A DNA stretch of 64,000 nt from a virus (IMGVR_UViG_3300045988_119023:32471-96470); one strand, 5' to 3'; shown: positions 1 to 64,000, counted from the first letter of the stretch. Notes: generated by a model from the letters alone, not told the origin. A program made the numbers and translations.

Positions 1-20
1 ACATAGGAGACGATGGTAAT

Positions 21-3000
21 GTGAATATCTATCCTAATTACCCATATAATGACCTGTCACAAGATCAATATAATTATACGTCTGGCAAAAGAGACGAGTT
101 TATATCCCATCCTTTCGACAAAGGAGGAAACGTGTGGTATTCATTCTGTTCACCTGATATTTATTTCAACAAGCCAGAACTTCCAAATGAAGTATGTATA
201 GACGGGTTTCAAAGAGGAATGTCTGTGGGCAGTTTCGTACCTGTAGAAGATCATCCAAAATGGACTATCTTAGGTCCTGCCGCATACACGATGGCTGCGT
301 CGCTTGCCGCAGTTGAATCAAGTGCCACAATAGCAGCTATGATAGCAGAAGAGCTTCAGATAAGGGCGCAGTCTGGATACATAGGAGGGTCGGCCGGTCT
401 TACCGGAGGAGGATTCCTGACTAATTTAAGTGTGGCCATGCTGTTTTCTTCAATGGTGTCAACCATCAGTCAGACTCTTGCTAAAGGCCCGATATTGTAT
501 GGTAAGTACCGTTATGATTGGCTTAATACGTTTATAAACAATGGACCAAGACGTAATCATGCATGGTATTATACTTCTGTGGGATTATATAATTCAATGA
601 TAGGCATAACAGATCAGGATAAGTATGAACGAAATTTTGCCCGTGGTTTATCTTCTGTTAAGTACATTAAGTCTGGCGTATATCCGATGATGGATGCCAG
701 TATGTCTTCTAAATGGGGAACCGGTAGAAATGATAATGAGGGACGTTTCTTATTCGTTAATAATATAGATCGTGAATCTTCGTTATTTTTATCATTTGGT
801 GATCCAGGTGAAAAAGGAGATGGTAAATCGAAATATTTATTGGAATATCCGAACTATGTTTACAATTACGACAGTAGCCGCATAGATGATTCGGTTATTG
901 CTGGAAGTGATGTTGTAGCAGGAAGAACATTCGAGCAATCCAAAACAGTATCGTACATCTGTTCTCCGTATATGAGACTTATGCGATATAGGCCGGATCA
1001 ATATGGACAGATAGAAGATATAAAATGGATTTCCATAGGTGGATGTGGCTTTTTCACTAATGAAAAGAAACTGATGTTCGGTGGCGATACGGTAATAACA
1101 AGATTCTCATTAAAAAGAAAATTCCCTGTTTTTTATAATAGCGCTTTTGGTATTGGAGACATGATACCATTCCCATACATGGATTACAGAAATGTAGGGT
1201 ATCCAAGATATTTTGTTAATTATGATACTGGAGAAGACGCTCTTGAGACAATAGATAACGAACGTTTCAATAGCTGGACATCATCTAATAAAGGAAGATA
1301 CGCTTTTTATCCAAACAGGAAGAGCTTATACGAATTAAATGGTGACACATCCGGCAGGTACGTTAATGGAAGATTTTATACATGGTTCTATGGCATTCCT
1401 CAGTTCCTTGTAGAGTCTGAAATAAATTGTAATTTCAGATTAGAGGGCCCTCAGCCTCATGAATTATTCTATCCAAAAGTAGGAGATTTTGTTTGGTGGA
1501 CACAAGAAAAGAACGTATCTATCCATAGGGATAATGATTACAAGATAAGTCCTATCTATTCGTCGAGGATGACACTAACACCAAATGTATTGCCGGCAAC
1601 GTACGAACGACGTTTTTATGACTGTGCTTACCAACGTCCTAATGGTGTTATATGGAGTAGGGCTGATGTATCTGAAAACAGTCAAACAGATCCGTGGCTG
1701 ACGTACAAGCCTATGGACTATCATGAGTTCCCAACCAGCAACGGGAAGCTTATTCACATGAAGCGTATTGAATCCGATCAGATTCTTGTTAGATTCGAGG
1801 ATCAGGTTTCGCTCCATAACGCCATAGACGTAATCAAGGAGCGCACCTCCCCAGGGCAGGCCGAGATGGGCACCGGCGGTCTGTTCGCGTCCCGGCCTCT
1901 GGAGTACAACACGACCGACCTTGGCTATTCTGGAACCCAGAGTACTGAAATAATTAGTTCAGAATTTGGTCACTTCTGGGTGGATACTAAAAGAGCACAG
2001 GTGTTTATGACCGATCCAAATGGACGCAATCTTAAGGAACTTAGTGTAGGTATCAGACATTGGCTTAAGCGTCATCTTCCGTTTAAGATCCTTAGATACG
2101 GAATAACTAATATCTTAACTGGTACGGAGATGACAGAAGAAGATACGGATAATAAATTTATTGGTCTTGGTCTGTCTCTTGGATGGGATAACAGGTATAA
2201 GAGAATACTTATCACGAAAAAAGATTATATACCTGTTAAGAACCCGGCATATTATAAATATGATGGTGGTAGGTTTTTGTACAATGATACAGAGATATCA
2301 TTAAAGGATGAGCGATATTTCAAGGATGTGTCATTCACTATCGGATATTCTTGTTTGAAGCAAGAATGGATTTCTTATTATTCGTTTTGTCCCGATTATT
2401 ATATAGAACAGCAACAATATTTCCAGACAGGAATAAACTTCCCGGCATTAGACGAGGAAGGTGGCTTATGGAGTCATTTGTTGACGAATAAGAGCTTCCA
2501 GACATTCTACGGAACAACATACCCATTTATATTAGAAGTGCCGATAAAAGAGAAATATAATGGCTCTACGTTGGCTTCTGTAGAATACGAACTTGATGCA
2601 AGGAAATACGTCGATGATGTGAATTACACTCTTGACAGGAAAGTAGGTTTGGATACGATAACTATCTATAACGACACAAACAACTCAGGTGAAATTCATC
2701 TTGTCCCAGAAGAAAAGAATAATTTAGCACAACGTATATCGTATCCGAAGATCGTAGGCGACCATACCGAGGTCCTGGATACTGAGGTATATAGAAGACA
2801 TAAGTTAAATGACTTCTTCAACAGGGTTGACGATGACCGATCGGAGACCCCTATTTGGATCAAGGACGATAACGATATAAATAAGTCAGTTAATTCTGAT
2901 GCTCTTAATTTCAGACGGTCATGGCTTGACAGGTTAAGAGGAAGTTGGATGCTGATGAGGATAAAGAAAGTAATTAGCAACCGGAAAATCATATTCCAGT

Positions 3001-3035
3001 GGTTGATTTCTGAAGATAAGATTAGGAATAGATAA
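21..3035 (+). CDS. Large virion-associated protein (1004 aa), function unknown, possibly tail or receptor-binding. The frame is open to the window start, so it is likely 5'-partial or GTG-initiated at 21.
   Basis: Long uninterrupted ORF with no in-frame stop back to nt 3. Sits in a block of co-oriented giant genes and is followed by a hairpin terminator. Confidence 0.5.
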   Translation: MNIYPNYPYNDLSQDQYNYTSGKRDEFISHPFDKGGNVWYSFCSPDIYFNKPELPNEVCIDGFQRGMSVGSFVPVEDHPKWTILGPAAYTMAASLAAVESSATIAAMIAEELQIRAQSGYIGGSAGLTGGGFLTNLSVAMLFSSMVSTISQTLAKGPILYGKYRYDWLNTFINNGPRRNHAWYYTSVGLYNSMIGITDQDKYERNFARGLSSVKYIKSGVYPMMDASMSSKWGTGRNDNEGRFLFVNNIDRESSLFLSFGDPGEKGDGKSKYLLEYPNYVYNYDSSRIDDSVIAGSDVVAGRTFEQSKTVSYICSPYMRLMRYRPDQYGQIEDIKWISIGGCGFFTNEKKLMFGGDTVITRFSLKRKFPVFYNSAFGIGDMIPFPYMDYRNVGYPRYFVNYDTGEDALETIDNERFNSWTSSNKGRYAFYPNRKSLYELNGDTSGRYVNGRFYTWFYGIPQFLVESEINCNFRLEGPQPHELFYPKVGDFVWWTQEKNVSIHRDNDYKISPIYSSRMTLTPNVLPATYERRFYDCAYQRPNGVIWSRADVSENSQTDPWLTYKPMDYHEFPTSNGKLIHMKRIESDQILVRFEDQVSLHNAIDVIKERTSPGQAEMGTGGLFASRPLEYNTTDLGYSGTQSTEIISSEFGHFWVDTKRAQVFMTDPNGRNLKELSVGIRHWLKRHLPFKILRYGITNILTGTEMTEEDTDNKFIGLGLSLGWDNRYKRILITKKDYIPVKNPAYYKYDGGRFLYNDTEISLKDERYFKDVSFTIGYSCLKQEWISYYSFCPDYYIEQQQYFQTGINFPALDEEGGLWSHLLTNKSFQTFYGTTYPFILEVPIKEKYNGSTLASVEYELDARKYVDDVNYTLDRKVGLDTITIYNDTNNSGEIHLVPEEKNNLAQRISYPKIVGDHTEVLDTEVYRRHKLNDFFNRVDDDRSETPIWIKDDNDINKSVNSDALNFRRSWLDRLRGSWMLMRIKKVISNRKIIFQWLISEDKIRNR

Positions 3036-3106
3036 ATTACAATATTTAATAAGTTGAAAATAAGTAGTTTTTATTTTGTGATTTAATAATAGTTGAATAT
3101 ATTTGT

Positions 3107-3141
3107 AGCGCCTATCGATCCATCGCGGACAGATAGGCGCT
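3107..3141 (+). terminator. Rho-independent terminator candidate.
   Basis: 9-bp perfect stem AGCGCCTAT/ATAGGCGCT with a 16-nt loop, followed by TATTTATT. Confidence 0.5.
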
Positions 3142-3171
3142 TATTTATTAACAATAAAACGATGTAAAATT

Positions 3172-3924
3172 ATGAAAAGTAACGTATTATTACAATCAGA
3201 AAGCAGAGAATTGTTAGGTAGAAACATTTCTGTTATGTCAAAAGATGGTTTTGTGTGCATAACAGAGGTTATGGATGTATTGTCACAGAAAAGAGCGGCT
3301 ATGGGGTTGGAGCCTAAAAGACTCGACCATTTAATGTCTACGTCGTCTTTTCAAGAGAAAATGAATGCATTAATTAAAGAATTGAATATCAATGAATTGA
3401 CTTGTACTGTACGATATCGTACACTCAAAGATAATTCATTGAATATAAACAAATTAACTGATTTGAAGAAATACGGAATGGCATACAGGAGAGGAAAAGG
3501 GAAAGATCAAAAATGGTTTGTTAATCCGTATTTTTTCGTTATGATAGCCTTAGAGTTAGATCCTGAAATATATGCTAAGGTTATATTATGGCTTACCGAT
3601 AATTTTATAGAAAATAGAAATATAGCTGGTGAAGCTTACATTAAGATGTGCAAATCTGTTTCCTCTTTAATAAAAAACAAAAGCGAATTATCTGATAAGA
3701 TAAAAATAGTAGCCAAAGCCATAAATTTTATTGTTTTTAATAAACATGAAGATGGGATTAGAAATTTTGCAACGAAGAATGAGTTAAATGAAATAATATC
3801 AATAGAGAATGCAGTTGGAGCTATAATCGATGGAGGGTTTGTTCATTCATTCGAGGAATTAAGAATGTATTTAGGTAAAGAGTGGAAAAAGAGATGGGGT
3901 AATCCAATTATGGCTCTAAAATAA
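3172..3924 (+). CDS. KilA-N domain DNA-binding protein (antirepressor-like). Paralog of the - strand gene at 46831..47568.
   Basis: Contains a KilA-N-like C-terminal motif, KWFVNPYFFVMIALELDPEIYAKVILWL. Compare GTWVHPDLAxxxAxWLSPEF in KilA-N/APSES. Clear similarity to the second copy in this window. Confidence 0.55.
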   Translation: MKSNVLLQSESRELLGRNISVMSKDGFVCITEVMDVLSQKRAAMGLEPKRLDHLMSTSSFQEKMNALIKELNINELTCTVRYRTLKDNSLNINKLTDLKKYGMAYRRGKGKDQKWFVNPYFFVMIALELDPEIYAKVILWLTDNFIENRNIAGEAYIKMCKSVSSLIKNKSELSDKIKIVAKAINFIVFNKHEDGIRNFATKNELNEIISIENAVGAIIDGGFVHSFEELRMYLGKEWKKRWGNPIMALK

Positions 3925-3968
3925 TTTCGCTTCAATTGTAGTTTTCATTGTAACAATTTTAATAGCGT

Positions 3969-4006
3969 AGCCGAGGAAGTACGTGAGTATATCTTCGGCT
4001 TTTTTT
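3969..4006 (+). terminator. Rho-independent terminator candidate.
   Basis: Stem AGCCGAGG/CTTCGGCT followed by TTTTTTGTTT. Confidence 0.5.
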
Positions 4007-4034
4007 GTTTATCTTTGCTGGAAAACAGATTATT

Positions 4035-4448
4035 ATGAAACAGGTATCGTATAAAAATGATATATACCCATACAACATAAGGGTATTGCTTGGAGCAGAT
4101 GAAGAGTATATAGTAAAGACATTTGCCAACTTAGAAGTAGAAGATCAGAGCTGGGATGGATGGACTGATGATTATGGTGGCAGAACTATTTTTGTAGGAA
4201 ACCGAACCAATCACAGGAAAGAAATATGTTTCTTGTTTCATTCGCTGTCTGACATGGATGTAAAAACCATAGGACATGAATGCCTTCACGGTCTTTCTAT
4301 TTATTGTAAGTATCTTAATATGGATTACAGTTTTGAAGCCGGAGGAGATGAGCATGCCGCTTTCCTGATGGGATGGTTAGTTGATAAGGTTTGTGATGCT
4401 TACCATAAGTTTAAGAAGGAGGAGGAAAAAGATGACAAAGAAGAATAA
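4035..4448 (+). CDS. Small protein with an HExxH motif (putative zinc metallopeptidase-like). The track start at 4005 is probably too early.
   Basis: HECLH motif in TIGHECLHGLSIY with a downstream DEH. A TAtcTTTG promoter-like element lies at 4008-4015. The gene sits immediately upstream of the lysin gene and overlaps it. Confidence 0.4.
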   Translation: MKQVSYKNDIYPYNIRVLLGADEEYIVKTFANLEVEDQSWDGWTDDYGGRTIFVGNRTNHRKEICFLFHSLSDMDVKTIGHECLHGLSIYCKYLNMDYSFEAGGDEHAAFLMGWLVDKVCDAYHKFKKEEEKDDKEE

Positions 4449-6687
4449 ATCAGATTGGAAGCCCTCAGAAAATATCCTAAAATATTTGAAATCGTGGGAA
4501 AAGTTCGAGCCTGAATTATATGACGACAAGAAGGGAAATATAACAATCGGGTACGGATTTCATCTTCCTCATCTTCTTAAAAAATACAAGAATGGTATAA
4601 CAGTAGAAGAGGCCGATAAGGAATTTGAAGGTGTAGTTAATACGTTTGTTCCGGAATTTATACGAAGAACTCCTAATTTCAAAAATCTAAACAATAATCA
4701 GCGAGATGCTTTGTTTAGTTTGTTTTACAACACAGGAGGATCAGAGTATTCTAAAAGCCCAATGCTTTTCAAATACCTTAAAGAAGGTGATTATGATAAG
4801 GCAGTGAAAGAAATAAACCACAATGAAAACGAGAAAGGTATGGGCGGTCAGAAGAAGCGCCGTGCCTTCGAGCGCCGGGTGTTCTCTACGCCAACAGACC
4901 AGCCTTGGACGGTAGACGACGACAGTAATTATGTCTTGGTTGAAGACAAGCCTGTAGAGGACGAATCTATAGAAAAAGATACTAATGATTCAAAGTATGA
5001 AGACGCTCGCCATGTGGAAGCTAAATATGGTTATACAGGTTATGTAGGTAGAGGATATGACGGAAATAAGGTCAGGGTATCTGATTCGAATATGAAATCA
5101 GTTGGTATCTCCAATAACGCTGATCCTAATAAGTGGTATGAATCCGTTAATCCAATATTAGACACTGATCCTATTAGTTTAATGGTCGATTTTATTCCTA
5201 CTGTGAAACGAATGTTGGATCCTAACAGGGAGAGATCAGGGGAAGATACAGCCACAGATTTTGAAGAGAAAATGTGGAAGGCTTACACGGATGGAGATAT
5301 AAGTAGATTACCGGCAAGCAAGTATCGTTTTGATGACGATGATGATGATGCTCAGTATGTAGGATTGCCTCAAGAACAAGCTATTTTGATACAATCTTTA
5401 TTAGATAAAGAGTATATGAACAACATGCTTGACAAAGCATATAAGGATGCTGATGAAAAAAGTAAACGAAAAATAAGAGATTACAAGAAGGTCCTTAATA
5501 AACTAAATAAAAATATATTTGAAAATCCAGGAAAATGGATTTTAGTAAATGAAGGTGTAAGTCCGTTTAGAGAAGAAGTATATGGTGACAATTTTGAAAA
5601 AGTAAACGAAGCTTCAGGATTAGGTGCGTTGAAGAATTTCAGCGTAAGATGGGATCCGGATGCTGGTATGTTGGATGTGAAGGATGATTATGATTTTAGC
5701 CGAAAGAAGATAGCAGAAGACATCATACCGGAAAGGGATGTCCCTCTTAGAATAAGGGAACGTATCAAATACGATCCTAAGAAAGGTAGTGTGCTTCGAA
5801 ATAATGACAAGGCTTTACCTAAAAGGTTTGTAAGGAAATACGAAGAAGGTGGCGTAGTTGGCAAGCAGCGTGAAGCATATGAATACTTTACTAATAAGCG
5901 TGGCATGTCCAAGATACAGGCGCTCGCCATCATAGGTAACCTCATGGCTGAATCCGGCCTTAAAGATGACATATACGGAGACAACAGAACATCATACGGC
6001 ATACAGCAATGGCATAATGAGCGCATGGATAAGTTGTTCAAGCACGCCAAAAAGAAAGGTCATTCTACACCAACATTCAAAGACCAACTTGAGTTCTTGG
6101 CTGACGAATACGAAGGGAAAACCGGATATTCTAATTTCTTATACACAAGAAAAGGAAAAGAAGGACCAGGGTATTACAACTACAGCCGGCAGGATTTTAT
6201 GAACGCCGATAACCTTAAGGATGCTGTAGTAGCTTGGAACCAAGGAGCAGGACGTCCTCATAAGAGTGTTATAAGAAATGATGACCGTTATGACTATGCT
6301 ATGGAAGTTGCTAAAAATCTTGGTTTGGAAATTGAAGAAAATTCCGTATCTTTGTATGGTCAAATGGGATTCGGAGATGATGGAGAAATAGCAGCATCGG
6401 TAACACTTCCAGAGGTAGAAGTGGCAGCCGCCCTCCCTTACCCGGAAGCCCAGTCCCAGGAGAGACAGTCCGAGGAAGAGAGATTCCGTACATGGACTGA
6501 AACGTATGGTAAAGACATCGTAAATCATTTACTGACGTTAGACGGGAAAAAGGATGGTGATGACAGTGATTACAGCATGATGTATAGACAGCATGAAAAA
6601 GAAAGCGAAGAGGATAAGAAAATGGCTTTGATTAATGCCGTGCTTCCCAATATTCAGCTTCGCATTAAAGGCGTCACTGATAATTAG
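4432..6687 (+). CDS. Virion-associated peptidoglycan hydrolase with two lytic domains: an N-terminal GH24 T4/lambda-type lysozyme and a central phage tail-lysozyme-like domain.
   Basis: Domain 1: SWEKFEPELYDDKKGNITIGYGFHL matches the E...D...T catalytic pattern of T4 lysozyme. Domain 2: GNLMAESGLKDDIYGDNRTSYGIQQWHNERMDKLFKHAKKKG resembles the phage tail lysozyme family (GNxxxESGxxxxxxGDxGxSxGxxQW). A strong AAGGAGGAGG sits before the ATG at 4432. Confidence 0.75.
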   Translation: MTKKNKSDWKPSENILKYLKSWEKFEPELYDDKKGNITIGYGFHLPHLLKKYKNGITVEEADKEFEGVVNTFVPEFIRRTPNFKNLNNNQRDALFSLFYNTGGSEYSKSPMLFKYLKEGDYDKAVKEINHNENEKGMGGQKKRRAFERRVFSTPTDQPWTVDDDSNYVLVEDKPVEDESIEKDTNDSKYEDARHVEAKYGYTGYVGRGYDGNKVRVSDSNMKSVGISNNADPNKWYESVNPILDTDPISLMVDFIPTVKRMLDPNRERSGEDTATDFEEKMWKAYTDGDISRLPASKYRFDDDDDDAQYVGLPQEQAILIQSLLDKEYMNNMLDKAYKDADEKSKRKIRDYKKVLNKLNKNIFENPGKWILVNEGVSPFREEVYGDNFEKVNEASGLGALKNFSVRWDPDAGMLDVKDDYDFSRKKIAEDIIPERDVPLRIRERIKYDPKKGSVLRNNDKALPKRFVRKYEEGGVVGKQREAYEYFTNKRGMSKIQALAIIGNLMAESGLKDDIYGDNRTSYGIQQWHNERMDKLFKHAKKKGHSTPTFKDQLEFLADEYEGKTGYSNFLYTRKGKEGPGYYNYSRQDFMNADNLKDAVVAWNQGAGRPHKSVIRNDDRYDYAMEVAKNLGLEIEENSVSLYGQMGFGDDGEIAASVTLPEVEVAAALPYPEAQSQERQSEEERFRTWTETYGKDIVNHLLTLDGKKDGDDSDYSMMYRQHEKESEEDKKMALINAVLPNIQLRIKGVTDN

Positions 6688-6721
6688 AACAATTATTTTA
6701 TTTCTCATATTAATAAAGCGA

Positions 6722-6792
6722 AGCCGGATTTGAGACTCGTTATGCGGATACCGAAGGTTGAAGAACGATATCGAAATAATCCGGCTTTTTTG
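6722..6792 (+). terminator. Structured terminator candidate with a long-range stem.
   Basis: AGCCGGATT ... AATCCGGCT, 9 bp perfect with a 47-nt spacer, followed by TTTTTTG. Confidence 0.4.
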
Positions 6793-6947
6793 TGCGATTT
6801 CGTGAGGGATGGAACTATCATCGCCTTGGTTGGACGGAACAGACCTACGTACTTTCACTGTCCTGACAGGCATGGGCGCCCGTCTCGCCTACTCCCTGCC
6901 TAATTCTCCACTGGCTACCTAATATAACTATTAACGTCACTCCATCA

Positions 6948-7119
6948 CCTATCTCCCTTCAGTCGATAGGTTCAGTCGTTTTTAAATATTATAAGTTCTT
7001 TCGCATCGTTCCCTTCGGTCACGATACTCAATCTTTTAACACAATTAGGCGAACAATACAATGACGGAAAAAGTAATTTGTCAATCCGTTCACTCACTTA
7101 ACTCCCTTCGGTCGTTAAG
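6948..7119 (+). repeat. Three related stem-loops with an identical 11-nt loop, TCCCTTC(A/G)GTC, and covarying stems.
   Basis: Hairpins at 6948-6970 (CCTATC/GATAGG), 7005-7025 (ATCGT/ACGAT) and 7097-7119 (CTTAAC/GTTAAG). The flanks are also similar (GTCACTCC / GTTCACTCAC). They lie in a 650-nt non-coding gap. Confidence 0.6.
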
Positions 7120-7402
7120 TTCATTCACTGTAAACAATTATATGAATAAATGGTAAAGTATATAAAATAATATAAATGATATAATGGGTAAGATCATTGA
7201 AAATGGTCTTAATATTAAGGAAAACGGAGACTATTCATAGGCGTAGTTTTAATTCAAGATTTGTTGTCCCACCTCTGAAGGTCAGGCGGTTACGTTCAGA
7301 ACCGTTTTCCCGTCTCTTATCCAAACCGTCATAAAACAAAAAACCTTGTATCCTATTTCTCTCAAACCGGATACAAGGCCGTGCATTTTCTTATTTGAAC
7401 AT

Positions 7403-8464
7403 ATGATGAAAAATCATATCTTTGCACTAAAAAAAACCATTAATATGGACACAAAGTTAAAAGAAATAATAGATCCTCACAAGTTACACGACAAGCTCTT
7501 TAAGAAAGAGCAAGTCTCTCCGATAGAAGTTATCTACAATAGTTTCAGTAATTTAGGGTACAATGTGGTACGCCGCCCAGCTGGTCAATGTTTAGGAAAT
7601 TTGAGATATTTTAACCTGTTTTACGATAAGAATACTCATCATTTTTATCAGAAGGATAAGAAGTTGAGATATTGTAGTAATTTTCTGATATCCGATTATT
7701 GGAAAGATAGGGTGAGGTGTTTTATAGTTTGGAATTTTGGTTTTGGGAGATTCTTCCCGTACAATGACTTCATAGAGGCTATGGTCTATGACTATCTCCG
7801 ATATGGGAGGAAGTCAGTTCCTTATCTTAAGAGTGTGCAAGAAGCTGAAGAAAAGTGTGTAAGGTTCTACATTAGATCTCAAATAGATATGCTTCGTAAG
7901 GAAGGATATGCTGCATACCGGGCTAAGTTCAAGGAAGAATGTCCTCAGTATTTTATCGGAGACGATAGGACGGTGTTCAGATGTCTTGACAGCTCTTTAA
8001 AAAGAGAAGAGAAGATTGCCGCATGCGTAGCTCACAAAAGAGCTTTAAAAGAGGTGGTTATAACTTCTTTTATTAACCATCTCAAGAAACATCCTACCAC
8101 TTTATATTCGTGGTTTTCATCAGAGGTAGATAGCGAAGGAAAGAATAGGCTCTGTCTATCTGAAAAGGCTGTTTCGTATTTGAATAAGAGACTGGTTCGC
8201 AATGGGTTAAAGTCTCTTTCTGCATCATATCTTTTTAGAACGTTTAGAAAAATGGTGAAGATCTTGTTCGGTTCCAATGTCAGGTCGTTTTTGAATAGCT
8301 GTCTGATGTCTGTTTCAACAGAAGAGGTTTTAACCAAATCTATGAAGAAAATAGTTTCCAAGACAGTGCTGTTTTTGTACAAGAGAGCGCTTAAGGACTA
8401 TCGCTGGGCATGCGGTCTTAAGTACGACCCTGATTCGGGTGGTTTGTCTGCCGTACATGATTGA
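7403..8464 (+). CDS. Hypothetical basic, aromatic-rich protein. The TTG start at 7346 in the track is unlikely because it lies inside a 10-bp hairpin.
   Basis: Long ORF. Start proposed at the ATG at 7403 (MMKNHIF), after the hairpin CCTTGTATCC/GGATACAAGG at 7344-7378. Confidence 0.5.
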   Translation: MMKNHIFALKKTINMDTKLKEIIDPHKLHDKLFKKEQVSPIEVIYNSFSNLGYNVVRRPAGQCLGNLRYFNLFYDKNTHHFYQKDKKLRYCSNFLISDYWKDRVRCFIVWNFGFGRFFPYNDFIEAMVYDYLRYGRKSVPYLKSVQEAEEKCVRFYIRSQIDMLRKEGYAAYRAKFKEECPQYFIGDDRTVFRCLDSSLKREEKIAACVAHKRALKEVVITSFINHLKKHPTTLYSWFSSEVDSEGKNRLCLSEKAVSYLNKRLVRNGLKSLSASYLFRTFRKMVKILFGSNVRSFLNSCLMSVSTEEVLTKSMKKIVSKTVLFLYKRALKDYRWACGLKYDPDSGGLSAVHD

Positions 8465-8517
8465 TTTTTAAACGTATCCCATAACGTTGGATTTTCTCGT
8501 TCGTTTCTCTTATCTTT

Positions 8518-11334
8518 GTGAAAAAAGATAGTATGAGATTACGAATCATAAAAAATCGTCCGGTATTCGCTCCTGGTGGCAGTGTTCAGGATGTTACACA
8601 ACAGGCTGATACGACATCTAATCCATATATTGATATGGACATGTCTAATGTTCCTGGTATGAGTGAGATAAATTCGGAAATAGATACGATGGAGGCAGGA
8701 TTTGACAATATTATAGGTCCTGACTATTCTACTATAAAAATGCAAGAACCTTCTATTCCGACTATGAATGTAAGTAATAACAATACGTTCGATCCTAAGT
8801 CTATGCCTAAAGGAACTATTGTTAGTGTTGATAAAGAAGAAAATCAATCAAATGAAAAGCGATCACAAGATGGGAATCCTCTGGATCCTATGACTGCTCC
8901 TTATTATTCTCCTGATCTTGGTGGTCGAGCTCAAATGTTCGGTACAAGCCTTGGCCGTATAAGAGCCGGTAATAAGGTCGGTGCTAATGTAGCACAGGCT
9001 GCTTTTTCTGGATTGAGTCTTGGCATGGGTCTTGCTCGTAATATCATGGGAGCTTCATCTGCTGCGTATGCAGCCAGCAGAGACGAGCAGGCAGCGAGGG
9101 AAAAACTTGCCAAGGAGCGTCGTCAGCAATTCATCAAGTGGGAACGTGAAGGTGGTGGTGTGAATTTAGGTAACGGTCAGAAGATGGATACGTCTGATAT
9201 GACCGGCGAATATATTTATCCTCTTCCCAAGTCTATGGAAGATGCTGCGAATGTAGAGATAGAGAAAGGCGAGTACGTGCTGACTCCTGACTCCGTAGGG
9301 CCTATGGAAGCCAAAGGAAACAGACATGAAAATGGTGGCACTCCGGTTGATTTGCCAGAGGCTTATATTGTTTCCGATTATCGTAAGATAGATGACGAGT
9401 TTGCCTCTTACGTTAGAGAAAATTATGGTATTAAGGCAACGTCAAAAGATACGTATGCTACACTCCTTGATCGATATAAGAAGAAGATTGGTTTGTCTGA
9501 TAAGTACGAAGATCAGGAGCGTGTATATAAGAGATTAGAGAAAAATGAAGATGTAAAAGACAAAAACACATCTAATCTTAATGCTTCTATTCTTTCCAAG
9601 TACGTCAATGAAAACCAGAAAGAGATAGACGAGCTTGAAGCACAATTTCGTTCTTTCGCTGAAATCGTTTATGGCAAACAGGAAGAATCTAAGCGTAACG
9701 AGAAGATGGATGCTTTTTTCAGGGATGGCGGGGTTGTTGATCTGAATCAGGTAAAGAAACAAGCTAAGGCTTTTAATATTGCAGAATCAGATGCTAAGAA
9801 CTGGATATATGACGAGTATGTTAAGCAAACCAGAAAAATGGCTGAAGGTGGACCTACTCAGAAGGAGCTGGAGGAACTTAGAAAGAATGCTATCGGCTAC
9901 AATAAGCTTATCAATCAGTTATTTGGACGAACTCTTAATATGACTGTATCTGATGTTAGTGGTCGTGAGCAGATTCTTAATCCTGATTCCAGTGTCAATG
10001 CCAACCAGAATCTCCAACATAGAAGCAATTTAGGATACGGCAGGGTAAATGATAAGGCGGTGTCTAATTTGCTCGACATAAACCGATGGGCTAACAAGTA
10101 CAATACGGATGGTGATTTTGATACAGAAGGTTTCCAGAAAGGATACAACAGGCAATTAAATGCATTGTGGGCGTTAGCTGATGTAGGCGCTATTACGAAT
10201 GCTGATGCAGCCAAGAAATTCAGAGATGAATACGGATTCTGGGGCCAGGACGCCGGAAGCTACGGAAGGAATCAGGCTTATAATTCATTTGCCGTAGATG
10301 ATAAGTTTGGTCAGACAACAGCTACTCGTTCTTATTATGGGTTGGACGTTGTTTCGGCAGAGCAAAAAAGATTGTTAAACGAAAAAGGGATAAAGAATTA
10401 TGTTGACTTATTTGGTGATAAATCTGATGCCGCTAAGAAGATTCTGGGCTCCGATTATAATAAGTTTGTTGCTTTAAGAGATAGTGGGTTAATGCCGGAA
10501 ATAGACTTCGTTCTTGAGTCTGTTAAACCAGAAATGAAGCCTATTGAGGCCGGTCCCATAGCACCAGGCCTTACACCGCCTAAGATTGGATCTCCTGGAA
10601 GGGTAGAGGTAAAACCGAAAGCAAGTACGCCTACGACTGCAACCGACACCGATACAGAGGAGGTGGTTGAAGACAACGGACCTAAAGGGCAGGGCAGACC
10701 GGCGGCGTTCGGTCCTATCTTCCCGGAGATGCTGAGAACGCTCGATACAGGCTTGGAGATAGAAGGTCTGGAAAGACATCAGGCTCCGAGAATAGACCCG
10801 GTTCTGCAATCTGCTGATCAGTATATCAACGAGCTCAATCGTGCGACATCGGCTCAGTTGGACGCAGTAGGTGACGTGCCCGACTCCCAGCGCTCCGCTA
10901 TTTTGGCTAATATGAACGCCATAGCCGGAAGCAATATAGCCAAGTACATTAACGAAGTAAATTTCAATAACGCAAGGCAAATAAACGAAGCTGATAGATT
11001 CAATGAAATGGCTTATGTTCAGACAGACGATAAGAACATAGCGGAAAGGCAACGTTATGAATCTGGATTATTGAAGGCTATGGCTATAAGGGATGAAAAT
11101 CTTGCTCGTTATTATGATAGCATAAACAGCGAAATACAGAATAAGTTCAATGTTCGTACATCGTTGAATACCATAGCTTCCATAGCTCCGAATATGAGAA
11201 TGCTTCCAAGTGGCCAAATTATTTACGTTCAAGGTAATCAGGATGTGATGAATATGGGTGATTATTCTACACCTTACTTGAGAAGTTTAAATGAAGAAGA
11301 TGACGAAAATAAAAGAAGAAGGAGGACCAAATAG
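8518..11334 (+). CDS. Large virion protein (938 aa), function unknown (cargo or ejection protein candidate).
   Basis: Long ORF. A TAtcTTTG -7-like element lies at 8509-8516. The stop overlaps the start of the next giant gene. Confidence 0.5.
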   Translation: MKKDSMRLRIIKNRPVFAPGGSVQDVTQQADTTSNPYIDMDMSNVPGMSEINSEIDTMEAGFDNIIGPDYSTIKMQEPSIPTMNVSNNNTFDPKSMPKGTIVSVDKEENQSNEKRSQDGNPLDPMTAPYYSPDLGGRAQMFGTSLGRIRAGNKVGANVAQAAFSGLSLGMGLARNIMGASSAAYAASRDEQAAREKLAKERRQQFIKWEREGGGVNLGNGQKMDTSDMTGEYIYPLPKSMEDAANVEIEKGEYVLTPDSVGPMEAKGNRHENGGTPVDLPEAYIVSDYRKIDDEFASYVRENYGIKATSKDTYATLLDRYKKKIGLSDKYEDQERVYKRLEKNEDVKDKNTSNLNASILSKYVNENQKEIDELEAQFRSFAEIVYGKQEESKRNEKMDAFFRDGGVVDLNQVKKQAKAFNIAESDAKNWIYDEYVKQTRKMAEGGPTQKELEELRKNAIGYNKLINQLFGRTLNMTVSDVSGREQILNPDSSVNANQNLQHRSNLGYGRVNDKAVSNLLDINRWANKYNTDGDFDTEGFQKGYNRQLNALWALADVGAITNADAAKKFRDEYGFWGQDAGSYGRNQAYNSFAVDDKFGQTTATRSYYGLDVVSAEQKRLLNEKGIKNYVDLFGDKSDAAKKILGSDYNKFVALRDSGLMPEIDFVLESVKPEMKPIEAGPIAPGLTPPKIGSPGRVEVKPKASTPTTATDTDTEEVVEDNGPKGQGRPAAFGPIFPEMLRTLDTGLEIEGLERHQAPRIDPVLQSADQYINELNRATSAQLDAVGDVPDSQRSAILANMNAIAGSNIAKYINEVNFNNARQINEADRFNEMAYVQTDDKNIAERQRYESGLLKAMAIRDENLARYYDSINSEIQNKFNVRTSLNTIASIAPNMRMLPSGQIIYVQGNQDVMNMGDYSTPYLRSLNEEDDENKRRRRTK

Positions 11335-14300
11335 TGGCTTCACAGTATAGTATTTTAAGGCAATATGCCCCGTATGTTAGTCCTTACAACATAGATCTTG
11401 TTAAGGACGTCATGATGTACAAACAGCAGAAGGTTGATGCTGCTCGTGAAAAGATCTATACCCAGGTAGATTATCTTATGGGTCAAGAGATAGATAAGCC
11501 TGAAGCCCGCGCTTATATGGAAGATAAGATGTCAGGTGTGATTGCTAACATCAATCAAAAATTCAAAGGCGTGGATCTTTCTTCTGATGGTGTTACGAGA
11601 GCTATACAAGGAGAGATCAGTTCGGTGTTAGATGATACGGTCATTAATGCTATTGCCGGTACAAAAGAAGGCAAGAGGGTTATGAAGGAAATAGAATCTA
11701 TAAAACAGAATCATCCTGAACTTTATTCTCCTATTAATGAATGGCATGCTTTGGATCCTTATTACAAATGGAGGTCAGATGGTAAGGCGGGATCAAGGTT
11801 GGGAGGTCTTCATTATTCTCCTTATGTCGATTATACTAAGGAGATAAATAAGCTGGTTAGTGACTTTAGGAAAAACAACGAAGGCAAGAAGATTCAGACA
11901 ACAGAATATGATGTTAAAGGTAATCCTACTGGTGGAATCATAGAAGTCAACGTAGATGAGCTTACTGATTCCCAGATAAGGAATTTTGTGTCTGCTAACT
12001 TATCTGAAAACATGAGGAATCAGATGAGAATAGAAGCATCATACATGGCAGCCACCAATCCAGTGTTCAGTAATCCGGATTTGGTTAGTCAATATATTGG
12101 GTCTTATGTCGAAAGATACGATAGGCACATAGGAGCATTGGAAGCAAAAAAGAAATCAGTAGGGGATAATAAGGATATTATTGATCGTATTGACAGCCAG
12201 ATACAGGAAGCTAAAAATCAGAAAGCAGAAGCCAAGAGGGAGGCAGATATGATAATAGCTTCATCAGATCCGGTAGCGGCTGCTAATTTTGTTGTTACCA
12301 ATAATCTTTTCGATAAGATGACTGATGCATGGAGATACGACAATACAAGTTTTGAAAGGAAGAAAGACGATCTTTATTTTGCAAGGTTGGCAGAGGATAG
12401 GGCTCAGCAAAAGTTTTTGACTGATAATGCCAAGTCTATGGTTGAAATATCATTGGCGAATGAGCAGCTTGCTCAGGCTAAGATTGAAACCGAATACATG
12501 CGTACTTACGGTTCCAAGATGGGCACTGAAAGCTCATCCGGAGGCACAAGAGGAGCAGGCGGTGTAGGAGTGCCGATGGCTCCTATGGACGGGCCTACGG
12601 CTATCAATTCTGGAACGGGTAAGATAGGATCTGTTAATTTGGCTAATATCCCTTATGAACAACTCACATCTTCTTCCACAGAGCGTAGAGCAAATTTATT
12701 GAAATTATATAATTCATTATCTCCTACAGACAGAAGCAATATCGTTGCAGCATCATACGAAGAAGAAAAAACTGACCCAGGATTGTATGCTAATATGACT
12801 CCTGAAGAACGGATATATTCTTATTTAAAAAATAATGGAGGTCAGAAAAACGGATATTTCGGACAAGGAAATAACAGATTGTCTGAAGCTTATGATGCTT
12901 TACTTCTTTCTGATTCTAAGGCAAATGGAGCTGCAAAGGCTATAAATAACATAACTGATTATCAAATAGATAATATAGTTACTAAAAAAAATAAGGATAT
13001 TATCAGGAAAGTTCGTAATGCTAAGTTTATGAAAGGAAATTCTTTTATGAATCTTACCAATACAGATGATAAGGCTGGAGCCTTCCTGCTCGCCACAGCC
13101 ATAACAACTGGTGTATCTGATGCCGTAGGGTTCAGAGAATACATGATGGATCCTTCAAGAGGAATAGATATTCTTAGTGCTATATCTCCGTCATTAGGAG
13201 CTAAGGCGAGTGCCGGCAAGTTGGGGAAAAACATATCTGATGCTATTACAAGCGAGGATAATGGTTCTTCTACTGGTACGTTGGCTCTTATTAATGGAAT
13301 GAAGAAACTGAATGGCGATCCTGATTTTAATATATCTGATTATATGACCATAGATAAGGACGGTGATATAGATCTAAAAGATTATCAGGAAGGGGAGCCA
13401 TTGACTATTACCCAGCTAAGATATGCTGAGAAAAATAGTAGGGTATCTGATATGATAGCGGGTCAGATGCAGGATGAGATAAAAATGTCTGTATCTCCTG
13501 ATCAGATTTCTGATAAGTTATCTCAGTATCATTACCTTGATTCTTACAAAAGATACAATTGGAATGCCGATTCACCGGAAAAGTCTTTACAGAAGGCTCA
13601 GTTTAGAAGATTGTCTGGTTACATGGCAGGAAAGGTAAACAATCTGGATCCTACTGCTATTAATGCCATTAATATGGATGCCGAGATAGATAATGGCACC
13701 GTTAGAAGATTCTTGACTGCTCAAGTAGGTTCCGGTGAAAATTCTTATGTTACAGAAAGGGTTGAGATTACGAATGACGAGCTTCTTAAGGCGGGTATAG
13801 ATCCTTCGGTCGAGGAGCGCAATTATCCGGTAGATGGCTACAAATCAAGTTTTGAAACCTGTGATTTTGTAGATACCGGAAAGAAGGAAGGTTATTCTTA
13901 TGATAAGTATCTTATACGTAATGGCCTTCCTCGTTTGGCTTCTAAGGCTGATGTTAAGAATGATCTTTATGATATAGTAAAGGTTCATGGTTCTTACCTT
14001 AAGCCAGAAGAAATGAATGTTGTTAAAGCCCTTGTTGATAATTTTATTGACATGTCTGATAATATATCAGTTCAGTTGGAGGGAATGGACGATAGGGGTT
14101 CAAGAGAGGTAGCGGTCAATTTCTATGACAAAAGGACTAAAAATTCTAAAAATCCTGCATTGTTGTTCTCGGATTTTGTTCCTTTGGATCCAGGTAATGA
14201 TGAGTATGCGGATTACTGGAATAGCATTCACCAGAAGTGTCCTCAGTACTTCTTTGTAAAATACGTGAAGGAGGCTGTTCAAGAACGTCTTGATCAGATG

Positions 14301-14393
14301 AGGGATCCGTATATGAGAGGAATAAATATCACGCCCAACATGAATGACAAGTTTAGTAAGTTGAACGATTTTTTGCAGAAAATTTATGGCTGA
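11334..14393 (+). CDS. Large virion protein (1019 aa) carrying a DxDGD motif. It is a candidate catalytic subunit or domain of a crAss-like virion RNA polymerase.
   Basis: TIDKDGDIDL at nt 13353-13367 matches the DxDGD metal-binding signature of double-psi beta-barrel RNAPs. The GTG start overlaps the upstream stop (taGtg). Confidence 0.4.
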   Translation: MASQYSILRQYAPYVSPYNIDLVKDVMMYKQQKVDAAREKIYTQVDYLMGQEIDKPEARAYMEDKMSGVIANINQKFKGVDLSSDGVTRAIQGEISSVLDDTVINAIAGTKEGKRVMKEIESIKQNHPELYSPINEWHALDPYYKWRSDGKAGSRLGGLHYSPYVDYTKEINKLVSDFRKNNEGKKIQTTEYDVKGNPTGGIIEVNVDELTDSQIRNFVSANLSENMRNQMRIEASYMAATNPVFSNPDLVSQYIGSYVERYDRHIGALEAKKKSVGDNKDIIDRIDSQIQEAKNQKAEAKREADMIIASSDPVAAANFVVTNNLFDKMTDAWRYDNTSFERKKDDLYFARLAEDRAQQKFLTDNAKSMVEISLANEQLAQAKIETEYMRTYGSKMGTESSSGGTRGAGGVGVPMAPMDGPTAINSGTGKIGSVNLANIPYEQLTSSSTERRANLLKLYNSLSPTDRSNIVAASYEEEKTDPGLYANMTPEERIYSYLKNNGGQKNGYFGQGNNRLSEAYDALLLSDSKANGAAKAINNITDYQIDNIVTKKNKDIIRKVRNAKFMKGNSFMNLTNTDDKAGAFLLATAITTGVSDAVGFREYMMDPSRGIDILSAISPSLGAKASAGKLGKNISDAITSEDNGSSTGTLALINGMKKLNGDPDFNISDYMTIDKDGDIDLKDYQEGEPLTITQLRYAEKNSRVSDMIAGQMQDEIKMSVSPDQISDKLSQYHYLDSYKRYNWNADSPEKSLQKAQFRRLSGYMAGKVNNLDPTAINAINMDAEIDNGTVRRFLTAQVGSGENSYVTERVEITNDELLKAGIDPSVEERNYPVDGYKSSFETCDFVDTGKKEGYSYDKYLIRNGLPRLASKADVKNDLYDIVKVHGSYLKPEEMNVVKALVDNFIDMSDNISVQLEGMDDRGSREVAVNFYDKRTKNSKNPALLFSDFVPLDPGNDEYADYWNSIHQKCPQYFFVKYVKEAVQERLDQMRDPYMRGINITPNMNDKFSKLNDFLQKIYG

Positions 14394-17300
14394 CAATAAT
14401 ATAGATAGATATAATCCTGCTGCTAAAACCACTTACGAAGATGTGGCAAGGCAAAGGAAATTAGCCGAAGAAGAGAATTACACTCCGGCTACATTACCAG
14501 AGACGACAACGCCTCTGGTTCCTAATTATATGCCTGGTGAAGGTGTGTATGCCCAACCTAAATTTCCAGATTACGCATCAAGGATAGCTGCTGCCGAATA
14601 CGAAGAGCCGTATATAGCCAAGGAGATAAGCAACAGCTACTCGGAGGCACTGGCTCGTAACAGCTACAGGGGGGCTACACCTGCCCCGCCGCCCCTTAAT
14701 CCCTATGGACCGAAGGTAAGTATCCGTGAAAGTCATCAGATGGGTAATGATGGGGTATGGCGTACAAAATATCCCAACTATATTCCGGGTATAAATAATG
14801 AGGATTATTATGCCAGGAGACAGAGCGGATGGAGTAAGTTTTGGAATGGTGTAGGCAAATTCGCTTTAAAGTCCGCATTGTACGGCGCACAAGGAGTTGT
14901 GTCACTGCCTGACAAACTTATCAATATGGCATCTGAGGGAAGTTACAAAGCTGCGTTAAATACTAACATGGATAAGTTTGTAGGTGATCTTGACCAGCAA
15001 ATAGACATGCTTCTTCCTCATTATTACAAGAAAGAGGTAGAAGATTATAATTTCGGCCAGAAGCTTTTTAATGATACCGGTAATTTCTTATGGAATGATG
15101 TCCTTGGTAATGGTATGTCTTTTACCGTAGGAGCTATGATATCAGCGTACATGACCGGAGGACTTGGAGTTGGATCATTGGGCAATATAGGTGCTAAATT
15201 AGGAGGAAGAATCGGAGCTAAGTTGGCAGCAAGGCAAGCTGCCAATAGGGGCATAGGAAGCCTTAAAAGCGTGTTTAACGACTATGTAAGAAAAGGAGTT
15301 GCCACCGGAAGAAATGTAGGGGAGGCGGCTAAGACCATGACGTTGCTGGCTACCAGTGCCGGATTCGAGTCATCGGTTGAAGCAAATTCTTTTATGAAGC
15401 AATCCGAGTCTGATTTCAAGGATTATTATCGTAAGATTTATGGTCGTGATCCCAATGCAGAGGAAATGGCTGTTTTTCGTAATTCTAATGCTGATGTAGG
15501 TAGTGCTATATTTGCCGCCAATATGGGTATAGTAGGATTATCCAACTGGCTTCTTTTTGGTAAGTATATAGGGTTAGGAGGCAAGGCTATACCTGGTTTG
15601 GAAAAGAAGCTCAACAAGCATTTATTTGGATTAGGGACGGAAGTTGCGAAGCCGGGAGAGATGGCTATTAAAATAACCAATCCCAATATAGGACAGAAGA
15701 TAGCAGGCAATGTTTTCAATATCATGAAAAGACCGGTATCTGAAGGCTTATGGGAAGAAGGATCTCAAGGTGCTGTTCAGAATACGGCTGAGGAATATGT
15801 TAAGTCAAGATATGATAATGTCGCCATGAACGGAGCCGTTGATGTTCTTGATGCTATTTCTGAAGGATTTAAAAAGCAATATACGTCTAAAGAAGGATGG
15901 ACTGAAATAGGAATCGGTGCTATTATCGGTTCTTTGTTTGGTATGAGAGAAGGCTTCTTTGGGGTGAAAGAGTATAGTAATAGTCAGATCTTGCTGGAAA
16001 GGCAAGTGAATGAATATAACAAAGCATCTTCTAATCTTAACACGGCGGCTTTGAATACGTTGAAAAAGTCAATGAGTTTAGGGCCTCAAGTTCGTTCCGA
16101 TGCTCAGTCTATGACCGGCAAGGAGCTTGATGATGCAATGTTTGAAAAGATGTCGATTGACAACCAAATGGGAACCTTAGAGGATTCGGCTGAAAATTTC
16201 AGGCAGATGGTTGATATGATGCCTATTTCGGAAATAGCCGAAGCCAACGGAATGTCTTTGGAAGAGGCAAAGAAATACAAGGATTCTATTATTGATAATT
16301 ATAATAATCGTCTTTCGGATTTCAGATCTGCCCAGAGTTTTGCCGAAGATCTTATAGGTGATGACTCTAAGATTGAATTTAGAAAATACGTGGCTCGTAA
16401 TGCCTTCCTTGGTCTTCAATCAGAATCAAGAATGAAAGACATAGCTTCTGTCATAGAAACGCTTTCAGGACAGCCTCGCGTGGCAGATGCGCTAAGTACG
16501 TTCTCCCGGCTGTCGGACAGAGCAAGGGAGCGGGCGATGGCTATCCGTGGCATACGGTCAAGGATAGAAGAACTTGAATCCGAAATAGAAGATCTTGCTA
16601 CCCGCCCTCGTAACGTAGAAGGGAAAGATCCACAAGCTGAATCCATACAACGAAAAACCAAAGAATTGGAAAGCCTTAGAACCAATTATAATAATTCGTT
16701 GTATGAGTTATCAACGTTAATAGGAAAAGAGTTTTCGATAGAAGAGCTGGTAAGTAAAACCGAATCTGTTTTATCTTCTCCTCTTTCTCCCATAAGTTCA
16801 CAAGATGTGATAGAAGCCTATGATACGCTTGTGGCTTTTGATGATTATTTTAATGTAAAATCAAGACAGGAAAAGAAGTTTACAGCCAAAGACAAAGCCA
16901 TGAGATCCTTGGTAAATGAATACCGAAGGAGTTTGGTGGACTATAGGAATATGAATAACTTCTTGTCTAAGATGCTTGATAAAAGATTCTTAGCTGAGGA
17001 AAACAGGGGATTTTCAAAAGCGCTGTCTTCTCTATGGTCTACTCCTTATAAAGGGGATGACAAGGTTCCTGATTTTGCAGAGCCTAATAAAGTTGGTGAA
17101 TATGACACTGATGAGATAGTAGATCAAGCTGTGTCAGAAGGTAAGATTTCGGAAGACGAAGCTTGGACTATCAAGGCTTTTATGCATGCTCTTGATAAAG
17201 TAAGGGAAGATAGGATGAAGGAAGCAGAAGACGATATAAAAGAGTCACCGCTTACGGAGTCTGTATCGGATGAAGATTATGAGGCTGCTATGGACAATCC

Positions 17301-20300
17301 TATTATGGTTCCGGCCGTAAGGCAGTCTATAATTGATAAACTATATACAGGTAATGCCGATCTTCTTACTGCGAGAGAAAAAGATGTGTATGATAAATAT
17401 AAACAAGATTTTGATGATTATGTATCGTCTTTGGGTGACAGTCCTGTTAATCTCATAAAATCATTATCTGAAAGGGCTGATAGGCTTACAAGTCCAAGAT
17501 CTGTGTATGAGGAAAACAAGACCGTTATTGATATGGCTAAATCAAATTTGGAACCAGATCAAAGGCAGGAACTTGATGATGCTATTTCTTCGTATGTGGA
17601 TATAATGAACAGACGGGACAAAGGGGAGAAAGTTGACGAAGATAAGCTTGCCGATTCGGTATTTACCATAGAAGATCTTGGCCAGGTTGGAAACATCACA
17701 GATCTTCTTCCTTATATCGAACAAAACAGGATTATTGATAAAGGTCGTATCTCTGAATCTACGTTGAGTAATTTTGGGGAGGATGATACCAATATAGATT
17801 CTCTTGTAAATGAGTTAGATGAATCCGATAATACGCCTGGAGCTAACATAGATAGTGCCCAAAATCCAGAGACGTTGATGGTTAGAAGAATATCCAACGA
17901 TGGCAACGAAAGGTATGAAATTGCGGGTCTTAGAGCCGATAAATTTATATCTTCTATAAAATCATTGGTTCCTATTCAAATAAGCTCTGAAACGAACGCT
18001 AATGGTACTAAAAGGTATTCTCTTAACATAGGTGGAGAAACGGCTACTATAATTGAACTGCCTTATCATGCGAGATGGTCTATAGACAAAGAATCGGCTC
18101 GTGTTCTTAACCGTTACACAGATGTGTCTATTCAGGACGTGGGTAATTCCTATTCTTTGGTTTATAAGCGTCTTGATTCAGATGAGTTGGTTCCGTACAG
18201 AACAGGTGTCGGATTCGGAGAGAATGAGGTAGATAAAATAGATCAGGAAGCATTATCTTCTTTGAAAAAAGGAGATAAGGTTAATCTCGAAATAGATGTA
18301 AATGATACTTATAATCAGTCTCTTTTTGCCGAATACAATGATGCTGTTCAGTCCGGCGATAAAAAAAGAATAGAATCTGCTGAGAATAAACTGGTGTCCA
18401 ATATGGTTATCAAGGTCATGAGTGGGAACAGATTCGTTTCTGTTGTAAAAGCTGATACAGGAGGCATAGATGGTATAAGTAAAATAAGAAGAACGGCTTT
18501 TAACAAGTGGAAGAAGGACGCCGGCCGGTCGGCTACCATCGGCGTCGGCACGCATGTTGTTGCCCAGACCCTTCCCGGAAGACCGGTGTTTAACATGAAG
18601 GTGAACGGTCAAGGATATGGCCAGGTAGAAAATCTCCCCATTACCGAAAAAGGTGCTGAAAAAGTATCTGATGTCGGATATGTATTAAATGGTAAAGTCG
18701 TGCTTAAGAACGGATCTAAATACACAGGCTTCCCATTTGCTTATTCTATATTAAATGACAAGGGGAATAATTACAAAAATGTAAGAGTTCCGGTAGTTGT
18801 CATCAAAGGTAAAAACGGTCTTAACTATCTTTTCCCGGTTAGCCTACGTTCTGTAGAATCAGAGGAAGGGCAGAAATGGATGTCTTTTATAGATATGTTG
18901 CTTGAATCTGGTGATTCTGAATTGCTACAGATAGGTCAAGATGACATACAAGATCTCAATGCGTATCTAACCAAGTTAGGCCTTGATCCGGCTTCATATC
19001 AGGTATCGTATTTGAATCCTATTTCAGGGCTTAGGAAAGCTCGTGAGGCTATAGAAAAATTATCTATGGTTCCTGATGTTGTTAAGTGGGTAGAAGATGG
19101 AAGTAGGAGTGTGAAAGATATTGTGACGTCTGAAGTAGAATCTGGAATAGATTTCGAAGGTGAGATGTTTGTTGCTCCTAAGATCAGGATTCAGTTTGGT
19201 AAATCATCTTCCAGACCCAAATCACTTATAGAGGATGAACTTCCTTTCTCCGATGAGGGTAAGACCGTTACTTCCAAGGAAGATGTGGATATTTACGAAG
19301 AGGAAATGCCAGAGGAAGACCCTGTCCGGGGGACTCGGCCGGCGCCACCAGCTCAGCCGGCTCCTGCGGCACAAGCTGCGCAGTCTTTATCTGGCAAGAA
19401 GCGTACCTCCAGGAAAAACTTCTCTCTTATGTTAAACGAAATAGAATCTCATATAGAAAAAGAAGGATTGCCGCCTTATGCTAATATTTTTGATTTTATA
19501 GCAAGGAAGATTGTAGGAGGCGATTTGAGGTTTCTTCGTGAGAGAGGTAATCCAAAAAGTCTTAAGGAGGAAATGGGATTAGAACCTAAAGGAACAGTAG
19601 GTGATAAAATATCCACTCCTTCTAAAAAGGGAGGTAAGACCTTAGAAGAATATGTTTCTTGGCTTCGTTCTCAAACGGATCAGGTAGTAGCGGATTATGT
19701 TGGTCCAAGATCTGACGAACAAATTATATCAGAGTTGAAAAACTTTTTGAAATATATTAATTTTGTTCCAAGCAAGGCTTTGAATTATTCTCTTAGAGTC
19801 AATGGCATGGATACCCTAAAAGAATATGGCACAAAAGAGGAAGTAGAAAAAATGGAATCTGACATCAATAGTTTGGTTTCTGAAGTTTTGCCTACGGTAG
19901 ATAATCAAACTGTAGAAGATGTTTCTACTGCAATAGAATCAAATAACTTGCCTGCCATATGGGAGCCTATGGAAAGTCTTGATATGACAAACGAGGAAAA
20001 AATAGAGTTTTTGAATAACGTAGCAGATTTCCTTAGTGGCATTCCAGAGTATGATGCTGTTGTGGAGTCTATAGAGTCAGAATCGGATAATATTTTAAAT
20101 GATGGAAAAGAAGGAAGTGCAGAAGGCGGTGCAGTACGCACTGAGGAAGATGGCGATAAAAAGGGAGATGGAGAAAGCAAAGGACAATCCAGAACAAATG
20201 TCGAAGTTAAAGGAAATGTCGAATTACCTGGATCTAAAGAAGGAAGAGTAGATAACTATAAGAAGAACGGAGATAAGTTCTCTGATATTGCCGAAGTTAC

Positions 20301-21027
20301 TTTATGGTTGCTTAGAAGGGCTGCCGGCATAACCTCTATCCCGGAAGGAGAAGAGGTTTATGTAGAGGGGGATGAAGTTAATAGCATTATGACCGATATG
20401 GAATCAAGGTACGGGATAGACACCATCAACCACTCGCATACGACTAAGGCTATAAGGGATCTTAACGGCGTATCAGGTTATAAAGTAGAATACGGCTTAA
20501 CCTTTTTAACATACGATCCTTTTATTAGGATATCCAATCCAAGGAAAGAATCTAAGACTGCAAAAAACGAACCTCGTATATCCGAAGAGCCGCTTACTCA
20601 CATATCAAGGGTAACAACCCCTTATTTCCTGTACGGCGGTGATGAAGCATATACATCTGTTCCGGCTAAGGTAGAACCTATACCAGAGAAGATAATGGGT
20701 CGTAATGGCATTAAATTTGGTATGAGCGTAGTCGAGCTGACCAAATTAGGGTACAAAAAAGCTGGTGGAAACTGGATATACAAATTCTACATGAACTCAG
20801 GTGTTTATGATTTGTATAATATCAGTACCGGCGAAGCGTTTAGAGCAAAACCGGATCTTGGAGTTAAGATAAGTTCCAGCGCATTCATCCGTTCTTTATC
20901 TCAATCTGGTAGAAAAATACAAAATATGATGAGTAACATGAGCCAGGAAGAGATAGATAGAAATAAGAATCTTGTAGAAGGTTCTGATAATTCAGATTCG
21001 ATAAATGAGTTAAATAAGGAGTGTTGA
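14386..21027 (+). CDS. Giant virion protein (2213 aa), function unknown. Has a Gly-rich hydrophobic segment and Pro/Ala-rich linkers.
   Basis: 6.6-kb ORF whose start overlaps the upstream stop by 8 nt. Contains GGLGVGSLGNIGAKLGGRIGAKLAARQAANRG and PAPPAQPAPAAQAAQ. Confidence 0.5.
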   Translation: MADNNIDRYNPAAKTTYEDVARQRKLAEEENYTPATLPETTTPLVPNYMPGEGVYAQPKFPDYASRIAAAEYEEPYIAKEISNSYSEALARNSYRGATPAPPPLNPYGPKVSIRESHQMGNDGVWRTKYPNYIPGINNEDYYARRQSGWSKFWNGVGKFALKSALYGAQGVVSLPDKLINMASEGSYKAALNTNMDKFVGDLDQQIDMLLPHYYKKEVEDYNFGQKLFNDTGNFLWNDVLGNGMSFTVGAMISAYMTGGLGVGSLGNIGAKLGGRIGAKLAARQAANRGIGSLKSVFNDYVRKGVATGRNVGEAAKTMTLLATSAGFESSVEANSFMKQSESDFKDYYRKIYGRDPNAEEMAVFRNSNADVGSAIFAANMGIVGLSNWLLFGKYIGLGGKAIPGLEKKLNKHLFGLGTEVAKPGEMAIKITNPNIGQKIAGNVFNIMKRPVSEGLWEEGSQGAVQNTAEEYVKSRYDNVAMNGAVDVLDAISEGFKKQYTSKEGWTEIGIGAIIGSLFGMREGFFGVKEYSNSQILLERQVNEYNKASSNLNTAALNTLKKSMSLGPQVRSDAQSMTGKELDDAMFEKMSIDNQMGTLEDSAENFRQMVDMMPISEIAEANGMSLEEAKKYKDSIIDNYNNRLSDFRSAQSFAEDLIGDDSKIEFRKYVARNAFLGLQSESRMKDIASVIETLSGQPRVADALSTFSRLSDRARERAMAIRGIRSRIEELESEIEDLATRPRNVEGKDPQAESIQRKTKELESLRTNYNNSLYELSTLIGKEFSIEELVSKTESVLSSPLSPISSQDVIEAYDTLVAFDDYFNVKSRQEKKFTAKDKAMRSLVNEYRRSLVDYRNMNNFLSKMLDKRFLAEENRGFSKALSSLWSTPYKGDDKVPDFAEPNKVGEYDTDEIVDQAVSEGKISEDEAWTIKAFMHALDKVREDRMKEAEDDIKESPLTESVSDEDYEAAMDNPIMVPAVRQSIIDKLYTGNADLLTAREKDVYDKYKQDFDDYVSSLGDSPVNLIKSLSERADRLTSPRSVYEENKTVIDMAKSNLEPDQRQELDDAISSYVDIMNRRDKGEKVDEDKLADSVFTIEDLGQVGNITDLLPYIEQNRIIDKGRISESTLSNFGEDDTNIDSLVNELDESDNTPGANIDSAQNPETLMVRRISNDGNERYEIAGLRADKFISSIKSLVPIQISSETNANGTKRYSLNIGGETATIIELPYHARWSIDKESARVLNRYTDVSIQDVGNSYSLVYKRLDSDELVPYRTGVGFGENEVDKIDQEALSSLKKGDKVNLEIDVNDTYNQSLFAEYNDAVQSGDKKRIESAENKLVSNMVIKVMSGNRFVSVVKADTGGIDGISKIRRTAFNKWKKDAGRSATIGVGTHVVAQTLPGRPVFNMKVNGQGYGQVENLPITEKGAEKVSDVGYVLNGKVVLKNGSKYTGFPFAYSILNDKGNNYKNVRVPVVVIKGKNGLNYLFPVSLRSVESEEGQKWMSFIDMLLESGDSELLQIGQDDIQDLNAYLTKLGLDPASYQVSYLNPISGLRKAREAIEKLSMVPDVVKWVEDGSRSVKDIVTSEVESGIDFEGEMFVAPKIRIQFGKSSSRPKSLIEDELPFSDEGKTVTSKEDVDIYEEEMPEEDPVRGTRPAPPAQPAPAAQAAQSLSGKKRTSRKNFSLMLNEIESHIEKEGLPPYANIFDFIARKIVGGDLRFLRERGNPKSLKEEMGLEPKGTVGDKISTPSKKGGKTLEEYVSWLRSQTDQVVADYVGPRSDEQIISELKNFLKYINFVPSKALNYSLRVNGMDTLKEYGTKEEVEKMESDINSLVSEVLPTVDNQTVEDVSTAIESNNLPAIWEPMESLDMTNEEKIEFLNNVADFLSGIPEYDAVVESIESESDNILNDGKEGSAEGGAVRTEEDGDKKGDGESKGQSRTNVEVKGNVELPGSKEGRVDNYKKNGDKFSDIAEVTLWLLRRAAGITSIPEGEEVYVEGDEVNSIMTDMESRYGIDTINHSHTTKAIRDLNGVSGYKVEYGLTFLTYDPFIRISNPRKESKTAKNEPRISEEPLTHISRVTTPYFLYGGDEAYTSVPAKVEPIPEKIMGRNGIKFGMSVVELTKLGYKKAGGNWIYKFYMNSGVYDLYNISTGEAFRAKPDLGVKISSSAFIRSLSQSGRKIQNMMSNMSQEEIDRNKNLVEGSDNSDSINELNKEC

Positions 21028-21560
21028 GTATGAGAAGGAGATTTTTTAATGCTGCGGATAATTTTGTGGGAGGATGTTATAATAAGTTATCTAATGAAGA
21101 TATAAAAAGGCTTGGAGGAAAAAGACCTTATGTATGTCAGTTTAATAAAATTCATATACATATAGGGCCTGTATTAAAAGATTATGATTCCGAAGAAAGT
21201 TATATAATGTTTAATAGTGATTGGAATCATGGTGGTTATGAATCTATGGTTTATCATCATAGCAATAATGGCATTTTTATATTAGGTGAAAACAAAATTG
21301 GTAATATAGAAGATCATATACAGGATCTAACATATTGGTACGAATATGATCCAAACATTAATGAAAATTATTGTTATTGTTATTATGAAGCTGATAACAG
21401 CGGAAATGCTATTAAGTTGAGCCGTGAGTTTGGTGATGTTTGCACTGTTTTTAATATTCCCAGTTTGAAAGTTACTACTCTTCGTGATGGCGGTTTGAGT
21501 TTCCCAGAGATTTATATAGAAGGAGTTTGGGATTCGTCATTGTATAAGTCGGTTTTATAA
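21021..21560 (+). CDS. Hypothetical protein. The likely true start is the ATG at 21027.
   Basis: ORF overlapping the stop of the 2213-aa gene. Confidence 0.45.
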   Translation: MLSMRRRFFNAADNFVGGCYNKLSNEDIKRLGGKRPYVCQFNKIHIHIGPVLKDYDSEESYIMFNSDWNHGGYESMVYHHSNNGIFILGENKIGNIEDHIQDLTYWYEYDPNINENYCYCYYEADNSGNAIKLSREFGDVCTVFNIPSLKVTTLRDGGLSFPEIYIEGVWDSSLYKSVL

Positions 21561-21586
21561 TTAACTTTGCAAAAAAGTTAATTATT

Positions 21587-23845
21587 ATGGGTGTCAAATG
21601 TCAGATAGAAAAAAAGGAAAATGAAATAAAACGGGTTAAGGCTCCTAACGGGGAGTCTTCCGTTCTTTACGAAAGTGCTTTAAAGGTATTAGGAAACAGT
21701 GAGCGGGCTCTTCAGGTATGGGCTAAGGCTTACACTCCTGGTTTTTTGTCGTATTACGGTCATTGGAATAACCCGGCTCCAGGGGAGATGTTTAATACCG
21801 ATTCCAATGGTGAACCTCTTTTAGAAGACGTGCTGTCGTATATGAAGCGTCAAACTTATTTTGCCGATCCTTTAACGGCTCAGGACATTAAGGATGTAAG
21901 GGATTTCCTTTTGTCTACTCATTATTTTTTCAATGCGTCTTCATTGTCTAATGCTATCCTCTTCGATTTTTATGTAGATGGCAGTTTGATACTGAATGAG
22001 CAGAAATTAAGGAGATCCGGTTTGTATGATGAAACAGAGATAAGTCGTATCTTATCCGATCCTTCTGTTTTAAATGAGGTTTCGACTTCCATGAGAAAGT
22101 TAATAGATTGTTCTATTAACGAACATGATAGGGAAAAGGATAATTATTTTATGTCTGTTGACTATCAGTATGGTCCTATTGTTTACAAGGAGGGAGTGTT
22201 TAACCAATTTGGTAAAAAAGTGCCATATAATCCTTCTGAGCTTTATTATGCTATGCGTAAAACAGTAGCCGGCATAAAAAACTTTTCTGAATTTTCATCT
22301 GCTTTTGAATCGTTGAGAAACTCATATCCTGAACTGGTTGAGAAATTCGTTTCTGATAAAGAATTTGCCGAATCTATGTTTGATGAGTTTTCATCTACGA
22401 ATAAGATTCCGGTAATAAACATAGAAGGGGATGATATGGTAGAAGGCAAGAGAAGATCTTTGTCTAAGCTACAAGATCTTTCTTATTACAATTCCGGCAA
22501 AATAGAGTTCCTAAGAGCTCGTATATCAGCTTATTTACATAGGGTTAATGCCGACACCGAATCCGATTTAAGAAGCATGATATGGGATATAGAAGAGGCT
22601 TGTACGTGGTTTGGCATAGATATAATAGGGACATCGGAAACTTATGATGGCACAGAAGAATCTTTGAATAAGATAGATAATTTGATGCTGGATCTTGATA
22701 TTTATGTGGCCAGGCACAATGATGTAAATTATGCTCCTACGCTGGCATCTTCTATAGACGATGTTCTTGGTGATAGCACAGATTATTATTTTGGATTATT
22801 ACCGGAGTATATGGATAATTTGAATATCGTTTATTCTGAATCCGATATAGACCCAGTAGAGGCATTTGAGAAACATTCATTGCTTAAGGTAGGAGATAAT
22901 CTATATCAAAGGATCAGCAAGGATGATCTTAACGAGATGTATCAAATATCAACAGTGTTAGCCAAGCACGACCTAACTTACTTTCATGCTAAAATATATC
23001 CTGAATCTTGTTTTAAGAACGGCGTTTTGGATAAAGAGAAAGTACGGAACGTAGATGATAATACGCTCATGGATTCCATTAAAAAATACGTCAGATCGTT
23101 CATGGATTCTCAAAACACAGAGGACATGGTAATGACCAGGATGGCGTTTGGGCACCCGGCGGTACTTGACATTTCTTACGCGGATATGGATCGGGAGTAT
23201 AGTCGATACATGAACAAAAAACAAGATAGCGAAAACCCATTATCCTTATCCGATTTATACCAATCTTACCTTGACAACAAACTCCATAAAACAAAATTAT
23301 ATGATAATGCCTATAAGTATCTTGACTTCAAACCTGGTCCATCTTTGGGTCTTATTTCTGATGATCCTGATATTTTGAAATCAATAGAATTATCTTTATC
23401 TGGAAAAGACAGGTTGATGTTGTTTGATTATAGCATGACCAGCACCGATCCTTCTTTATCAAAATTGTTTTATTTGGATAGGTATGACCCTTCGTATGCC
23501 GATAATGATTTTGAACATTATTTTTACACCAGGCACCCGTATCTGTTAAAAGAAAAATCGGGTCCTAATATCGTAGAGCAAGATGGTGTTATAACAGCCG
23601 AAGGTATTTATGATAATTTTATAAGAGTAGGTAATAAGATATGGTCTAAAGTAAGCGAAAGTAGTTCCGGCTCTATCTACCAAAATCTGACAGGAACCGA
23701 ATCGGAGGTGAAATACGATTCTACTCAGAAGGTTAAGACGGTAGAAACCGATTACGCTCCATACCAAAACAGATCTGGCCTGACGCAAGATATGATCGTA
23801 AGCAAGTCTGAATTGGATGATCTTAATAAATTGGAATGCAGGTAA
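21587..23845 (+). CDS. Hypothetical protein (752 aa), possibly a distal tail or fiber component.
   Basis: Long ORF in the structural block, followed by a terminator. Confidence 0.45.
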   Translation: MGVKCQIEKKENEIKRVKAPNGESSVLYESALKVLGNSERALQVWAKAYTPGFLSYYGHWNNPAPGEMFNTDSNGEPLLEDVLSYMKRQTYFADPLTAQDIKDVRDFLLSTHYFFNASSLSNAILFDFYVDGSLILNEQKLRRSGLYDETEISRILSDPSVLNEVSTSMRKLIDCSINEHDREKDNYFMSVDYQYGPIVYKEGVFNQFGKKVPYNPSELYYAMRKTVAGIKNFSEFSSAFESLRNSYPELVEKFVSDKEFAESMFDEFSSTNKIPVINIEGDDMVEGKRRSLSKLQDLSYYNSGKIEFLRARISAYLHRVNADTESDLRSMIWDIEEACTWFGIDIIGTSETYDGTEESLNKIDNLMLDLDIYVARHNDVNYAPTLASSIDDVLGDSTDYYFGLLPEYMDNLNIVYSESDIDPVEAFEKHSLLKVGDNLYQRISKDDLNEMYQISTVLAKHDLTYFHAKIYPESCFKNGVLDKEKVRNVDDNTLMDSIKKYVRSFMDSQNTEDMVMTRMAFGHPAVLDISYADMDREYSRYMNKKQDSENPLSLSDLYQSYLDNKLHKTKLYDNAYKYLDFKPGPSLGLISDDPDILKSIELSLSGKDRLMLFDYSMTSTDPSLSKLFYLDRYDPSYADNDFEHYFYTRHPYLLKEKSGPNIVEQDGVITAEGIYDNFIRVGNKIWSKVSESSSGSIYQNLTGTESEVKYDSTQKVKTVETDYAPYQNRSGLTQDMIVSKSELDDLNKLECR

Positions 23846-23893
23846 TTTTTGTGTACATATATATAGTTTTTTCATAGTTATAATTTGGGAAGT

Positions 23894-23918
23894 GAGGCTT
23901 GTGAAAGTCTCATTTTTC
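23894..23918 (+). terminator. Terminator candidate.
   Basis: GAGGCTT gtga AAGTCTC stem with one mismatch, followed by ATTTTTCTC. Confidence 0.4.
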
Positions 23919-24069
23919 TCATATATGTACGTATATCAATAACATACAAGAAAAGTTAGATTTTCATTGTTTATGAATTATTTTTATTAAGTTTGCAATA
24001 TTAGTTTCAGGAAGGGATTATGGAAATAAGGAAAAAGTAAGAACCGAACGTAACTAATAACAGTAGGAA

Positions 24070-24267
24070 ATGAGAATCAGTACCATCAAACGTAACAACA
24101 GCATTCATCTTATGTATAAAAACATTATGAATGATTTAGGTCAATTAAGAACTGTAGTTTCAAAATCCTATATTTATAATCTGATACAAAATCAAACCGG
24201 ATTAAGTATCAGAACTATATCCCATGTCTTGAATCACACAAAAGAACAGGATACAGATTCTTTGTGA
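24070..24267 (+). CDS. Small helix-turn-helix protein (65 aa), candidate transcriptional regulator.
   Basis: TGLSIRTISHVLN resembles LacI/GntR-type HTH recognition helices (GVSxATVSRVLN). Confidence 0.4.
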   Translation: MRISTIKRNNSIHLMYKNIMNDLGQLRTVVSKSYIYNLIQNQTGLSIRTISHVLNHTKEQDTDSL

Positions 24268-24554
24268 AAAGCATACATTTTCATACATTTGTGTGTTCTT
24301 TAGTTTTTAGATTTAAGTTTTTCATGGTATTAGTTTAGATTAGTGTAGATCAGGGTTCGCAGTGATGCGGGCCCTGGTTTGATTTAAAAAGTATTAAAAT
24401 ATTTGCTATTTAAAATCCTGTTCCTATCTTTGCTCCAGAAACAATGAACAACGAGATCCCACCTCTGGTTGTTTGATGTTGAAAGATATTTTTGGCTCAT
24501 TAGGGTTTGTCATAGTGGGATCTGACATTCTCTTTTGGGCCTATTTTTTTTATT

Positions 24555-25448
24555 ATGTGTAATAGTATTATTTTAAAATTAGAAGATATATCTTCTATCA
24601 AGAGGTATTTTGAGTTTATCTTGTCTCAAACAGAAAAAGGCGAAAAGTTTCCCATTAAACTTGATGATGTTTTCGCTCTTGTGTATAGTAGAAAGGATAA
24701 GGCTGTTAGAGCACTTATAGATAGCGATCAATTCATGCAAGATATTGATTATAAGGTTTTCCCCCTAAATGGGGAAAACTCAAATGGTGGTAGACCCTCT
24801 ATGGTCTACATGTTGTCTGTATCATGCTTAGAATATTTTATAGCCAGAAAAGTTAGATCAGTTTTTGAGGTTTATAGAAGTGTATTTCATGGATGTGTTT
24901 ATAATGAAAAAAGAAAATTAATACCTGATTTCTCCAATCCGGCAGAGGCAGCAAGAGCATGGGCCGATCAGTATGAAGCTGCTCAGAGAGCTATAGCTGA
25001 AAAATCTCAGGCAGAGGCAGAGAAGCAACAAGCCTTGAAAACAATAGAAGAGCATAAGCCCGATGTAGAATTTGCCGAGTCTTTTAGGAAAGTAGACCAT
25101 AACAATATGTGGCTAATTCGTGATATTGCAAAGAAGTTAGAGCAAAATGGTGTTATTATTGCTGAAAAGAATCTTCGCTCATTCCTTGAAGAGGCTAAAT
25201 TCATGTTTAGGAACGGTCTTGGCAAATGGGAGCTATATAGCAATGTTGTAGCTAAAGGGTATGGAGTGTATAGGTCTTATTTCATAGATAAGTATTCTGG
25301 TGATAGAATCAATCAACAAACCATATACATGACAGGCTCAGGATACGAAGTGACCTTAAATGGTATAAAAGGAAAACTCAAAAAATGTGTTTCTAAAATA
25401 TGGCAAGTTTGCTTAAGTTTATTTACAGGTAGTGTTTTAAAAGAATAA
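24555..25448 (+). CDS. Phage antirepressor-like protein with an ORF6N/Bro-N-like N-terminal domain and a KilAC C-terminal domain.
   Basis: N-terminal FMQDIDYKVFPLNGENSNGGRPSMVYMLS is an ORF6N-like signature. C-terminal GKWELYSNVVAKGYGVYRSYFIDKYSGDRINQQTIYMTGSGYEVTLNGIKG is KilAC-like. Confidence 0.6.
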   Translation: MCNSIILKLEDISSIKRYFEFILSQTEKGEKFPIKLDDVFALVYSRKDKAVRALIDSDQFMQDIDYKVFPLNGENSNGGRPSMVYMLSVSCLEYFIARKVRSVFEVYRSVFHGCVYNEKRKLIPDFSNPAEAARAWADQYEAAQRAIAEKSQAEAEKQQALKTIEEHKPDVEFAESFRKVDHNNMWLIRDIAKKLEQNGVIIAEKNLRSFLEEAKFMFRNGLGKWELYSNVVAKGYGVYRSYFIDKYSGDRINQQTIYMTGSGYEVTLNGIKGKLKKCVSKIWQVCLSLFTGSVLKE

Positions 25449-25468
25449 AAAAAACACTACCTTTTTTT
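25428..25468 (+). terminator. Rho-independent terminator.
   Basis: 11-bp perfect stem GGTAGTGTTTT/AAAACACTACC spanning the stop codon, followed by TTTTTTT. Confidence 0.6.
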
Positions 25469-25594
25469 GTTTCTGTCTTTTCTGAAAATACTTCTCTTCT
25501 ATAGGAAATAAACACACCCATATTCCACCCTGCAATCATGATCTTTGTTACGTGCTTCATGCACGTATGTTTAACAATTAAATACTATAAAATT

Positions 25595-26602
25595 ATGGGT
25601 GGTGATAAAATCGTCCTTTTAGATGGAGCCGGGGCTAACGGTGGTGGTGCAGCCACTAACGGTCTTCTTTCAATGATTCCCGGCATGTTTGCTAATTTGA
25701 TAGGTGGTAATAAAATGGATCCGAATCTGGTGGCGGCTTTGATGAACGGTCGTAACAACCAGGACGGTTTCGGTGGGGCTAACGGTTGGTGGCTCTGGAT
25801 AATTGTTTTGTTCTGGCTGTGGGGTGGACGCGGCTTCGGTAACGGTTTTGGAAATGGTGGTGATTGTTGCGCCAATGGTTTGCCGGCTCAGTTGAATAAC
25901 GATTATGGTCGTGAGCTTCTGATGCAGGCAATTCAAGGTAATCGCAGTGCCATAGATCAGATCGCTTCTGCTTTGAACTGTTCTACTACTCAACTTCAGA
26001 ACGCTATCTGCAACGTACAGGGTGCTATTGATAAAGTAGCTGGTCAGGTAGGTATGACTTCTCAGGCTGTTATCAACGCAGTTCAACAACAAGGTTGTGA
26101 AATCGGAAATCAAATCAGCTCTTGCTGCTGCAATCTGAGTTCGTTGATCAATCAAAGCACTTGCCAGACTCAGGGAATGATTACTCAGCAAGGTTTTGAT
26201 AACCAGCTTCGCACGTTGGAACAAACCAATATCTTGCAGAACGGTCTCAACCAAGGTCTGGCTAACAATCGTGAGCAAGCTACAAGCCAATTCAATATCT
26301 TGTCTGCGAAACTTGACGCTCAAACCGTTATGATCAACGACAAATTCTGTCAGTTGGAAATGAGGGAGATGCAGAACACTATTGCTCAACTTCGTGAAGA
26401 AAAAGCGGCTTTGACAGCTTCGGCATTATCTCAGCAACAGACCCAGAATATCGTTGGTCAATTACGTCCTTGTCCGGTTCCTGCTTATCCCTCTTGTTCT
26501 CCTTATCAGTCCTATACTTGGGGACAGGTATTCGGAGGAGGTTGCTGCAATAACGGATGTGGATGTAACAACGGATGTTGCAATAACAACGCTGCTGTCT
26601 GA
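25595..26602 (+). CDS. Cys/Gly/Asn-rich low-complexity protein with one hydrophobic segment and a central Q-rich coiled coil, function unknown.
   Basis: Start at MGGDKIV. Contains GWWLWIIVLFWLWGG (TM-like), GNGFGNGGDCC, and the C-terminal tail GGGCCNNGCGCNNGCCNNNAAV. Confidence 0.5.
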   Translation: MGGDKIVLLDGAGANGGGAATNGLLSMIPGMFANLIGGNKMDPNLVAALMNGRNNQDGFGGANGWWLWIIVLFWLWGGRGFGNGFGNGGDCCANGLPAQLNNDYGRELLMQAIQGNRSAIDQIASALNCSTTQLQNAICNVQGAIDKVAGQVGMTSQAVINAVQQQGCEIGNQISSCCCNLSSLINQSTCQTQGMITQQGFDNQLRTLEQTNILQNGLNQGLANNREQATSQFNILSAKLDAQTVMINDKFCQLEMREMQNTIAQLREEKAALTASALSQQQTQNIVGQLRPCPVPAYPSCSPYQSYTWGQVFGGGCCNNGCGCNNGCCNNNAAV

Positions 26603-26625
26603 TTTTATTAAGAGAGGAGGCTAAT

Positions 26626-27039
26626 ATGGCTTGTGTTTCTAAAATAGGATCGTTGTATGAGATGGTTACGAAGAATGTTATTGTCAGTACGACAAATACA
26701 ATCTTCGGTATTAACCCACGGGCTTGGATCGCCCTTCCGTGTGAGGGTCTTATCCTTCTTAAGATAAGGCAAGTAGTCCCCACAGCCGGAAGTGCTCTAC
26801 CGGTACAGATTGCGGTCCCGGCAAACAGCACAGTTTCAACAGTAGGAGCCGACACCTGTTGCCCGGTTACGGGAGTGAATGTCGTGAACCCTATTAACGT
26901 AGCTGTCACGGGTGATGCTATGGTAAATGGCACAGAACGCCTTCTGTACTTCAATAAAGTTCGTGGCGTGTTAAGATTAATGGATTGCTGTGTTCCAGTA
27001 GCGGCAGCCCAGGCGTCTGAAACTAAGGTAAGCAAATGA
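26626..27039 (+). CDS. Hypothetical protein (137 aa) containing Cys pairs.
   Basis: ORF with a good start immediately after the previous gene. Confidence 0.45.
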   Translation: MACVSKIGSLYEMVTKNVIVSTTNTIFGINPRAWIALPCEGLILLKIRQVVPTAGSALPVQIAVPANSTVSTVGADTCCPVTGVNVVNPINVAVTGDAMVNGTERLLYFNKVRGVLRLMDCCVPVAAAQASETKVSK

Positions 27040-27046
27040 TTTTTAG

Positions 27047-27089
27047 TAGGGTGATAAACCTGGTCATAGGGACTATCACCCTATTTTTC
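27047..27089 (+). terminator. Rho-independent terminator.
   Basis: 10-bp perfect stem TAGGGTGATA/TATCACCCTA followed by TTTTTCT. Confidence 0.6.
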
Positions 27090-27110
27090 TAACAGATAAA
27101 TATTTCGGTC

Positions 27111-27599
27111 ATGTTTTCAGATTTAAAGAAAGGGTTTCAGGTACATACCCTTGATACTAATACAGTACCTAAATACGAATTGGGAAGAGTGGTAGCCGTA
27201 TCGGAACCAAGATACCTTCCTCCGCAGCCTGGACAATACCAGACCATGCAGACGCGCGTGGTGGATCTTACAGTGGAGCTTACAGGAGAAACCAAGACCT
27301 ATACAGTTCCCGAATCCCAGAATGTGGCTAAAGCAATGGGAATAACATTGTCTACAAGCATAGATCCTATTATGAATGAATTGAATGCTATAAAAAACAC
27401 CAGTCAGGAAATAATAGATAGCGTAGATACTCATCGTGCAAAGATCGAAGCTTGTGAATCCATATTGGAAGAAGTTAACCCAGCATTTAAACAGACAAGA
27501 GAGCAAGATCGTAAAATAGCTGGTATAGAAAATAAGGTCAATGATCTTACTGATTCATTTGAAGATTTAAAGAAGTTGATTGTAGAACGTTTGAAATAA
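27111..27599 (+). CDS. Hypothetical coiled-coil protein (162 aa).
   Basis: ORF. The C-terminal half is predicted helical. Confidence 0.45.
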   Translation: MFSDLKKGFQVHTLDTNTVPKYELGRVVAVSEPRYLPPQPGQYQTMQTRVVDLTVELTGETKTYTVPESQNVAKAMGITLSTSIDPIMNELNAIKNTSQEIIDSVDTHRAKIEACESILEEVNPAFKQTREQDRKIAGIENKVNDLTDSFEDLKKLIVERLK

Positions 27600-27606
27600 G
27601 TATAAT

Positions 27607-27978
27607 ATGATAGTATATGATTTAAATTCAGGACAAAGAGAATATCCTGGATATGACGAGATAGAAGATAGACGAGGCAGAGGTCGTAGTCGTCGTTCTG
27701 ATGGGACGTACATGGGTTACGGACATGGATTCCTTCCTCCTTATGACCATTATGGTATGCATGAAAAAATGAAAGAGATGGAAGAACGTGAAAACGAGTT
27801 GGAAGAAAGAGAAAGAAGACTCGAAGAACGCGAACGCCGTCATGAAATGGAGGACCGGGAATACCGGAGGATGGGTTACGAATCTTACCCGACCGATTAT
27901 TATGGAGACGACAGATACTACGGTGATGGTCCCCAGATGCGTAGAGGTAGGGGAAGAGGTCGTGGTCGTTCTTATTGA
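27607..27978 (+). CDS. Arg/Gly/Tyr-rich disordered protein with RG repeats and an ERERR coiled segment.
   Basis: RRGRGRSRRSDG ... EERERRLEERERRHEMEDREYRR ... RRGRGRGRGRSY. Confidence 0.5.
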   Translation: MIVYDLNSGQREYPGYDEIEDRRGRGRSRRSDGTYMGYGHGFLPPYDHYGMHEKMKEMEERENELEERERRLEERERRHEMEDREYRRMGYESYPTDYYGDDRYYGDGPQMRRGRGRGRGRSY

Positions 27979-28071
27979 GGAGCAGACGCAGAGGATCCAG
28001 CTTATCAGAAATATGTAGACACTTACGGCTACCATTTTTCTAATGCTCTTGCTGATGAGGCGGTAAAGAAG

Positions 28072-28365
28072 ATGGTCAACGTCGATGGATCCAAGAGGAT
28101 CTGGAAGCAGCCGGAAATAAAAGATATTTTTGAAAAGTGCGGAGCGAAGAAGCCGGATAAAGCGACATGGGGCGATGTCCAATATGTCTTTGCAATGTAC
28201 TATTCGGATGGCTTCCCGAAGATCTTCAAATGTGAGAACGAGCTGGTGAAAGCTACGTTAATGTATTTGAATGATCCGGATGCCCCCGAAGGAGTAGCCT
28301 TTATAAGATGGCTTGCCGTGCAAGATTACCTCGGCGAAAAAATAAACTGGAAGGATCTGATCTGA
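28072..28365 (+). CDS. Hypothetical protein.
   Basis: ORF. The frame is open upstream to 27979 with no ATG, so the start is uncertain. Confidence 0.4.
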   Translation: MVNVDGSKRIWKQPEIKDIFEKCGAKKPDKATWGDVQYVFAMYYSDGFPKIFKCENELVKATLMYLNDPDAPEGVAFIRWLAVQDYLGEKINWKDLI

Positions 28366-28470
28366 GATCCAGGCCCAGGCCCTTCCGGTGGTGCGGGAGC
28401 CATAGTAAAAAATATGATTCCCGCATTCCCGTTTTTCCCGTTTGGAAAAAAGGAATAAAAAAAATGTTAT

Positions 28471-28512
28471 ACCGGTCGGCGGGCAATAGAATACCCGTGG
28501 CCGGTTTGTTTT
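28471..28512 (+). terminator. Terminator candidate.
   Basis: 12-bp GC-rich stem with one bulge, ACCGGTCGGCGGG/CCCGTGGCCGGT, followed by TTGTTTT. Confidence 0.4.
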
Positions 28513-28525
28513 ACATAACTTTTTT

Positions 28526-28708
28526 TTGGACATGAATATAGCACACGAATCTAAATCAAATAAAACCCCATTGTATTTAATAGGAGAGTTGATTGGCGTA
28601 CCGAATACGGTCATGGACTCAGCATTGCATGAACTGAAAGATAGAATAGACAAAGACCCTAAATATAAAGATGTTAAAAATTGGCTCGAGTCTTTACCCA
28701 AGATCTGA
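28526..28708 (+). CDS. Hypothetical small protein.
   Basis: ORF between two terminators. Confidence 0.35.
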   Translation: MDMNIAHESKSNKTPLYLIGELIGVPNTVMDSALHELKDRIDKDPKYKDVKNWLESLPKI

Positions 28709-28729
28709 ACCTATTTTTTCAATACCAGG

Positions 28730-28760
28730 CCCGATGCGATTTTAACGTATCGGGTTTTTA
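28730..28760 (+). terminator. Rho-independent terminator.
   Basis: CCCGATGCG/CGTATCGGG stem followed by TTTTTATTTT. Confidence 0.5.
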
Positions 28761-28834
28761 TTTTAATTCATATTATTTTATTTTAAATCTAATCAATTCA
28801 TGAATGTCGTACATTTGTTGAAAAACTATTCTAT

Positions 28835-29062
28835 ATGGAAAATAAGGAAGATTACGTTGGTTACGAAGATCAAGAACTGTGTAACCGGTATTACGAAGAG
28901 GCTGAAGCCATGAGACAAAAGCAGGACTGGCCTCGGCTTAGGGCTGTCGCTGCTCCGGCAAAGGGAACGCCATCGCCCGGCTGGGGTCAGCTTGGACGTG
29001 GAAACGATGTCCGTGTTAAGTACGTTAGCATCAATTCGGGATTGGGAGGAGACAGGTTATGA
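28835..29062 (+). CDS. Hypothetical protein.
   Basis: ORF. Confidence 0.35.
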   Translation: MENKEDYVGYEDQELCNRYYEEAEAMRQKQDWPRLRAVAAPAKGTPSPGWGQLGRGNDVRVKYVSINSGLGGDRL

Positions 29063-29277
29063 CAGTAGAAGAATTGGCTAACAAAAGATACGGTGGTGAG
29101 TTTGTTTTCATGTTTGGTCATCTTGAAGGTAGAACAAGATTCGTTTTTGAATGCTTTGATCCCAGGCCTGATCACGAAGGTAAAAATACCTATATGGTTT
29201 CTTATTTTGAGAAGGAACTTCATAGAAGAGATGTGGTAGATGTACCGTATTATATGAATGTTTCAGCGAAATCATGA
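29059..29277 (+). CDS. Hypothetical protein.
   Basis: ORF overlapping the upstream stop (ATGA). Confidence 0.4.
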   Translation: MTVEELANKRYGGEFVFMFGHLEGRTRFVFECFDPRPDHEGKNTYMVSYFEKELHRRDVVDVPYYMNVSAKS

Positions 29278-29477
29278 AAACACTACTTTTAAACGTACCT
29301 TCTTTCTCTGGTAAGATAGTTTCTCCTACCTGGATTAAAGCCGTAAGAGATTTCCAATCCAGATCGAAGGCAGAAAGAGACTCGTATTGTTCGATTTATG
29401 GATGCACAGGAGGGTGTAACTTGTGTGATGATATAAGTAAATATAGGATTTCAGAACAATTAAAATATTATAGATAA
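29274..29477 (+). CDS. Hypothetical protein with a Cys cluster.
   Basis: ORF overlapping the upstream stop. Contains CSIYGCTGGCNLC. Confidence 0.4.
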   Translation: MKTLLLNVPSFSGKIVSPTWIKAVRDFQSRSKAERDSYCSIYGCTGGCNLCDDISKYRISEQLKYYR

Positions 29478-29478
29478 T

Positions 29479-30114
29479 ATGGTTAGAATCGCATATTTCG
29501 GAACCGATGGCTGCCCCGGTCATCACGTTATTCCAATACGAGGTAAATTCACAGAAGAGGATATTAAGGTAATAGAATCTGTAGATTGTGATGATTTCTA
29601 TAAGGTGTTTGATGTCATGCGTTTTAAGATAGCTGAGTTTAAAGGATGGACGATATTGGGAATCCCGGCAAGCTTAGACGATTATAGACCTGGAAGCAAA
29701 ACCGTTATCTTCATAGAGGGTGAAGCTAACGAAGCTGATTTTATAGAAGTCACACAAGAGTATTCTTTTCTTAAAAATAAGGTAAAGAAACTTGCCGAAT
29801 TGTATCATGATGGAGAATGGCTTGCGACTGGTAAATTGAATCAAGATCCGCCTACTAACAAGGAGCGGTTTCAATTTACGTTAGACAAGGATGATATTAT
29901 TAACATGATTAGGGGAGTCGATTTAGATCCTTATTCTGATGTGGCGAATGAAATGGAGAAAATCGGATTGGGATCATCATCTGATTCTTCATATGAGGGT
30001 CCCACATGGTCTTGGTTTGTTAACAAAGTAGAACTTTGGCAGAAGAATAATGTATGGGATAGTTTCTCCGCTGAGTTTTTGTGGGGTTTGTATTGTAGGA
30101 TAAAGAAAGTATAG
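29479..30114 (+). CDS. Hypothetical protein (211 aa).
   Basis: ORF. Confidence 0.45.
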   Translation: MVRIAYFGTDGCPGHHVIPIRGKFTEEDIKVIESVDCDDFYKVFDVMRFKIAEFKGWTILGIPASLDDYRPGSKTVIFIEGEANEADFIEVTQEYSFLKNKVKKLAELYHDGEWLATGKLNQDPPTNKERFQFTLDKDDIINMIRGVDLDPYSDVANEMEKIGLGSSSDSSYEGPTWSWFVNKVELWQKNNVWDSFSAEFLWGLYCRIKKV

Positions 30115-30137
30115 TAACAATTAATTTAAAACAAATC

Positions 30138-30824
30138 ATGGAATTAAAAGATTTTAAAGATGTGGTTAGAGTAATGACAAAAGAAGAGTTCGAATCAACA
30201 ATCGAAGAAGATATTAAATTCGTTGAGGGATTCAAGAATTTCTTAAAACATGATGATGCCACGAGGATAGTAGAGCATATCAAGTCTGTGTTAGAAGCAT
30301 CAGTAGATTACTACTATCCTAATCATCCTGAAGTAGAATTTGAAAAAGATTTTAATATACAATACGATGTCAATAATATCTTGAACAAATACGGCCACAC
30401 CGAAATGGGTATGTATAAAATACAGCTCTATATAGAGAATATTTTGGGTAGTATTCAAAACAAGAAGCCTGTAGACGTGGGAGAAGTCTCTGACGGATAC
30501 CACACTTTCAATGAATTGTATCGGTATCGCATGTTGTATAACGCTGCCTTCTTTAATCTATTAGCCAGAAACGGACAGGTTGAAGTTTGCAAATCAAGGA
30601 GACACAGCGACGGAGAAAAATGCTTCGGTTCTGATGACTGGTTTATTGTGATGGCGATCCTGCCTACCGGTCAGGTATCTAATCACTATAAAAGCAAATA
30701 CTGGGATTTGTTTGATGTTCCTGAAAGAGAAACCGCTTTCGAATATGATGGCCATACACCAAATGAAGCCGCCGACAGACTTGAAAAGTATCTCAAACTG
30801 CCTCGTCATGGCATGACATTCTAA
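30138..30824 (+). CDS. Hypothetical protein (228 aa) with a conserved-looking DGYHTFNELYRYR motif.
   Basis: ORF. Confidence 0.45.
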   Translation: MELKDFKDVVRVMTKEEFESTIEEDIKFVEGFKNFLKHDDATRIVEHIKSVLEASVDYYYPNHPEVEFEKDFNIQYDVNNILNKYGHTEMGMYKIQLYIENILGSIQNKKPVDVGEVSDGYHTFNELYRYRMLYNAAFFNLLARNGQVEVCKSRRHSDGEKCFGSDDWFIVMAILPTGQVSNHYKSKYWDLFDVPERETAFEYDGHTPNEAADRLEKYLKLPRHGMTF

Positions 30825-30849
30825 AAGGCTTTAGAACAGCTTAAATTAG

Positions 30850-31180
30850 GTCGTAAGATAAAAAGAATCGATTGGGGTAAAAAGTATATCTGTATATCCG
30901 AAATAACATTAAAACAATATAATTTCATTATAAGGTTTTGATGTACCATAAATGGTCCGGATATTAGCCTAAGCCTTGAAACGAAGGCTACGTTATTTGA
31001 GAATAGATAGTTATCTACGGATGTTTACCCAAGTTCGTAGCTCTAAGGTAAGTGATTAAACAGTTCTGGTATTCAGGAACAGTGTTGCTTACGAAAACCT
31101 CTTATAACATTGGCGATGGGTACTAACAGGATGAAATATTCCTGACTTATGTTGAATAAACATTAAAAACGTTTGTAGAT
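30850..31180 (+). ncRNA. Candidate omega-RNA (guide RNA of the IscB OMEGA system) in the 356-nt non-coding gap upstream of iscB.
   Basis: Placement and size match known IscB loci, where the omega-RNA is encoded immediately 5' of iscB. The local hairpin AGCCTT/AAGGCT is one example of structure here. No fold was computed. Confidence 0.4.
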
Positions 31181-32401
31181 ATGGTGTACGTACAAGACAT
31201 AAATGGTAAACCTCTGATGCCAACAACGAGGCATGGCAAGGTTAGGAGACTGCTTAAAGAAAACAAGGCAGTCGTTGTAAACCTATGTCCGTTTACCATC
31301 AAATTAACGTACGTTACATCTGATTACAAACAAGAAATTGTGTTAGGCGTTGATGCTGGTACTAAACATGTTGGTTTATCAGCAACAACGAAAAGCAAAG
31401 AACTTTACAGTAGTGAAGTGATCCTTAGAAATGATATCGTAGATCTTTTGTCTACCAGAAGGGAGCTACGAAGAACAAGACGGAATAGATTGAGGTATAG
31501 AAAATCTCGTTTTGATAATAGAATAAAAAGTAGGCGTCCGGGATGGGTAGCACCTTCGGTGAAGTACAAAATAGACGCTCATATTCGTGTTATTGACAAT
31601 GTATGTTCCATATTACCAATATTTCGTATTGTTATTGAAGTAGCTCAATTTGATACTCAAAAGATTAAGAATCCTGAAATATTAGGTAAAGAATACCAGG
31701 AAGGTGATCAACTTGAGTTTTGGAACACAAGAGAGTATGTTTTAGCAAGGGATGGGCATAAATGTCAGTATTGTAAAGGAAAGTCAAAAGATAAGATCCT
31801 TAATGTCCATCATCTTGAATCCCGAAAAACCGGAGGCGATTCCCCTTCTAATCTTATTACCTTATGTAAAACCTGTCATAAAGAATACCATAAAGGTAAT
31901 ATAGATTTAAAGATCAAACGGGGATCGTCGCTTCGCGACGCGGCCGTAATGGGGATCATGAAATGGAAGTTGTATGAAGAACTGAGATCCAGATACGACA
32001 GAGTTTCTATGACGTTTGGTTACATTACGAAACATAATCGGATTAAATATGGGATTGAAAAATCCCATACATCCGACGCGTTTGTCATTTCTAAGAATAT
32101 TAATGCGAAACGAATCGAACGTCAATATTTAAAACGTTTAATTCGTAGACATAATAGACAAATACATAAAATGAAAATTTTAAAAGGGGGGAAGAAGAAA
32201 AACAATCAAGCTCCTTTTGAGGTTTTCGGTTTTAGGTTGTTTGATAAAGTGTTGTATAACAATAAAATATTCTTTGTTTATGGAAGGAGAAAATCAGGGA
32301 GTTTCAATATCAGGGATTTCAACGGAGAAAATTCAAAAGATGTTTCACGCAAAAAGTTTAAACTCATTAGAGGGAAGAGGCATCCGATTATATTAAAGTA
32401 A
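31181..32401 (+). CDS. iscB: IscB, an IS200/IS605-family OMEGA RNA-guided nuclease. Domain order is PLMP, RuvC-I, Arg-rich bridge helix, RuvC-II, HNH, RuvC-III.
   Basis: PLMP motif in NGKPLMPTTRHGKVRRLL. RuvC-I: IVLGVDAGTKHVGLS. Bridge helix: RRELRRTRRNRLRYRKSRFDNR. RuvC-II: RIVIEVAQFD. HNH: CQYCKG...NVHHLESRKTGGDSPSNLITLCKTCHKEYH. RuvC-III: KSHTSDAFVIS. Length 406 aa. Confidence 0.85.
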   Translation: MVYVQDINGKPLMPTTRHGKVRRLLKENKAVVVNLCPFTIKLTYVTSDYKQEIVLGVDAGTKHVGLSATTKSKELYSSEVILRNDIVDLLSTRRELRRTRRNRLRYRKSRFDNRIKSRRPGWVAPSVKYKIDAHIRVIDNVCSILPIFRIVIEVAQFDTQKIKNPEILGKEYQEGDQLEFWNTREYVLARDGHKCQYCKGKSKDKILNVHHLESRKTGGDSPSNLITLCKTCHKEYHKGNIDLKIKRGSSLRDAAVMGIMKWKLYEELRSRYDRVSMTFGYITKHNRIKYGIEKSHTSDAFVISKNINAKRIERQYLKRLIRRHNRQIHKMKILKGGKKKNNQAPFEVFGFRLFDKVLYNNKIFFVYGRRKSGSFNIRDFNGENSKDVSRKKFKLIRGKRHPIILK

Positions 32402-32438
32402 ATGAACGGATTTAATAAATTTAATAGAAAAACGTATC

Positions 32439-32744
32439 ATGTATAATAAAGAAATAGTAATATGCGCGGCTATCTGGGTGCAGGACGGCAAGAAGCGTCC
32501 TCATCAGCCCACCAATATACCATCCGGCGCCGTATTTTGTGGATTGAGACATTGTTCTATCATTTCTCAGTTTGCGGCATACGGTATAGCTCATAAAAAC
32601 CGCAGTGTTCAAGGATTTTTGACAAGCAAGAACCGGTTTCTGACGAGAGAAGAAGCGTCTGAGCTTGTTAAGAACAATAATCAGGAGATGGTAGTAGATA
32701 GGAATGCTATTAGAGAACAATTGTATTCCGAAGATTTATATTAA
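32439..32744 (+). CDS. Hypothetical protein (101 aa).
   Basis: ORF immediately 3' of iscB. Confidence 0.4.
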   Translation: MYNKEIVICAAIWVQDGKKRPHQPTNIPSGAVFCGLRHCSIISQFAAYGIAHKNRSVQGFLTSKNRFLTREEASELVKNNNQEMVVDRNAIREQLYSEDLY

Positions 32745-32761
32745 CTAAAAAACAAAACAAC

Positions 32762-33118
32762 ATGGGGTTTAAAATCAAAAAGTCAATCATTTATAATATG
32801 ATGGACGACAGTCGGGTAGAGTACGAATTTGACAATACCAAGGATTTTGATTATATTACATTTAAGGGTGATGGCAAAGAGTCTTTTTCATTTAACGTAA
32901 TCCTTGTTAAACAATTAATTGAAACATTTGAAATCATGTTGCAGGATATATATTCTGATAATTATAAGCTTAAGGTTTATGCTGGTAATTGCATAGCTCA
33001 ATTGAACGTAAATCCAAAGGACTCAAGTGAATCCTTTTTTGACGTATATGATAAAGATGAAACGAAACTGATATATGGAATAGAGATCGGTATTCTGAAA
33101 GAAATGTTTGGCATATGA
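32762..33118 (+). CDS. Hypothetical protein.
   Basis: ORF. Confidence 0.4.
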   Translation: MGFKIKKSIIYNMMDDSRVEYEFDNTKDFDYITFKGDGKESFSFNVILVKQLIETFEIMLQDIYSDNYKLKVYAGNCIAQLNVNPKDSSESFFDVYDKDETKLIYGIEIGILKEMFGI

Positions 33119-33438
33119 TTACTAAACAAGATATACAAGCAGCAGCATCGTATATTTTCCGAAGCAGTTTTGTCTCGGAGGACCAGGCAAGGAAAGTAAC
33201 GATAAGAGCCGGTAATAACGCTACCAAGAACCTTGTCAAGACCTTCAGAGGAAAGTTGTTCAAGAAGGCTTTTGAAAGAGCCCGTAGAGGAAAGGATATC
33301 AGTTTTTTTGAAAGACAGGAAAAAGAAAGTGGTTTTAATTTCCTTTACAATCTTAATAATGGTCGTATGCGAAGCGGTCATATTATAATAGACGGAATTG
33401 ATCTGTTTAAACAAATAATCTATGAAGTTCAACATTAA
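33115..33438 (+). CDS. Hypothetical basic protein.
   Basis: ORF overlapping the upstream stop. Confidence 0.4.
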   Translation: MITKQDIQAAASYIFRSSFVSEDQARKVTIRAGNNATKNLVKTFRGKLFKKAFERARRGKDISFFERQEKESGFNFLYNLNNGRMRSGHIIIDGIDLFKQIIYEVQH

Positions 33439-33604
33439 AGGTAAAAAAGCTGATATTCGTTTAGGCAGAGGTCTGGCGAATCAGATTAAAATAAACAAAA
33501 CCATTCCAACGTCTCATAAACCAAAAGAAGAACGTAGAATGATGTTTATTTGTGGTGATGATATTGCTTCTCTTATAAAGCGGTTTGAAAACGAATCAAA
33601 GTAA
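33422..33604 (+). CDS. Hypothetical small protein.
   Basis: ORF ending just before a strong terminator. Confidence 0.35.
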   Translation: MKFNIKGKKADIRLGRGLANQIKINKTIPTSHKPKEERRMMFICGDDIASLIKRFENESK

Positions 33605-33610
33605 AAAAAG

Positions 33611-33642
33611 GTCGGACATGTATCTTGTCCGACTTTTTTTTT
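33611..33642 (+). terminator. Rho-independent terminator.
   Basis: 8-bp perfect stem GTCGGACA/TGTCCGAC with a 7-nt loop and a T9 run. Preceded by A7, so it may act bidirectionally. Confidence 0.65.
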
Positions 33643-33655
33643 ATATATTTGCGCT

Positions 33656-33979
33656 ATGGCAAGAGGTTATTATTGGATACCACAAACAGATGAAACGTTA
33701 AATGGCATAAGCTATTACGTGGCTAAGGTAGTAGGAGATATCACATTTGATACCAAACGAAAAAGAATCGTATTTCAAGCTGATAGATATTTCCCTGTAG
33801 GATCTGTTTTCCATTTTACACACAATTGCTTCAATTATATCATAACTTGCCGACTTCGCAAGCCAGGGCTTTGGTTTGAAGCCAGGAGAGAAGATTCGGG
33901 CCCTATTTGCCCTGAAGATATTGAACGTTTTGAATCGGGAAGGTTTATTCATAGAAATGGGTACAAATACAATGCATAA
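33656..33979 (+). CDS. Hypothetical protein.
   Basis: ORF. Confidence 0.4.
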   Translation: MARGYYWIPQTDETLNGISYYVAKVVGDITFDTKRKRIVFQADRYFPVGSVFHFTHNCFNYIITCRLRKPGLWFEARREDSGPICPEDIERFESGRFIHRNGYKYNA

Positions 33980-34030
33980 GCGTAACTTGACGATTTGCGT
34001 CAGATTATAATTTTTTTTCATATTATTTTT

Positions 34031-34068
34031 AAGCCATCAGACTGAGAAGTTAGATGGCTTAATTTTTT
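34031..34068 (+). terminator. Rho-independent terminator.
   Basis: 8-bp perfect stem AAGCCATC/GATGGCTT followed by AATTTTTTAT. Confidence 0.55.
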
Positions 34069-34120
34069 ATGATATGCTTGATTTTTGGCTACCTTTGTCT
34101 CATAACAAAAATGTTTTATC

Positions 34121-37100
34121 ATGGTATCAACGTGTATTATTAAAAGAGATAATAAAAAGAAAGTTGTTTCTGTCTCTACCAGATCAGGGGACAGGTCTAT
34201 GTTATTCGATAAGATAGCATCTATTCCTCTTATGGAAAATAGGGAACGGGCTACTACTGTTTTTAAAACCGTATTTTCTAATAAGTTCTTAAAGGCTTTT
34301 GGTGACTGGAGAAGGAATGTGCCTATCAACAAACAGGCTTACAATAAGGTAAAATCTAACATCGGCCTTATTCCAGAGACCTATAGAGAAAGGGTGCTGG
34401 ATAAGGCTTCTAAGATGAGCAACCCTATTCTTGTGTCGAAATCAGATGCACCTTATGGGATTCAAGAATCAGGCTTTGGATTCTATAGCCAAGATCTGGG
34501 TGATAATATTATGTTGGTGGATGCTATGGTTCCGTCAAGTATCTCCGTGCCGGAAGAACCAGGAATAGACTCAGGGCAGTATCTACAAGATGCTATATCT
34601 TCGGACTTCACTCCCGTATCTATGGTACAGGATAATGATGTTAATTATATGGTTATAAAAGACGGTCTTAAGATATTTAGTCCAGAAGAGCTACCAGAAA
34701 CAGATTCTAATCCTGTGGGTGTAACGTATCAGACTGGAGAACCTCGTTTGTTTTTTATGAATGATCGTAATCAATTATTTGAAGATTACGGAGAAGCTCT
34801 TCGCTCTGGCGGGAATGATATCAGAATAGGATTCTTATCTGGCACCGTTCAAGAATCTGCCTGGGATGGCGTGGCAGACATTACTTACAAGGCTGGAAAG
34901 TATGTCCTTAACAACCCCAAATCTTTTATACCTGTTATGACCGCCTCTGCTTCCACTTCTTTATCAACAAAAGGTGGGATAATAAACTACCTTATAAAGA
35001 AAGGTCTTTTGTCAGGATCCAAGATATTCGATCCGGAAACAAGAAGCTATTATCTTACAGGAGAAGGACATGCAGGACAAATTAGACTTTTCAATTCAGC
35101 CTTAGCTTATACCGAACTTCGTAATCATTTCGGTTCTGATGTTTCCATGAATGATCAAGGCATGATAACCATAAATTCATTGGATAATAGTAAGGTGACT
35201 ATGAGACTCGCCACCGGAGGAACAGAAAGAGTTAGCAAGGAGCAGATAAAGAGCGATCTTAAGTCTGGAAGATACAATGAATTGGATGCTAAATACGATC
35301 ACTTTGATGCGCTTGTAGTTTCATTTATATTAGAAGACAATGATCTTTATGCTGATACTAAAGCTAAGATAGTATCGGATTATAGCCAAGAGGAACGTAA
35401 TCAACGAAATTCTATTGTTGAGATACTGAAAACGCTGGGCGTTAGTGTCGTTGGCATGACCGATTATATAGAGAAGTACCAAACTAAATACGGACACGAA
35501 CCTTCTGCTAAAGCATTGGCGGATATTGCCAATAACGTAATAGCAGTCGGTGAAGATGCTACTTTGTCTGACTTAGTAGAAGAAACAGCCCACTTCCTTG
35601 TAGAGGCGTACAGAGATCAGAATGCTGTTGAATCTGTTTTGCAAGACGTAGAAGGCACTGAAGAATGGAATCAGTATGCAAATCAGTATTATAATACATA
35701 CGGTAAGGTATATGAAGGAACTGAACTTGACAATGTAGTTAGGAAAGAAATTCTTGGAAAGATCCTTGCCAGGGAGATGCAGGACAGAACGGCGCCCATA
35801 GAGCCCACCTCCTTCCTGGGACGCGTCCGGCAGCTTCTCTCTGGAATCGTAAACTGGCTTAAATCAGCTTTATCTACCCAAAGACAAGATTTGAATAACG
35901 TTATTAAAAACATTCGTGATCTTGCTATTACCGACATAGATAAAGGATTTGATACTTCTCTTTTAAAGGATAATGATTTTACATTATACTCTCTTTCCTC
36001 TATGAACAAGAACAAGTTTCTTGAGTCTAAGATCCGGGCATTGAGAAAAACATTGAGAGACTTACGTCAGATAAGCTCTGATAGGGCTGTAACTACATCT
36101 ATGACCCTTGCTCAACTTAAGACCATAGAAGATAAGATAAATAAGGTAGAGACCGAAATAGACAAAAATGAGATGGCGGCTGCCATGAATAGCATGATCT
36201 CCACAGCCGAAGCTCAGGTCAGATACTTAAGCAATGTAGTAAATACTATCCTTCATGGTGATACCAAAGACGGTAAACTTCATTTCAATACCAATGATCG
36301 AAAGAACGTAGATATTATCAACAATCAGGTTCTTCCGATCATGAACGATCTTCGAGGATATATCCGTAACAGAAGTACCGAATTTGACGAACGTGAAAAG
36401 CAAGATTATACAAATAGGATCAATACCGTCATTGCCGACATCAATGGTATTCAGTCTGATATTAAATCAGTACAAGATCTTGATGAAAGTACGTTGCTTG
36501 ACAAGTTAATGAACGAACTTCATGTGCCGGCAGATAAGGTAAAGAAAGTAAAAGAGTTCTTTGATAAAGTCCAACACGATGTGTCCTGGATAAGTAGGTG
36601 GTTTGGTATATTAGAACATTCTTCCAGCCCGTTTAATAACGCTCTTGGAGCTATGATTGCCAAAGACAATTATAATGCGATGGTGAATGCCCAGCCAGCC
36701 ATATCCGACTTCCTGGCATATGCGAAAAAACATGGTTTCAATAAATCTGAATTTGAAAAACTGCTTCAGAAAGTAGACGGCAAGACTTCTAATTATCTTC
36801 GTAGTGCTCTTGATATGGCTAAATACGATCGTAATAAGAAGCTGGCGCAGATGCGAGCGTTTGCAACTGCCATGAACATAGAGATATCAGAAGAAGAAAT
36901 CAATGATGTGGTTGACAATAACCGTAATTATGTGTTTAAAAGAGAAGTAGTTGACAAGGACGGAAATACGGTTACTGAGAACGCTAAATTTAAACCTTCT
37001 TCTGATAGGGTTAATACCGACATCTTTACCATCGAGCAGGAAAGGATTTATACAGAACAGATGGAGAAGTGGGATGCTGAAAATTCAGAACTGGAATTTA

Positions 37101-40100
37101 GTGAAAGTTATGCCACAAGAATGGAATCCATATACAAAAAGGCTGAAGAAGAATTGGGGTATCCGGTTTCTCAAACAACTAAAGAATATCTTAATGCTCT
37201 TTCCCGGCAAAAACGGATATTGAGGCAACCTTTTATTGATAGCAATGGTAATTTTGATGAAGTTGCTTACTTCAAGAGCAGTAATTATGAAGAAGAAGGA
37301 CTGCTTCGTAAACAACGTAAGGAAGCAGCTTCAGAATACATATATGTAGGAACCAGAAGAGTCGATAAAACCGGTGATCAACTCAAGATGGCTAAAGAAA
37401 TACAAGCTATAAATGAAGTATGGAGAAAAGAATCAAATAATGTTACTAATGCCGTATCAGAATCATTTTTGGAAAGATTGAGAACGATTCAGCGTGAGTC
37501 TGGAGGGGAGGCTGCACTGAGAACGCTTATGTTAGGAGGACACCTGGCTTTTAATGATCAGTTTTGGAATGATATAGAGTCAGATCAGTCGGCACGCACC
37601 GAATCAAACAACAAGGCTTCGTATCTTAAAATGGCGCATGATATCATTAATTCTACGACAAGTGATAGAGATGCGACAGACGTAGAAGCTATTGTGAAAG
37701 ATATAGAAAAAAACAGGGCTATCATCAAGGAAATAATTGGGAATAACCGCGATGTGGCTGACATCGGAGAAATCAATGAAGCGACATTTACCTCATCTGA
37801 AAGAGATGCTTTTAGGGCTGCATCTGAAGCTATTGAAACCGACTACGCTATTTTAATAGATTATGCTAAGATGGTGGGTCTTGAAGATATTGATAAATAC
37901 CTTACTAAAAGCAGTAAGGCTGAAAACGAAGTCAATCAATCTTATTTAAATGCTCTTGCTGACTCCAAGGAAGTGGAATGGAAGTTTGTGCAACGTCATA
38001 CTACGGCAAAGAAAGCAAAAAGGATTCAAGCCTTAAGGGATAAACTATTTAAGGCTGCTGATAACCGATATTTGTTTACTGTATCTGAAACCAACTACTT
38101 GTCAGAAAAGCTTGGAATAAGCAAAGAATTAGACGGTAGAGATTTTAGGAATGCTGTCAATACTAAGATGGCCAGCTTGTTTTTAAATAACACAAGAGAA
38201 TCAGGTATAGAAGAGGCTAATGCTATTGTTAATGAATTTGCCAGAAGTCAAGTCTTTTCATATTACAAACGCATGGCTCCTACCGGATATGCGGCTATGC
38301 TTGGTAAAATAGGTCGAGGTGAGATAGACGTGGCACAGATGGTTAAAGACATACAGAACGGGACATCCACACAAGATTATGGTATGAATATATCGTACCT
38401 GTCTTTCGACCCTGCAAGAGCGTGGGTGGCTGAATCTGAAGCTGAAAATAGCGGTCGTAACCCAGATTATGTAAAAGATCATGGGTATGGTTATCGTATG
38501 CCCAAGAAGAGCCTGTATCGTGATGAATCGTATTTCAATGACTTCGGCATTAGATATGATGCTGATGGTAATGAGATTGCTACTAAAAACGTAGAGCAAT
38601 GGAATATGATTCAAAAACTTAAGGAAATAAAAAGACAATCCCTTTCCTTATACAAAGAGCAGAGCCCCAATTTGTATGCTATTCCACAGATATCCAAACA
38701 AGATATAGAACGTATGGAGGGATTGGGTATCAACTTCAAAAATACGGTTCGTAATTTTGTATCAGATCTCTGTCTGGACAGAGTAGACGATTCTCTATAC
38801 GGTAAAACCAGACAAGGGGAAGTATATGATCCAGAAGATAGGATTAGGTCTATACCTAAATACTACATATATGAATTAGAGAACCAAGATGACGTATCTT
38901 ATGATTTTGGTTATTCTTATTCGATGCTTATGATGCAATCATCGTTATACAACGAAAAGCAGAAGTCTATAGAGCTTGCCCAAGGACTGGAGCAGATGTT
39001 ACTGAATAAGCAATTTGAAGGCGGTAAGAAAGCTGAGGCAACTCAAGCATACCAGATGTTTAGAGACTTCTTTAATGACCATTATTATGGCATTAGGATG
39101 AACACCAAGAAACTTACGGTTAACATCGGTGGATACACGATAGATCTTACAAGAATTATGATGGCCGTTGAAAGGTTTATGTCGGTCATGAACTTAGCGC
39201 TGTCCCCGTTTGTGGCAGCTACCGGCGCTCTGACAGGTCATATTAACCTCATCATGGAATCTGCCGTAGGACAATATATAAGCAAAGATTCCCTTAAATA
39301 TGCATCGGCTGAGTTTTCACGTCTTGCGCCATCTTGTATAGCAGAAACCGGAGACATAGATAGAAAAAGCAAATTATATGTCATAGGTGAGAGAATGGGG
39401 ATATTCAATATCCGAAATCGTATGTATGGTGCCGGATATAATAGGGTGGCCCGGACCTTAATGCGTTCACCGATGTATGCTTTTATGGAAATCATGAACT
39501 ACCCTCTTGATCCGCAGGTTATGATCGCTACTATGGATAACGTTCGTTATTACAAAGGTCGGTTCTACACGTTCCAGGATTTCAAGATGGAAAAAGAACG
39601 TGGTAAAGAACAGAGCACCATAAAAAGAGAATGGGATGCATTAAAAGATCGTACTTTATGGAGTATGGTAGATGTCGTAGACGGCAAGGTGGTTGTGAAA
39701 CCAGGATCGGGTGTTACTGTTGAGGAGGTTGAGACTCAGATGGCTATAACCCGAAATCAGGTTCGTAGCCTGTCTCAGATATGTAACGGATCTTTGAATG
39801 AAGAAAACCGGACCGCCGCATCACGTAACTGGATAGCCAGGTTCATGACTGCCCACCGAGGATGGCTGGTGCTGGCGGCTCAACGTCTGTGGAAAAGAAG
39901 GGGGTTCAATTTCCAGACAATGCAAGAAGAAGAAGGGCTGTCAATTACGTTAAAGAATATGATAGCCAAAACATTTAGCTTAGCTTCCGAGCCTGGTATG
40001 AAAAATATCATAGATGCCTGGAACGAAAATAAAGATAAGATGGGTGAGGTGGAAAAGACTAATCTTAAACGCCTCAGTGTTTATGCCGGCACGTTCCTCA

Positions 40101-40537
40101 TCATGCAGGCCGTGTCTATGCTTCTTGCCGGATGGCGTGATGATGATGAAAACGAGGAAAGCTGGCTTACTCAATTCGGATCCTATGTAGGATTTAGAAC
40201 CATAAATGAAATAGCTTCACAGATGCCGTTTATTATGGAGCTTAATGTGGTGGATATCATTAATGACCCATTTGTCATGGGACGGAAACTGAAGGATCTC
40301 ACCGATCTCAGGAACTACTCACTTGATAAAGTAACATCTGGTACATATAAAGGTGAGTCTAAGTTATTTAGACAACTCGCTAAACAGACGTTTATCAAAC
40401 AATGGTATAACATTAAGACGCCGGAAGACGTAGCACGTGCCTATAACTGGTGGCAGCAGACGAACAACAAGTCAATGATGTTTTTCATCGGTGCCACTCC
40501 TGATTCAGAAGGAGACGATGATGTGAGCTACAAGTAG
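34121..40537 (+). CDS. Giant protein (2138 aa), candidate virion cargo or ejection protein. Contains a degenerate YDADGN motif.
   Basis: 6.4-kb ORF. No NTP-binding or other enzymatic motifs recognised. YDADGNE at about nt 38563-38583. Confidence 0.45.
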   Translation: MVSTCIIKRDNKKKVVSVSTRSGDRSMLFDKIASIPLMENRERATTVFKTVFSNKFLKAFGDWRRNVPINKQAYNKVKSNIGLIPETYRERVLDKASKMSNPILVSKSDAPYGIQESGFGFYSQDLGDNIMLVDAMVPSSISVPEEPGIDSGQYLQDAISSDFTPVSMVQDNDVNYMVIKDGLKIFSPEELPETDSNPVGVTYQTGEPRLFFMNDRNQLFEDYGEALRSGGNDIRIGFLSGTVQESAWDGVADITYKAGKYVLNNPKSFIPVMTASASTSLSTKGGIINYLIKKGLLSGSKIFDPETRSYYLTGEGHAGQIRLFNSALAYTELRNHFGSDVSMNDQGMITINSLDNSKVTMRLATGGTERVSKEQIKSDLKSGRYNELDAKYDHFDALVVSFILEDNDLYADTKAKIVSDYSQEERNQRNSIVEILKTLGVSVVGMTDYIEKYQTKYGHEPSAKALADIANNVIAVGEDATLSDLVEETAHFLVEAYRDQNAVESVLQDVEGTEEWNQYANQYYNTYGKVYEGTELDNVVRKEILGKILAREMQDRTAPIEPTSFLGRVRQLLSGIVNWLKSALSTQRQDLNNVIKNIRDLAITDIDKGFDTSLLKDNDFTLYSLSSMNKNKFLESKIRALRKTLRDLRQISSDRAVTTSMTLAQLKTIEDKINKVETEIDKNEMAAAMNSMISTAEAQVRYLSNVVNTILHGDTKDGKLHFNTNDRKNVDIINNQVLPIMNDLRGYIRNRSTEFDEREKQDYTNRINTVIADINGIQSDIKSVQDLDESTLLDKLMNELHVPADKVKKVKEFFDKVQHDVSWISRWFGILEHSSSPFNNALGAMIAKDNYNAMVNAQPAISDFLAYAKKHGFNKSEFEKLLQKVDGKTSNYLRSALDMAKYDRNKKLAQMRAFATAMNIEISEEEINDVVDNNRNYVFKREVVDKDGNTVTENAKFKPSSDRVNTDIFTIEQERIYTEQMEKWDAENSELEFSESYATRMESIYKKAEEELGYPVSQTTKEYLNALSRQKRILRQPFIDSNGNFDEVAYFKSSNYEEEGLLRKQRKEAASEYIYVGTRRVDKTGDQLKMAKEIQAINEVWRKESNNVTNAVSESFLERLRTIQRESGGEAALRTLMLGGHLAFNDQFWNDIESDQSARTESNNKASYLKMAHDIINSTTSDRDATDVEAIVKDIEKNRAIIKEIIGNNRDVADIGEINEATFTSSERDAFRAASEAIETDYAILIDYAKMVGLEDIDKYLTKSSKAENEVNQSYLNALADSKEVEWKFVQRHTTAKKAKRIQALRDKLFKAADNRYLFTVSETNYLSEKLGISKELDGRDFRNAVNTKMASLFLNNTRESGIEEANAIVNEFARSQVFSYYKRMAPTGYAAMLGKIGRGEIDVAQMVKDIQNGTSTQDYGMNISYLSFDPARAWVAESEAENSGRNPDYVKDHGYGYRMPKKSLYRDESYFNDFGIRYDADGNEIATKNVEQWNMIQKLKEIKRQSLSLYKEQSPNLYAIPQISKQDIERMEGLGINFKNTVRNFVSDLCLDRVDDSLYGKTRQGEVYDPEDRIRSIPKYYIYELENQDDVSYDFGYSYSMLMMQSSLYNEKQKSIELAQGLEQMLLNKQFEGGKKAEATQAYQMFRDFFNDHYYGIRMNTKKLTVNIGGYTIDLTRIMMAVERFMSVMNLALSPFVAATGALTGHINLIMESAVGQYISKDSLKYASAEFSRLAPSCIAETGDIDRKSKLYVIGERMGIFNIRNRMYGAGYNRVARTLMRSPMYAFMEIMNYPLDPQVMIATMDNVRYYKGRFYTFQDFKMEKERGKEQSTIKREWDALKDRTLWSMVDVVDGKVVVKPGSGVTVEEVETQMAITRNQVRSLSQICNGSLNEENRTAASRNWIARFMTAHRGWLVLAAQRLWKRRGFNFQTMQEEEGLSITLKNMIAKTFSLASEPGMKNIIDAWNENKDKMGEVEKTNLKRLSVYAGTFLIMQAVSMLLAGWRDDDENEESWLTQFGSYVGFRTINEIASQMPFIMELNVVDIINDPFVMGRKLKDLTDLRNYSLDKVTSGTYKGESKLFRQLAKQTFIKQWYNIKTPEDVARAYNWWQQTNNKSMMFFIGATPDSEGDDDVSYK

Positions 40538-40675
40538 ACGAAGAATATTGGGCTTATATTACTACAATATGGCTCTAATATGCTATCTTAGCATTGTCAA
40601 AGAGTAGACTATACGTTTTTTTGTTCTTACTTTAAAGGTTATGTAGGTTTAATTTTTTCTGAAATTGTTTTCTTA

Positions 40676-40720
40676 CCAGTTCTCAGTCAGCGATGATAGA
40701 GAACTGGTTTCTTTTGTTAT
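40676..40720 (+). terminator. Rho-independent terminator.
   Basis: 10-bp perfect stem ACCAGTTCTC/GAGAACTGGT with a 15-nt loop, followed by TTCTTTTGTT. Confidence 0.55.
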
Positions 40721-40751
40721 GAAAAAAAAATGCTATCTTGCAAAAAAAATA

Positions 40752-40778
40752 AGGTGATTATATACAACTTTACACCAT
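40752..40778 (+). repeat. 27-bp exact direct repeat AGGTGATTATATACAACTTTACACCAT, copy 1. Copy 2 is at 63885..63911.
   Basis: Identical 27-mers in the same orientation, 23 kb apart, bracketing the - strand replication block. Copy 1 lies 74 nt upstream of the + strand gene at 40852. Confidence 0.7.
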
Positions 40779-40851
40779 ATTTTATAGATACTATACATAT
40801 AATAAAGACAATAAGTGATTTTGTTGCACCTGATACTTACTTAAAAGGAAT

Positions 40852-41586
40852 ATGAGAAGAAGATTTGAAACATCATTAAAAATATATGAATATCAAATAG
40901 TTAACAACTGTATAGGGGGAGGGGTAATCATTGATGATGAAATAGTTGGAACCGTTCCACAAAGTGGTGTATTTACCTTTCTTTCTATAAAACAACGTCT
41001 GGGTTCTATAAGTATCCAAGGAGGAGTCCCATCTAATACAAAAGAGACTATCAGCGAACAAACAGAATCTACGAAAGAGCTTGTAGAGAAGGATGACATT
41101 AAACTTATTATAGGTAGAGTAGAATCTCCTTCTTTAGGTTTTTTGATACGTCTTTATTTGCCTGACCAGTTTACAGTGAGAGAACAAGAAAAGAAATATG
41201 TAACATATCGTGAAATACTATATACTGCTCCTGGTAAAAAATACAATGTAAACAATGATAATCCTATTGTAATGAATTACACCAGTGAGCAACATGAGTA
41301 CCCAGATACGATAATAGGAGATCCTGTAGATAAGATCTACGAAACCGGCTCAGATACATCATGGAGTTGCGAACTTGTTGAAACTAATATTGAACCAGAG
41401 CCTTCTCCTACATCTTTTCAAAATTTGACCCTAACATCAATAGTCAGACCTATTATAACCAGGTTGGGTCAAGGCACTTTATATGCCACCTATTCCGCTC
41501 ATATAAAACTTGAATTATATTCTAAAGCGTATGGAAGTATAGGTGAATATGTGGTAACATCGGAGACAGTTACGTTCGACAATTAA
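40852..41586 (+). CDS. Hypothetical protein (244 aa).
   Basis: ORF, the last + strand gene before the strand switch. Confidence 0.45.
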   Translation: MRRRFETSLKIYEYQIVNNCIGGGVIIDDEIVGTVPQSGVFTFLSIKQRLGSISIQGGVPSNTKETISEQTESTKELVEKDDIKLIIGRVESPSLGFLIRLYLPDQFTVREQEKKYVTYREILYTAPGKKYNVNNDNPIVMNYTSEQHEYPDTIIGDPVDKIYETGSDTSWSCELVETNIEPEPSPTSFQNLTLTSIVRPIITRLGQGTLYATYSAHIKLELYSKAYGSIGEYVVTSETVTFDN

Positions 41587-41589
41587 AAC

Positions 41590-41632
41590 AATTCTGCATA
41601 TAGAATCTATACTATCATCTATATGCAGAATT
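41590..41632. terminator. Bidirectional terminator at the convergence of the + and - strand modules.
   Basis: 14-bp perfect inverted repeat AATTCTGCATATAG/CTATATGCAGAATT with a 15-nt loop, AT-rich on both sides. Confidence 0.6.
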
Positions 41633-41647
41633 GTATATATAACTGCC

Positions 41648-41812
41648 TTAATCATTTGGAATAACTCCCACTACTTCTTCTGTTGCAGCTTTTTGTTTAA
41701 CAAAATCTTCTGCCTCATCCCAAGAAGTAGCCCATATTTCACCGGCGTATTTTCGCCCGTTGATTTCAAATTCTGTCAAAAATTTCTTTTGTTTTTCTTC
41801 TTTTGTTTTCAT
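41648..41812 (-). CDS. Small hypothetical ORF (about 54 aa), not in the supplied track.
   Basis: Reverse-strand ATG..TAA ORF reading MKTKEEKQKKFLTEFEINGRKYAGEIWATSWDEAEDFVKQ... Confidence 0.3.
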   Translation of the reverse strand: MKTKEEKQKKFLTEFEINGRKYAGEIWATSWDEAEDFVKQKAATEEVVGVIPND

Positions 41813-41868
41813 AACTATAATTTTTAAAAGTGAATAATTAATTGAGATATATAATTATCTTAATTGAT

Positions 41869-42348
41869 TTATAAAAAATGTACCCTATCTGTGAAAACTA
41901 AACCAATACCTTCTATAATATATCCTACTACAGGAGCTTTGTCAAATTCCTCCTTCGTAGCCCAAGTAGCATTATCAGGCATCAGTTCCTTAAATGCGTC
42001 CGAAACATCACCTTGGCACCAGCAGTTATTTGATACAACAATGCCTTTCCCTTCGATATTGACATACATTTTTCTTCCACCACATCCAAGGCTATTCCAT
42101 CCTCTTGGCACGTTTTCCACCATAGGCTTAAGCACCCAGCTTTCACCGTCTATCCTAATCCATCCAGGATCGTCTTTGTGCTTGTCGTACATATTTTGCC
42201 AAAAAGAGCATTCGTAGCACCATCCCTTGTCTTCCATGATAGTTCTTATCTCACACCTTTCAAATCCATCTGCATCCATCGTGTGCGGAGAATGAGGCTG
42301 GTGAGGGGTGCCACATTTCGGACATACGAGTTTTAAATTCTTTTCCAT
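41869..42348 (-). CDS. Hypothetical protein with an N-terminal zinc ribbon.
   Basis: CPKCG ... C..C motifs. Confidence 0.45.
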   Translation of the reverse strand: MEKNLKLVCPKCGTPHQPHSPHTMDADGFERCEIRTIMEDKGWCYECSFWQNMYDKHKDDPGWIRIDGESWVLKPMVENVPRGWNSLGCGGRKMYVNIEGKGIVVSNNCWCQGDVSDAFKELMPDNATWATKEEFDKAPVVGYIIEGIGLVFTDRVHFL

Positions 42349-42349
42349 A

Positions 42350-42583
42350 TTATTTAATTTTTACGATCTTAATGGAATCTCCTATATTGTATTCCCCTTG
42401 GTGCCCAACGAATTTTATTAACCTATTACTGTGAGCTATTGAAACTCTTTCGTCTTCACCATAATATATTATACATCCACCACGTAAAGGTTTTAAATCG
42501 TATATAACCCATCCGTCATTAACTTGATTATCATATTTGCATGATGATAATACAAGTGTCATCAATAAAACAAAATATTTCAT
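42350..42583 (-). CDS. Small lipoprotein (77 aa).
   Basis: N-terminal MKYFVLLMTLVLSSCKYD has a signal peptide with an LSSC lipobox. Confidence 0.5.
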   Translation of the reverse strand: MKYFVLLMTLVLSSCKYDNQVNDGWVIYDLKPLRGGCIIYYGEDERVSIAHSNRLIKFVGHQGEYNIGDSIKIVKIK

Positions 42584-42590
42584 ATTATTT

Positions 42591-42782
42591 TCAACATAAA
42601 AATTTATAACCTGGTTTTACCGCTTCCGCTTCTTCTTTTGTATCAAACATTAAGGTAGTAACGGCTCCCATGCCATAACAATCGTAAGACACTTTCACCC
42701 ACCACCTGAAAATTCCCGATCCGTAATCATCATAATACGGCTCGGAAAGAACCTCTTCTACGTACCCATCTAAGTAATTCAT
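42591..42782 (-). CDS. Hypothetical small protein.
   Basis: ORF. Confidence 0.35.
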   Translation of the reverse strand: MNYLDGYVEEVLSEPYYDDYGSGIFRWWVKVSYDCYGMGAVTTLMFDTKEEAEAVKPGYKFLC

Positions 42783-43525
42783 GATCGTTCCTCCTTATTT
42801 TTAGATTCTGCTTCTTCGAGTATGCTAATTACTTTGTCAACAATATCTGAATCGGACATTTTCTCAATAAAAACATCCATCGCCTTAGTTATGTCATTGG
42901 CTTCTTTTTCTTCAAGAGCTATTTCTCCACCGGTAATAGCATCAGATAATGATGTAGATAAGTGTCTTATCTTATCAATGTTCATAAACGTAAATGGATT
43001 ACCACCTTGACCTCCACCCATTTCTTTCATGATCTGATATCCACCTGAGATAAGTCTGCCTGATGTCGTGGCCAAGGAGGATACGATAAGGGCCAGGACC
43101 GCCGCTTCCGTCCGCTCCTCAGACACACCCTTCGACCACACGGCTGCCCTTATAGCGCCAGCCAGGTTGTCTATGTATGGCATGAGGCAGTCTTCCATAA
43201 CTTGTGTTGTATCAGCTATAACCTCACTACGCTCTTTATTTATGTAGTAGATAGAAGCATTGTACCTCTTTATCTCTTTGTCCATATCATTTAAAAGACG
43301 CTTGATATTGTGCTTATACATAGGACTGGTTTTAATTACTTCCTTTAGCTTAAGAATGTAATTATAAGCCTGGTCGTTTACGAACAACGTCATGGTCTCA
43401 ACCGTTGAATGAAGCGTGTTAAGACTGTTAAGAATCTTATCGAAATTGTTTATCAAATAAGCTCTTCTGGCTTTTGCTGCGTAGTTAATGTTATTAAAAT
43501 TATTCATTTTATTCATTAGATTCAA
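42779..43525 (-). CDS. Hypothetical protein (248 aa).
   Basis: ORF. Confidence 0.45.
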   Translation of the reverse strand: MNLMNKMNNFNNINYAAKARRAYLINNFDKILNSLNTLHSTVETMTLFVNDQAYNYILKLKEVIKTSPMYKHNIKRLLNDMDKEIKRYNASIYYINKERSEVIADTTQVMEDCLMPYIDNLAGAIRAAVWSKGVSEERTEAAVLALIVSSLATTSGRLISGGYQIMKEMGGGQGGNPFTFMNIDKIRHLSTSLSDAITGGEIALEEKEANDITKAMDVFIEKMSDSDIVDKVISILEEAESKNKEERS

Positions 43526-43532
43526 CCTTATA

Positions 43533-44722
43533 TCACAAAATATTTATTCTAACCGGATTAAACACAAATCCACTATCGATTATCTTTCCAATGAAAGAAT
43601 CACCGACTACTTTTCTTGCTATTCCTATAGCTCCATTAATATCAGCATTAATTAGCTTTCCAACGGAACTTTGGAATAATCCACGTTTCTTTCTTTTCCC
43701 TAAATAGGATTCTTGTTTCTTTAGAGGTTCAAAAGCAAGATGGTCAATCTTTGATGTGTAAGATTCCTCATGAGTAATTACCTCTATCCCTAAAAGATTT
43801 GCTTTGTAAACAATCTTATCAATCAATTTAGAATGAGGAATAGAAACAAAATGTTGGTTATTCCTTTTACCGATATTTATCTCGTTTTTCCATTCTTTGT
43901 TTAATCCAATGATGATTGTTCCTATATTGTTAGATTTACAAAAGTCTACAATGTATCTACTGATTTTATGCAATTTGTCTTCTATCCAACAATTTCTAAA
44001 CAAAGTAATTCTTCTTATTCTATTTGAAGTTCCCTTATTACCAACAAAAGACATCAACTTAGCTTTCTTCTTATTGTACCACTGATTTACTGATTTCATA
44101 ACCCGTCCGTTTATAATGAAAGAATTAGTTTCTACATTACTAATACATGAACATAAATTATTCAATCCTAAATCAATCGAAAGAAAATTGTCTTTGTTTA
44201 AACCAAGATCAGTTTCCTTTCTTTCATAAACTACCTCTACTACATAACATGTAGTAGAGGGATTATTCTAACTTGTTTTAGTTCGTCTTTCTTTACATTT
44301 GTTTTGATAGGTTTGATTATATCTTTGACAAAATGAATATGATTATCATCTTTTACCCTGCAATCACAGTTGGTAAAAACAACCATGTTTTGTTTCTTAC
44401 CTTGTTTGTATGATGGAAGGTGAGGTCTATGATTTCCGTATTTAGAAGGATTCTTTTCAAAATCCTTCTTGAGTTTTATCCAGGATTTTATGTTTTTAAA
44501 TACCTGTTTAATCACCTGTTGGGATACATGATTAGGTAAATTCCTGAAATCGAATTGGTTTTCTTTGCAAAGTTTGTTTGATAAATCAAATTCCTTTAAA
44601 TAGTTACCTGAAAAGATTCCTTGACGGATATTGTAAAGAACATAATTATATAACAAGCCGGATTTGAAGCAAATATCCTCAAACCGGTTGTCTTTAACTA
44701 TATGCCTTTCAACTAATCTCAT
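43533..44722 (-). pseudogene. tnpB: TnpB-like (IS605 OrfB family) RuvC nuclease split by a -1 frameshift into an N-terminal 160-aa ORF and a C-terminal 210-aa ORF. The C-terminal part lacks the usual zinc-finger cysteines.
   Basis: N-terminal part has the TnpB-like pattern SQQVIKQVFKNIKSWIKLKKDF ... HRPHLPSYKQGKK. The -1 frame continues through YVVEVVYE ... IDLGLNNL (RuvC-I). C-terminal part has HEESYTSK (RuvC-II Glu) and NADINGAIGIARK (RuvC-III Asp). There are no CxxC pairs between RuvC-II and RuvC-III. Confidence 0.7.
44234..44260. repeat. Perfect 12-bp stem hairpin exactly at the TnpB frame junction.
   Basis: CCTCTACTACAT aac ATGTAGTAGAGG. It covers the stop codon of the N-terminal tnpB fragment. 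Confidence 0.6.
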
Positions 44723-45018
44723 TTGAATGATTTATATCGTAAATGTAATCGTTATTTGTAAAATAATCAAATTATTCAATCATCGCATTTAAATTTTAGA
44801 TTTTCAAGTTCGTGTATTTGCAACTTAAGAGACTTAATTAAATCCGTTCTCTGTTCCTCTACATATTTTAAAGCTTCTTCTTCACTTTTAAAAGCTTGAT
44901 ACCCCATCGTATAAGGAGTGAACCGGTCAGGGGTGTCGGCTAATAAAGTACCATCATAATCTTCTATTTTAGCTTTTACTTTTCTTATCTTACCATCTTG
45001 CAGACATGTGTCTGTAAT

Positions 45019-45297
45019 TCACACAAATGTATCATACATTTCTTCATATAATTCATACCATTCTGGTTTAGGAAATCTTAATGTAAATCTAATCTCGGTA
45101 TCTTTTTCTAAGACATTAATATCATACGCCTCCGGCCACAATTCTTTTATGCTGTCTTCATCTTCAGCATACGCCACCAATACAAATGAATTACTGGATT
45201 CTGCACTACACCAATATGGATATTTTATAGGCCATTTGACTGGACGGTAATCATTGTTACAGTCATCCTTTCTAATGTAAAATCTTGCTTTAATCAT
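45019..45297 (-). CDS. Hypothetical protein.
   Basis: ORF. Confidence 0.4.
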   Translation of the reverse strand: MIKARFYIRKDDCNNDYRPVKWPIKYPYWCSAESSNSFVLVAYAEDEDSIKELWPEAYDINVLEKDTEIRFTLRFPKPEWYELYEEMYDTFV

Positions 45298-45298
45298 G

Positions 45299-45607
45299 TT
45301 ATTCTACTTTTTTGATTTCGCTTAAATCGTCTTCATGCACCAAATAAGATCCTCTTCCCGGTCTTCCTTCTTTATTAACTTCCTGGATTGTAAATATAAC
45401 TGTTCCAGGACTCATGATTTGCACGCTCTTAAAAAAACCAACAAGAGGCTCTTTCGAACGTTTGTAAAAAACGCTCACTTTATCTCCCTTCTTTAACCCA
45501 TAAACAGAATCGAAATACTCTTTTTTGATTCTATCAATATTGTCTTTATGATTTCTTATAGCACGAAGCTCTTTTTCCCATAAATAATTTAGCTGTTCTT
45601 TTGTCAT
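45299..45607 (-). CDS. Hypothetical protein.
   Basis: ORF. Confidence 0.4.
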   Translation of the reverse strand: MTKEQLNYLWEKELRAIRNHKDNIDRIKKEYFDSVYGLKKGDKVSVFYKRSKEPLVGFFKSVQIMSPGTVIFTIQEVNKEGRPGRGSYLVHEDDLSEIKKVE

Positions 45608-46170
45608 TTCTTTTCCTCCTTGTTTAAAGGCATTAACCCTTTTCCGTGTTTGTCATACCACAGCATAGTTATAACATTCCATGCAGCCGCAGCTAAATGG
45701 TGCACGTTCGTCTCTTTATCCATTCTCTCTCCTTTCAGGTATGCCATTATATGTCTGGCAGCCGCAGCACGGTACCGTTCAAAGCCATTGTCAAGATTCT
45801 GCCAATTATTAGGCCCATATTTCTTAGCTCCGGCATGATAGACTTTTACAATGTCCTCAATCTCTTCCATCGGAAGCAAATCCCATCGTAGTTTGTCGTC
45901 AATGATGTCATTTTTCACTGATTTTATTGAAGTACTTTTTTCTGGATCTCCTACAAGAACAAGTTCCATAATATCTGTTTCTATAATAATTGTGTTTCCA
46001 TTGTAACAAACTTCAGCAAACTTGTCATTTTCTTTTATATTTGTTACTGCAACTACTATAGATCCTTTGTACATTATAGTACTTTTATCTATTTTATCAT
46101 CTTTCAATGTACGAAAAATAGATCCTTTTGGATAAAGGATGTTTTTAGTATTATTGTCCATCTTTTCCAT
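45604..46170 (-). CDS. dATP/dGTP pyrophosphohydrolase-like protein (DUF550 family).
   Basis: LRWDLLPMEEIEDIVKVYHAGAKKYGPNNWQNLDNGFERYRAAAARHIMAYLKGERMDKETNVHHLAAAAWNVITML matches the DUF550 pattern R.DL.P...GA.KYG..NW..G......A.RH....GE..D.E....HLAHAA. Confidence 0.6.
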   Translation of the reverse strand: MEKMDNNTKNILYPKGSIFRTLKDDKIDKSTIMYKGSIVVAVTNIKENDKFAEVCYNGNTIIIETDIMELVLVGDPEKSTSIKSVKNDIIDDKLRWDLLPMEEIEDIVKVYHAGAKKYGPNNWQNLDNGFERYRAAAARHIMAYLKGERMDKETNVHHLAAAAWNVITMLWYDKHGKGLMPLNKEEKK

Positions 46171-46219
46171 CGTTTTATCGTTGTTTTAATCAATTAGTAT
46201 AATAATATAGCCCATTATT

Positions 46220-46585
46220 TTATTCTTCGCCTATAAAGCGATCAAATTCTTCTCCGCTCATAACAATGCGGTTAATGATAATTATGCCGTTATTGCTATA
46301 ATTATCACTTTTAACTCCCATATCATCAAGCTCCTTCTTTAAGTCTTCAAATGTGGGACCTTTCTTGTCTTTAAAAAATAAAGTAGCATGCACAACCCTT
46401 CCGTTGTTTAGTTTTACTCTCACGGTATAGAGATATCCTTTTTCTTCTTCATCCTTTTTATTGATACCATCAAGGATGCTATTTATCATATCCTTGTCCT
46501 CACGTGATAGGTTGGATATGGCTATTCTGCCCTTTAATCTAAATATTTCGTTTTCGTTCATGACTTTCTGTTTTATTGTTTTCAA
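46220..46585 (-). CDS. Hypothetical protein.
   Basis: ORF. Confidence 0.4.
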   Translation of the reverse strand: MKTIKQKVMNENEIFRLKGRIAISNLSREDKDMINSILDGINKKDEEEKGYLYTVRVKLNNGRVVHATLFFKDKKGPTFEDLKKELDDMGVKSDNYSNNGIIIINRIVMSGEEFDRFIGEE

Positions 46586-46844
46586 AATATTGTCTTACGG
46601 CTTCTATGGCTTTATCATCATCAAAAGCTTCTTCAAACTCCGTGTAGAACCTATCTCGCTCCATGCAGAATGTGTTTTTCCCTTCCGGTATAGGACGGAA
46701 CACAACCATCCTCTCTTTGTCGTGATTGGTTCCTATTATGTTATTATCTAAGATAATAGAATACCTTCTTGAACTTTTGTTGATAACAACATCATGTTGA
46801 AGACCATACAATTTAAGTATTTCCCTTAATTCATTTGTTTCCAT
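46539..46844 (-). CDS. Hypothetical protein.
   Basis: ORF. Confidence 0.4.
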   Translation of the reverse strand: METNELREILKLYGLQHDVVINKSSRRYSIILDNNIIGTNHDKERMVVFRPIPEGKNTFCMERDRFYTEFEEAFDDDKAIEAVRQYFENNKTESHERKRNI

Positions 46845-47568
46845 TATTTGAAGATTTTATATTTTTAGAAGATACTGCTCCTGATCCCCACTTTTTCTTA
46901 TATATAGCCCCCATCATGTTTATTAAATCAGAAAAAGAAGATATGGTTCCCATTTCTATACAAAATGCAAGATTGGATTGAAGCATTTCAAGTTCTTTTA
47001 ACTGCTCTTGAGTTGCTCTGTTATCTAAAACATATTTATGTTTATTGAATACAATCCAGTTTAACTTATCAGCCATTTCTATATAATCAACATCTTCAAA
47101 TTTTGATACAGACCTTGAAAGAGTATTGTATTTATCCCCTATCTCTATTCTATCCAAAATAAGTTTATCATTTAACCATCCAGTAACTTCTGCATACAGC
47201 ATAGGATTTAATTCTATAGCGACTAATACCCATATGTAGGGATCACACATAACATTTCTGTTTGTTCCTCTTCCTGTAGTCTTATAGGCATTATACCACT
47301 TCATTACTTTTATCAAAGAGTTGTTTTCCACTATATCCATAAACTCTTTCAAGGTTTCACTTTTTATGTATTTCTGTTTTTTAAGAATATAAAATATCCT
47401 TTCTGCACTCTCCTTGTTCGAAAGAATATTTTCTATTCTCTTATCATTCCACCCCATCTCCACTCTTTTTCTTGTATATGCCTCTTGTAATCCAGTTAAT
47501 GACATAAAGGAAGTTTTAATGTCCTGTCTGATTACCACTCCATACAATAACCTGTCTTTAGAAATCAT
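46831..47568 (-). CDS. KilA-N domain protein, paralog of the gene at 3172..3924.
   Basis: NVMCDPYIWVLVAIELNPMLYAEVTGWLND aligns to KWFVNPYFFVMIALELDPEIYAKVILWLTD of the + strand copy. The C-terminal KKKWGSG also matches. Confidence 0.55.
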   Translation of the reverse strand: MISKDRLLYGVVIRQDIKTSFMSLTGLQEAYTRKRVEMGWNDKRIENILSNKESAERIFYILKKQKYIKSETLKEFMDIVENNSLIKVMKWYNAYKTTGRGTNRNVMCDPYIWVLVAIELNPMLYAEVTGWLNDKLILDRIEIGDKYNTLSRSVSKFEDVDYIEMADKLNWIVFNKHKYVLDNRATQEQLKELEMLQSNLAFCIEMGTISSFSDLINMMGAIYKKKWGSGAVSSKNIKSSNNGNK

Positions 47569-47589
47569 AACTTTTAAATTATTTAATAA

Positions 47590-47655
47590 AATACGCTTGT
47601 ATTAAAATTACACGACGTAAAAATATAGATTGTGTAACTTTAATACAAGCGTATT
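47590..47655. repeat. Large palindrome: 17-bp perfect inverted repeat AATACGCTTGTATTAAA/TTTAATACAAGCGTATT, extendable to about 29 bp, with an inner inverted repeat TTACAC/GTGTAA.
   Basis: Seen directly in sequence. Lies in the intergenic gap upstream of the KilA-N gene and downstream of the 47689..48045 gene on the - strand. Confidence 0.7.
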
Positions 47656-47688
47656 GTGTTAAATTTTACTTATAGTGTTTTTATAGAC

Positions 47689-48045
47689 TCACATTATTCC
47701 TTCTAAATTTACTTTTATAGAACCATTTATGGTTTTAATGCTCCCATCTATGGTTGAAATCACATCATCTATATCATTTATAATGCCTTCCATGTCATCA
47801 ACCACCTCCTCCATATCAGTTACAGCCTGATCTGATTCCCAATATCTTTCTGAGTCTTGTAACGATTCTGGTATATTATCTCTCGCCTCAGTCTCTTCAT
47901 CTAAAATCATATCAACATCATCTTTGGCTGAATTTATGTTGTACTTCAACTCCGATAACTTTGATTTGATGTATTCAAAATCTGTTTTATACTTATTTAC
48001 GTTGTTAATAACATCCGATATTTTTTTTCTTCTCTTGTTGTTCAT
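47689..48045 (-). CDS. Hypothetical acidic coiled-coil protein.
   Basis: ORF overlapping the start of the helicase gene. Confidence 0.4.
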   Translation of the reverse strand: MNNKRRKKISDVINNVNKYKTDFEYIKSKLSELKYNINSAKDDVDMILDEETEARDNIPESLQDSERYWESDQAVTDMEEVVDDMEGIINDIDDVISTIDGSIKTINGSIKVNLEGIM

Positions 48046-49466
48046 GCCTTTATCCTATTATAATATTCGATAATCTTTTCTTTCCTGTCTCCTGGTTTTA
48101 CTGCCATATTTTCAGCCAAGAACCTAAAATACGACACCGGTATGTCCTTGAATCTAATTCCTTCATATTTTCCAAACCACATTATTATGCCGTCAAGATC
48201 GTCTTCTCTCCTACCATCTCCATTCACAGATTTAAGCGAGGCTGCCCGGCGAAGGATCTCGTCTTTGGTAATAATATCACCCATCCTTATATTGGATAGA
48301 AGCTGATTGCCGGCAAACATACACCAGCCCTTAGAAGGAAATTGCTCGATTGTCAGGTCTTCTATCCGACCAAAGCGTCTCATGTTGTCGCAGCAATCAA
48401 CTATCAGCGCCTCTTTCTTGTCAGGATGGATGCGGACGGCGCGGCCTAATATTTGGTAATAAGTTGAATATGAGAAAGTTGGTCGACCAAACATCACACA
48501 ATCAAGTTCAGGAAAATCAAATCCGGTAGCAAGCGTTGAATAATTAAAAACCACCTTCAACTTACCTTCTTTGAAATCTGATATAATTTGTTCTCTTTTC
48601 TTTTTGGTTGTTAGCGATGTTACGACACCGGTTATGGCTCCCATCTTGGCATTCATAAACTCTGATATTCTATTACATGATTCGATAGAATCCATGCAAA
48701 CCAAAATGGCTTTACGTTCGTTCATAAGTTGAAGAAGGCGCTTGTAGATAGAGTTGTTTAAGCCATTTCTTACAATACTTTCTTTAATAGATTCGTTGGT
48801 GTATTCAGCTCCGGTACTGTTTAACATCAGAGCCGATTCATCAAACGACCATCGTTCGTACTTAAGTGGACACCAAAACCCTTGAGAGGTTAGTTCTTGT
48901 ATTTGAGTCACATGAACTATTTTCTTGAAGAAATTATGCTCGTCTTTCGTCAGCATATTGAGCTTGCTATAGTTTCCTTCCAGCATGAAACTGTAGGTTC
49001 GGAGGCGGCAGGGAGTGGCGGTGAAGCCCAGCACCTTCGCCTCTGGAAACCCGTTCATAAACTCCATAAATTCAGAACCTTCTTCAGGAGAATATCCTGA
49101 ATGACATTCATCTATCAATAAGGTATCTATCCCTATATCCTTCAACCTCGCTACATCTTTCTTTATGCTCTTTAATGTTGCATAAGTCATAGCCGACAGC
49201 TCCTTTATACCACATGAAGCAGAATATATAGTAGGTTCAGAACCGAATGATACGGCTTTCGCATAATTCTGCTCCAGAATCTCTTTTGAGGGCTGTAATA
49301 CTAATGTCGGTCTATTTATTTCATGTGCTATCTTGGATATCAGAAGGCTCTTTCCACATCCGCATGGGGCTACGATTATGCCAGGCTTCTTAGATCTTCC
49401 TGTAAGAAACTTAAGCCCGGCATCTACTGCCTCTTTTTGGTAAGGTCTAAGTTCAAAGCCCATCAC
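48042..49466 (-). CDS. Superfamily-2 DEAH-type DNA helicase (ResIII-like N-terminus) with a C-terminal DUF3820-like domain.
   Basis: LRPYQKEAV. Walker A: APCGCGKS. Motif II: LLIDECH. Motif III: GFTATPCR. Motif VI: QILGRAVR. C-terminal WFGKYEGIRFKDIPVSYFRFLAEN resembles the DUF3820 / exodeoxyribonuclease X C-terminal domain. Confidence 0.75.
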   Translation of the reverse strand: MMGFELRPYQKEAVDAGLKFLTGRSKKPGIIVAPCGCGKSLLISKIAHEINRPTLVLQPSKEILEQNYAKAVSFGSEPTIYSASCGIKELSAMTYATLKSIKKDVARLKDIGIDTLLIDECHSGYSPEEGSEFMEFMNGFPEAKVLGFTATPCRLRTYSFMLEGNYSKLNMLTKDEHNFFKKIVHVTQIQELTSQGFWCPLKYERWSFDESALMLNSTGAEYTNESIKESIVRNGLNNSIYKRLLQLMNERKAILVCMDSIESCNRISEFMNAKMGAITGVVTSLTTKKKREQIISDFKEGKLKVVFNYSTLATGFDFPELDCVMFGRPTFSYSTYYQILGRAVRIHPDKKEALIVDCCDNMRRFGRIEDLTIEQFPSKGWCMFAGNQLLSNIRMGDIITKDEILRRAASLKSVNGDGRREDDLDGIIMWFGKYEGIRFKDIPVSYFRFLAENMAVKPGDRKEKIIEYYNRIKA

Positions 49467-49839
49467 AATCTATTATATTATTTTTTGAAAGTTCTATTAT
49501 CGCCTCTTTCAACATCTCCCTTGCCTTATTCTCATTATCTTCAAACAGGCATACACTGCATGTAGCACCTTTGGAGGGGTAGTCTCTGTAGGCTTCTGCT
49601 CTTTCTACAACGTACTCACAACAATAGTCGTGACTCATGTCTTTTGCTATACTTATAAAATGATCTTCTCCATCCATCAACACGCAATATTCAGCATCGT
49701 TTTCGCATGCAATAACACCTTTGTTTTTTAAAATGGATAGCACTTTATTTCCAAAAAGTCCAATATAGACCCATATACCTTTCCCTGCATTTTTGTAAAA
49801 AATATCCATTCCTTCTTTGATTGTGACTTTCTTTTCCAT
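49453..49839 (-). CDS. Hypothetical protein with several Cys.
   Basis: ORF. Confidence 0.4.
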   Translation of the reverse strand: MEKKVTIKEGMDIFYKNAGKGIWVYIGLFGNKVLSILKNKGVIACENDAEYCVLMDGEDHFISIAKDMSHDYCCEYVVERAEAYRDYPSKGATCSVCLFEDNENKAREMLKEAIIELSKNNIIDCDGL

Positions 49840-49845
49840 AATCCC

Positions 49846-50196
49846 TTATTTTATATCAGTAATTAAAACATATATTTTAGCAATATCTTCAAGACTCACA
49901 GAAGAACGTATATATAGTTTTTCTTCGTACTCATATAGAGCGTACCCTTCTTTTATGTCTAATATCTTAATCACATGCTTGCCTCTTTCAAATGGATCCT
50001 CAAAGTAGCTCTTATGTTCGTATCTTTGACCTACTTTGATTTTGTCAGTTTTCTTCTTCATCTTATAACGCTCTACTGCTCTACCTGTTTTTATGAAAGC
50101 TGTCGTGAGTAAGTATAATAAAACTAAATACAAAAGGATCGCTACTCCACATATTAGATCTTCTTTCATTACACTCCTTTTAAATAGTTGAACCAT
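49846..50196 (-). CDS. Hypothetical protein with an N-terminal TM helix.
   Basis: ORF. Contains ILLYLVLLYLLTTAFI. Confidence 0.4.
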   Translation of the reverse strand: MVQLFKRSVMKEDLICGVAILLYLVLLYLLTTAFIKTGRAVERYKMKKKTDKIKVGQRYEHKSYFEDPFERGKHVIKILDIKEGYALYEYEEKLYIRSSVSLEDIAKIYVLITDIK

Positions 50197-50335
50197 ATAT
50201 CCTCCAGCTTCTCCTGAAGCTCAAACGCTTTCTTGAAATTCCCGCATCTTACAGCAACGTCTCTCATGTATTCTACGTTTATAACTTCCGGATCTTGCCG
50301 GTATTTTGTTCTTAACTTTTGAACGTCCTCGTATT

Positions 50336-51355
50336 TCATCGTTTTATCTTTTTAGACGGATCCCAATCCGAAGAGAAAGGGCATTCGTTTTTGTTATGTA
50401 ATCCAAAGTCGCAATAATAACACAGTGCTGACGGGCAGGGTAGCTTGTTTTGCGAAACAGGCTGGCTCAGGGTGGCACGCCGCTTGCTATACCTGGCTCC
50501 TTCTGCTCCCTGGATGTACGCTTGAAATGATTTTACACTATTATCTTCAAAATCATACATTTTAGACAAAGTGTCATTTAGCATCTCTATAGATTTTGTT
50601 TTACGTTCCTCATCCACCTTAACCTTTTGGTACTGCCTGGTCCTGGTAAAGAAATAGATGTTCATATCTGGAAGAACTCCACCATATTTTCTATAGATGT
50701 AAAATGAATATATAGGATGCTGTAAATTCGTTTCCAACTTCTTAGAATCAAAAACCTTATTACCTGATTTCCAATCTATGACATAATGGTGAACTACGTT
50801 CTTGCTTTTTATAGCCAGATGAAGGTCTACCGATCCTACTATGTACACATGAGTATGAATTACTCCATTTATGTTAACAGGCTTAGGAAGACGGTACGGC
50901 AGCACAAAATCTTCTTCAACTCCAACTATAGCGCCGTGTCTGATAAGTTTCTCGCAGGGATTAAGATCACTATCAGCTATCATAAACCTATTGCCGTCTT
51001 TTTTGAACAGATCCACAATCCAAGCAAGAAGCTCTCCAGATTGCTTCATGGCTATCATCATATTTTCCGGTGATTGCCAAGGTATGTCTTCTTGGTAAGC
51101 ATAGTAACTTATAGCTTCCCCCAGGTCTTTGCCAGAAGGCTGTCTTCCGTTCTTGAAGAAGTATTCCAGTGTCTTATGAATAACCGTACCATAAGACGTA
51201 GCTTCTTGTTTTTCCGTAGACCTTTTGCCCTCCACGTAAGTTTTATACCATTTCATTGGACAAGTAAGAAACGTATCTATCTGGGAATAAGATATGGCAA
51301 GACGTTTCACACCATTAAACTCCTTATATAGCAAATGCGTTTCCGGGACCATCAT
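50336..51355 (-). CDS. Cas4-like PD-(D/E)xK nuclease with a four-cysteine (Fe-S type) cluster.
   Basis: Motifs: GSVDL, then VIDWKSG, then QHPIYSFY (QxxxY). N-terminal TCPMKWY plus C-terminal CPSALCYYCDF...NECP cysteines. Confidence 0.65.
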   Translation of the reverse strand: MMVPETHLLYKEFNGVKRLAISYSQIDTFLTCPMKWYKTYVEGKRSTEKQEATSYGTVIHKTLEYFFKNGRQPSGKDLGEAISYYAYQEDIPWQSPENMMIAMKQSGELLAWIVDLFKKDGNRFMIADSDLNPCEKLIRHGAIVGVEEDFVLPYRLPKPVNINGVIHTHVYIVGSVDLHLAIKSKNVVHHYVIDWKSGNKVFDSKKLETNLQHPIYSFYIYRKYGGVLPDMNIYFFTRTRQYQKVKVDEERKTKSIEMLNDTLSKMYDFEDNSVKSFQAYIQGAEGARYSKRRATLSQPVSQNKLPCPSALCYYCDFGLHNKNECPFSSDWDPSKKIKR

Positions 51356-51711
51356 AAGTCATTGTCTTTAAATCCTTCCGGGTAATATACGACATACTTC
51401 TTACCGTCTTCTGGTGTCATGGCAAACTGCATGTAGTTATTACGATTACGATGCTTGCCATCCAATCCTCGTTTCCAATACAGGATACCGTCTATATCCA
51501 CATAAGATCGGCCGCGGTCGGCTCTAACCACGTCCGTGTGTAGCAGATACCCGTCGGAAGACACAATCCATACTTTATCCCCTTTGTTTAAATAAGATAT
51601 TCTTTTTCTTACAACAACCTTTTTCTTATTATCCAATACAAATTCCTCATCCGTCATATTCTTCATCCTCCTCTTCTTCTGTTTCAAAATCAATTCCATA
51701 ACACTGATCAT
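51352..51711 (-). CDS. Hypothetical protein.
   Basis: ORF. Confidence 0.4.
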   Translation of the reverse strand: MISVMELILKQKKRRMKNMTDEEFVLDNKKKVVVRKRISYLNKGDKVWIVSSDGYLLHTDVVRADRGRSYVDIDGILYWKRGLDGKHRNRNNYMQFAMTPEDGKKYVVYYPEGFKDNDL

Positions 51712-51895
51712 AATGTCCGGTCAGTTCTTCTGGTTCTAAATCTTGTCCAAAATCCATATTAAAAATATATTAATACATATTAAAAATATATTAATCAATA
51801 AAGCACTAAAAATCACTATTCCTGCTGGCATGAAATCTATAAATGCAGCTTTTGCTTCTTCAATTAGGCCCAAGTGTAACCTTGGGCCATTGTAT

Positions 51896-53596
51896 TTATT
51901 TTTTGTCATCTCCTTTTAACTTCTTTAAAGTATCTGCAATCGGAAGCTGATCAATGACTCCCAATGCCGGAGCGACGGTCTTAACAACATTGTTAAGGAA
52001 ATTACCGGTACTGTTCTGACCGCCGTCAAATACCGTGATATTTCCGAGGTTAATGTGCTCAAATGCCTTAACCTGTTCTCCAGCAATTTCTTTCCACTGA
52101 TTAACCATCTTGTACTGGATGGCTATCTGAGGATTGGATTCTGCTGCTTCCACCATAGCCTTAAATCCCTCTGCTTCTGCCATCAACGACTTTTTCTTAC
52201 CTTCGGCTTCTGCTTCCAACTTCATCTTAATAGCCTTTGCTTCGGCTTCTGCTTTTGCCAAATTGGCTGCTGCTTCAGCGGCAGCCCGGCGTTTAATCTT
52301 TTCTGCTTCAGCATCAGCTTGCAAAATAGCTTCTTGCTTCTGGGTTTCAGCCGGCACAATCTTTTCAGCTCGAAGCGCAGCTTGAACTTTCTCAGCCTTA
52401 GCCTCTTCCACTTCTTTATCAGCAAGCTCTTTTGCCGTTTTTACAGCCGCTTCCGACTTAACCCTCTCTTCTCCAGCCTTCTTTTCTGATTGAGCTTTGA
52501 TAACCTGTAATTCTGATTCTGATATAGCAACCTCTTTCTGGGCATTGTTATAACCCACAGATGCGTTTTTCTCAGCTTCAGCTTTCTTGATCTGAGCTTC
52601 GGAATCTTGGATTGCTATAGCTGCTTGTTTATCAGCCTCAGCCTTATTCTTTCCGACTTCTTCCATTCTTTCAGCCTCAGCTTTGTTTACCTCAAGTTCT
52701 GCCTTAGATCTTGCAATCGCCGATTCTTTGTCAGCCAAAGTCTTTGCAATAACCGCAGCCCTATCTCTATCGGCTTGAGCTACACCGATCTGTTTTTCTT
52801 TATCGGTTAAAGCCAAAGCTACTTCTTTTTCTTTCTTTGTTTCAGCTACTACCGTTTCCTTTTCTTTTTCAGTATAGGCAATTTGAATCTCTTGCTCTTT
52901 TTGGGTATTAGCTACAGCCGTTTCTTTTTCCTTTTGCTGTACAGCAATCTTAATAGCACCCAGCTTTTCCTGTTCTTCGATATTAGCCTGTGCTTCGTTC
53001 AGGGCCTTACTTTCAGCTTCTTTGCCAAGATTCATGATATAGCCGGCTTCGTCTCTGATGTCACTGATGTTGATATTTAGGAGGTAAAGGCCTAACTTAT
53101 TAAGTTCGTTATCAATGTTTTTTCTTGCCTTATCCAAAAACTCATCCCTGTCAGAATTAAGTTTTTCAATCGTCATTTCAGCAATGATCAAACGCATTTG
53201 GCCATAAACGATATCCGTAATAAGATTTTCAGTAGATTCAGTATCCATCCCCAAAAGCCTTTCTGCTGCATTCTGCATAATTTCAGGATTTGTGCTGATT
53301 GCTACTGTAATAGTAGTAGGTACATCCACTCTGATATTTTGAGACGACAAAGCACCGGTGAGCCTACAATCTATTTGCATAGGCTCCATAGACAAAATAT
53401 CATAGCTTTGAATAATAGGCAAGACGAATGCCGCTCCACCATGATATAATTTCGCCGATTTCTTTTCCCCACCTGTCTTACCATAAACGACCAAGACTTG
53501 ATTAGGCTTACATCTACGATACCTTGATAAGACTCCGATGATTGTCAAAATAATCACTACAGCTAAAATAGCTGACACGTACATGATTGTTGTCAT
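51896..53596 (-). CDS. Flotillin-like SPFH/Band-7 protein (FloT/YuaG/YqiK family). Has an N-terminal TM, an SPFH domain and a long Ala/Glu/Lys coiled coil.
   Basis: KPNQVLVVYGKTGG...GGAAFVLPIIQSYDILSMEPMQID and NINISDIRDEAGYIMNLGKEAE align to the FloT SPFH core. C-terminal ITVFDGGQNSTGNFL resembles the FloT C-terminus. Confidence 0.8.
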   Translation of the reverse strand: MTTIMYVSAILAVVIILTIIGVLSRYRRCKPNQVLVVYGKTGGEKKSAKLYHGGAAFVLPIIQSYDILSMEPMQIDCRLTGALSSQNIRVDVPTTITVAISTNPEIMQNAAERLLGMDTESTENLITDIVYGQMRLIIAEMTIEKLNSDRDEFLDKARKNIDNELNKLGLYLLNINISDIRDEAGYIMNLGKEAESKALNEAQANIEEQEKLGAIKIAVQQKEKETAVANTQKEQEIQIAYTEKEKETVVAETKKEKEVALALTDKEKQIGVAQADRDRAAVIAKTLADKESAIARSKAELEVNKAEAERMEEVGKNKAEADKQAAIAIQDSEAQIKKAEAEKNASVGYNNAQKEVAISESELQVIKAQSEKKAGEERVKSEAAVKTAKELADKEVEEAKAEKVQAALRAEKIVPAETQKQEAILQADAEAEKIKRRAAAEAAANLAKAEAEAKAIKMKLEAEAEGKKKSLMAEAEGFKAMVEAAESNPQIAIQYKMVNQWKEIAGEQVKAFEHINLGNITVFDGGQNSTGNFLNNVVKTVAPALGVIDQLPIADTLKKLKGDDKK

Positions 53597-53627
53597 AACT
53601 TTTAAAATTTAATTGTTGATAAAAAAA

Positions 53628-54122
53628 TTAGATACTTAATTCTCCTTCTTCGTATTTTATATTCACCTTGTCACCGTTTTTGTAATTTTTTCCAGACAAG
53701 CACCTCACTCTCATCTGTTCCTGTCTTCCATTTTTAGAAATATTTACCATATAATGATTCTTACCTGATCTAAATACTATCTCCACCTCTCTGCCATTTA
53801 AATCTTCCGAACATTCGTACACCATTTCTTGTTTTAACTTAAGAAGTAACTTATATACGTAAAACAAAACGATAAAGAAAAATGACCCTATTACGACCCC
53901 TACTAAATGGGAACCCGAAAAGTATGTGGTCCAGCTATATCCAAGAATAAAATGTGTTATGCCCTTGAATGATATGATGTCCGACAAAGACATGCTTAAA
54001 TCAGAAGCGCTGTTAATGTCAATATCCGTATCCAGATCAGATCCTAATATCGACAACAAAAACTGTATAACAAAAGCAAATGACGCTATTAAAGCCATGC
54101 ATAAAATTATATCACTTCCCAT
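53628..54122 (-). CDS. NfeD-like membrane protein (YuaF/YqiJ family) with TM helices and a C-terminal OB-fold. It sits immediately upstream of the flotillin gene.
   Basis: Two hydrophobic segments, then GREVEIVFRSGKNHYMVNISKNGRQEQMRVRCLSG...GDKVNIKYEEGE (OB-fold beta-barrel pattern). The pairing with flotillin matches the conserved nfeD-SPFH operon. Confidence 0.65.
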   Translation of the reverse strand: MGSDIILCMALIASFAFVIQFLLSILGSDLDTDIDINSASDLSMSLSDIISFKGITHFILGYSWTTYFSGSHLVGVVIGSFFFIVLFYVYKLLLKLKQEMVYECSEDLNGREVEIVFRSGKNHYMVNISKNGRQEQMRVRCLSGKNYKNGDKVNIKYEEGELSI

Positions 54123-54363
54123 ATCCTTCTGTTATTATTTTGTAAACAAGATCAGTCATTTCTTTGATGGATTCTGTATAATAATCAATAATAACAATAT
54201 TGAATTTTTGTTCCACCATCACATCAAGCTCAACTTTATCAATAGAATCTAATCCAAGTTCTTCAAACGACACATCTTCTTCATGAATCATATCCATTTC
54301 CGAATGAAGAAACTGAGTAATAATCATATCCTCTATGATCTTTCTGATTTCTACTTTTTCCAT
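54112..54363 (-). CDS. Acyl carrier protein-like (83 aa).
   Basis: EELGLDSIDKVELDVMVEQKF matches the ACP phosphopantetheine-attachment motif LGxDSLDxVELVMxxEEEF, including the Ser. Overlaps the nfeD start by 11 nt, so they are co-operonic. Confidence 0.7.
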   Translation of the reverse strand: MEKVEIRKIIEDMIITQFLHSEMDMIHEEDVSFEELGLDSIDKVELDVMVEQKFNIVIIDYYTESIKEMTDLVYKIITEGYGK

Positions 54364-55064
54364 TGCTTTCTAATTTTATTAAATAAATACGTTTTTATGT
54401 TTTTCAACCTCTCTTTGTCTGTTTCCGAACTTCCGGTAAACAAATAATCCGGATTTCCTTTAGCCGGCGGCGTAGGCAATTTAGATACGGCAAACAACCA
54501 ATCCATTTCCTTATTCTTCTTAGACTCCAAATAAGGCTCGGTAGCGATCTTAAATTTTTCAGCTATTAAGTCAAAGAGCTTTGAGTTTTTAAGGTTCATA
54601 TGGACTGAAAAAGCCTGAGAAGGCGGTTTCCATATGAAGTTACATAAGCTCATTGTGTAATCTCCTGACTCTGCTATATAAGATTCTGTTACCTGAAGTA
54701 TGACCTCTTTCTTAAATGAGGTGTTACCCATAAACCAACACAATCTGGATTCCGCTTCTTTTCTGCTGACACCTATGTCTTTTGAATATGATTCGTACAT
54801 TCCTATCATAATCTTCAACGTTTCCAGAACCTCGTCCGTCATTTCCGGTGTCTCTATATAATTCACAAAAGACGTTCCTTTGTTGGTTAATCTCATCACG
54901 CCTGATTTTAATTTCTCAACCAGGCCAAGCTCTATATATCTCCCAGCATCTTCTTCCGGCATGGCTTCGATCATAACCGAATCCTTCTGTCTTATGGCAA
55001 GAAGATTAGCGAGATCATTAGGAGTCATGTCTGATGCTGCAAGTTGTCTGAAATTGATGTACAT
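54351..55064 (-). CDS. Hypothetical protein (237 aa), first gene of the ACP-NfeD-flotillin operon.
   Basis: ORF overlapping the ACP start by 13 nt. Confidence 0.45.
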   Translation of the reverse strand: MYINFRQLAASDMTPNDLANLLAIRQKDSVMIEAMPEEDAGRYIELGLVEKLKSGVMRLTNKGTSFVNYIETPEMTDEVLETLKIMIGMYESYSKDIGVSRKEAESRLCWFMGNTSFKKEVILQVTESYIAESGDYTMSLCNFIWKPPSQAFSVHMNLKNSKLFDLIAEKFKIATEPYLESKKNKEMDWLFAVSKLPTPPAKGNPDYLFTGSSETDKERLKNIKTYLFNKIRKQWKK

Positions 55065-55066
55065 GC

Positions 55067-55273
55067 CTAATCAGCTTTAATAAAAATAACATCCTTGTTA
55101 TCCTCCCTCTCCGCGTGATTACACGGACCTGCAACCACACCCACTGCCCCGCATGTAAAGTAATTAAATATACATCCTTCACATCCTGCATCTGGTGCCG
55201 TAGGTTCCACGCATTTTAATCTCACAAGTCCGGCATCAAACACTTCTCCTATTTTAAATTCCTTCTTTTCCAT
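55067..55273 (-). CDS. Small Cys-rich protein (68 aa).
   Basis: CVEPTAPDAGCEGCIFNYFTCGAVGVVAGPC, five Cys in 31 residues. Confidence 0.4.
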   Translation of the reverse strand: MEKKEFKIGEVFDAGLVRLKCVEPTAPDAGCEGCIFNYFTCGAVGVVAGPCNHAEREDNKDVIFIKAD

Positions 55274-55288
55274 ATTTCCTCCTTGTTT

Positions 55289-55891
55289 TTAACTGTTGTA
55301 TCCTTCTTTGATAATCGAATTTCTACCGGTAGATACCGACTGTCGAAGATCGTCATGTACAGAATCTACCGTAGAATACTTGTTTCTGGTTGTAAAAATC
55401 ACTTCCAGCATCTCCTTGTAATCACCTAAAGCCACTTCGTATCTTGGATCCACTTTGGCTTTTCTTTCAGCCTCGGCATTACTTTTAGCCAGCTCTCGGT
55501 CGAGAAGATCTTCTTTGATTCGGTCAGCAATCATATCAAGCTCTTTTTTGATTACTTCGCCGGCTGCCCGAAGTTGACCTTCTACGTCACCAAGCTGATC
55601 TTGGACGGTTCCTATTTCTTTCTTTAAACGATCGTATTCGTTAATCATACCCATATCACCTGCATAGCCGGAAAAGTCCTTGATTATTCTGGTTCCTTCT
55701 TTAAGGAGCTCAATAACTCGTCTTTTGCGTTCTCTGCTTATTAAAGACGGAAGACGATAATTCATATCCGCCACCGCCTTGTCGTGTATGGAGTTGATTA
55801 AAAACATCTCTCTTTCATCCCCTGCGAACTCAGTAAGAACCAAAAGGAACTTACTTATCAGGTATTCGTTTTCTTCTACGGTAAGTCTCAT
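55289..55891 (-). CDS. Hypothetical coiled-coil protein.
   Basis: ORF. Confidence 0.4.
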   Translation of the reverse strand: MRLTVEENEYLISKFLLVLTEFAGDEREMFLINSIHDKAVADMNYRLPSLISRERKRRVIELLKEGTRIIKDFSGYAGDMGMINEYDRLKKEIGTVQDQLGDVEGQLRAAGEVIKKELDMIADRIKEDLLDRELAKSNAEAERKAKVDPRYEVALGDYKEMLEVIFTTRNKYSTVDSVHDDLRQSVSTGRNSIIKEGYNS

Positions 55892-55904
55892 ACGTTTCTT
55901 TTTT

Positions 55905-57038
55905 TTAATATACTGACTGTTCTTCCTTTACCTCTTGTTCTTGATCTTGATTGTTCGTAACGTCTTCCACAGTATAGAGCTTGGGCGGCGTCGGCGGCTG
56001 GTTGGGGTTCACGAACTTCGTCCCTCCCTCCCCGTACATCCATCCATGCCCCGGCAGGATCTCTGGGTGGATTGTATTAGTAAGCTCTTCCATACTAACT
56101 TGCCTTACCTTCAGTATATGATGAAACACCAGTCCGGCTGTCCTGAATGATGTTTTGTTTTCAGTTTTAAACCGGTCAAGAGTCTGATACCAATCTTTTC
56201 CAAATATCATATACTTATCCAGCCCGTATCTGCGAGGATTATGCAAGCCTATCATTAACGTACATAGTTGTCCCAACGTATCAGATTGGTAAAAATCAGA
56301 AAGACGCGGAGGCTGCTCTTGGGGACTTTTTATCCGTCCTTCTATTTCTCTGTTGAATTGGGATATAATGAGAAAAAATATGTTTTTATACACTAATTTG
56401 GCTTCATTCATTACCGCCACCAAATCATCTATAGCCGACTTAGGATCCAATCCCATTCTTTTTATCAAAGCAATATGATCGACTTTAAATATTATAAGAC
56501 GTTTGTCTTTATGTTTAGTAGCTATATGATACACAGCCGCCTCAAACTCTTTTACCGTACATGGAGCATCAATGTATATTATATTATTTCTGATTTCACC
56601 TTGAAGGATTTCAAACATTCTCGTCTCTTCTATCGTATTAGAATCTTGCCTTCTTAATATTTCAGGAGCCCGCTTTTTCATATCCTGGCTCATTCTGCGA
56701 AGAAGAAGATCTTGAGGATTCATTTCGAACTCGCAATTGACAAGAAAATAATCTTCTGCTTGCGGGTTAATCATCGGATTCATCACATTTTCCAATATCT
56801 TTTGAGCCACATACGATTTACCTACAGATGGCCGGGCTCCTATGGCAATAGCATGCTGAGGGAAAATGCCTCCAAGCAAAGCCTCGTCAATATAATCGTA
56901 TCCGGTTTTAGCGGGGATAAGTTCTCCCCGCCTGTATTTTAAGATATTCTCATACGCCTCTTCCATAACCTGTTTAGAGGTCTTGAATATCCTTCTTATA
57001 TCTATCCTATTTGCTATCTCCTCTTGCATTTTTGTCAC
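55905..57038 (-). CDS. DnaB-family replicative helicase (C-terminal RecA-like ATPase domain only).
   Basis: AIAIGARPSVGKSYVAQKI (DnaB Walker A; compare IIAARPSMGKTA). VNCEFEMNPQDLLLRRMS matches the DnaB SLEMS motif region. Confidence 0.7.
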   Translation of the reverse strand: MTKMQEEIANRIDIRRIFKTSKQVMEEAYENILKYRRGELIPAKTGYDYIDEALLGGIFPQHAIAIGARPSVGKSYVAQKILENVMNPMINPQAEDYFLVNCEFEMNPQDLLLRRMSQDMKKRAPEILRRQDSNTIEETRMFEILQGEIRNNIIYIDAPCTVKEFEAAVYHIATKHKDKRLIIFKVDHIALIKRMGLDPKSAIDDLVAVMNEAKLVYKNIFFLIISQFNREIEGRIKSPQEQPPRLSDFYQSDTLGQLCTLMIGLHNPRRYGLDKYMIFGKDWYQTLDRFKTENKTSFRTAGLVFHHILKVRQVSMEELTNTIHPEILPGHGWMYGEGGTKFVNPNQPPTPPKLYTVEDVTNNQDQEQEVKEEQSVY

Positions 57039-57330
57039 CTTTCGTATCCGATTTGGATCCCCTATTAGCTTTTACTGATTTATACCTAAGACCGTTCTTG
57101 GTATGAGAACAATCCTTGCCTTTCCTCCAGCTTTTGCCCTTCTTCTTGTCCGTTTCGTAGTTTTTACGACCAAGCTCCCGGCGTTTGGCTTTCTGTTCCG
57201 GTCTGGCATTTATCTCCTTGTCTTTTTTAGCCTTTTTCTTCCTGGCTTCGGGATGAGTCCTGTAGTACTCTGTCGATCTACCCATGTGCTTATATTTTTT
57301 TTTGATTAATAATAGCACAAAGATAGGCAA
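57007..57330 (-). CDS. Possible Lys/Arg-rich basic protein.
   Basis: Very basic ORF (KKKAKKDKE...RRELGRKNYETDKKKGK). May be real or a low-complexity artefact. Confidence 0.3.
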   Translation of the reverse strand: MPIFVLLLIKKKYKHMGRSTEYYRTHPEARKKKAKKDKEINARPEQKAKRRELGRKNYETDKKKGKSWRKGKDCSHTKNGLRYKSVKANRGSKSDTKGDKNARGDSK

Positions 57331-57338
57331 TTCGCGCC

Positions 57339-57905
57339 CTATTTCAACCTGCCGTAACTCATATCAGGATCACACCAGACATACCCGTCTTTCTCATCAT
57401 GAAGATACTCAGGGCATCCTCTGCATGCGCTACTGCCTGACACTATTTGGTTGTTCTTATTAGGGCACTTATCTCCAGGCTTATGCCATTCTATCCTTGA
57501 GCCTGATCGTTCTTTGTTTGCATGACAGAACTGAAATACTTTTCCCATCGTCTTCTCGCCGAACATACCTATATGTGTGTATTCTTCCGGTATAGAGAGA
57601 AATTCAGATAAATCTTTATACATCCTTTCCTGTTCTTCCGGCGTAGACCACAGTCTGTCAAGTTCGGCATGGACTCTTATTTTAAGAGACCTTAGTGATG
57701 GGCCCGCAAGCCGGCCTTTAGCTTTTCCCTTATTCGGCCCTGATTCATGAACACCGACATAAGCGTTGCATGGTTTACACATCATAACCATCCCTAAGCC
57801 TTTTCTGCTATATATTTTATCGGCATTGACCAACTCGGTTTCTCTTCCGCAATAAGGGCAAATTTCGCCTCTTAAAATCCGTTGTTGCCGCACATTGAGT
57901 TCCAT
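57339..57905 (-). CDS. Hypothetical Cys-rich zinc-finger protein.
   Basis: CPYCG...CKPC at the N-terminus. C-terminal CPNK...CRGCPEY...WCDPD. Confidence 0.45.
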   Translation of the reverse strand: MELNVRQQRILRGEICPYCGRETELVNADKIYSRKGLGMVMMCKPCNAYVGVHESGPNKGKAKGRLAGPSLRSLKIRVHAELDRLWSTPEEQERMYKDLSEFLSIPEEYTHIGMFGEKTMGKVFQFCHANKERSGSRIEWHKPGDKCPNKNNQIVSGSSACRGCPEYLHDEKDGYVWCDPDMSYGRLK

Positions 57906-58147
57906 ACTCTATTCTTTTGTTTCTCTTTAAACTTTTCATACAAACTGCTTTCAGTTTCCATTTCTGAGATCTCTACCTCTACGTCCTCTCTTTTGAAAAT
58001 TACTTTCTTGGCTGTCGGATACGCACATTTAGAGATACGAATAGCATTACGAATAGCATAAACAAAATACGTTTCTGGTGATGATTCGATCACCACTACC
58101 TCGTTTAAAGTGTTTTTATAATTTTCCATGTTATCTACTTGCTTCAA
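57872..58147 (-). CDS. Hypothetical protein.
   Basis: ORF. Confidence 0.35.
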   Translation of the reverse strand: MKQVDNMENYKNTLNEVVVIESSPETYFVYAIRNAIRISKCAYPTAKKVIFKREDVEVEISEMETESSLYEKFKEKQKNRVWNSMCGNNGF

Positions 58148-58484
58148 TTACATACCCTGGATTATCTTCACATGCCTCTTTGTATTCGATAAGAAACTTA
58201 AGAAATGAATCATAAGACCCCCATCCATTTTCTGGTTCGTATCTCAAAAGACTCTTTCTCTTGGATATCATAATATATATACCTTTTGTGAGTATCTTCG
58301 CCATCTCTTTGGTATCTATTTCCCTACCCAATTCTTCCGGTCTCCAAACATAATCGTACAGCGTTTCTTTATTTTCTGATACGAATATTTTTTGTGCCAT
58401 CTTGTTCATGTTGTGGGTGATGTTTGTAACCCATTTACGATCCTCTTCTTTCTTCTTGCTCTTAATATAAACGTCCAGGCTCAT
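58131..58484 (-). CDS. Hypothetical protein.
   Basis: ORF. Confidence 0.4.
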   Translation of the reverse strand: MSLDVYIKSKKKEEDRKWVTNITHNMNKMAQKIFVSENKETLYDYVWRPEELGREIDTKEMAKILTKGIYIMISKRKSLLRYEPENGWGSYDSFLKFLIEYKEACEDNPGYVIEASR

Positions 58485-59475
58485 AATATTTTTCTTTTAC
58501 TTTATTATTAATTATCAAATCTGCCACATCATCTCCGTCTCCTACATTTTCAACATTTTGAAGATAGTCCGATACTTTTATCCTTGACTTCATCATCATC
58601 CCATCTATCTTTTTACTCCATGTGTCAAATGCTTGTCCTTTGTCCGGAAAAGCTACAGTCTTTCTATCTTTTAAAACATCTATCACTTCCGGTCTTAAAT
58701 TCTGCAACCCACCGGTAGCTACAAACAACTCATCTGGTTTATTCACGGCGCATATAATAGCCGTCTTTTCTGACTCCACCAAATTAACTACCTTATCCGG
58801 ATACTGGCTTAGAAGATGTTCTCCAAACAGGCATTGTCTAAACAAGAAGTCTCTTGCATGCAACGAGTGATAAAACATGACATGAGGTCGCTCATTGTCA
58901 CCATCTTTTTCCTTCACTCTTTTTACATCAATCTCATTCCCCTGGCTGTCGGTCTTTATGTAAAAATCCATAATCTTGCCGGTTCTACATACAAAGTCCT
59001 TATCTATCTGCCAGAATATACAACACCCCTTCCATCCCCATAAGTCCATTGTTCCGACATGATACCTTCTGAACACATCAGATACCCTTTCTTTCCCCCA
59101 TAGAGACGATAAAAATCTAAATACGGTGTTTCTATCGTCTGGAACTACAGTCCTCTCAAACTCGCTAAAAGGTATGTAATTTACAACGTCAGGATTTACA
59201 GGAGGACGATAAGCTCTTATGCATTTATTTCCTGAAATCCAAAGATCTTTGTCTCCTACATCCTTACCAGTTGGTCGTTTATCATAACCACATGTCCGTT
59301 CATGATCGCATCTTCCAAACTCATTGCCAACAACCTGACCTGTTGCCACATCAATATAAGGGGTGAGGCACCGGCTTTTCCCACAAGCTGGGCAGGTTAG
59401 CTTCAGCCGGCTCCTGCCAGGCCTGCGGTCAAGTTGAAACCGAGGTACGTTTTCGTATTTTCTGAAATCAAGCAT
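58462..59475 (-). CDS. Putative DNA primase (N-terminal zinc finger plus a Toprim-like C-terminal domain).
   Basis: CPACGKSRC...GRCDHERTC zinc-binding segment. LVESEKTAIICAV...ATGG...AFPDKGQAFD resembles the Toprim acidic motifs. Located next to the DnaB-like helicase. Confidence 0.5.
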   Translation of the reverse strand: MLDFRKYENVPRFQLDRRPGRSRLKLTCPACGKSRCLTPYIDVATGQVVGNEFGRCDHERTCGYDKRPTGKDVGDKDLWISGNKCIRAYRPPVNPDVVNYIPFSEFERTVVPDDRNTVFRFLSSLWGKERVSDVFRRYHVGTMDLWGWKGCCIFWQIDKDFVCRTGKIMDFYIKTDSQGNEIDVKRVKEKDGDNERPHVMFYHSLHARDFLFRQCLFGEHLLSQYPDKVVNLVESEKTAIICAVNKPDELFVATGGLQNLRPEVIDVLKDRKTVAFPDKGQAFDTWSKKIDGMMMKSRIKVSDYLQNVENVGDGDDVADLIINNKVKEKYYEPGRLY

Positions 59476-59818
59476 TTTTAACTCCTCTCATTGCTTCTAT
59501 GATTCTATCTGCTATAGTTATAGACCATGACACCACATCCGGTACATATACTCCGCAATCTATTTCACCTTTTCTATTTTGTGCTTTAATAAACTCAATA
59601 GAATAAGCCTTAACAAGATCGAATCTACGTTGCTCCCAGTCTACATCTTTGTTTTCATCATCCACAGGAAGGGTATCGAGATAAAAATTTAAACTCTCAC
59701 TTATCACACTCCCATTATTACCATAGAACTGTATTCTGTCATGGTCGCTTCTTGTAGTTGAGCTACTAAAGGTGATTACGTCTATTATCTCTCCTGTTTT
59801 TCTAATTTTTCTCTTCAT
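59468..59818 (-). CDS. Hypothetical protein.
   Basis: ORF. Confidence 0.4.
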   Translation of the reverse strand: MKRKIRKTGEIIDVITFSSSTTRSDHDRIQFYGNNGSVISESLNFYLDTLPVDDENKDVDWEQRRFDLVKAYSIEFIKAQNRKGEIDCGVYVPDVVSWSITIADRIIEAMRGVKNA

Positions 59819-60048
59819 ACTCTTCTTGTATTTCTGACCAGTATAGGCATTATTGTTTCAACGGTCTTGCCATATTTCTTATGAGATGCAAGTACGCATA
59901 TTGCATATTTATCTCCTATTCTCAAATCTTTCGATAATCTTAATCTCGAACCCCTTTCGATATTAATAAAATAATCACCAAAAGGATTGATATGTATCGG
60001 TTTTACGATTTCCACATAATCTCCTTTAGGAATAACAATATCGCTCAT
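59815..60048 (-). CDS. Hypothetical protein.
   Basis: ORF. Confidence 0.35.
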   Translation of the reverse strand: MSDIVIPKGDYVEIVKPIHINPFGDYFINIERGSRLRLSKDLRIGDKYAICVLASHKKYGKTVETIMPILVRNTRRV

Positions 60049-61373
60049 ATTACGAATCTTTTAGACATTTCCTCTGCAATATCATATACAACAATATGAT
60101 CCTCTTCATTGTACGGCTTATTGATATTCAACACCCCTTTTCTCACTTTGAACTTCTTATCTTTTCTAAGGTGATTCAACATACCTTGTTGGAACACACA
60201 GTCCGCCTTTTCAAGTGCCACACTGTCTTCTGTCCATTCTTTCAGCGTATATCCTTTACTGCTCGTGCTTTTTGGAGAAAAGTTCATAATACGTGCATCA
60301 ATGCCATACCATGCTTTAACCATTCTTCTTTCAGCTTCCAATTGGAATGCATATGATTCCCATATACCTCCCGATTTAAAGTCAAGAATGACCACTTCTT
60401 CCTTCTCCACTTCTCTTACCTCCTTCTTCGGATCACCTTTTTTGAACTGCCCTGTAGCCCTTTGATATACGGCTCCAAAATAACCTTCTTCTTTGTATTT
60501 GAATGTCATTTTAACCATCGCATCAATAGGTGTTGCTACAAGGTAATCCTCTAAAGAAAGGATTCTTTCTATCATCATCGGTTTCACCTTGTAATCAGAA
60601 CAGAATTTGGCAAACTTCATGACCCTGACAATCATATCGTCAAGATCATCTATGCTATTAAAGAACCGATCAAGATTTTTCTTAGATATCTTCAGCTTGC
60701 CTTCTTGCACTGTCTTAACTACAAAGCTTCTATTTAAGACCATATCTCTACCTGTTAGGTACAATCCGTATAAGTAGTGCATGATCGTTCCCTTATCGGC
60801 TTCATACTGCGCTACCTCTTCTGGATTGCGACCAAGCATCTTCATCTCTTGCTTCCATTCCTGAAGTGCTGTCTTATCATCTACATACCCATCTTTGATT
60901 AAAGTTGTTACCGAAGCATATATCTTAGCCGTCCCATCATCCATCTTTCTTACATAAAAACGATTATCGTCTAATGTCAATCTTACGAATTTGGGTGTCT
61001 CAATCTTCTTCAACTCATCACAGATATAAAACGGCTCTAACGTTTCCTGGTTTTCTGTAAACGGATTCGAGTCTTCTTCTCCAGGGTTAGGAGCGGCTTC
61101 CTCCGCCGGAGCTTCCGGTTTCTCTTCCTGGGTCTGCTCTAGCTCAGGCACCGGCTCTTCAACTACTGGAACCTGTCCGCCTCTTTCTGTTATATCTTTA
61201 TTCTTTATCAAAGACATAACTTCCTTTTTCAATTGCTCTGGTGTTTGATTAGGATCTGATACCGACATCACAACATCGTTCATTCTAAACAACGTATTTC
61301 CTTCTCCTTCCACCATAGGTACAAACCCTAAATCTATTAATATTTTAATCTTTTCTTCTATCATACCTATCAA
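60045..61373 (-). CDS. Putative PD-(D/E)xK family nuclease (442 aa) with an acidic Glu/Pro-rich linker.
   Basis: C-terminal PIDAMVKM ... VVILDFKSGG ... YAFQLEAERRM fits the D...(D/E)xK...QxxxY pattern. Weak. Confidence 0.35.
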   Translation of the reverse strand: MIGMIEEKIKILIDLGFVPMVEGEGNTLFRMNDVVMSVSDPNQTPEQLKKEVMSLIKNKDITERGGQVPVVEEPVPELEQTQEEKPEAPAEEAAPNPGEEDSNPFTENQETLEPFYICDELKKIETPKFVRLTLDDNRFYVRKMDDGTAKIYASVTTLIKDGYVDDKTALQEWKQEMKMLGRNPEEVAQYEADKGTIMHYLYGLYLTGRDMVLNRSFVVKTVQEGKLKISKKNLDRFFNSIDDLDDMIVRVMKFAKFCSDYKVKPMMIERILSLEDYLVATPIDAMVKMTFKYKEEGYFGAVYQRATGQFKKGDPKKEVREVEKEEVVILDFKSGGIWESYAFQLEAERRMVKAWYGIDARIMNFSPKSTSSKGYTLKEWTEDSVALEKADCVFQQGMLNHLRKDKKFKVRKGVLNINKPYNEEDHIVVYDIAEEMSKRFVI

Positions 61374-61863
61374 TTATTTCAATAATCAACCTACCTCTTT
61401 CCTTGATCATTCCTCTGCTTTCCATATCCAGTACCTTCTTTACCGCATACTTCCACACAAAAGGAAATTCTGTTTCAAGTTTATCAAATTCCATCCGGTC
61501 AAGATACATGTCGAATACCGTATGCTCCGATTCATGAAGGAAAACTATATTATCCCTGCAAGTAGCAACCGACTTATATATCCTTTTCGGAAGTATGTGA
61601 CAGACGTTACATACTGTAGGAAAATGAATAGCTTTACCAGTCATAGACATTCGAATAGTACTCAACTCCTCCAACATAAGACGAAAAAACCCGGATAAAT
61701 CCGGGTTCTCTAACTTTTTCTTCTTGCTGCTGTTTTTAATGGATGTAATTCTGTCTTTTTTCTTCGGAGTCAACTCTTTGCTCCTGCAAGCCTGGCATAA
61801 GCCATGACTTCTTATCATCACTTTTCGTCCACATCTTTTGCAGACGTACAATTTCTTTTCCAC
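61345..61863 (-). CDS. Hypothetical protein with an N-terminal zinc ribbon.
   Basis: CKRCG...CQAC. Confidence 0.4.
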   Translation of the reverse strand: MEKKLYVCKRCGRKVMIRSHGLCQACRSKELTPKKKDRITSIKNSSKKKKLENPDLSGFFRLMLEELSTIRMSMTGKAIHFPTVCNVCHILPKRIYKSVATCRDNIVFLHESEHTVFDMYLDRMEFDKLETEFPFVWKYAVKKVLDMESRGMIKERGRLIIEIIDRYDRRKD

Positions 61864-62040
61864 TTTTTATACTTCAATACAAGTGATATAATCGAAAAGG
61901 ATACTGCCGTTAAAGATAACGTATATGGTACGTTCATTAACCATCTTGGCACTTCTTCTGTCTTGATCACTATCAGCAAAGTAGCACCTGCTACTACCAA
62001 TAATACAATTGCCATCGCAAGTGCTACACGGGAAACAACA

Positions 62041-62511
62041 TCACTCATCAGTTTTCTTTTCTCCCAATTTTTCTACACCTTTTTGCAGATCGTATTTAAA
62101 TACTTCAATGATTTTCGTTTCTGCAATAGACTCGCAATTCCAGTCGCCCAACGTACCTTGCATCCCCTTAGTTAACACAGCCTCAGCATCTTTTGGATTG
62201 CCGGCCTGGACATACATATAGCATGGCGTTTTCTTTTCTTTACCTTTCTTTTCATCCAGTGTAATGTAATTAACCTTACACTTATACCAGTACTCGGCTT
62301 CTCCGTTGAAGAAGATTTCCGACACTTTAATAGGGTTAATTTTTACAACCTCGAAAGAATTGTACAAATCTTTAAAGATTTCCAACGATCTTGATTCTGC
62401 CTCTGTATAAGACAAGGCATCTACCAAATACTTTTCAGTTACTTTCTTTTTTTTGCCGTTCTCGATATTATCAATCTCGGCTTTTACCGTAATTTCAAAC
62501 CAGCGATTCAT
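62041..62511 (-). CDS. Hypothetical protein.
   Basis: ORF. Confidence 0.4.
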   Translation of the reverse strand: MNRWFEITVKAEIDNIENGKKKKVTEKYLVDALSYTEAESRSLEIFKDLYNSFEVVKINPIKVSEIFFNGEAEYWYKCKVNYITLDEKKGKEKKTPCYMYVQAGNPKDAEAVLTKGMQGTLGDWNCESIAETKIIEVFKYDLQKGVEKLGEKKTDE

Positions 62512-62522
62512 TGTATTAATAT

Positions 62523-62798
62523 TTAATTAGTTGATTTCTTTCCTTTCTCTATACTGTTTTTAAATCTTTCAGAACACCACTGCAAAACGTCCATCATCAT
62601 CATCTCATTATTAGATAAGATACCTTTTATAACTAACGCCAATTGATGCTGTGACATTCGTTGGCTCATATCAAATCTTCTTTCCTCTTCATTTACTATC
62701 GTAGCCACGAAATACTTACACCCCTCCAAATGTGTCAGGGCTTCAATCATGGCTTCTTTAATCTCTTTTTCTTCCATCCTGTTTGTTTTTTTGGACAA
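62523..62798 (-). CDS. Hypothetical protein.
   Basis: ORF. Confidence 0.4.
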   Translation of the reverse strand: MSKKTNRMEEKEIKEAMIEALTHLEGCKYFVATIVNEEERRFDMSQRMSQHQLALVIKGILSNNEMMMMDVLQWCSERFKNSIEKGKKSTN

Positions 62799-62854
62799 AG
62801 ATATGTCTTTTGATAATAAAAAAGATTTTAAATAACTTAATTTAGCTTATTTTT

Positions 62855-63520
62855 TTACTCTTCTGGCTCAACTGGTATGGACATGTTGAACTTTTTCCTG
62901 ATAAATACCTCTGTTTCTTCATTAAACGGATAAGCCTCCTTAATGAAATTCATAGCCACCTCCATGTCGCCATCTGCTATATCCTTATACCTCTCAAAGA
63001 TGCCAACCATGTCGTTGTTATATGAACGCTCTTGTTTTATATTGTACACGTATTTCAATACCCTATCTTTGATTTCATTGGCTTTTTTCACGGTGTCATT
63101 GAAGGTATTTATACTTGTCAATTCAGGGTTTTTATTTTTCTCATCTATCTTATTAAACTCTTCCTCGCTATATCCTGTTTCTCCTTTAACAGCCGGGCAA
63201 ACACCCTCCTTCATGATCCAAAACTGTTCATACGATCCTGCCAGATATCTCGATTCTGTTTTAAATGCATTATACTTGACAAGCAAATTGGCCACCTCAG
63301 TTGCACCTTCTATGGTTCTAAAACCGATGCCGATATCTTTTAATACAAATAATGGAACTCCTGTTTTGGGGTACGAGATTTCTTTTTTGTTCTTTATATT
63401 CCAGTTTTTAGCTTCAATTGGAATACCTTTATTAGCAAGCTCTTTGTCTATATACAGACTTATGTCTTCGTCTGTCAATGCCGTAATCTCATCTCTGCTT
63501 AAATCAAAAACTGTTTTCAT
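62855..63520 (-). CDS. Hypothetical protein (221 aa).
   Basis: ORF. Confidence 0.45.
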   Translation of the reverse strand: MKTVFDLSRDEITALTDEDISLYIDKELANKGIPIEAKNWNIKNKKEISYPKTGVPLFVLKDIGIGFRTIEGATEVANLLVKYNAFKTESRYLAGSYEQFWIMKEGVCPAVKGETGYSEEEFNKIDEKNKNPELTSINTFNDTVKKANEIKDRVLKYVYNIKQERSYNNDMVGIFERYKDIADGDMEVAMNFIKEAYPFNEETEVFIRKKFNMSIPVEPEE

Positions 63521-63720
63521 TTTTCTTTATTTATTAAATTAAACAACTTACTTCTTTGTTCAGGCTCCGTATATTCCACCCATATATCGGCCGCCACATT
63601 TCTAAGAAATTCCATAAAGTCTTGATGATCCCTGTATTCAGTAGAATCGACTTTTCTCACAAAACTTAGAATTTCCTTTAACATCTTATTGTTTTCTTCA
63701 AGAAGTTCTCTGTCAGTCAT
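63517..63720 (-). CDS. Hypothetical small protein.
   Basis: ORF overlapping the downstream start. Confidence 0.4.
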   Translation of the reverse strand: MTDRELLEENNKMLKEILSFVRKVDSTEYRDHQDFMEFLRNVAADIWVEYTEPEQRSKLFNLINKEK

Positions 63721-63884
63721 AACCTTTCAAATTTTCTTCTTAAGGTGTTGACGCTTCACAGCTCCGACTACCGCCGACAACTCCACGTCCCCTTCCATTG
63801 TTACCCGAAAGATCTTCTTCTGTTAAAGAAAAAGACATAGTTAACGTAGGAGTATCCTTAAAATACCAATCACATAATTCTTTT

Positions 63885-63911
63885 AGGTGATTATATACAA
63901 CTTTACACCAT
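63885..63911 (+). repeat. 27-bp exact direct repeat, copy 2 (see 40752..40778).
   Basis: Identical to AGGTGATTATATACAACTTTACACCAT at 40752. Confidence 0.7.
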
Positions 63912-63921
63912 CTATATAAAA

Positions 63922-63965
63922 CAGAAGCCGGATAATGATTAACGTATATCCGGCTTCTGTTTTAT
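63922..63965. terminator. Strong hairpin terminator, possibly bidirectional.
   Basis: 13-bp perfect stem CAGAAGCCGGATA/TATCCGGCTTCTG with a 12-nt loop, T/A-rich on both sides. Confidence 0.55.
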
Positions 63966-64000
63966 ATGGTTAAAATTCTTTTTCGTTACCACCTTTTTTA

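Follow-up and report, generated by a model that had tools for sequence, protein, structure and literature searches.

Short NfeD proteins and FloT/YqiK-type flotillins are encoded together in operons such as yuaF(nfeD2)-floT of Bacillus subtilis and yqiJ-yqiK of Escherichia coli. To our knowledge, flotillin/NfeD operons are near-universal in bacteria, and their physiological role is debated. In Staphylococcus aureus, FloA pairs with NfeD in a clamp-shaped complex, which keeps unfolded membrane proteins stable in an ATP-independent manner; the flotillin oligomer is itself bound and stabilised by NfeD (PMC11222466). SPFH-domain proteins are also carried by phages: Vibrio phage KIT04 encodes a 'flotillin family protein', and an SPFH lipoprotein has been described in Gibbsiella phage GIB1 (PMC13239085). 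Phage acyl carrier proteins (ACPs) make up PHROG 5934, which is assigned to the moron/AMG category.

Here we analyse a viral stretch of 64,000 nucleotides (IMGVR_UViG_3300045988_119023:32471-96470; hereafter, the window), in which consecutive minus-strand genes encode a 237-aa protein, an ACP-like protein, a 164-aa membrane protein (TM gene) and a flotillin. Its sequence matches that of phage csAssE-Sib (OR575929), a deposited complete genome, at ~94% identity. The source is a ~150-kb phage of the human gut, crAss-like according to its deposited annotation, and its host is most likely a member of the Bacteroidales. The GenBank annotation of csAssE-Sib already names the flotillin and the ACP, and IMG also uses the label 'flotillin'. 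What is new here is the host-operon origin of the TM-flotillin pair, the variable slot in which it lies, the existence of flotillin-only losses, the selection acting on the pair and the finding of no phosphopantetheinyl transferase (PPTase) or acyl-ACP enzyme among the ORFs covered.

The earlier note on this locus had described four overlapping minus-strand genes. All four ORFs are present where it placed them, but the overlap does not extend to the whole set: the ACP gene overlaps the 237-aa gene by 13 nt and the TM gene by 11 nt, whereas the TM and flotillin genes are separated by a 31-nt gap. A further ORF, of 57 aa, shares the last 14 nt of the flotillin gene, including its stop. Tight co-directional packing of this kind is usual throughout the minus-strand block, which extends over ~23 kb and reaches the end of the window. 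The proposed setting within a replication module is borne out by a DnaB-like helicase gene upstream and a PD-(D/E)XK nuclease gene downstream, both part of the conserved backbone (Table 1). The four-gene set recurs in 165 IMG/VR contigs and in the deposited complete genome, and three of its four genes are under strong purifying selection, indicating that these are not chance ORFs.

Table 1. Features of the flotillin locus and its borders, in window coordinates.
Feature	Position	Strand	Basis
DnaB-like replicative helicase, conserved backbone, upstream of the cassette	55905-57038	-	DnaB_C 1.4e-16; phrog_37407 2.7e-40
237-aa conserved backbone protein, upstream slot border	54351-55064	-	
ACP-like gene, 83 aa, first gene of the slot; Ser40 codon at 54244-54246	54112-54363	-	Motif LGLDS(40)ID
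Short NfeD-like membrane protein, 164 aa, operon partner of the flotillin (TM gene)	53628-54122	-	
Flotillin (FloT/YqiK-like), 566 aa	51896-53596	-	Band_7 and Flot matches
SPFH/Band_7 domain, flotillin aa 30-211	52964-53509	-	Pfam PF01145
Coiled-coil region, flotillin aa 212-449, length-polymorphic	52250-52963	-	Alignment to Bacteroides
C-terminal Flot domain, flotillin aa 450-559	51920-52249	-	Pfam PF15975
Interval absent from natural flotillin-minus variants (approximate)	51775-53625	-	blastn, L174
57-aa ORF with hydrophobic C-terminal helix, over the flotillin stop codon	51736-51909	-	ORF call
GC-rich hairpin (GGCCCAAGGTTACACTTGGGCC), 8 nt past the flotillin stop, within the 57-aa ORF	51867-51888	-	Stem-loop detection
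119-aa gene, just before the PD-(D/E)XK nuclease gene	51352-51711		
PD-(D/E)XK nuclease, conserved backbone, downstream slot border	50336-51355	-	PDDEXK_1 1.6e-20

Profile searches support the assignment of a full-length flotillin, with Band_7 (PF01145) matching aa 30-211 at 90 bits (E = 2.5e-25; gathering threshold 23.6) and Flot (PF15975) matching aa 450-559 at 38.3 bits (E = 1.6e-9; gathering threshold 27). In the translation, a hydrophobic segment at aa 5-24 (MYVSAILAVVIILTIIGVLS) reads as an N-terminal anchor, and the EA/K-rich stretch at aa ~212-449, lying between SPFH and Flot, as a long coiled coil. The NCBIfam FloT model (NF058507) matches at 3.6e-43, and its 148 bits against an equivalog cut-off of 700 identify the protein as a member of the flotillin family, not as an ortholog of B. 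subtilis FloT. Identity to the B. xylanisolvens flotillin is 77% over the anchor and SPFH domain (aa 1-211); identity to Bacteroides is again 77% over aa 450-566 and 56% in the coiled coil, where the phage copy, unlike those of the Bacteroidales, carries extra segments of 22 and 11 aa and is variable in length. The flotillin of one related phage (L090) has an 85-aa in-frame deletion within the coiled coil, and lengths of 408 to 595 aa occur among database variants, with 86-99% identity over the aligned part. The SPFH proteins of KIT04 and GIB1 are only 26-30% identical to the phage flotillin, over part of the protein, and neither an NfeD partner nor a host-operon origin is among what is reported for their genes.

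The 164-aa protein encoded upstream of the flotillin had been described as an NfeD/YuaF-like protein with an OB fold, a description that holds for its predicted fold and operon context but is not matched by any profile. Its predicted structure contains helices at aa 2-25, 52-69 and 72-102, segments that are also hydrophobic in alignments, giving three predicted TM helices with an acidic DxDxDxD loop, followed by a C-terminal OB-type beta-barrel (about aa 110-164) that resembles the solved structures of NfeD soluble domains. Searches with Pfam, NCBIfam, PHROG and PADLOC profiles returned no NfeD match. In a difference from the B. subtilis and E. coli operons, the Pfam NfeD model misses the phage partner: PF01957 failed to match the window protein (E up to 0.1) as well as an orthologous phage protein (L091) and three Bacteroidales orthologs (E up to 1). 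It does reach 2 of 54 distant members of the TM family (best E 6e-5), and bacterial orthologs are named NfeD-like in UniRef and IMG. The gene lies directly upstream of an SPFH-family gene both in the phage and in 79 of 80 bacterial loci. No ClpP-class serine protease domain was matched in the 164-aa protein, which, given its length, would place it among short NfeDs, provided that it is an NfeD in the first place. An NfeD-like identity is thus only indirectly supported, by the predicted fold, the two PF01957 matches and the operon context.

The pairing itself is, as had been claimed, a conserved bacterial operon, with the TM gene ~40 bp upstream of the flotillin gene in the same 79 loci, most of them from the Bacteroidales. 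The operon of B. xylanisolvens XB1A (L055 4001-6171) has the gene order and ~40-bp spacing seen in the phage, and Bacteroidales protein lengths (164-165 aa and ~540 aa) match those of the phage. Full-length comparison (tblastn) puts the phage flotillin at 64-66% identity to those of Bacteroides, Phocaeicola and Parabacteroides, and the TM proteins, although only 32-40% (tblastn) or 33-44% (MAFFT alignment) identical, have the QF(I/L)LS...DxDxDxD...SFKGxxHF motifs in common. The surroundings differ: the Bacteroidales operon neighbours truA and an AAA ATPase gene and is closed by an intrinsic terminator, whereas the phage pair lies in a replication block, with a small membrane ORF and another hairpin behind it. 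Trees of the TM and flotillin genes are congruent. In both, the phage copies are monophyletic and sister to a Bacteroides/Phocaeicola/Parabacteroides/Prevotella clade, falling outside the sampled bacterial genera, and they match their bacterial counterparts at 68-73% identity (flotillin) and 33-44% identity (TM protein), much less than the bacterial copies match one another. Together, these sequence comparisons show the pair to be of Bacteroidales chromosomal origin, and the single phage clade in both gene trees suggests that it was captured once, as a unit. A widespread human-gut phage has kept a complete, selectively maintained pair long enough for ~30% divergence from its hosts.

Comparison of related phages, which the earlier note had proposed as a check, revealed that the cassette is kept in diverged relatives though the contents of the slot vary. 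The slot is bounded by the 237-aa gene and the PD-(D/E)XK nuclease gene in L005, L006, L090, L091, L172, L252, L253 and L254. Sister phages contain the 237-aa gene, an ACP, a methylase and two radical-SAM genes, with no flotillin, and in other relatives the slot holds different small ORFs or is empty. The gene order of the window is retained in phages whose flotillins are 83% and 96% identical, and the reading frames of the pair remain intact where flotillin identity has fallen to 83% and TM identity to 62%, as well as in 59 of 78 near-identical genomes. A flotillin-minus state with the ACP retained was found in 16 of the 78 informative loci (~20% of near-identical genomes), a count that may include non-independent contigs, since most of the loci come from one IMG/VR data set. 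In one such variant (L174), the 119-aa gene comes immediately after the TM gene, with blastn junctions at window positions ~53625 and ~51774 and a short A/T-rich microhomology at the deletion junction. In-frame fusions of the TM gene to the flotillin also occur, again with the ACP intact. Both genes of the pair are under purifying selection, with dN/dS at 0.046-0.067 (flotillin) and 0.044 (164-aa gene). The hotspot between the winged-helix 237-aa gene and the nuclease gene offers a place to look for further accessory genes of these phages and their family.

The reading that we favour, at roughly even odds, is that of one slot with two unrelated contents: a backbone 237-aa gene with an orphan ACP, and a host-derived NfeD-like/flotillin pair serving as an accessory membrane scaffold. 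The ACP would be the first and older occupant of the slot, beside the 237-aa gene, and the small phage-specific membrane ORF would have been added behind the captured pair. Expressed alongside the replication genes, the phage flotillin would use its N-terminal helix and SPFH domain to attach to the inner membrane of the host and its coiled coil to oligomerise, with the OB domain of the NfeD-like partner binding and stabilising the assembly. The result would be an additional, ATP-independent SPFH scaffold or holdase that preserves membrane proteins and integrity under infection stress and so prolongs productive infection. The FloA-NfeD complex of S. aureus likewise joins an SPFH scaffold and an NfeD partner in one operon; FloA is, however, a short flotillin type from a Gram-positive organism, whereas the phage protein is of the FloT/YqiK type and has a presumed Bacteroidales host. 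Under purifying selection yet dispensable, the pair would behave as an accessory (moron-type) function. We infer the physiological benefit purely by analogy with the bacterial homologs, and the frequency of flotillin loss shows that any such benefit is conditional. The flotillin-minus and coiled-coil-length variants in circulation constitute a natural experiment on an SPFH scaffold in Bacteroidales infection. The host presumably owns a copy of the operon already, and supplementation is not obviously needed.

That same host copy lends some plausibility to interference, in which the phage flotillin, ~69% identical to that of the host, would co-assemble with or displace host flotillin and NfeD and thereby re-purpose or poison host microdomains. 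The wide divergence of the phage copies from bacterial ones, and the lineage-specific insertions and length polymorphism of their coiled coil, are in line with such a role. Conservation of the SPFH and Flot domains under purifying selection is, however, what a working scaffold would present, and the fact that the phage brings its own NfeD-like partner suggests a self-contained assembly, so that we consider interference unlikely. Altered FtsH-type proteolysis, secretion or envelope-stress signalling in favour of the phage are examples of what interference could entail.

Variable slots and within-species presence/absence are frequent patterns of defence and anti-defence cargo. The slot described here is strain-variable, in other phages it can contain a DNA methylase and radical-SAM enzymes, and the flotillin is polymorphic for presence within one phage species, all of which would fit a role in conflict, either superinfection exclusion or a counter-defence that stabilises the membrane against abortive-infection effectors. 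PADLOC, however, yielded a sole match among the four proteins, that of the 237-aa protein to LmuC at a negligible E = 0.01. Moreover, flotillins are undocumented as exclusion or anti-defence factors in the literature searched, and the pair closely copies a housekeeping host operon. A conflict function is, on balance, slightly less probable still than interference. A more elaborate version appears improbable: that the pair shields the inner membrane from abortive-infection effectors or premature collapse through SPFH cages of its own, with coiled-coil length tuning their geometry and presence tracking host defences. If true, this membrane-protective or infection-prolonging reading would add a new class to the anti-defence or host-maintenance functions of phages, carried by an abundant human-gut phage.

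The accessory-scaffold reading leaves the ACP outside the flotillin system, whereas the earlier note had taken the pair to be fused into an operon with it. The ACP-like assignment stands: PP-binding (PF00550) matches marginally, just over the Pfam cut-off (7.6e-5, 23.3 bits against 20.8), phrog_5934 'acyl carrier protein' matches at 5.1e-8, and the attachment serine, Ser40 of the LGLDSID motif, is present. NCBIfam ACP models (AcpP, TIGR00517) score 29 bits against cut-offs of 70-92, which makes the protein ACP-like rather than an AcpP ortholog. With the ACPs of PHROG 5934 it shares the PP-binding match and a DS(L/I) serine motif, but it differs from them in being an orphan, in its dN/dS of 0.80 (measured against csAssE-Sib) and in the replacement of the serine by Asp in a sister clade (L005). 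The protein is hypervariable across phage loci (63-100% identity, median 81%). The search for a PPTase or acyl-ACP enzyme elsewhere in the genome, another suggested check, found none among 70 ORFs from the window and csAssE-Sib that are non-structural and unannotated, and none in the deposited annotation, through which alone the structural-module ORFs were covered; if modified at all, the phage ACP must use the host AcpS.

A single functional four-gene operon, with the ACP supplying a lipid-linked or acyl modification tied to flotillin and NfeD, could draw on the tight, overlapping and co-directional packing of the genes, on the persistence of their order in the phages with 83% and 96% identical flotillins and on the attachment serine, which at least 149 of 153 phage loci conserve. 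The packing is, however, the norm of the whole block. Sister phages have the ACP without a flotillin, the flotillin is deleted in ~20% of near-identical genomes with the ACP untouched, and the evolutionary rates of the two genes are very unlike. Furthermore, none of the 80 bacterial loci has an ACP or a homolog of the 237-aa protein within 4 kb of the pair, and no PPTase, acyltransferase, ketosynthase or adenylating enzyme was found among the 70 ORFs and the annotation. A four-gene function is thus very improbable. That the pair and an unrelated ACP share a swappable cargo slot indicates that the four genes do not make up a single functional unit, and the ACP-flotillin 'operon' is adjacency without functional fusion, which corrects an otherwise attractive reading of the locus.

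Recurrent deletions and in-frame fusions might also be expected of neutral, hitch-hiking cargo that has no function in the phage and is heading for loss, but dN/dS is ~0.05 for both genes and frames are intact in most near-identical genomes (the 59 of 78 noted above) and in diverged phages, leaving this possibility remote. An assembly chimera, with host DNA mis-joined to a phage contig, would explain the host-like identity of two genes and nothing else, and was excluded with near certainty, since these junctions, flanked on either side by phage genes, recur in the csAssE-Sib genome, the 165 IMG/VR contigs and many ENA and Logan assemblies, and identity to bacterial copies is only moderate.

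The remaining features of the locus lie at the two ends of the cassette. At its upstream border, the N-terminal ~85 aa of the 237-aa protein form a MarR-like winged-helix domain, joined to an all-alpha C-terminal domain. No Pfam or NCBIfam profile matched the protein, with the MarR profile among those looked for, and its C-terminal ~150 aa gave no strong structural match and differ from the MarR dimerisation helices; the protein has a MarR fold without being a member of the family. At the downstream end, the 57-aa ORF is phage-specific, with bacterial loci carrying a terminator or unrelated sequence in its place, and it disappears together with the flotillin in deletion variants. ORFs of 50-52 aa were called at the equivalent position in L090 and L091. 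No U-tract was found on the coding strand beside the GC-rich hairpin that follows the flotillin stop. In L091, the stem of this hairpin is retained via a compensatory change (GGCCCAGG...CCTGGGCC), with a different loop.

ORF listing placed the four minus-strand genes of the cassette exactly where the earlier note had positioned them, within a replication module, as it had proposed; a DnaB-like helicase and a PD-(D/E)XK nuclease flank the block. Its description of four overlapping genes holds for the first three, which overlap by 13 and 11 nt, but not for the transmembrane (TM) and flotillin genes, which are 31 nt apart. The minus-strand block that includes the cassette extends from ~41 kb to the window end, as marked by a switch in GC skew. 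This region shares ~94% identity with csAssE-Sib (OR575929.1), a 151-kb human gut phage genome and a deposited relative. The csAssE-Sib record lists structural proteins of the ring and muzzle as well as carbohydrate-binding proteins associated with Bacteroidetes, and by that annotation the phage is a crAss-like gut phage. The same record labels the four genes as hypothetical protein, acyl carrier protein, transmembrane protein and flotillin family protein, and IMG names the window's flotillin protein 'flotillin'. A promoter and terminator scan, which does not model Bacteroidales promoters, revealed no enrichment over shuffles.

Features of the cassette, its surroundings and homologous loci (L handles; coordinates on the named sequence)
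Feature	Sequence	Position	Strand	Remarks
237-aa ORF	window	54351-55064	-	ORF listing
83-aa ACP-like ORF	window	54112-54363	-	ORF listing; LGLDS40ID
164-aa TM (NfeD-like) ORF	window	53628-54122	-	ORF listing
566-aa flotillin ORF	window	51896-53596	-	ORF listing
Flotillin coiled coil	window	52250-52963		length-polymorphic
57-aa ORF	window	51736-51909		fifth ORF of block; hydrophobic C-terminus; overlaps flotillin stop codon
GC-rich hairpin	window	51867-51888	-	begins 8 nt past flotillin stop codon
GC-rich hairpin	L091	~7713-7734
DnaB-like helicase	window	55905-57038		flanks block; profile match
PD-(D/E)XK nuclease	window	50336-51355		flanks block; profile match
188-aa zinc-finger protein	window	57339-57905		DUF3268, 6e-27
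ResIII/Helicase_C helicase	window	48042-49466		uninterrupted 474-aa ORF
Helicase with intein or homing-endonuclease domains	L006	12288-end
Helicase with intein or homing-endonuclease domains	L008	6142-8571
Helicase with intein or homing-endonuclease domains	L172	7882-10335
Helicase with intein or homing-endonuclease domains	L252	8014-9837
Flotillin	L090	6001-7446
ACP homolog	L005, L006	6675-6938		LGFDDLD; PP-binding 3.7e-8
TnpB/IS605 OrfB	L006	1592-2812	-	Cas12f-like
TnpB/IS605 OrfB	L091	13180-end		Cas12f-like
TnpB/IS605 OrfB	L253	9792-end		Cas12f-like
TnpB/IS605 OrfB	csAssE-Sib	58986-60125		Cas12f-like
TnpB/IS605 OrfB	csAssE-Sib	64190-65413		Cas12f-like
DUF2829 gene	csAssE-Sib (L002)	13792-14061		outside window
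Tad2-like gene	L253	3643-3954		near DnaB
Diversity-generating retroelement	csAssE-Sib	45751-47816		outside window; VR, TR, IMH, reverse transcriptase

The flotillin (SPFH) assignment is strongly supported by Pfam matches to Band_7 (2.5e-25) and Flot (1.6e-9). The NCBIfam FloT model is also matched (3.6e-43), but at 148 bits, far under its cut-off of 700, and by sequence the protein is therefore a member of the family and not a FloT ortholog. The NfeD claim stood only in part, since the architecture and context of the 164-aa protein are those of a short NfeD, whereas membership in an NfeD sequence profile was not found for the protein itself in Pfam (PF01957), NCBIfam, PHROGs or PADLOC, nor in current Pfam for three Bacteroidales orthologs or the copy from the phage relative L091. 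An exhaustive profile search recovered 407 cluster representatives of the TM family, the full-length ones mostly of 160-180 aa; PF01957 was reached by two of 54 family members (best E 6e-5), and bacterial orthologs are named in UniRef and IMG as 'NfeD-like C-terminal domain-containing protein' or 'membrane protein implicated in regulation of membrane protease activity'. Against PDB sequences, the whole-family profile yielded TM-helix noise only, and a C-terminal-domain profile gave summed matches to designed beta-propeller repeats ('Bagel', 'Cake'), which we discarded as spurious, and no NfeD entry. We refer to the protein as NfeD-like.

The pairing of nfeD and SPFH genes as a bacterial operon, which the earlier note had put forward, was borne out when the family motif was searched against 185,579 species genomes. 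This search identified 80 loci, mostly in Bacteroides, Phocaeicola, Parabacteroides, Prevotella and other Bacteroidales, and in 79 of them a flotillin gene follows the TM gene, starting ~40 bp downstream of it. In Bacteroides xylanisolvens the pair stands alone, with a divergently oriented pseudouridine synthase gene on one side and an AAA ATPase gene on the other, and ends at a usual terminator, a hairpin and T-run. The phage flotillin is 64-66% identical over its full length to the flotillins of Bacteroides, Phocaeicola and Parabacteroides, and 39-46% identical to those of more distant taxa. Neighbor-joining trees of the two proteins are congruent, with the phage copies (the window and the relatives L090 and L091) forming a monophyletic group, sister to a Bacteroides/Phocaeicola/Parabacteroides/Prevotella clade whose flotillins are 84-99% identical to one another, but only 68-73% identical to the phage flotillin. 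The simplest reading of these sequence comparisons is that an intact two-gene operon would have been captured once from a Bacteroidales host, diverging thereafter in the phage lineage.

Divergence is uneven along the flotillin. The SPFH and C-terminal Flot regions each retain 77% identity to the Bacteroides protein, whereas the coiled coil retains only 56% and carries phage-specific insertions of 22 and 11 aa. The L090 flotillin has an 85-aa in-frame deletion within the coiled coil, and database variants are 408-595 aa long, with 86-99% identity across the aligned part. A tandem-repeat finder detected no strong repeat in the coiled-coil DNA, only a weak 27-nt repeat of 2.1 copies. Within the 57-aa ORF lies the hairpin that follows the flotillin stop codon. 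It lacks a coding-strand U-tract and is kept in the divergent phage L091, with one compensatory stem pair and a different loop.

In S. aureus, a FloA-NfeD clamp stabilises unfolded membrane proteins without ATP, and the flotillin oligomer is stabilised by NfeD (PMC11222466). By analogy, the phage pair would be co-expressed with the replication genes and could assemble into an SPFH scaffold at the inner membrane of the host, and this scaffold may preserve both the membrane proteome and the integrity of the membrane while the cell is infected. The presumed Bacteroidales hosts encode related flotillins, and interference of the phage pair with the host's own flotillin is an alternative that we consider possible, if unlikely. 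A role in superinfection exclusion or counter-defence appears slightly less probable still; PADLOC defence models returned nothing meaningful for the four proteins, the marginal LmuC match (E = 0.01) falling on the 237-aa protein alone. This was the sole match of that protein anywhere, with none in Pfam, PHROGs or NCBIfam. We also considered the 237-aa protein as an Sfp-type phosphopantetheinyl transferase (PPTase), on account of its size and ACP neighbor, and rejected this, as it has no ACPS profile match and is predicted to comprise a winged helix and an alpha domain.

The 83-aa protein is, judged by its sequence, ACP-like as previously claimed: its PP-binding score (23.3 bits) exceeds the cut-off of 20.8, it matches phrog_5934 'acyl carrier protein' (5e-8) and it retains the attachment serine, although NCBIfam ACP models score ~29 bits, far under their cut-offs. 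A search for a PPTase, ketosynthase, acyltransferase or adenylating enzyme, which the earlier note had suggested seeking elsewhere in the genome, found none among 70 non-structural ORFs without annotation, drawn from the window and the remainder of csAssE-Sib, or in the deposited csAssE-Sib annotation; because the ORF scan matched only 12 families, its list is complete. That all four genes form an ACP-linked unit is improbable, despite their contiguity in the phage, and is disfavored by the comparative data: no ACP or 237-aa homolog occurs within 4 kb of the pair in any of the 80 bacterial loci, and the ACP persists in phage loci that have no flotillin. The ACP is not part of the NfeD-like/flotillin unit, contrary to the operon fusion originally proposed. 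The ACP is a microdiversity hotspot: across 153 related loci its identity to the window copy is 63-100% (median 81%), against 98-100% for the 237-aa protein, yet no fewer than 149 of these loci retain Ser40. Diversifying selection, relaxed constraint or recombination could be the cause. In L005 and L006, of a sister clade without flotillin, an Asp replaces the attachment serine of the ACP homolog, and genes for a DNA methylase and two radical-SAM enzymes come after it; this homolog may be a 'pseudo-ACP' with no carrier function or may belong to a DNA-modification cassette.

The 237-aa protein marks a phage family, down to 36% identity, and is always encoded downstream of DnaB. The interval between its gene and the nuclease is a cargo slot, with contents that vary among relatives. 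It holds the ACP, NfeD-like and flotillin genes and an ORF of ~50 aa in the window, L090 and L091, ending in one to three further small ORFs (a 119-aa gene in the window); the ACP, the methylase, two small ORFs and the two radical-SAM enzymes in L005 and L006; two unrelated small ORFs in the relatives L252 and L253; and nothing in L254. A viral-contig scan anchored on the 237-aa family, which yielded near-identical genomes only, provided a deletion census of 78 informative IMG/VR loci with a 237-aa protein at least 98% identical. The cassette is intact in 59 and partial in three; the other 16, including L174, L176, L182 and L187, have an intact NfeD-like gene without flotillin and small ORF, and the ACP is kept in all 78. 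The stretch absent from L174 is equivalent to window ~51775-53625 (~1.85 kb), and the junction lies at a short A/T-rich microhomology. Independent in-frame fusions in other assemblies retain ~85 aa from the N-terminus of the NfeD-like protein, joined to the last ~70 aa of the flotillin. Deletion or fusion variants are also listed for L172, P0027 and P0031. Flotillin presence is thus polymorphic within one phage species.

Comparison of the window with csAssE-Sib gave dN/dS values of 0.017 (237-aa gene), 0.044 (NfeD-like gene), 0.046 (flotillin) and 0.80 (ACP). With L091, which is more distant, the values were 0.067 (flotillin) and 0.047 (237-aa gene). The low values of the flotillin and NfeD-like genes indicate that they behave as a working gene pair; the ACP behaves differently. 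The pair can be absent in part from closely related genomes, but its carriage as neutral cargo is, with these values, very improbable. An assembly chimera, which the earlier note had raised as a possible refutation, is excluded. Together, these results show that the phage carries a complete host-derived NfeD-like/flotillin operon, selectively maintained in a dispensable cargo slot.

The flotillin and the ACP described here are already annotated in GenBank, and phage-borne SPFH genes have been noticed sporadically, in Vibrio phage KIT04 and in Gibbsiella phage GIB1 (PMC13239085). Two candidate precedents were set aside: the floA of the Perkons phage paper is a host gene that serves as an integration site, and a marine structural-variant paper deals with a bacterial flotillin-associated rhodopsin. 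In the literature searched we found no mention of csAssE-Sib and no paper treating flotillin together with crAss-like phages. What this analysis newly adds is that the partner gene is NfeD-like, that it was captured together with the flotillin gene as a Bacteroidales operon, how the cargo slot is structured, which deletion and length variants occur naturally, and that the pair is decoupled from the ACP.

Several further features were observed in this phage family. The 188-aa zinc-finger gene, whose product also shows a weak Lar restriction-alleviation match (8e-4), is kept upstream of DnaB in most relatives examined. The ResIII/Helicase_C helicase gene downstream of the slot contains intein or homing-endonuclease domains (Hom_end_hint, LAGLIDADG, Intein_splicing) in several relatives, whose encoded proteins are 607 to over 800 aa long. 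TnpB genes occupy differing positions among relatives, which suggests active IS200/IS605-type elements. One of the 70 scanned ORFs contains a Tad2-like (Thoeris anti-defence 2) domain (1.4e-17) and is most likely the gene annotated as DUF2829 in csAssE-Sib; a second such gene occurs in L253. The diversity-generating retroelement annotated in csAssE-Sib targets a putative tail-fibre gene.
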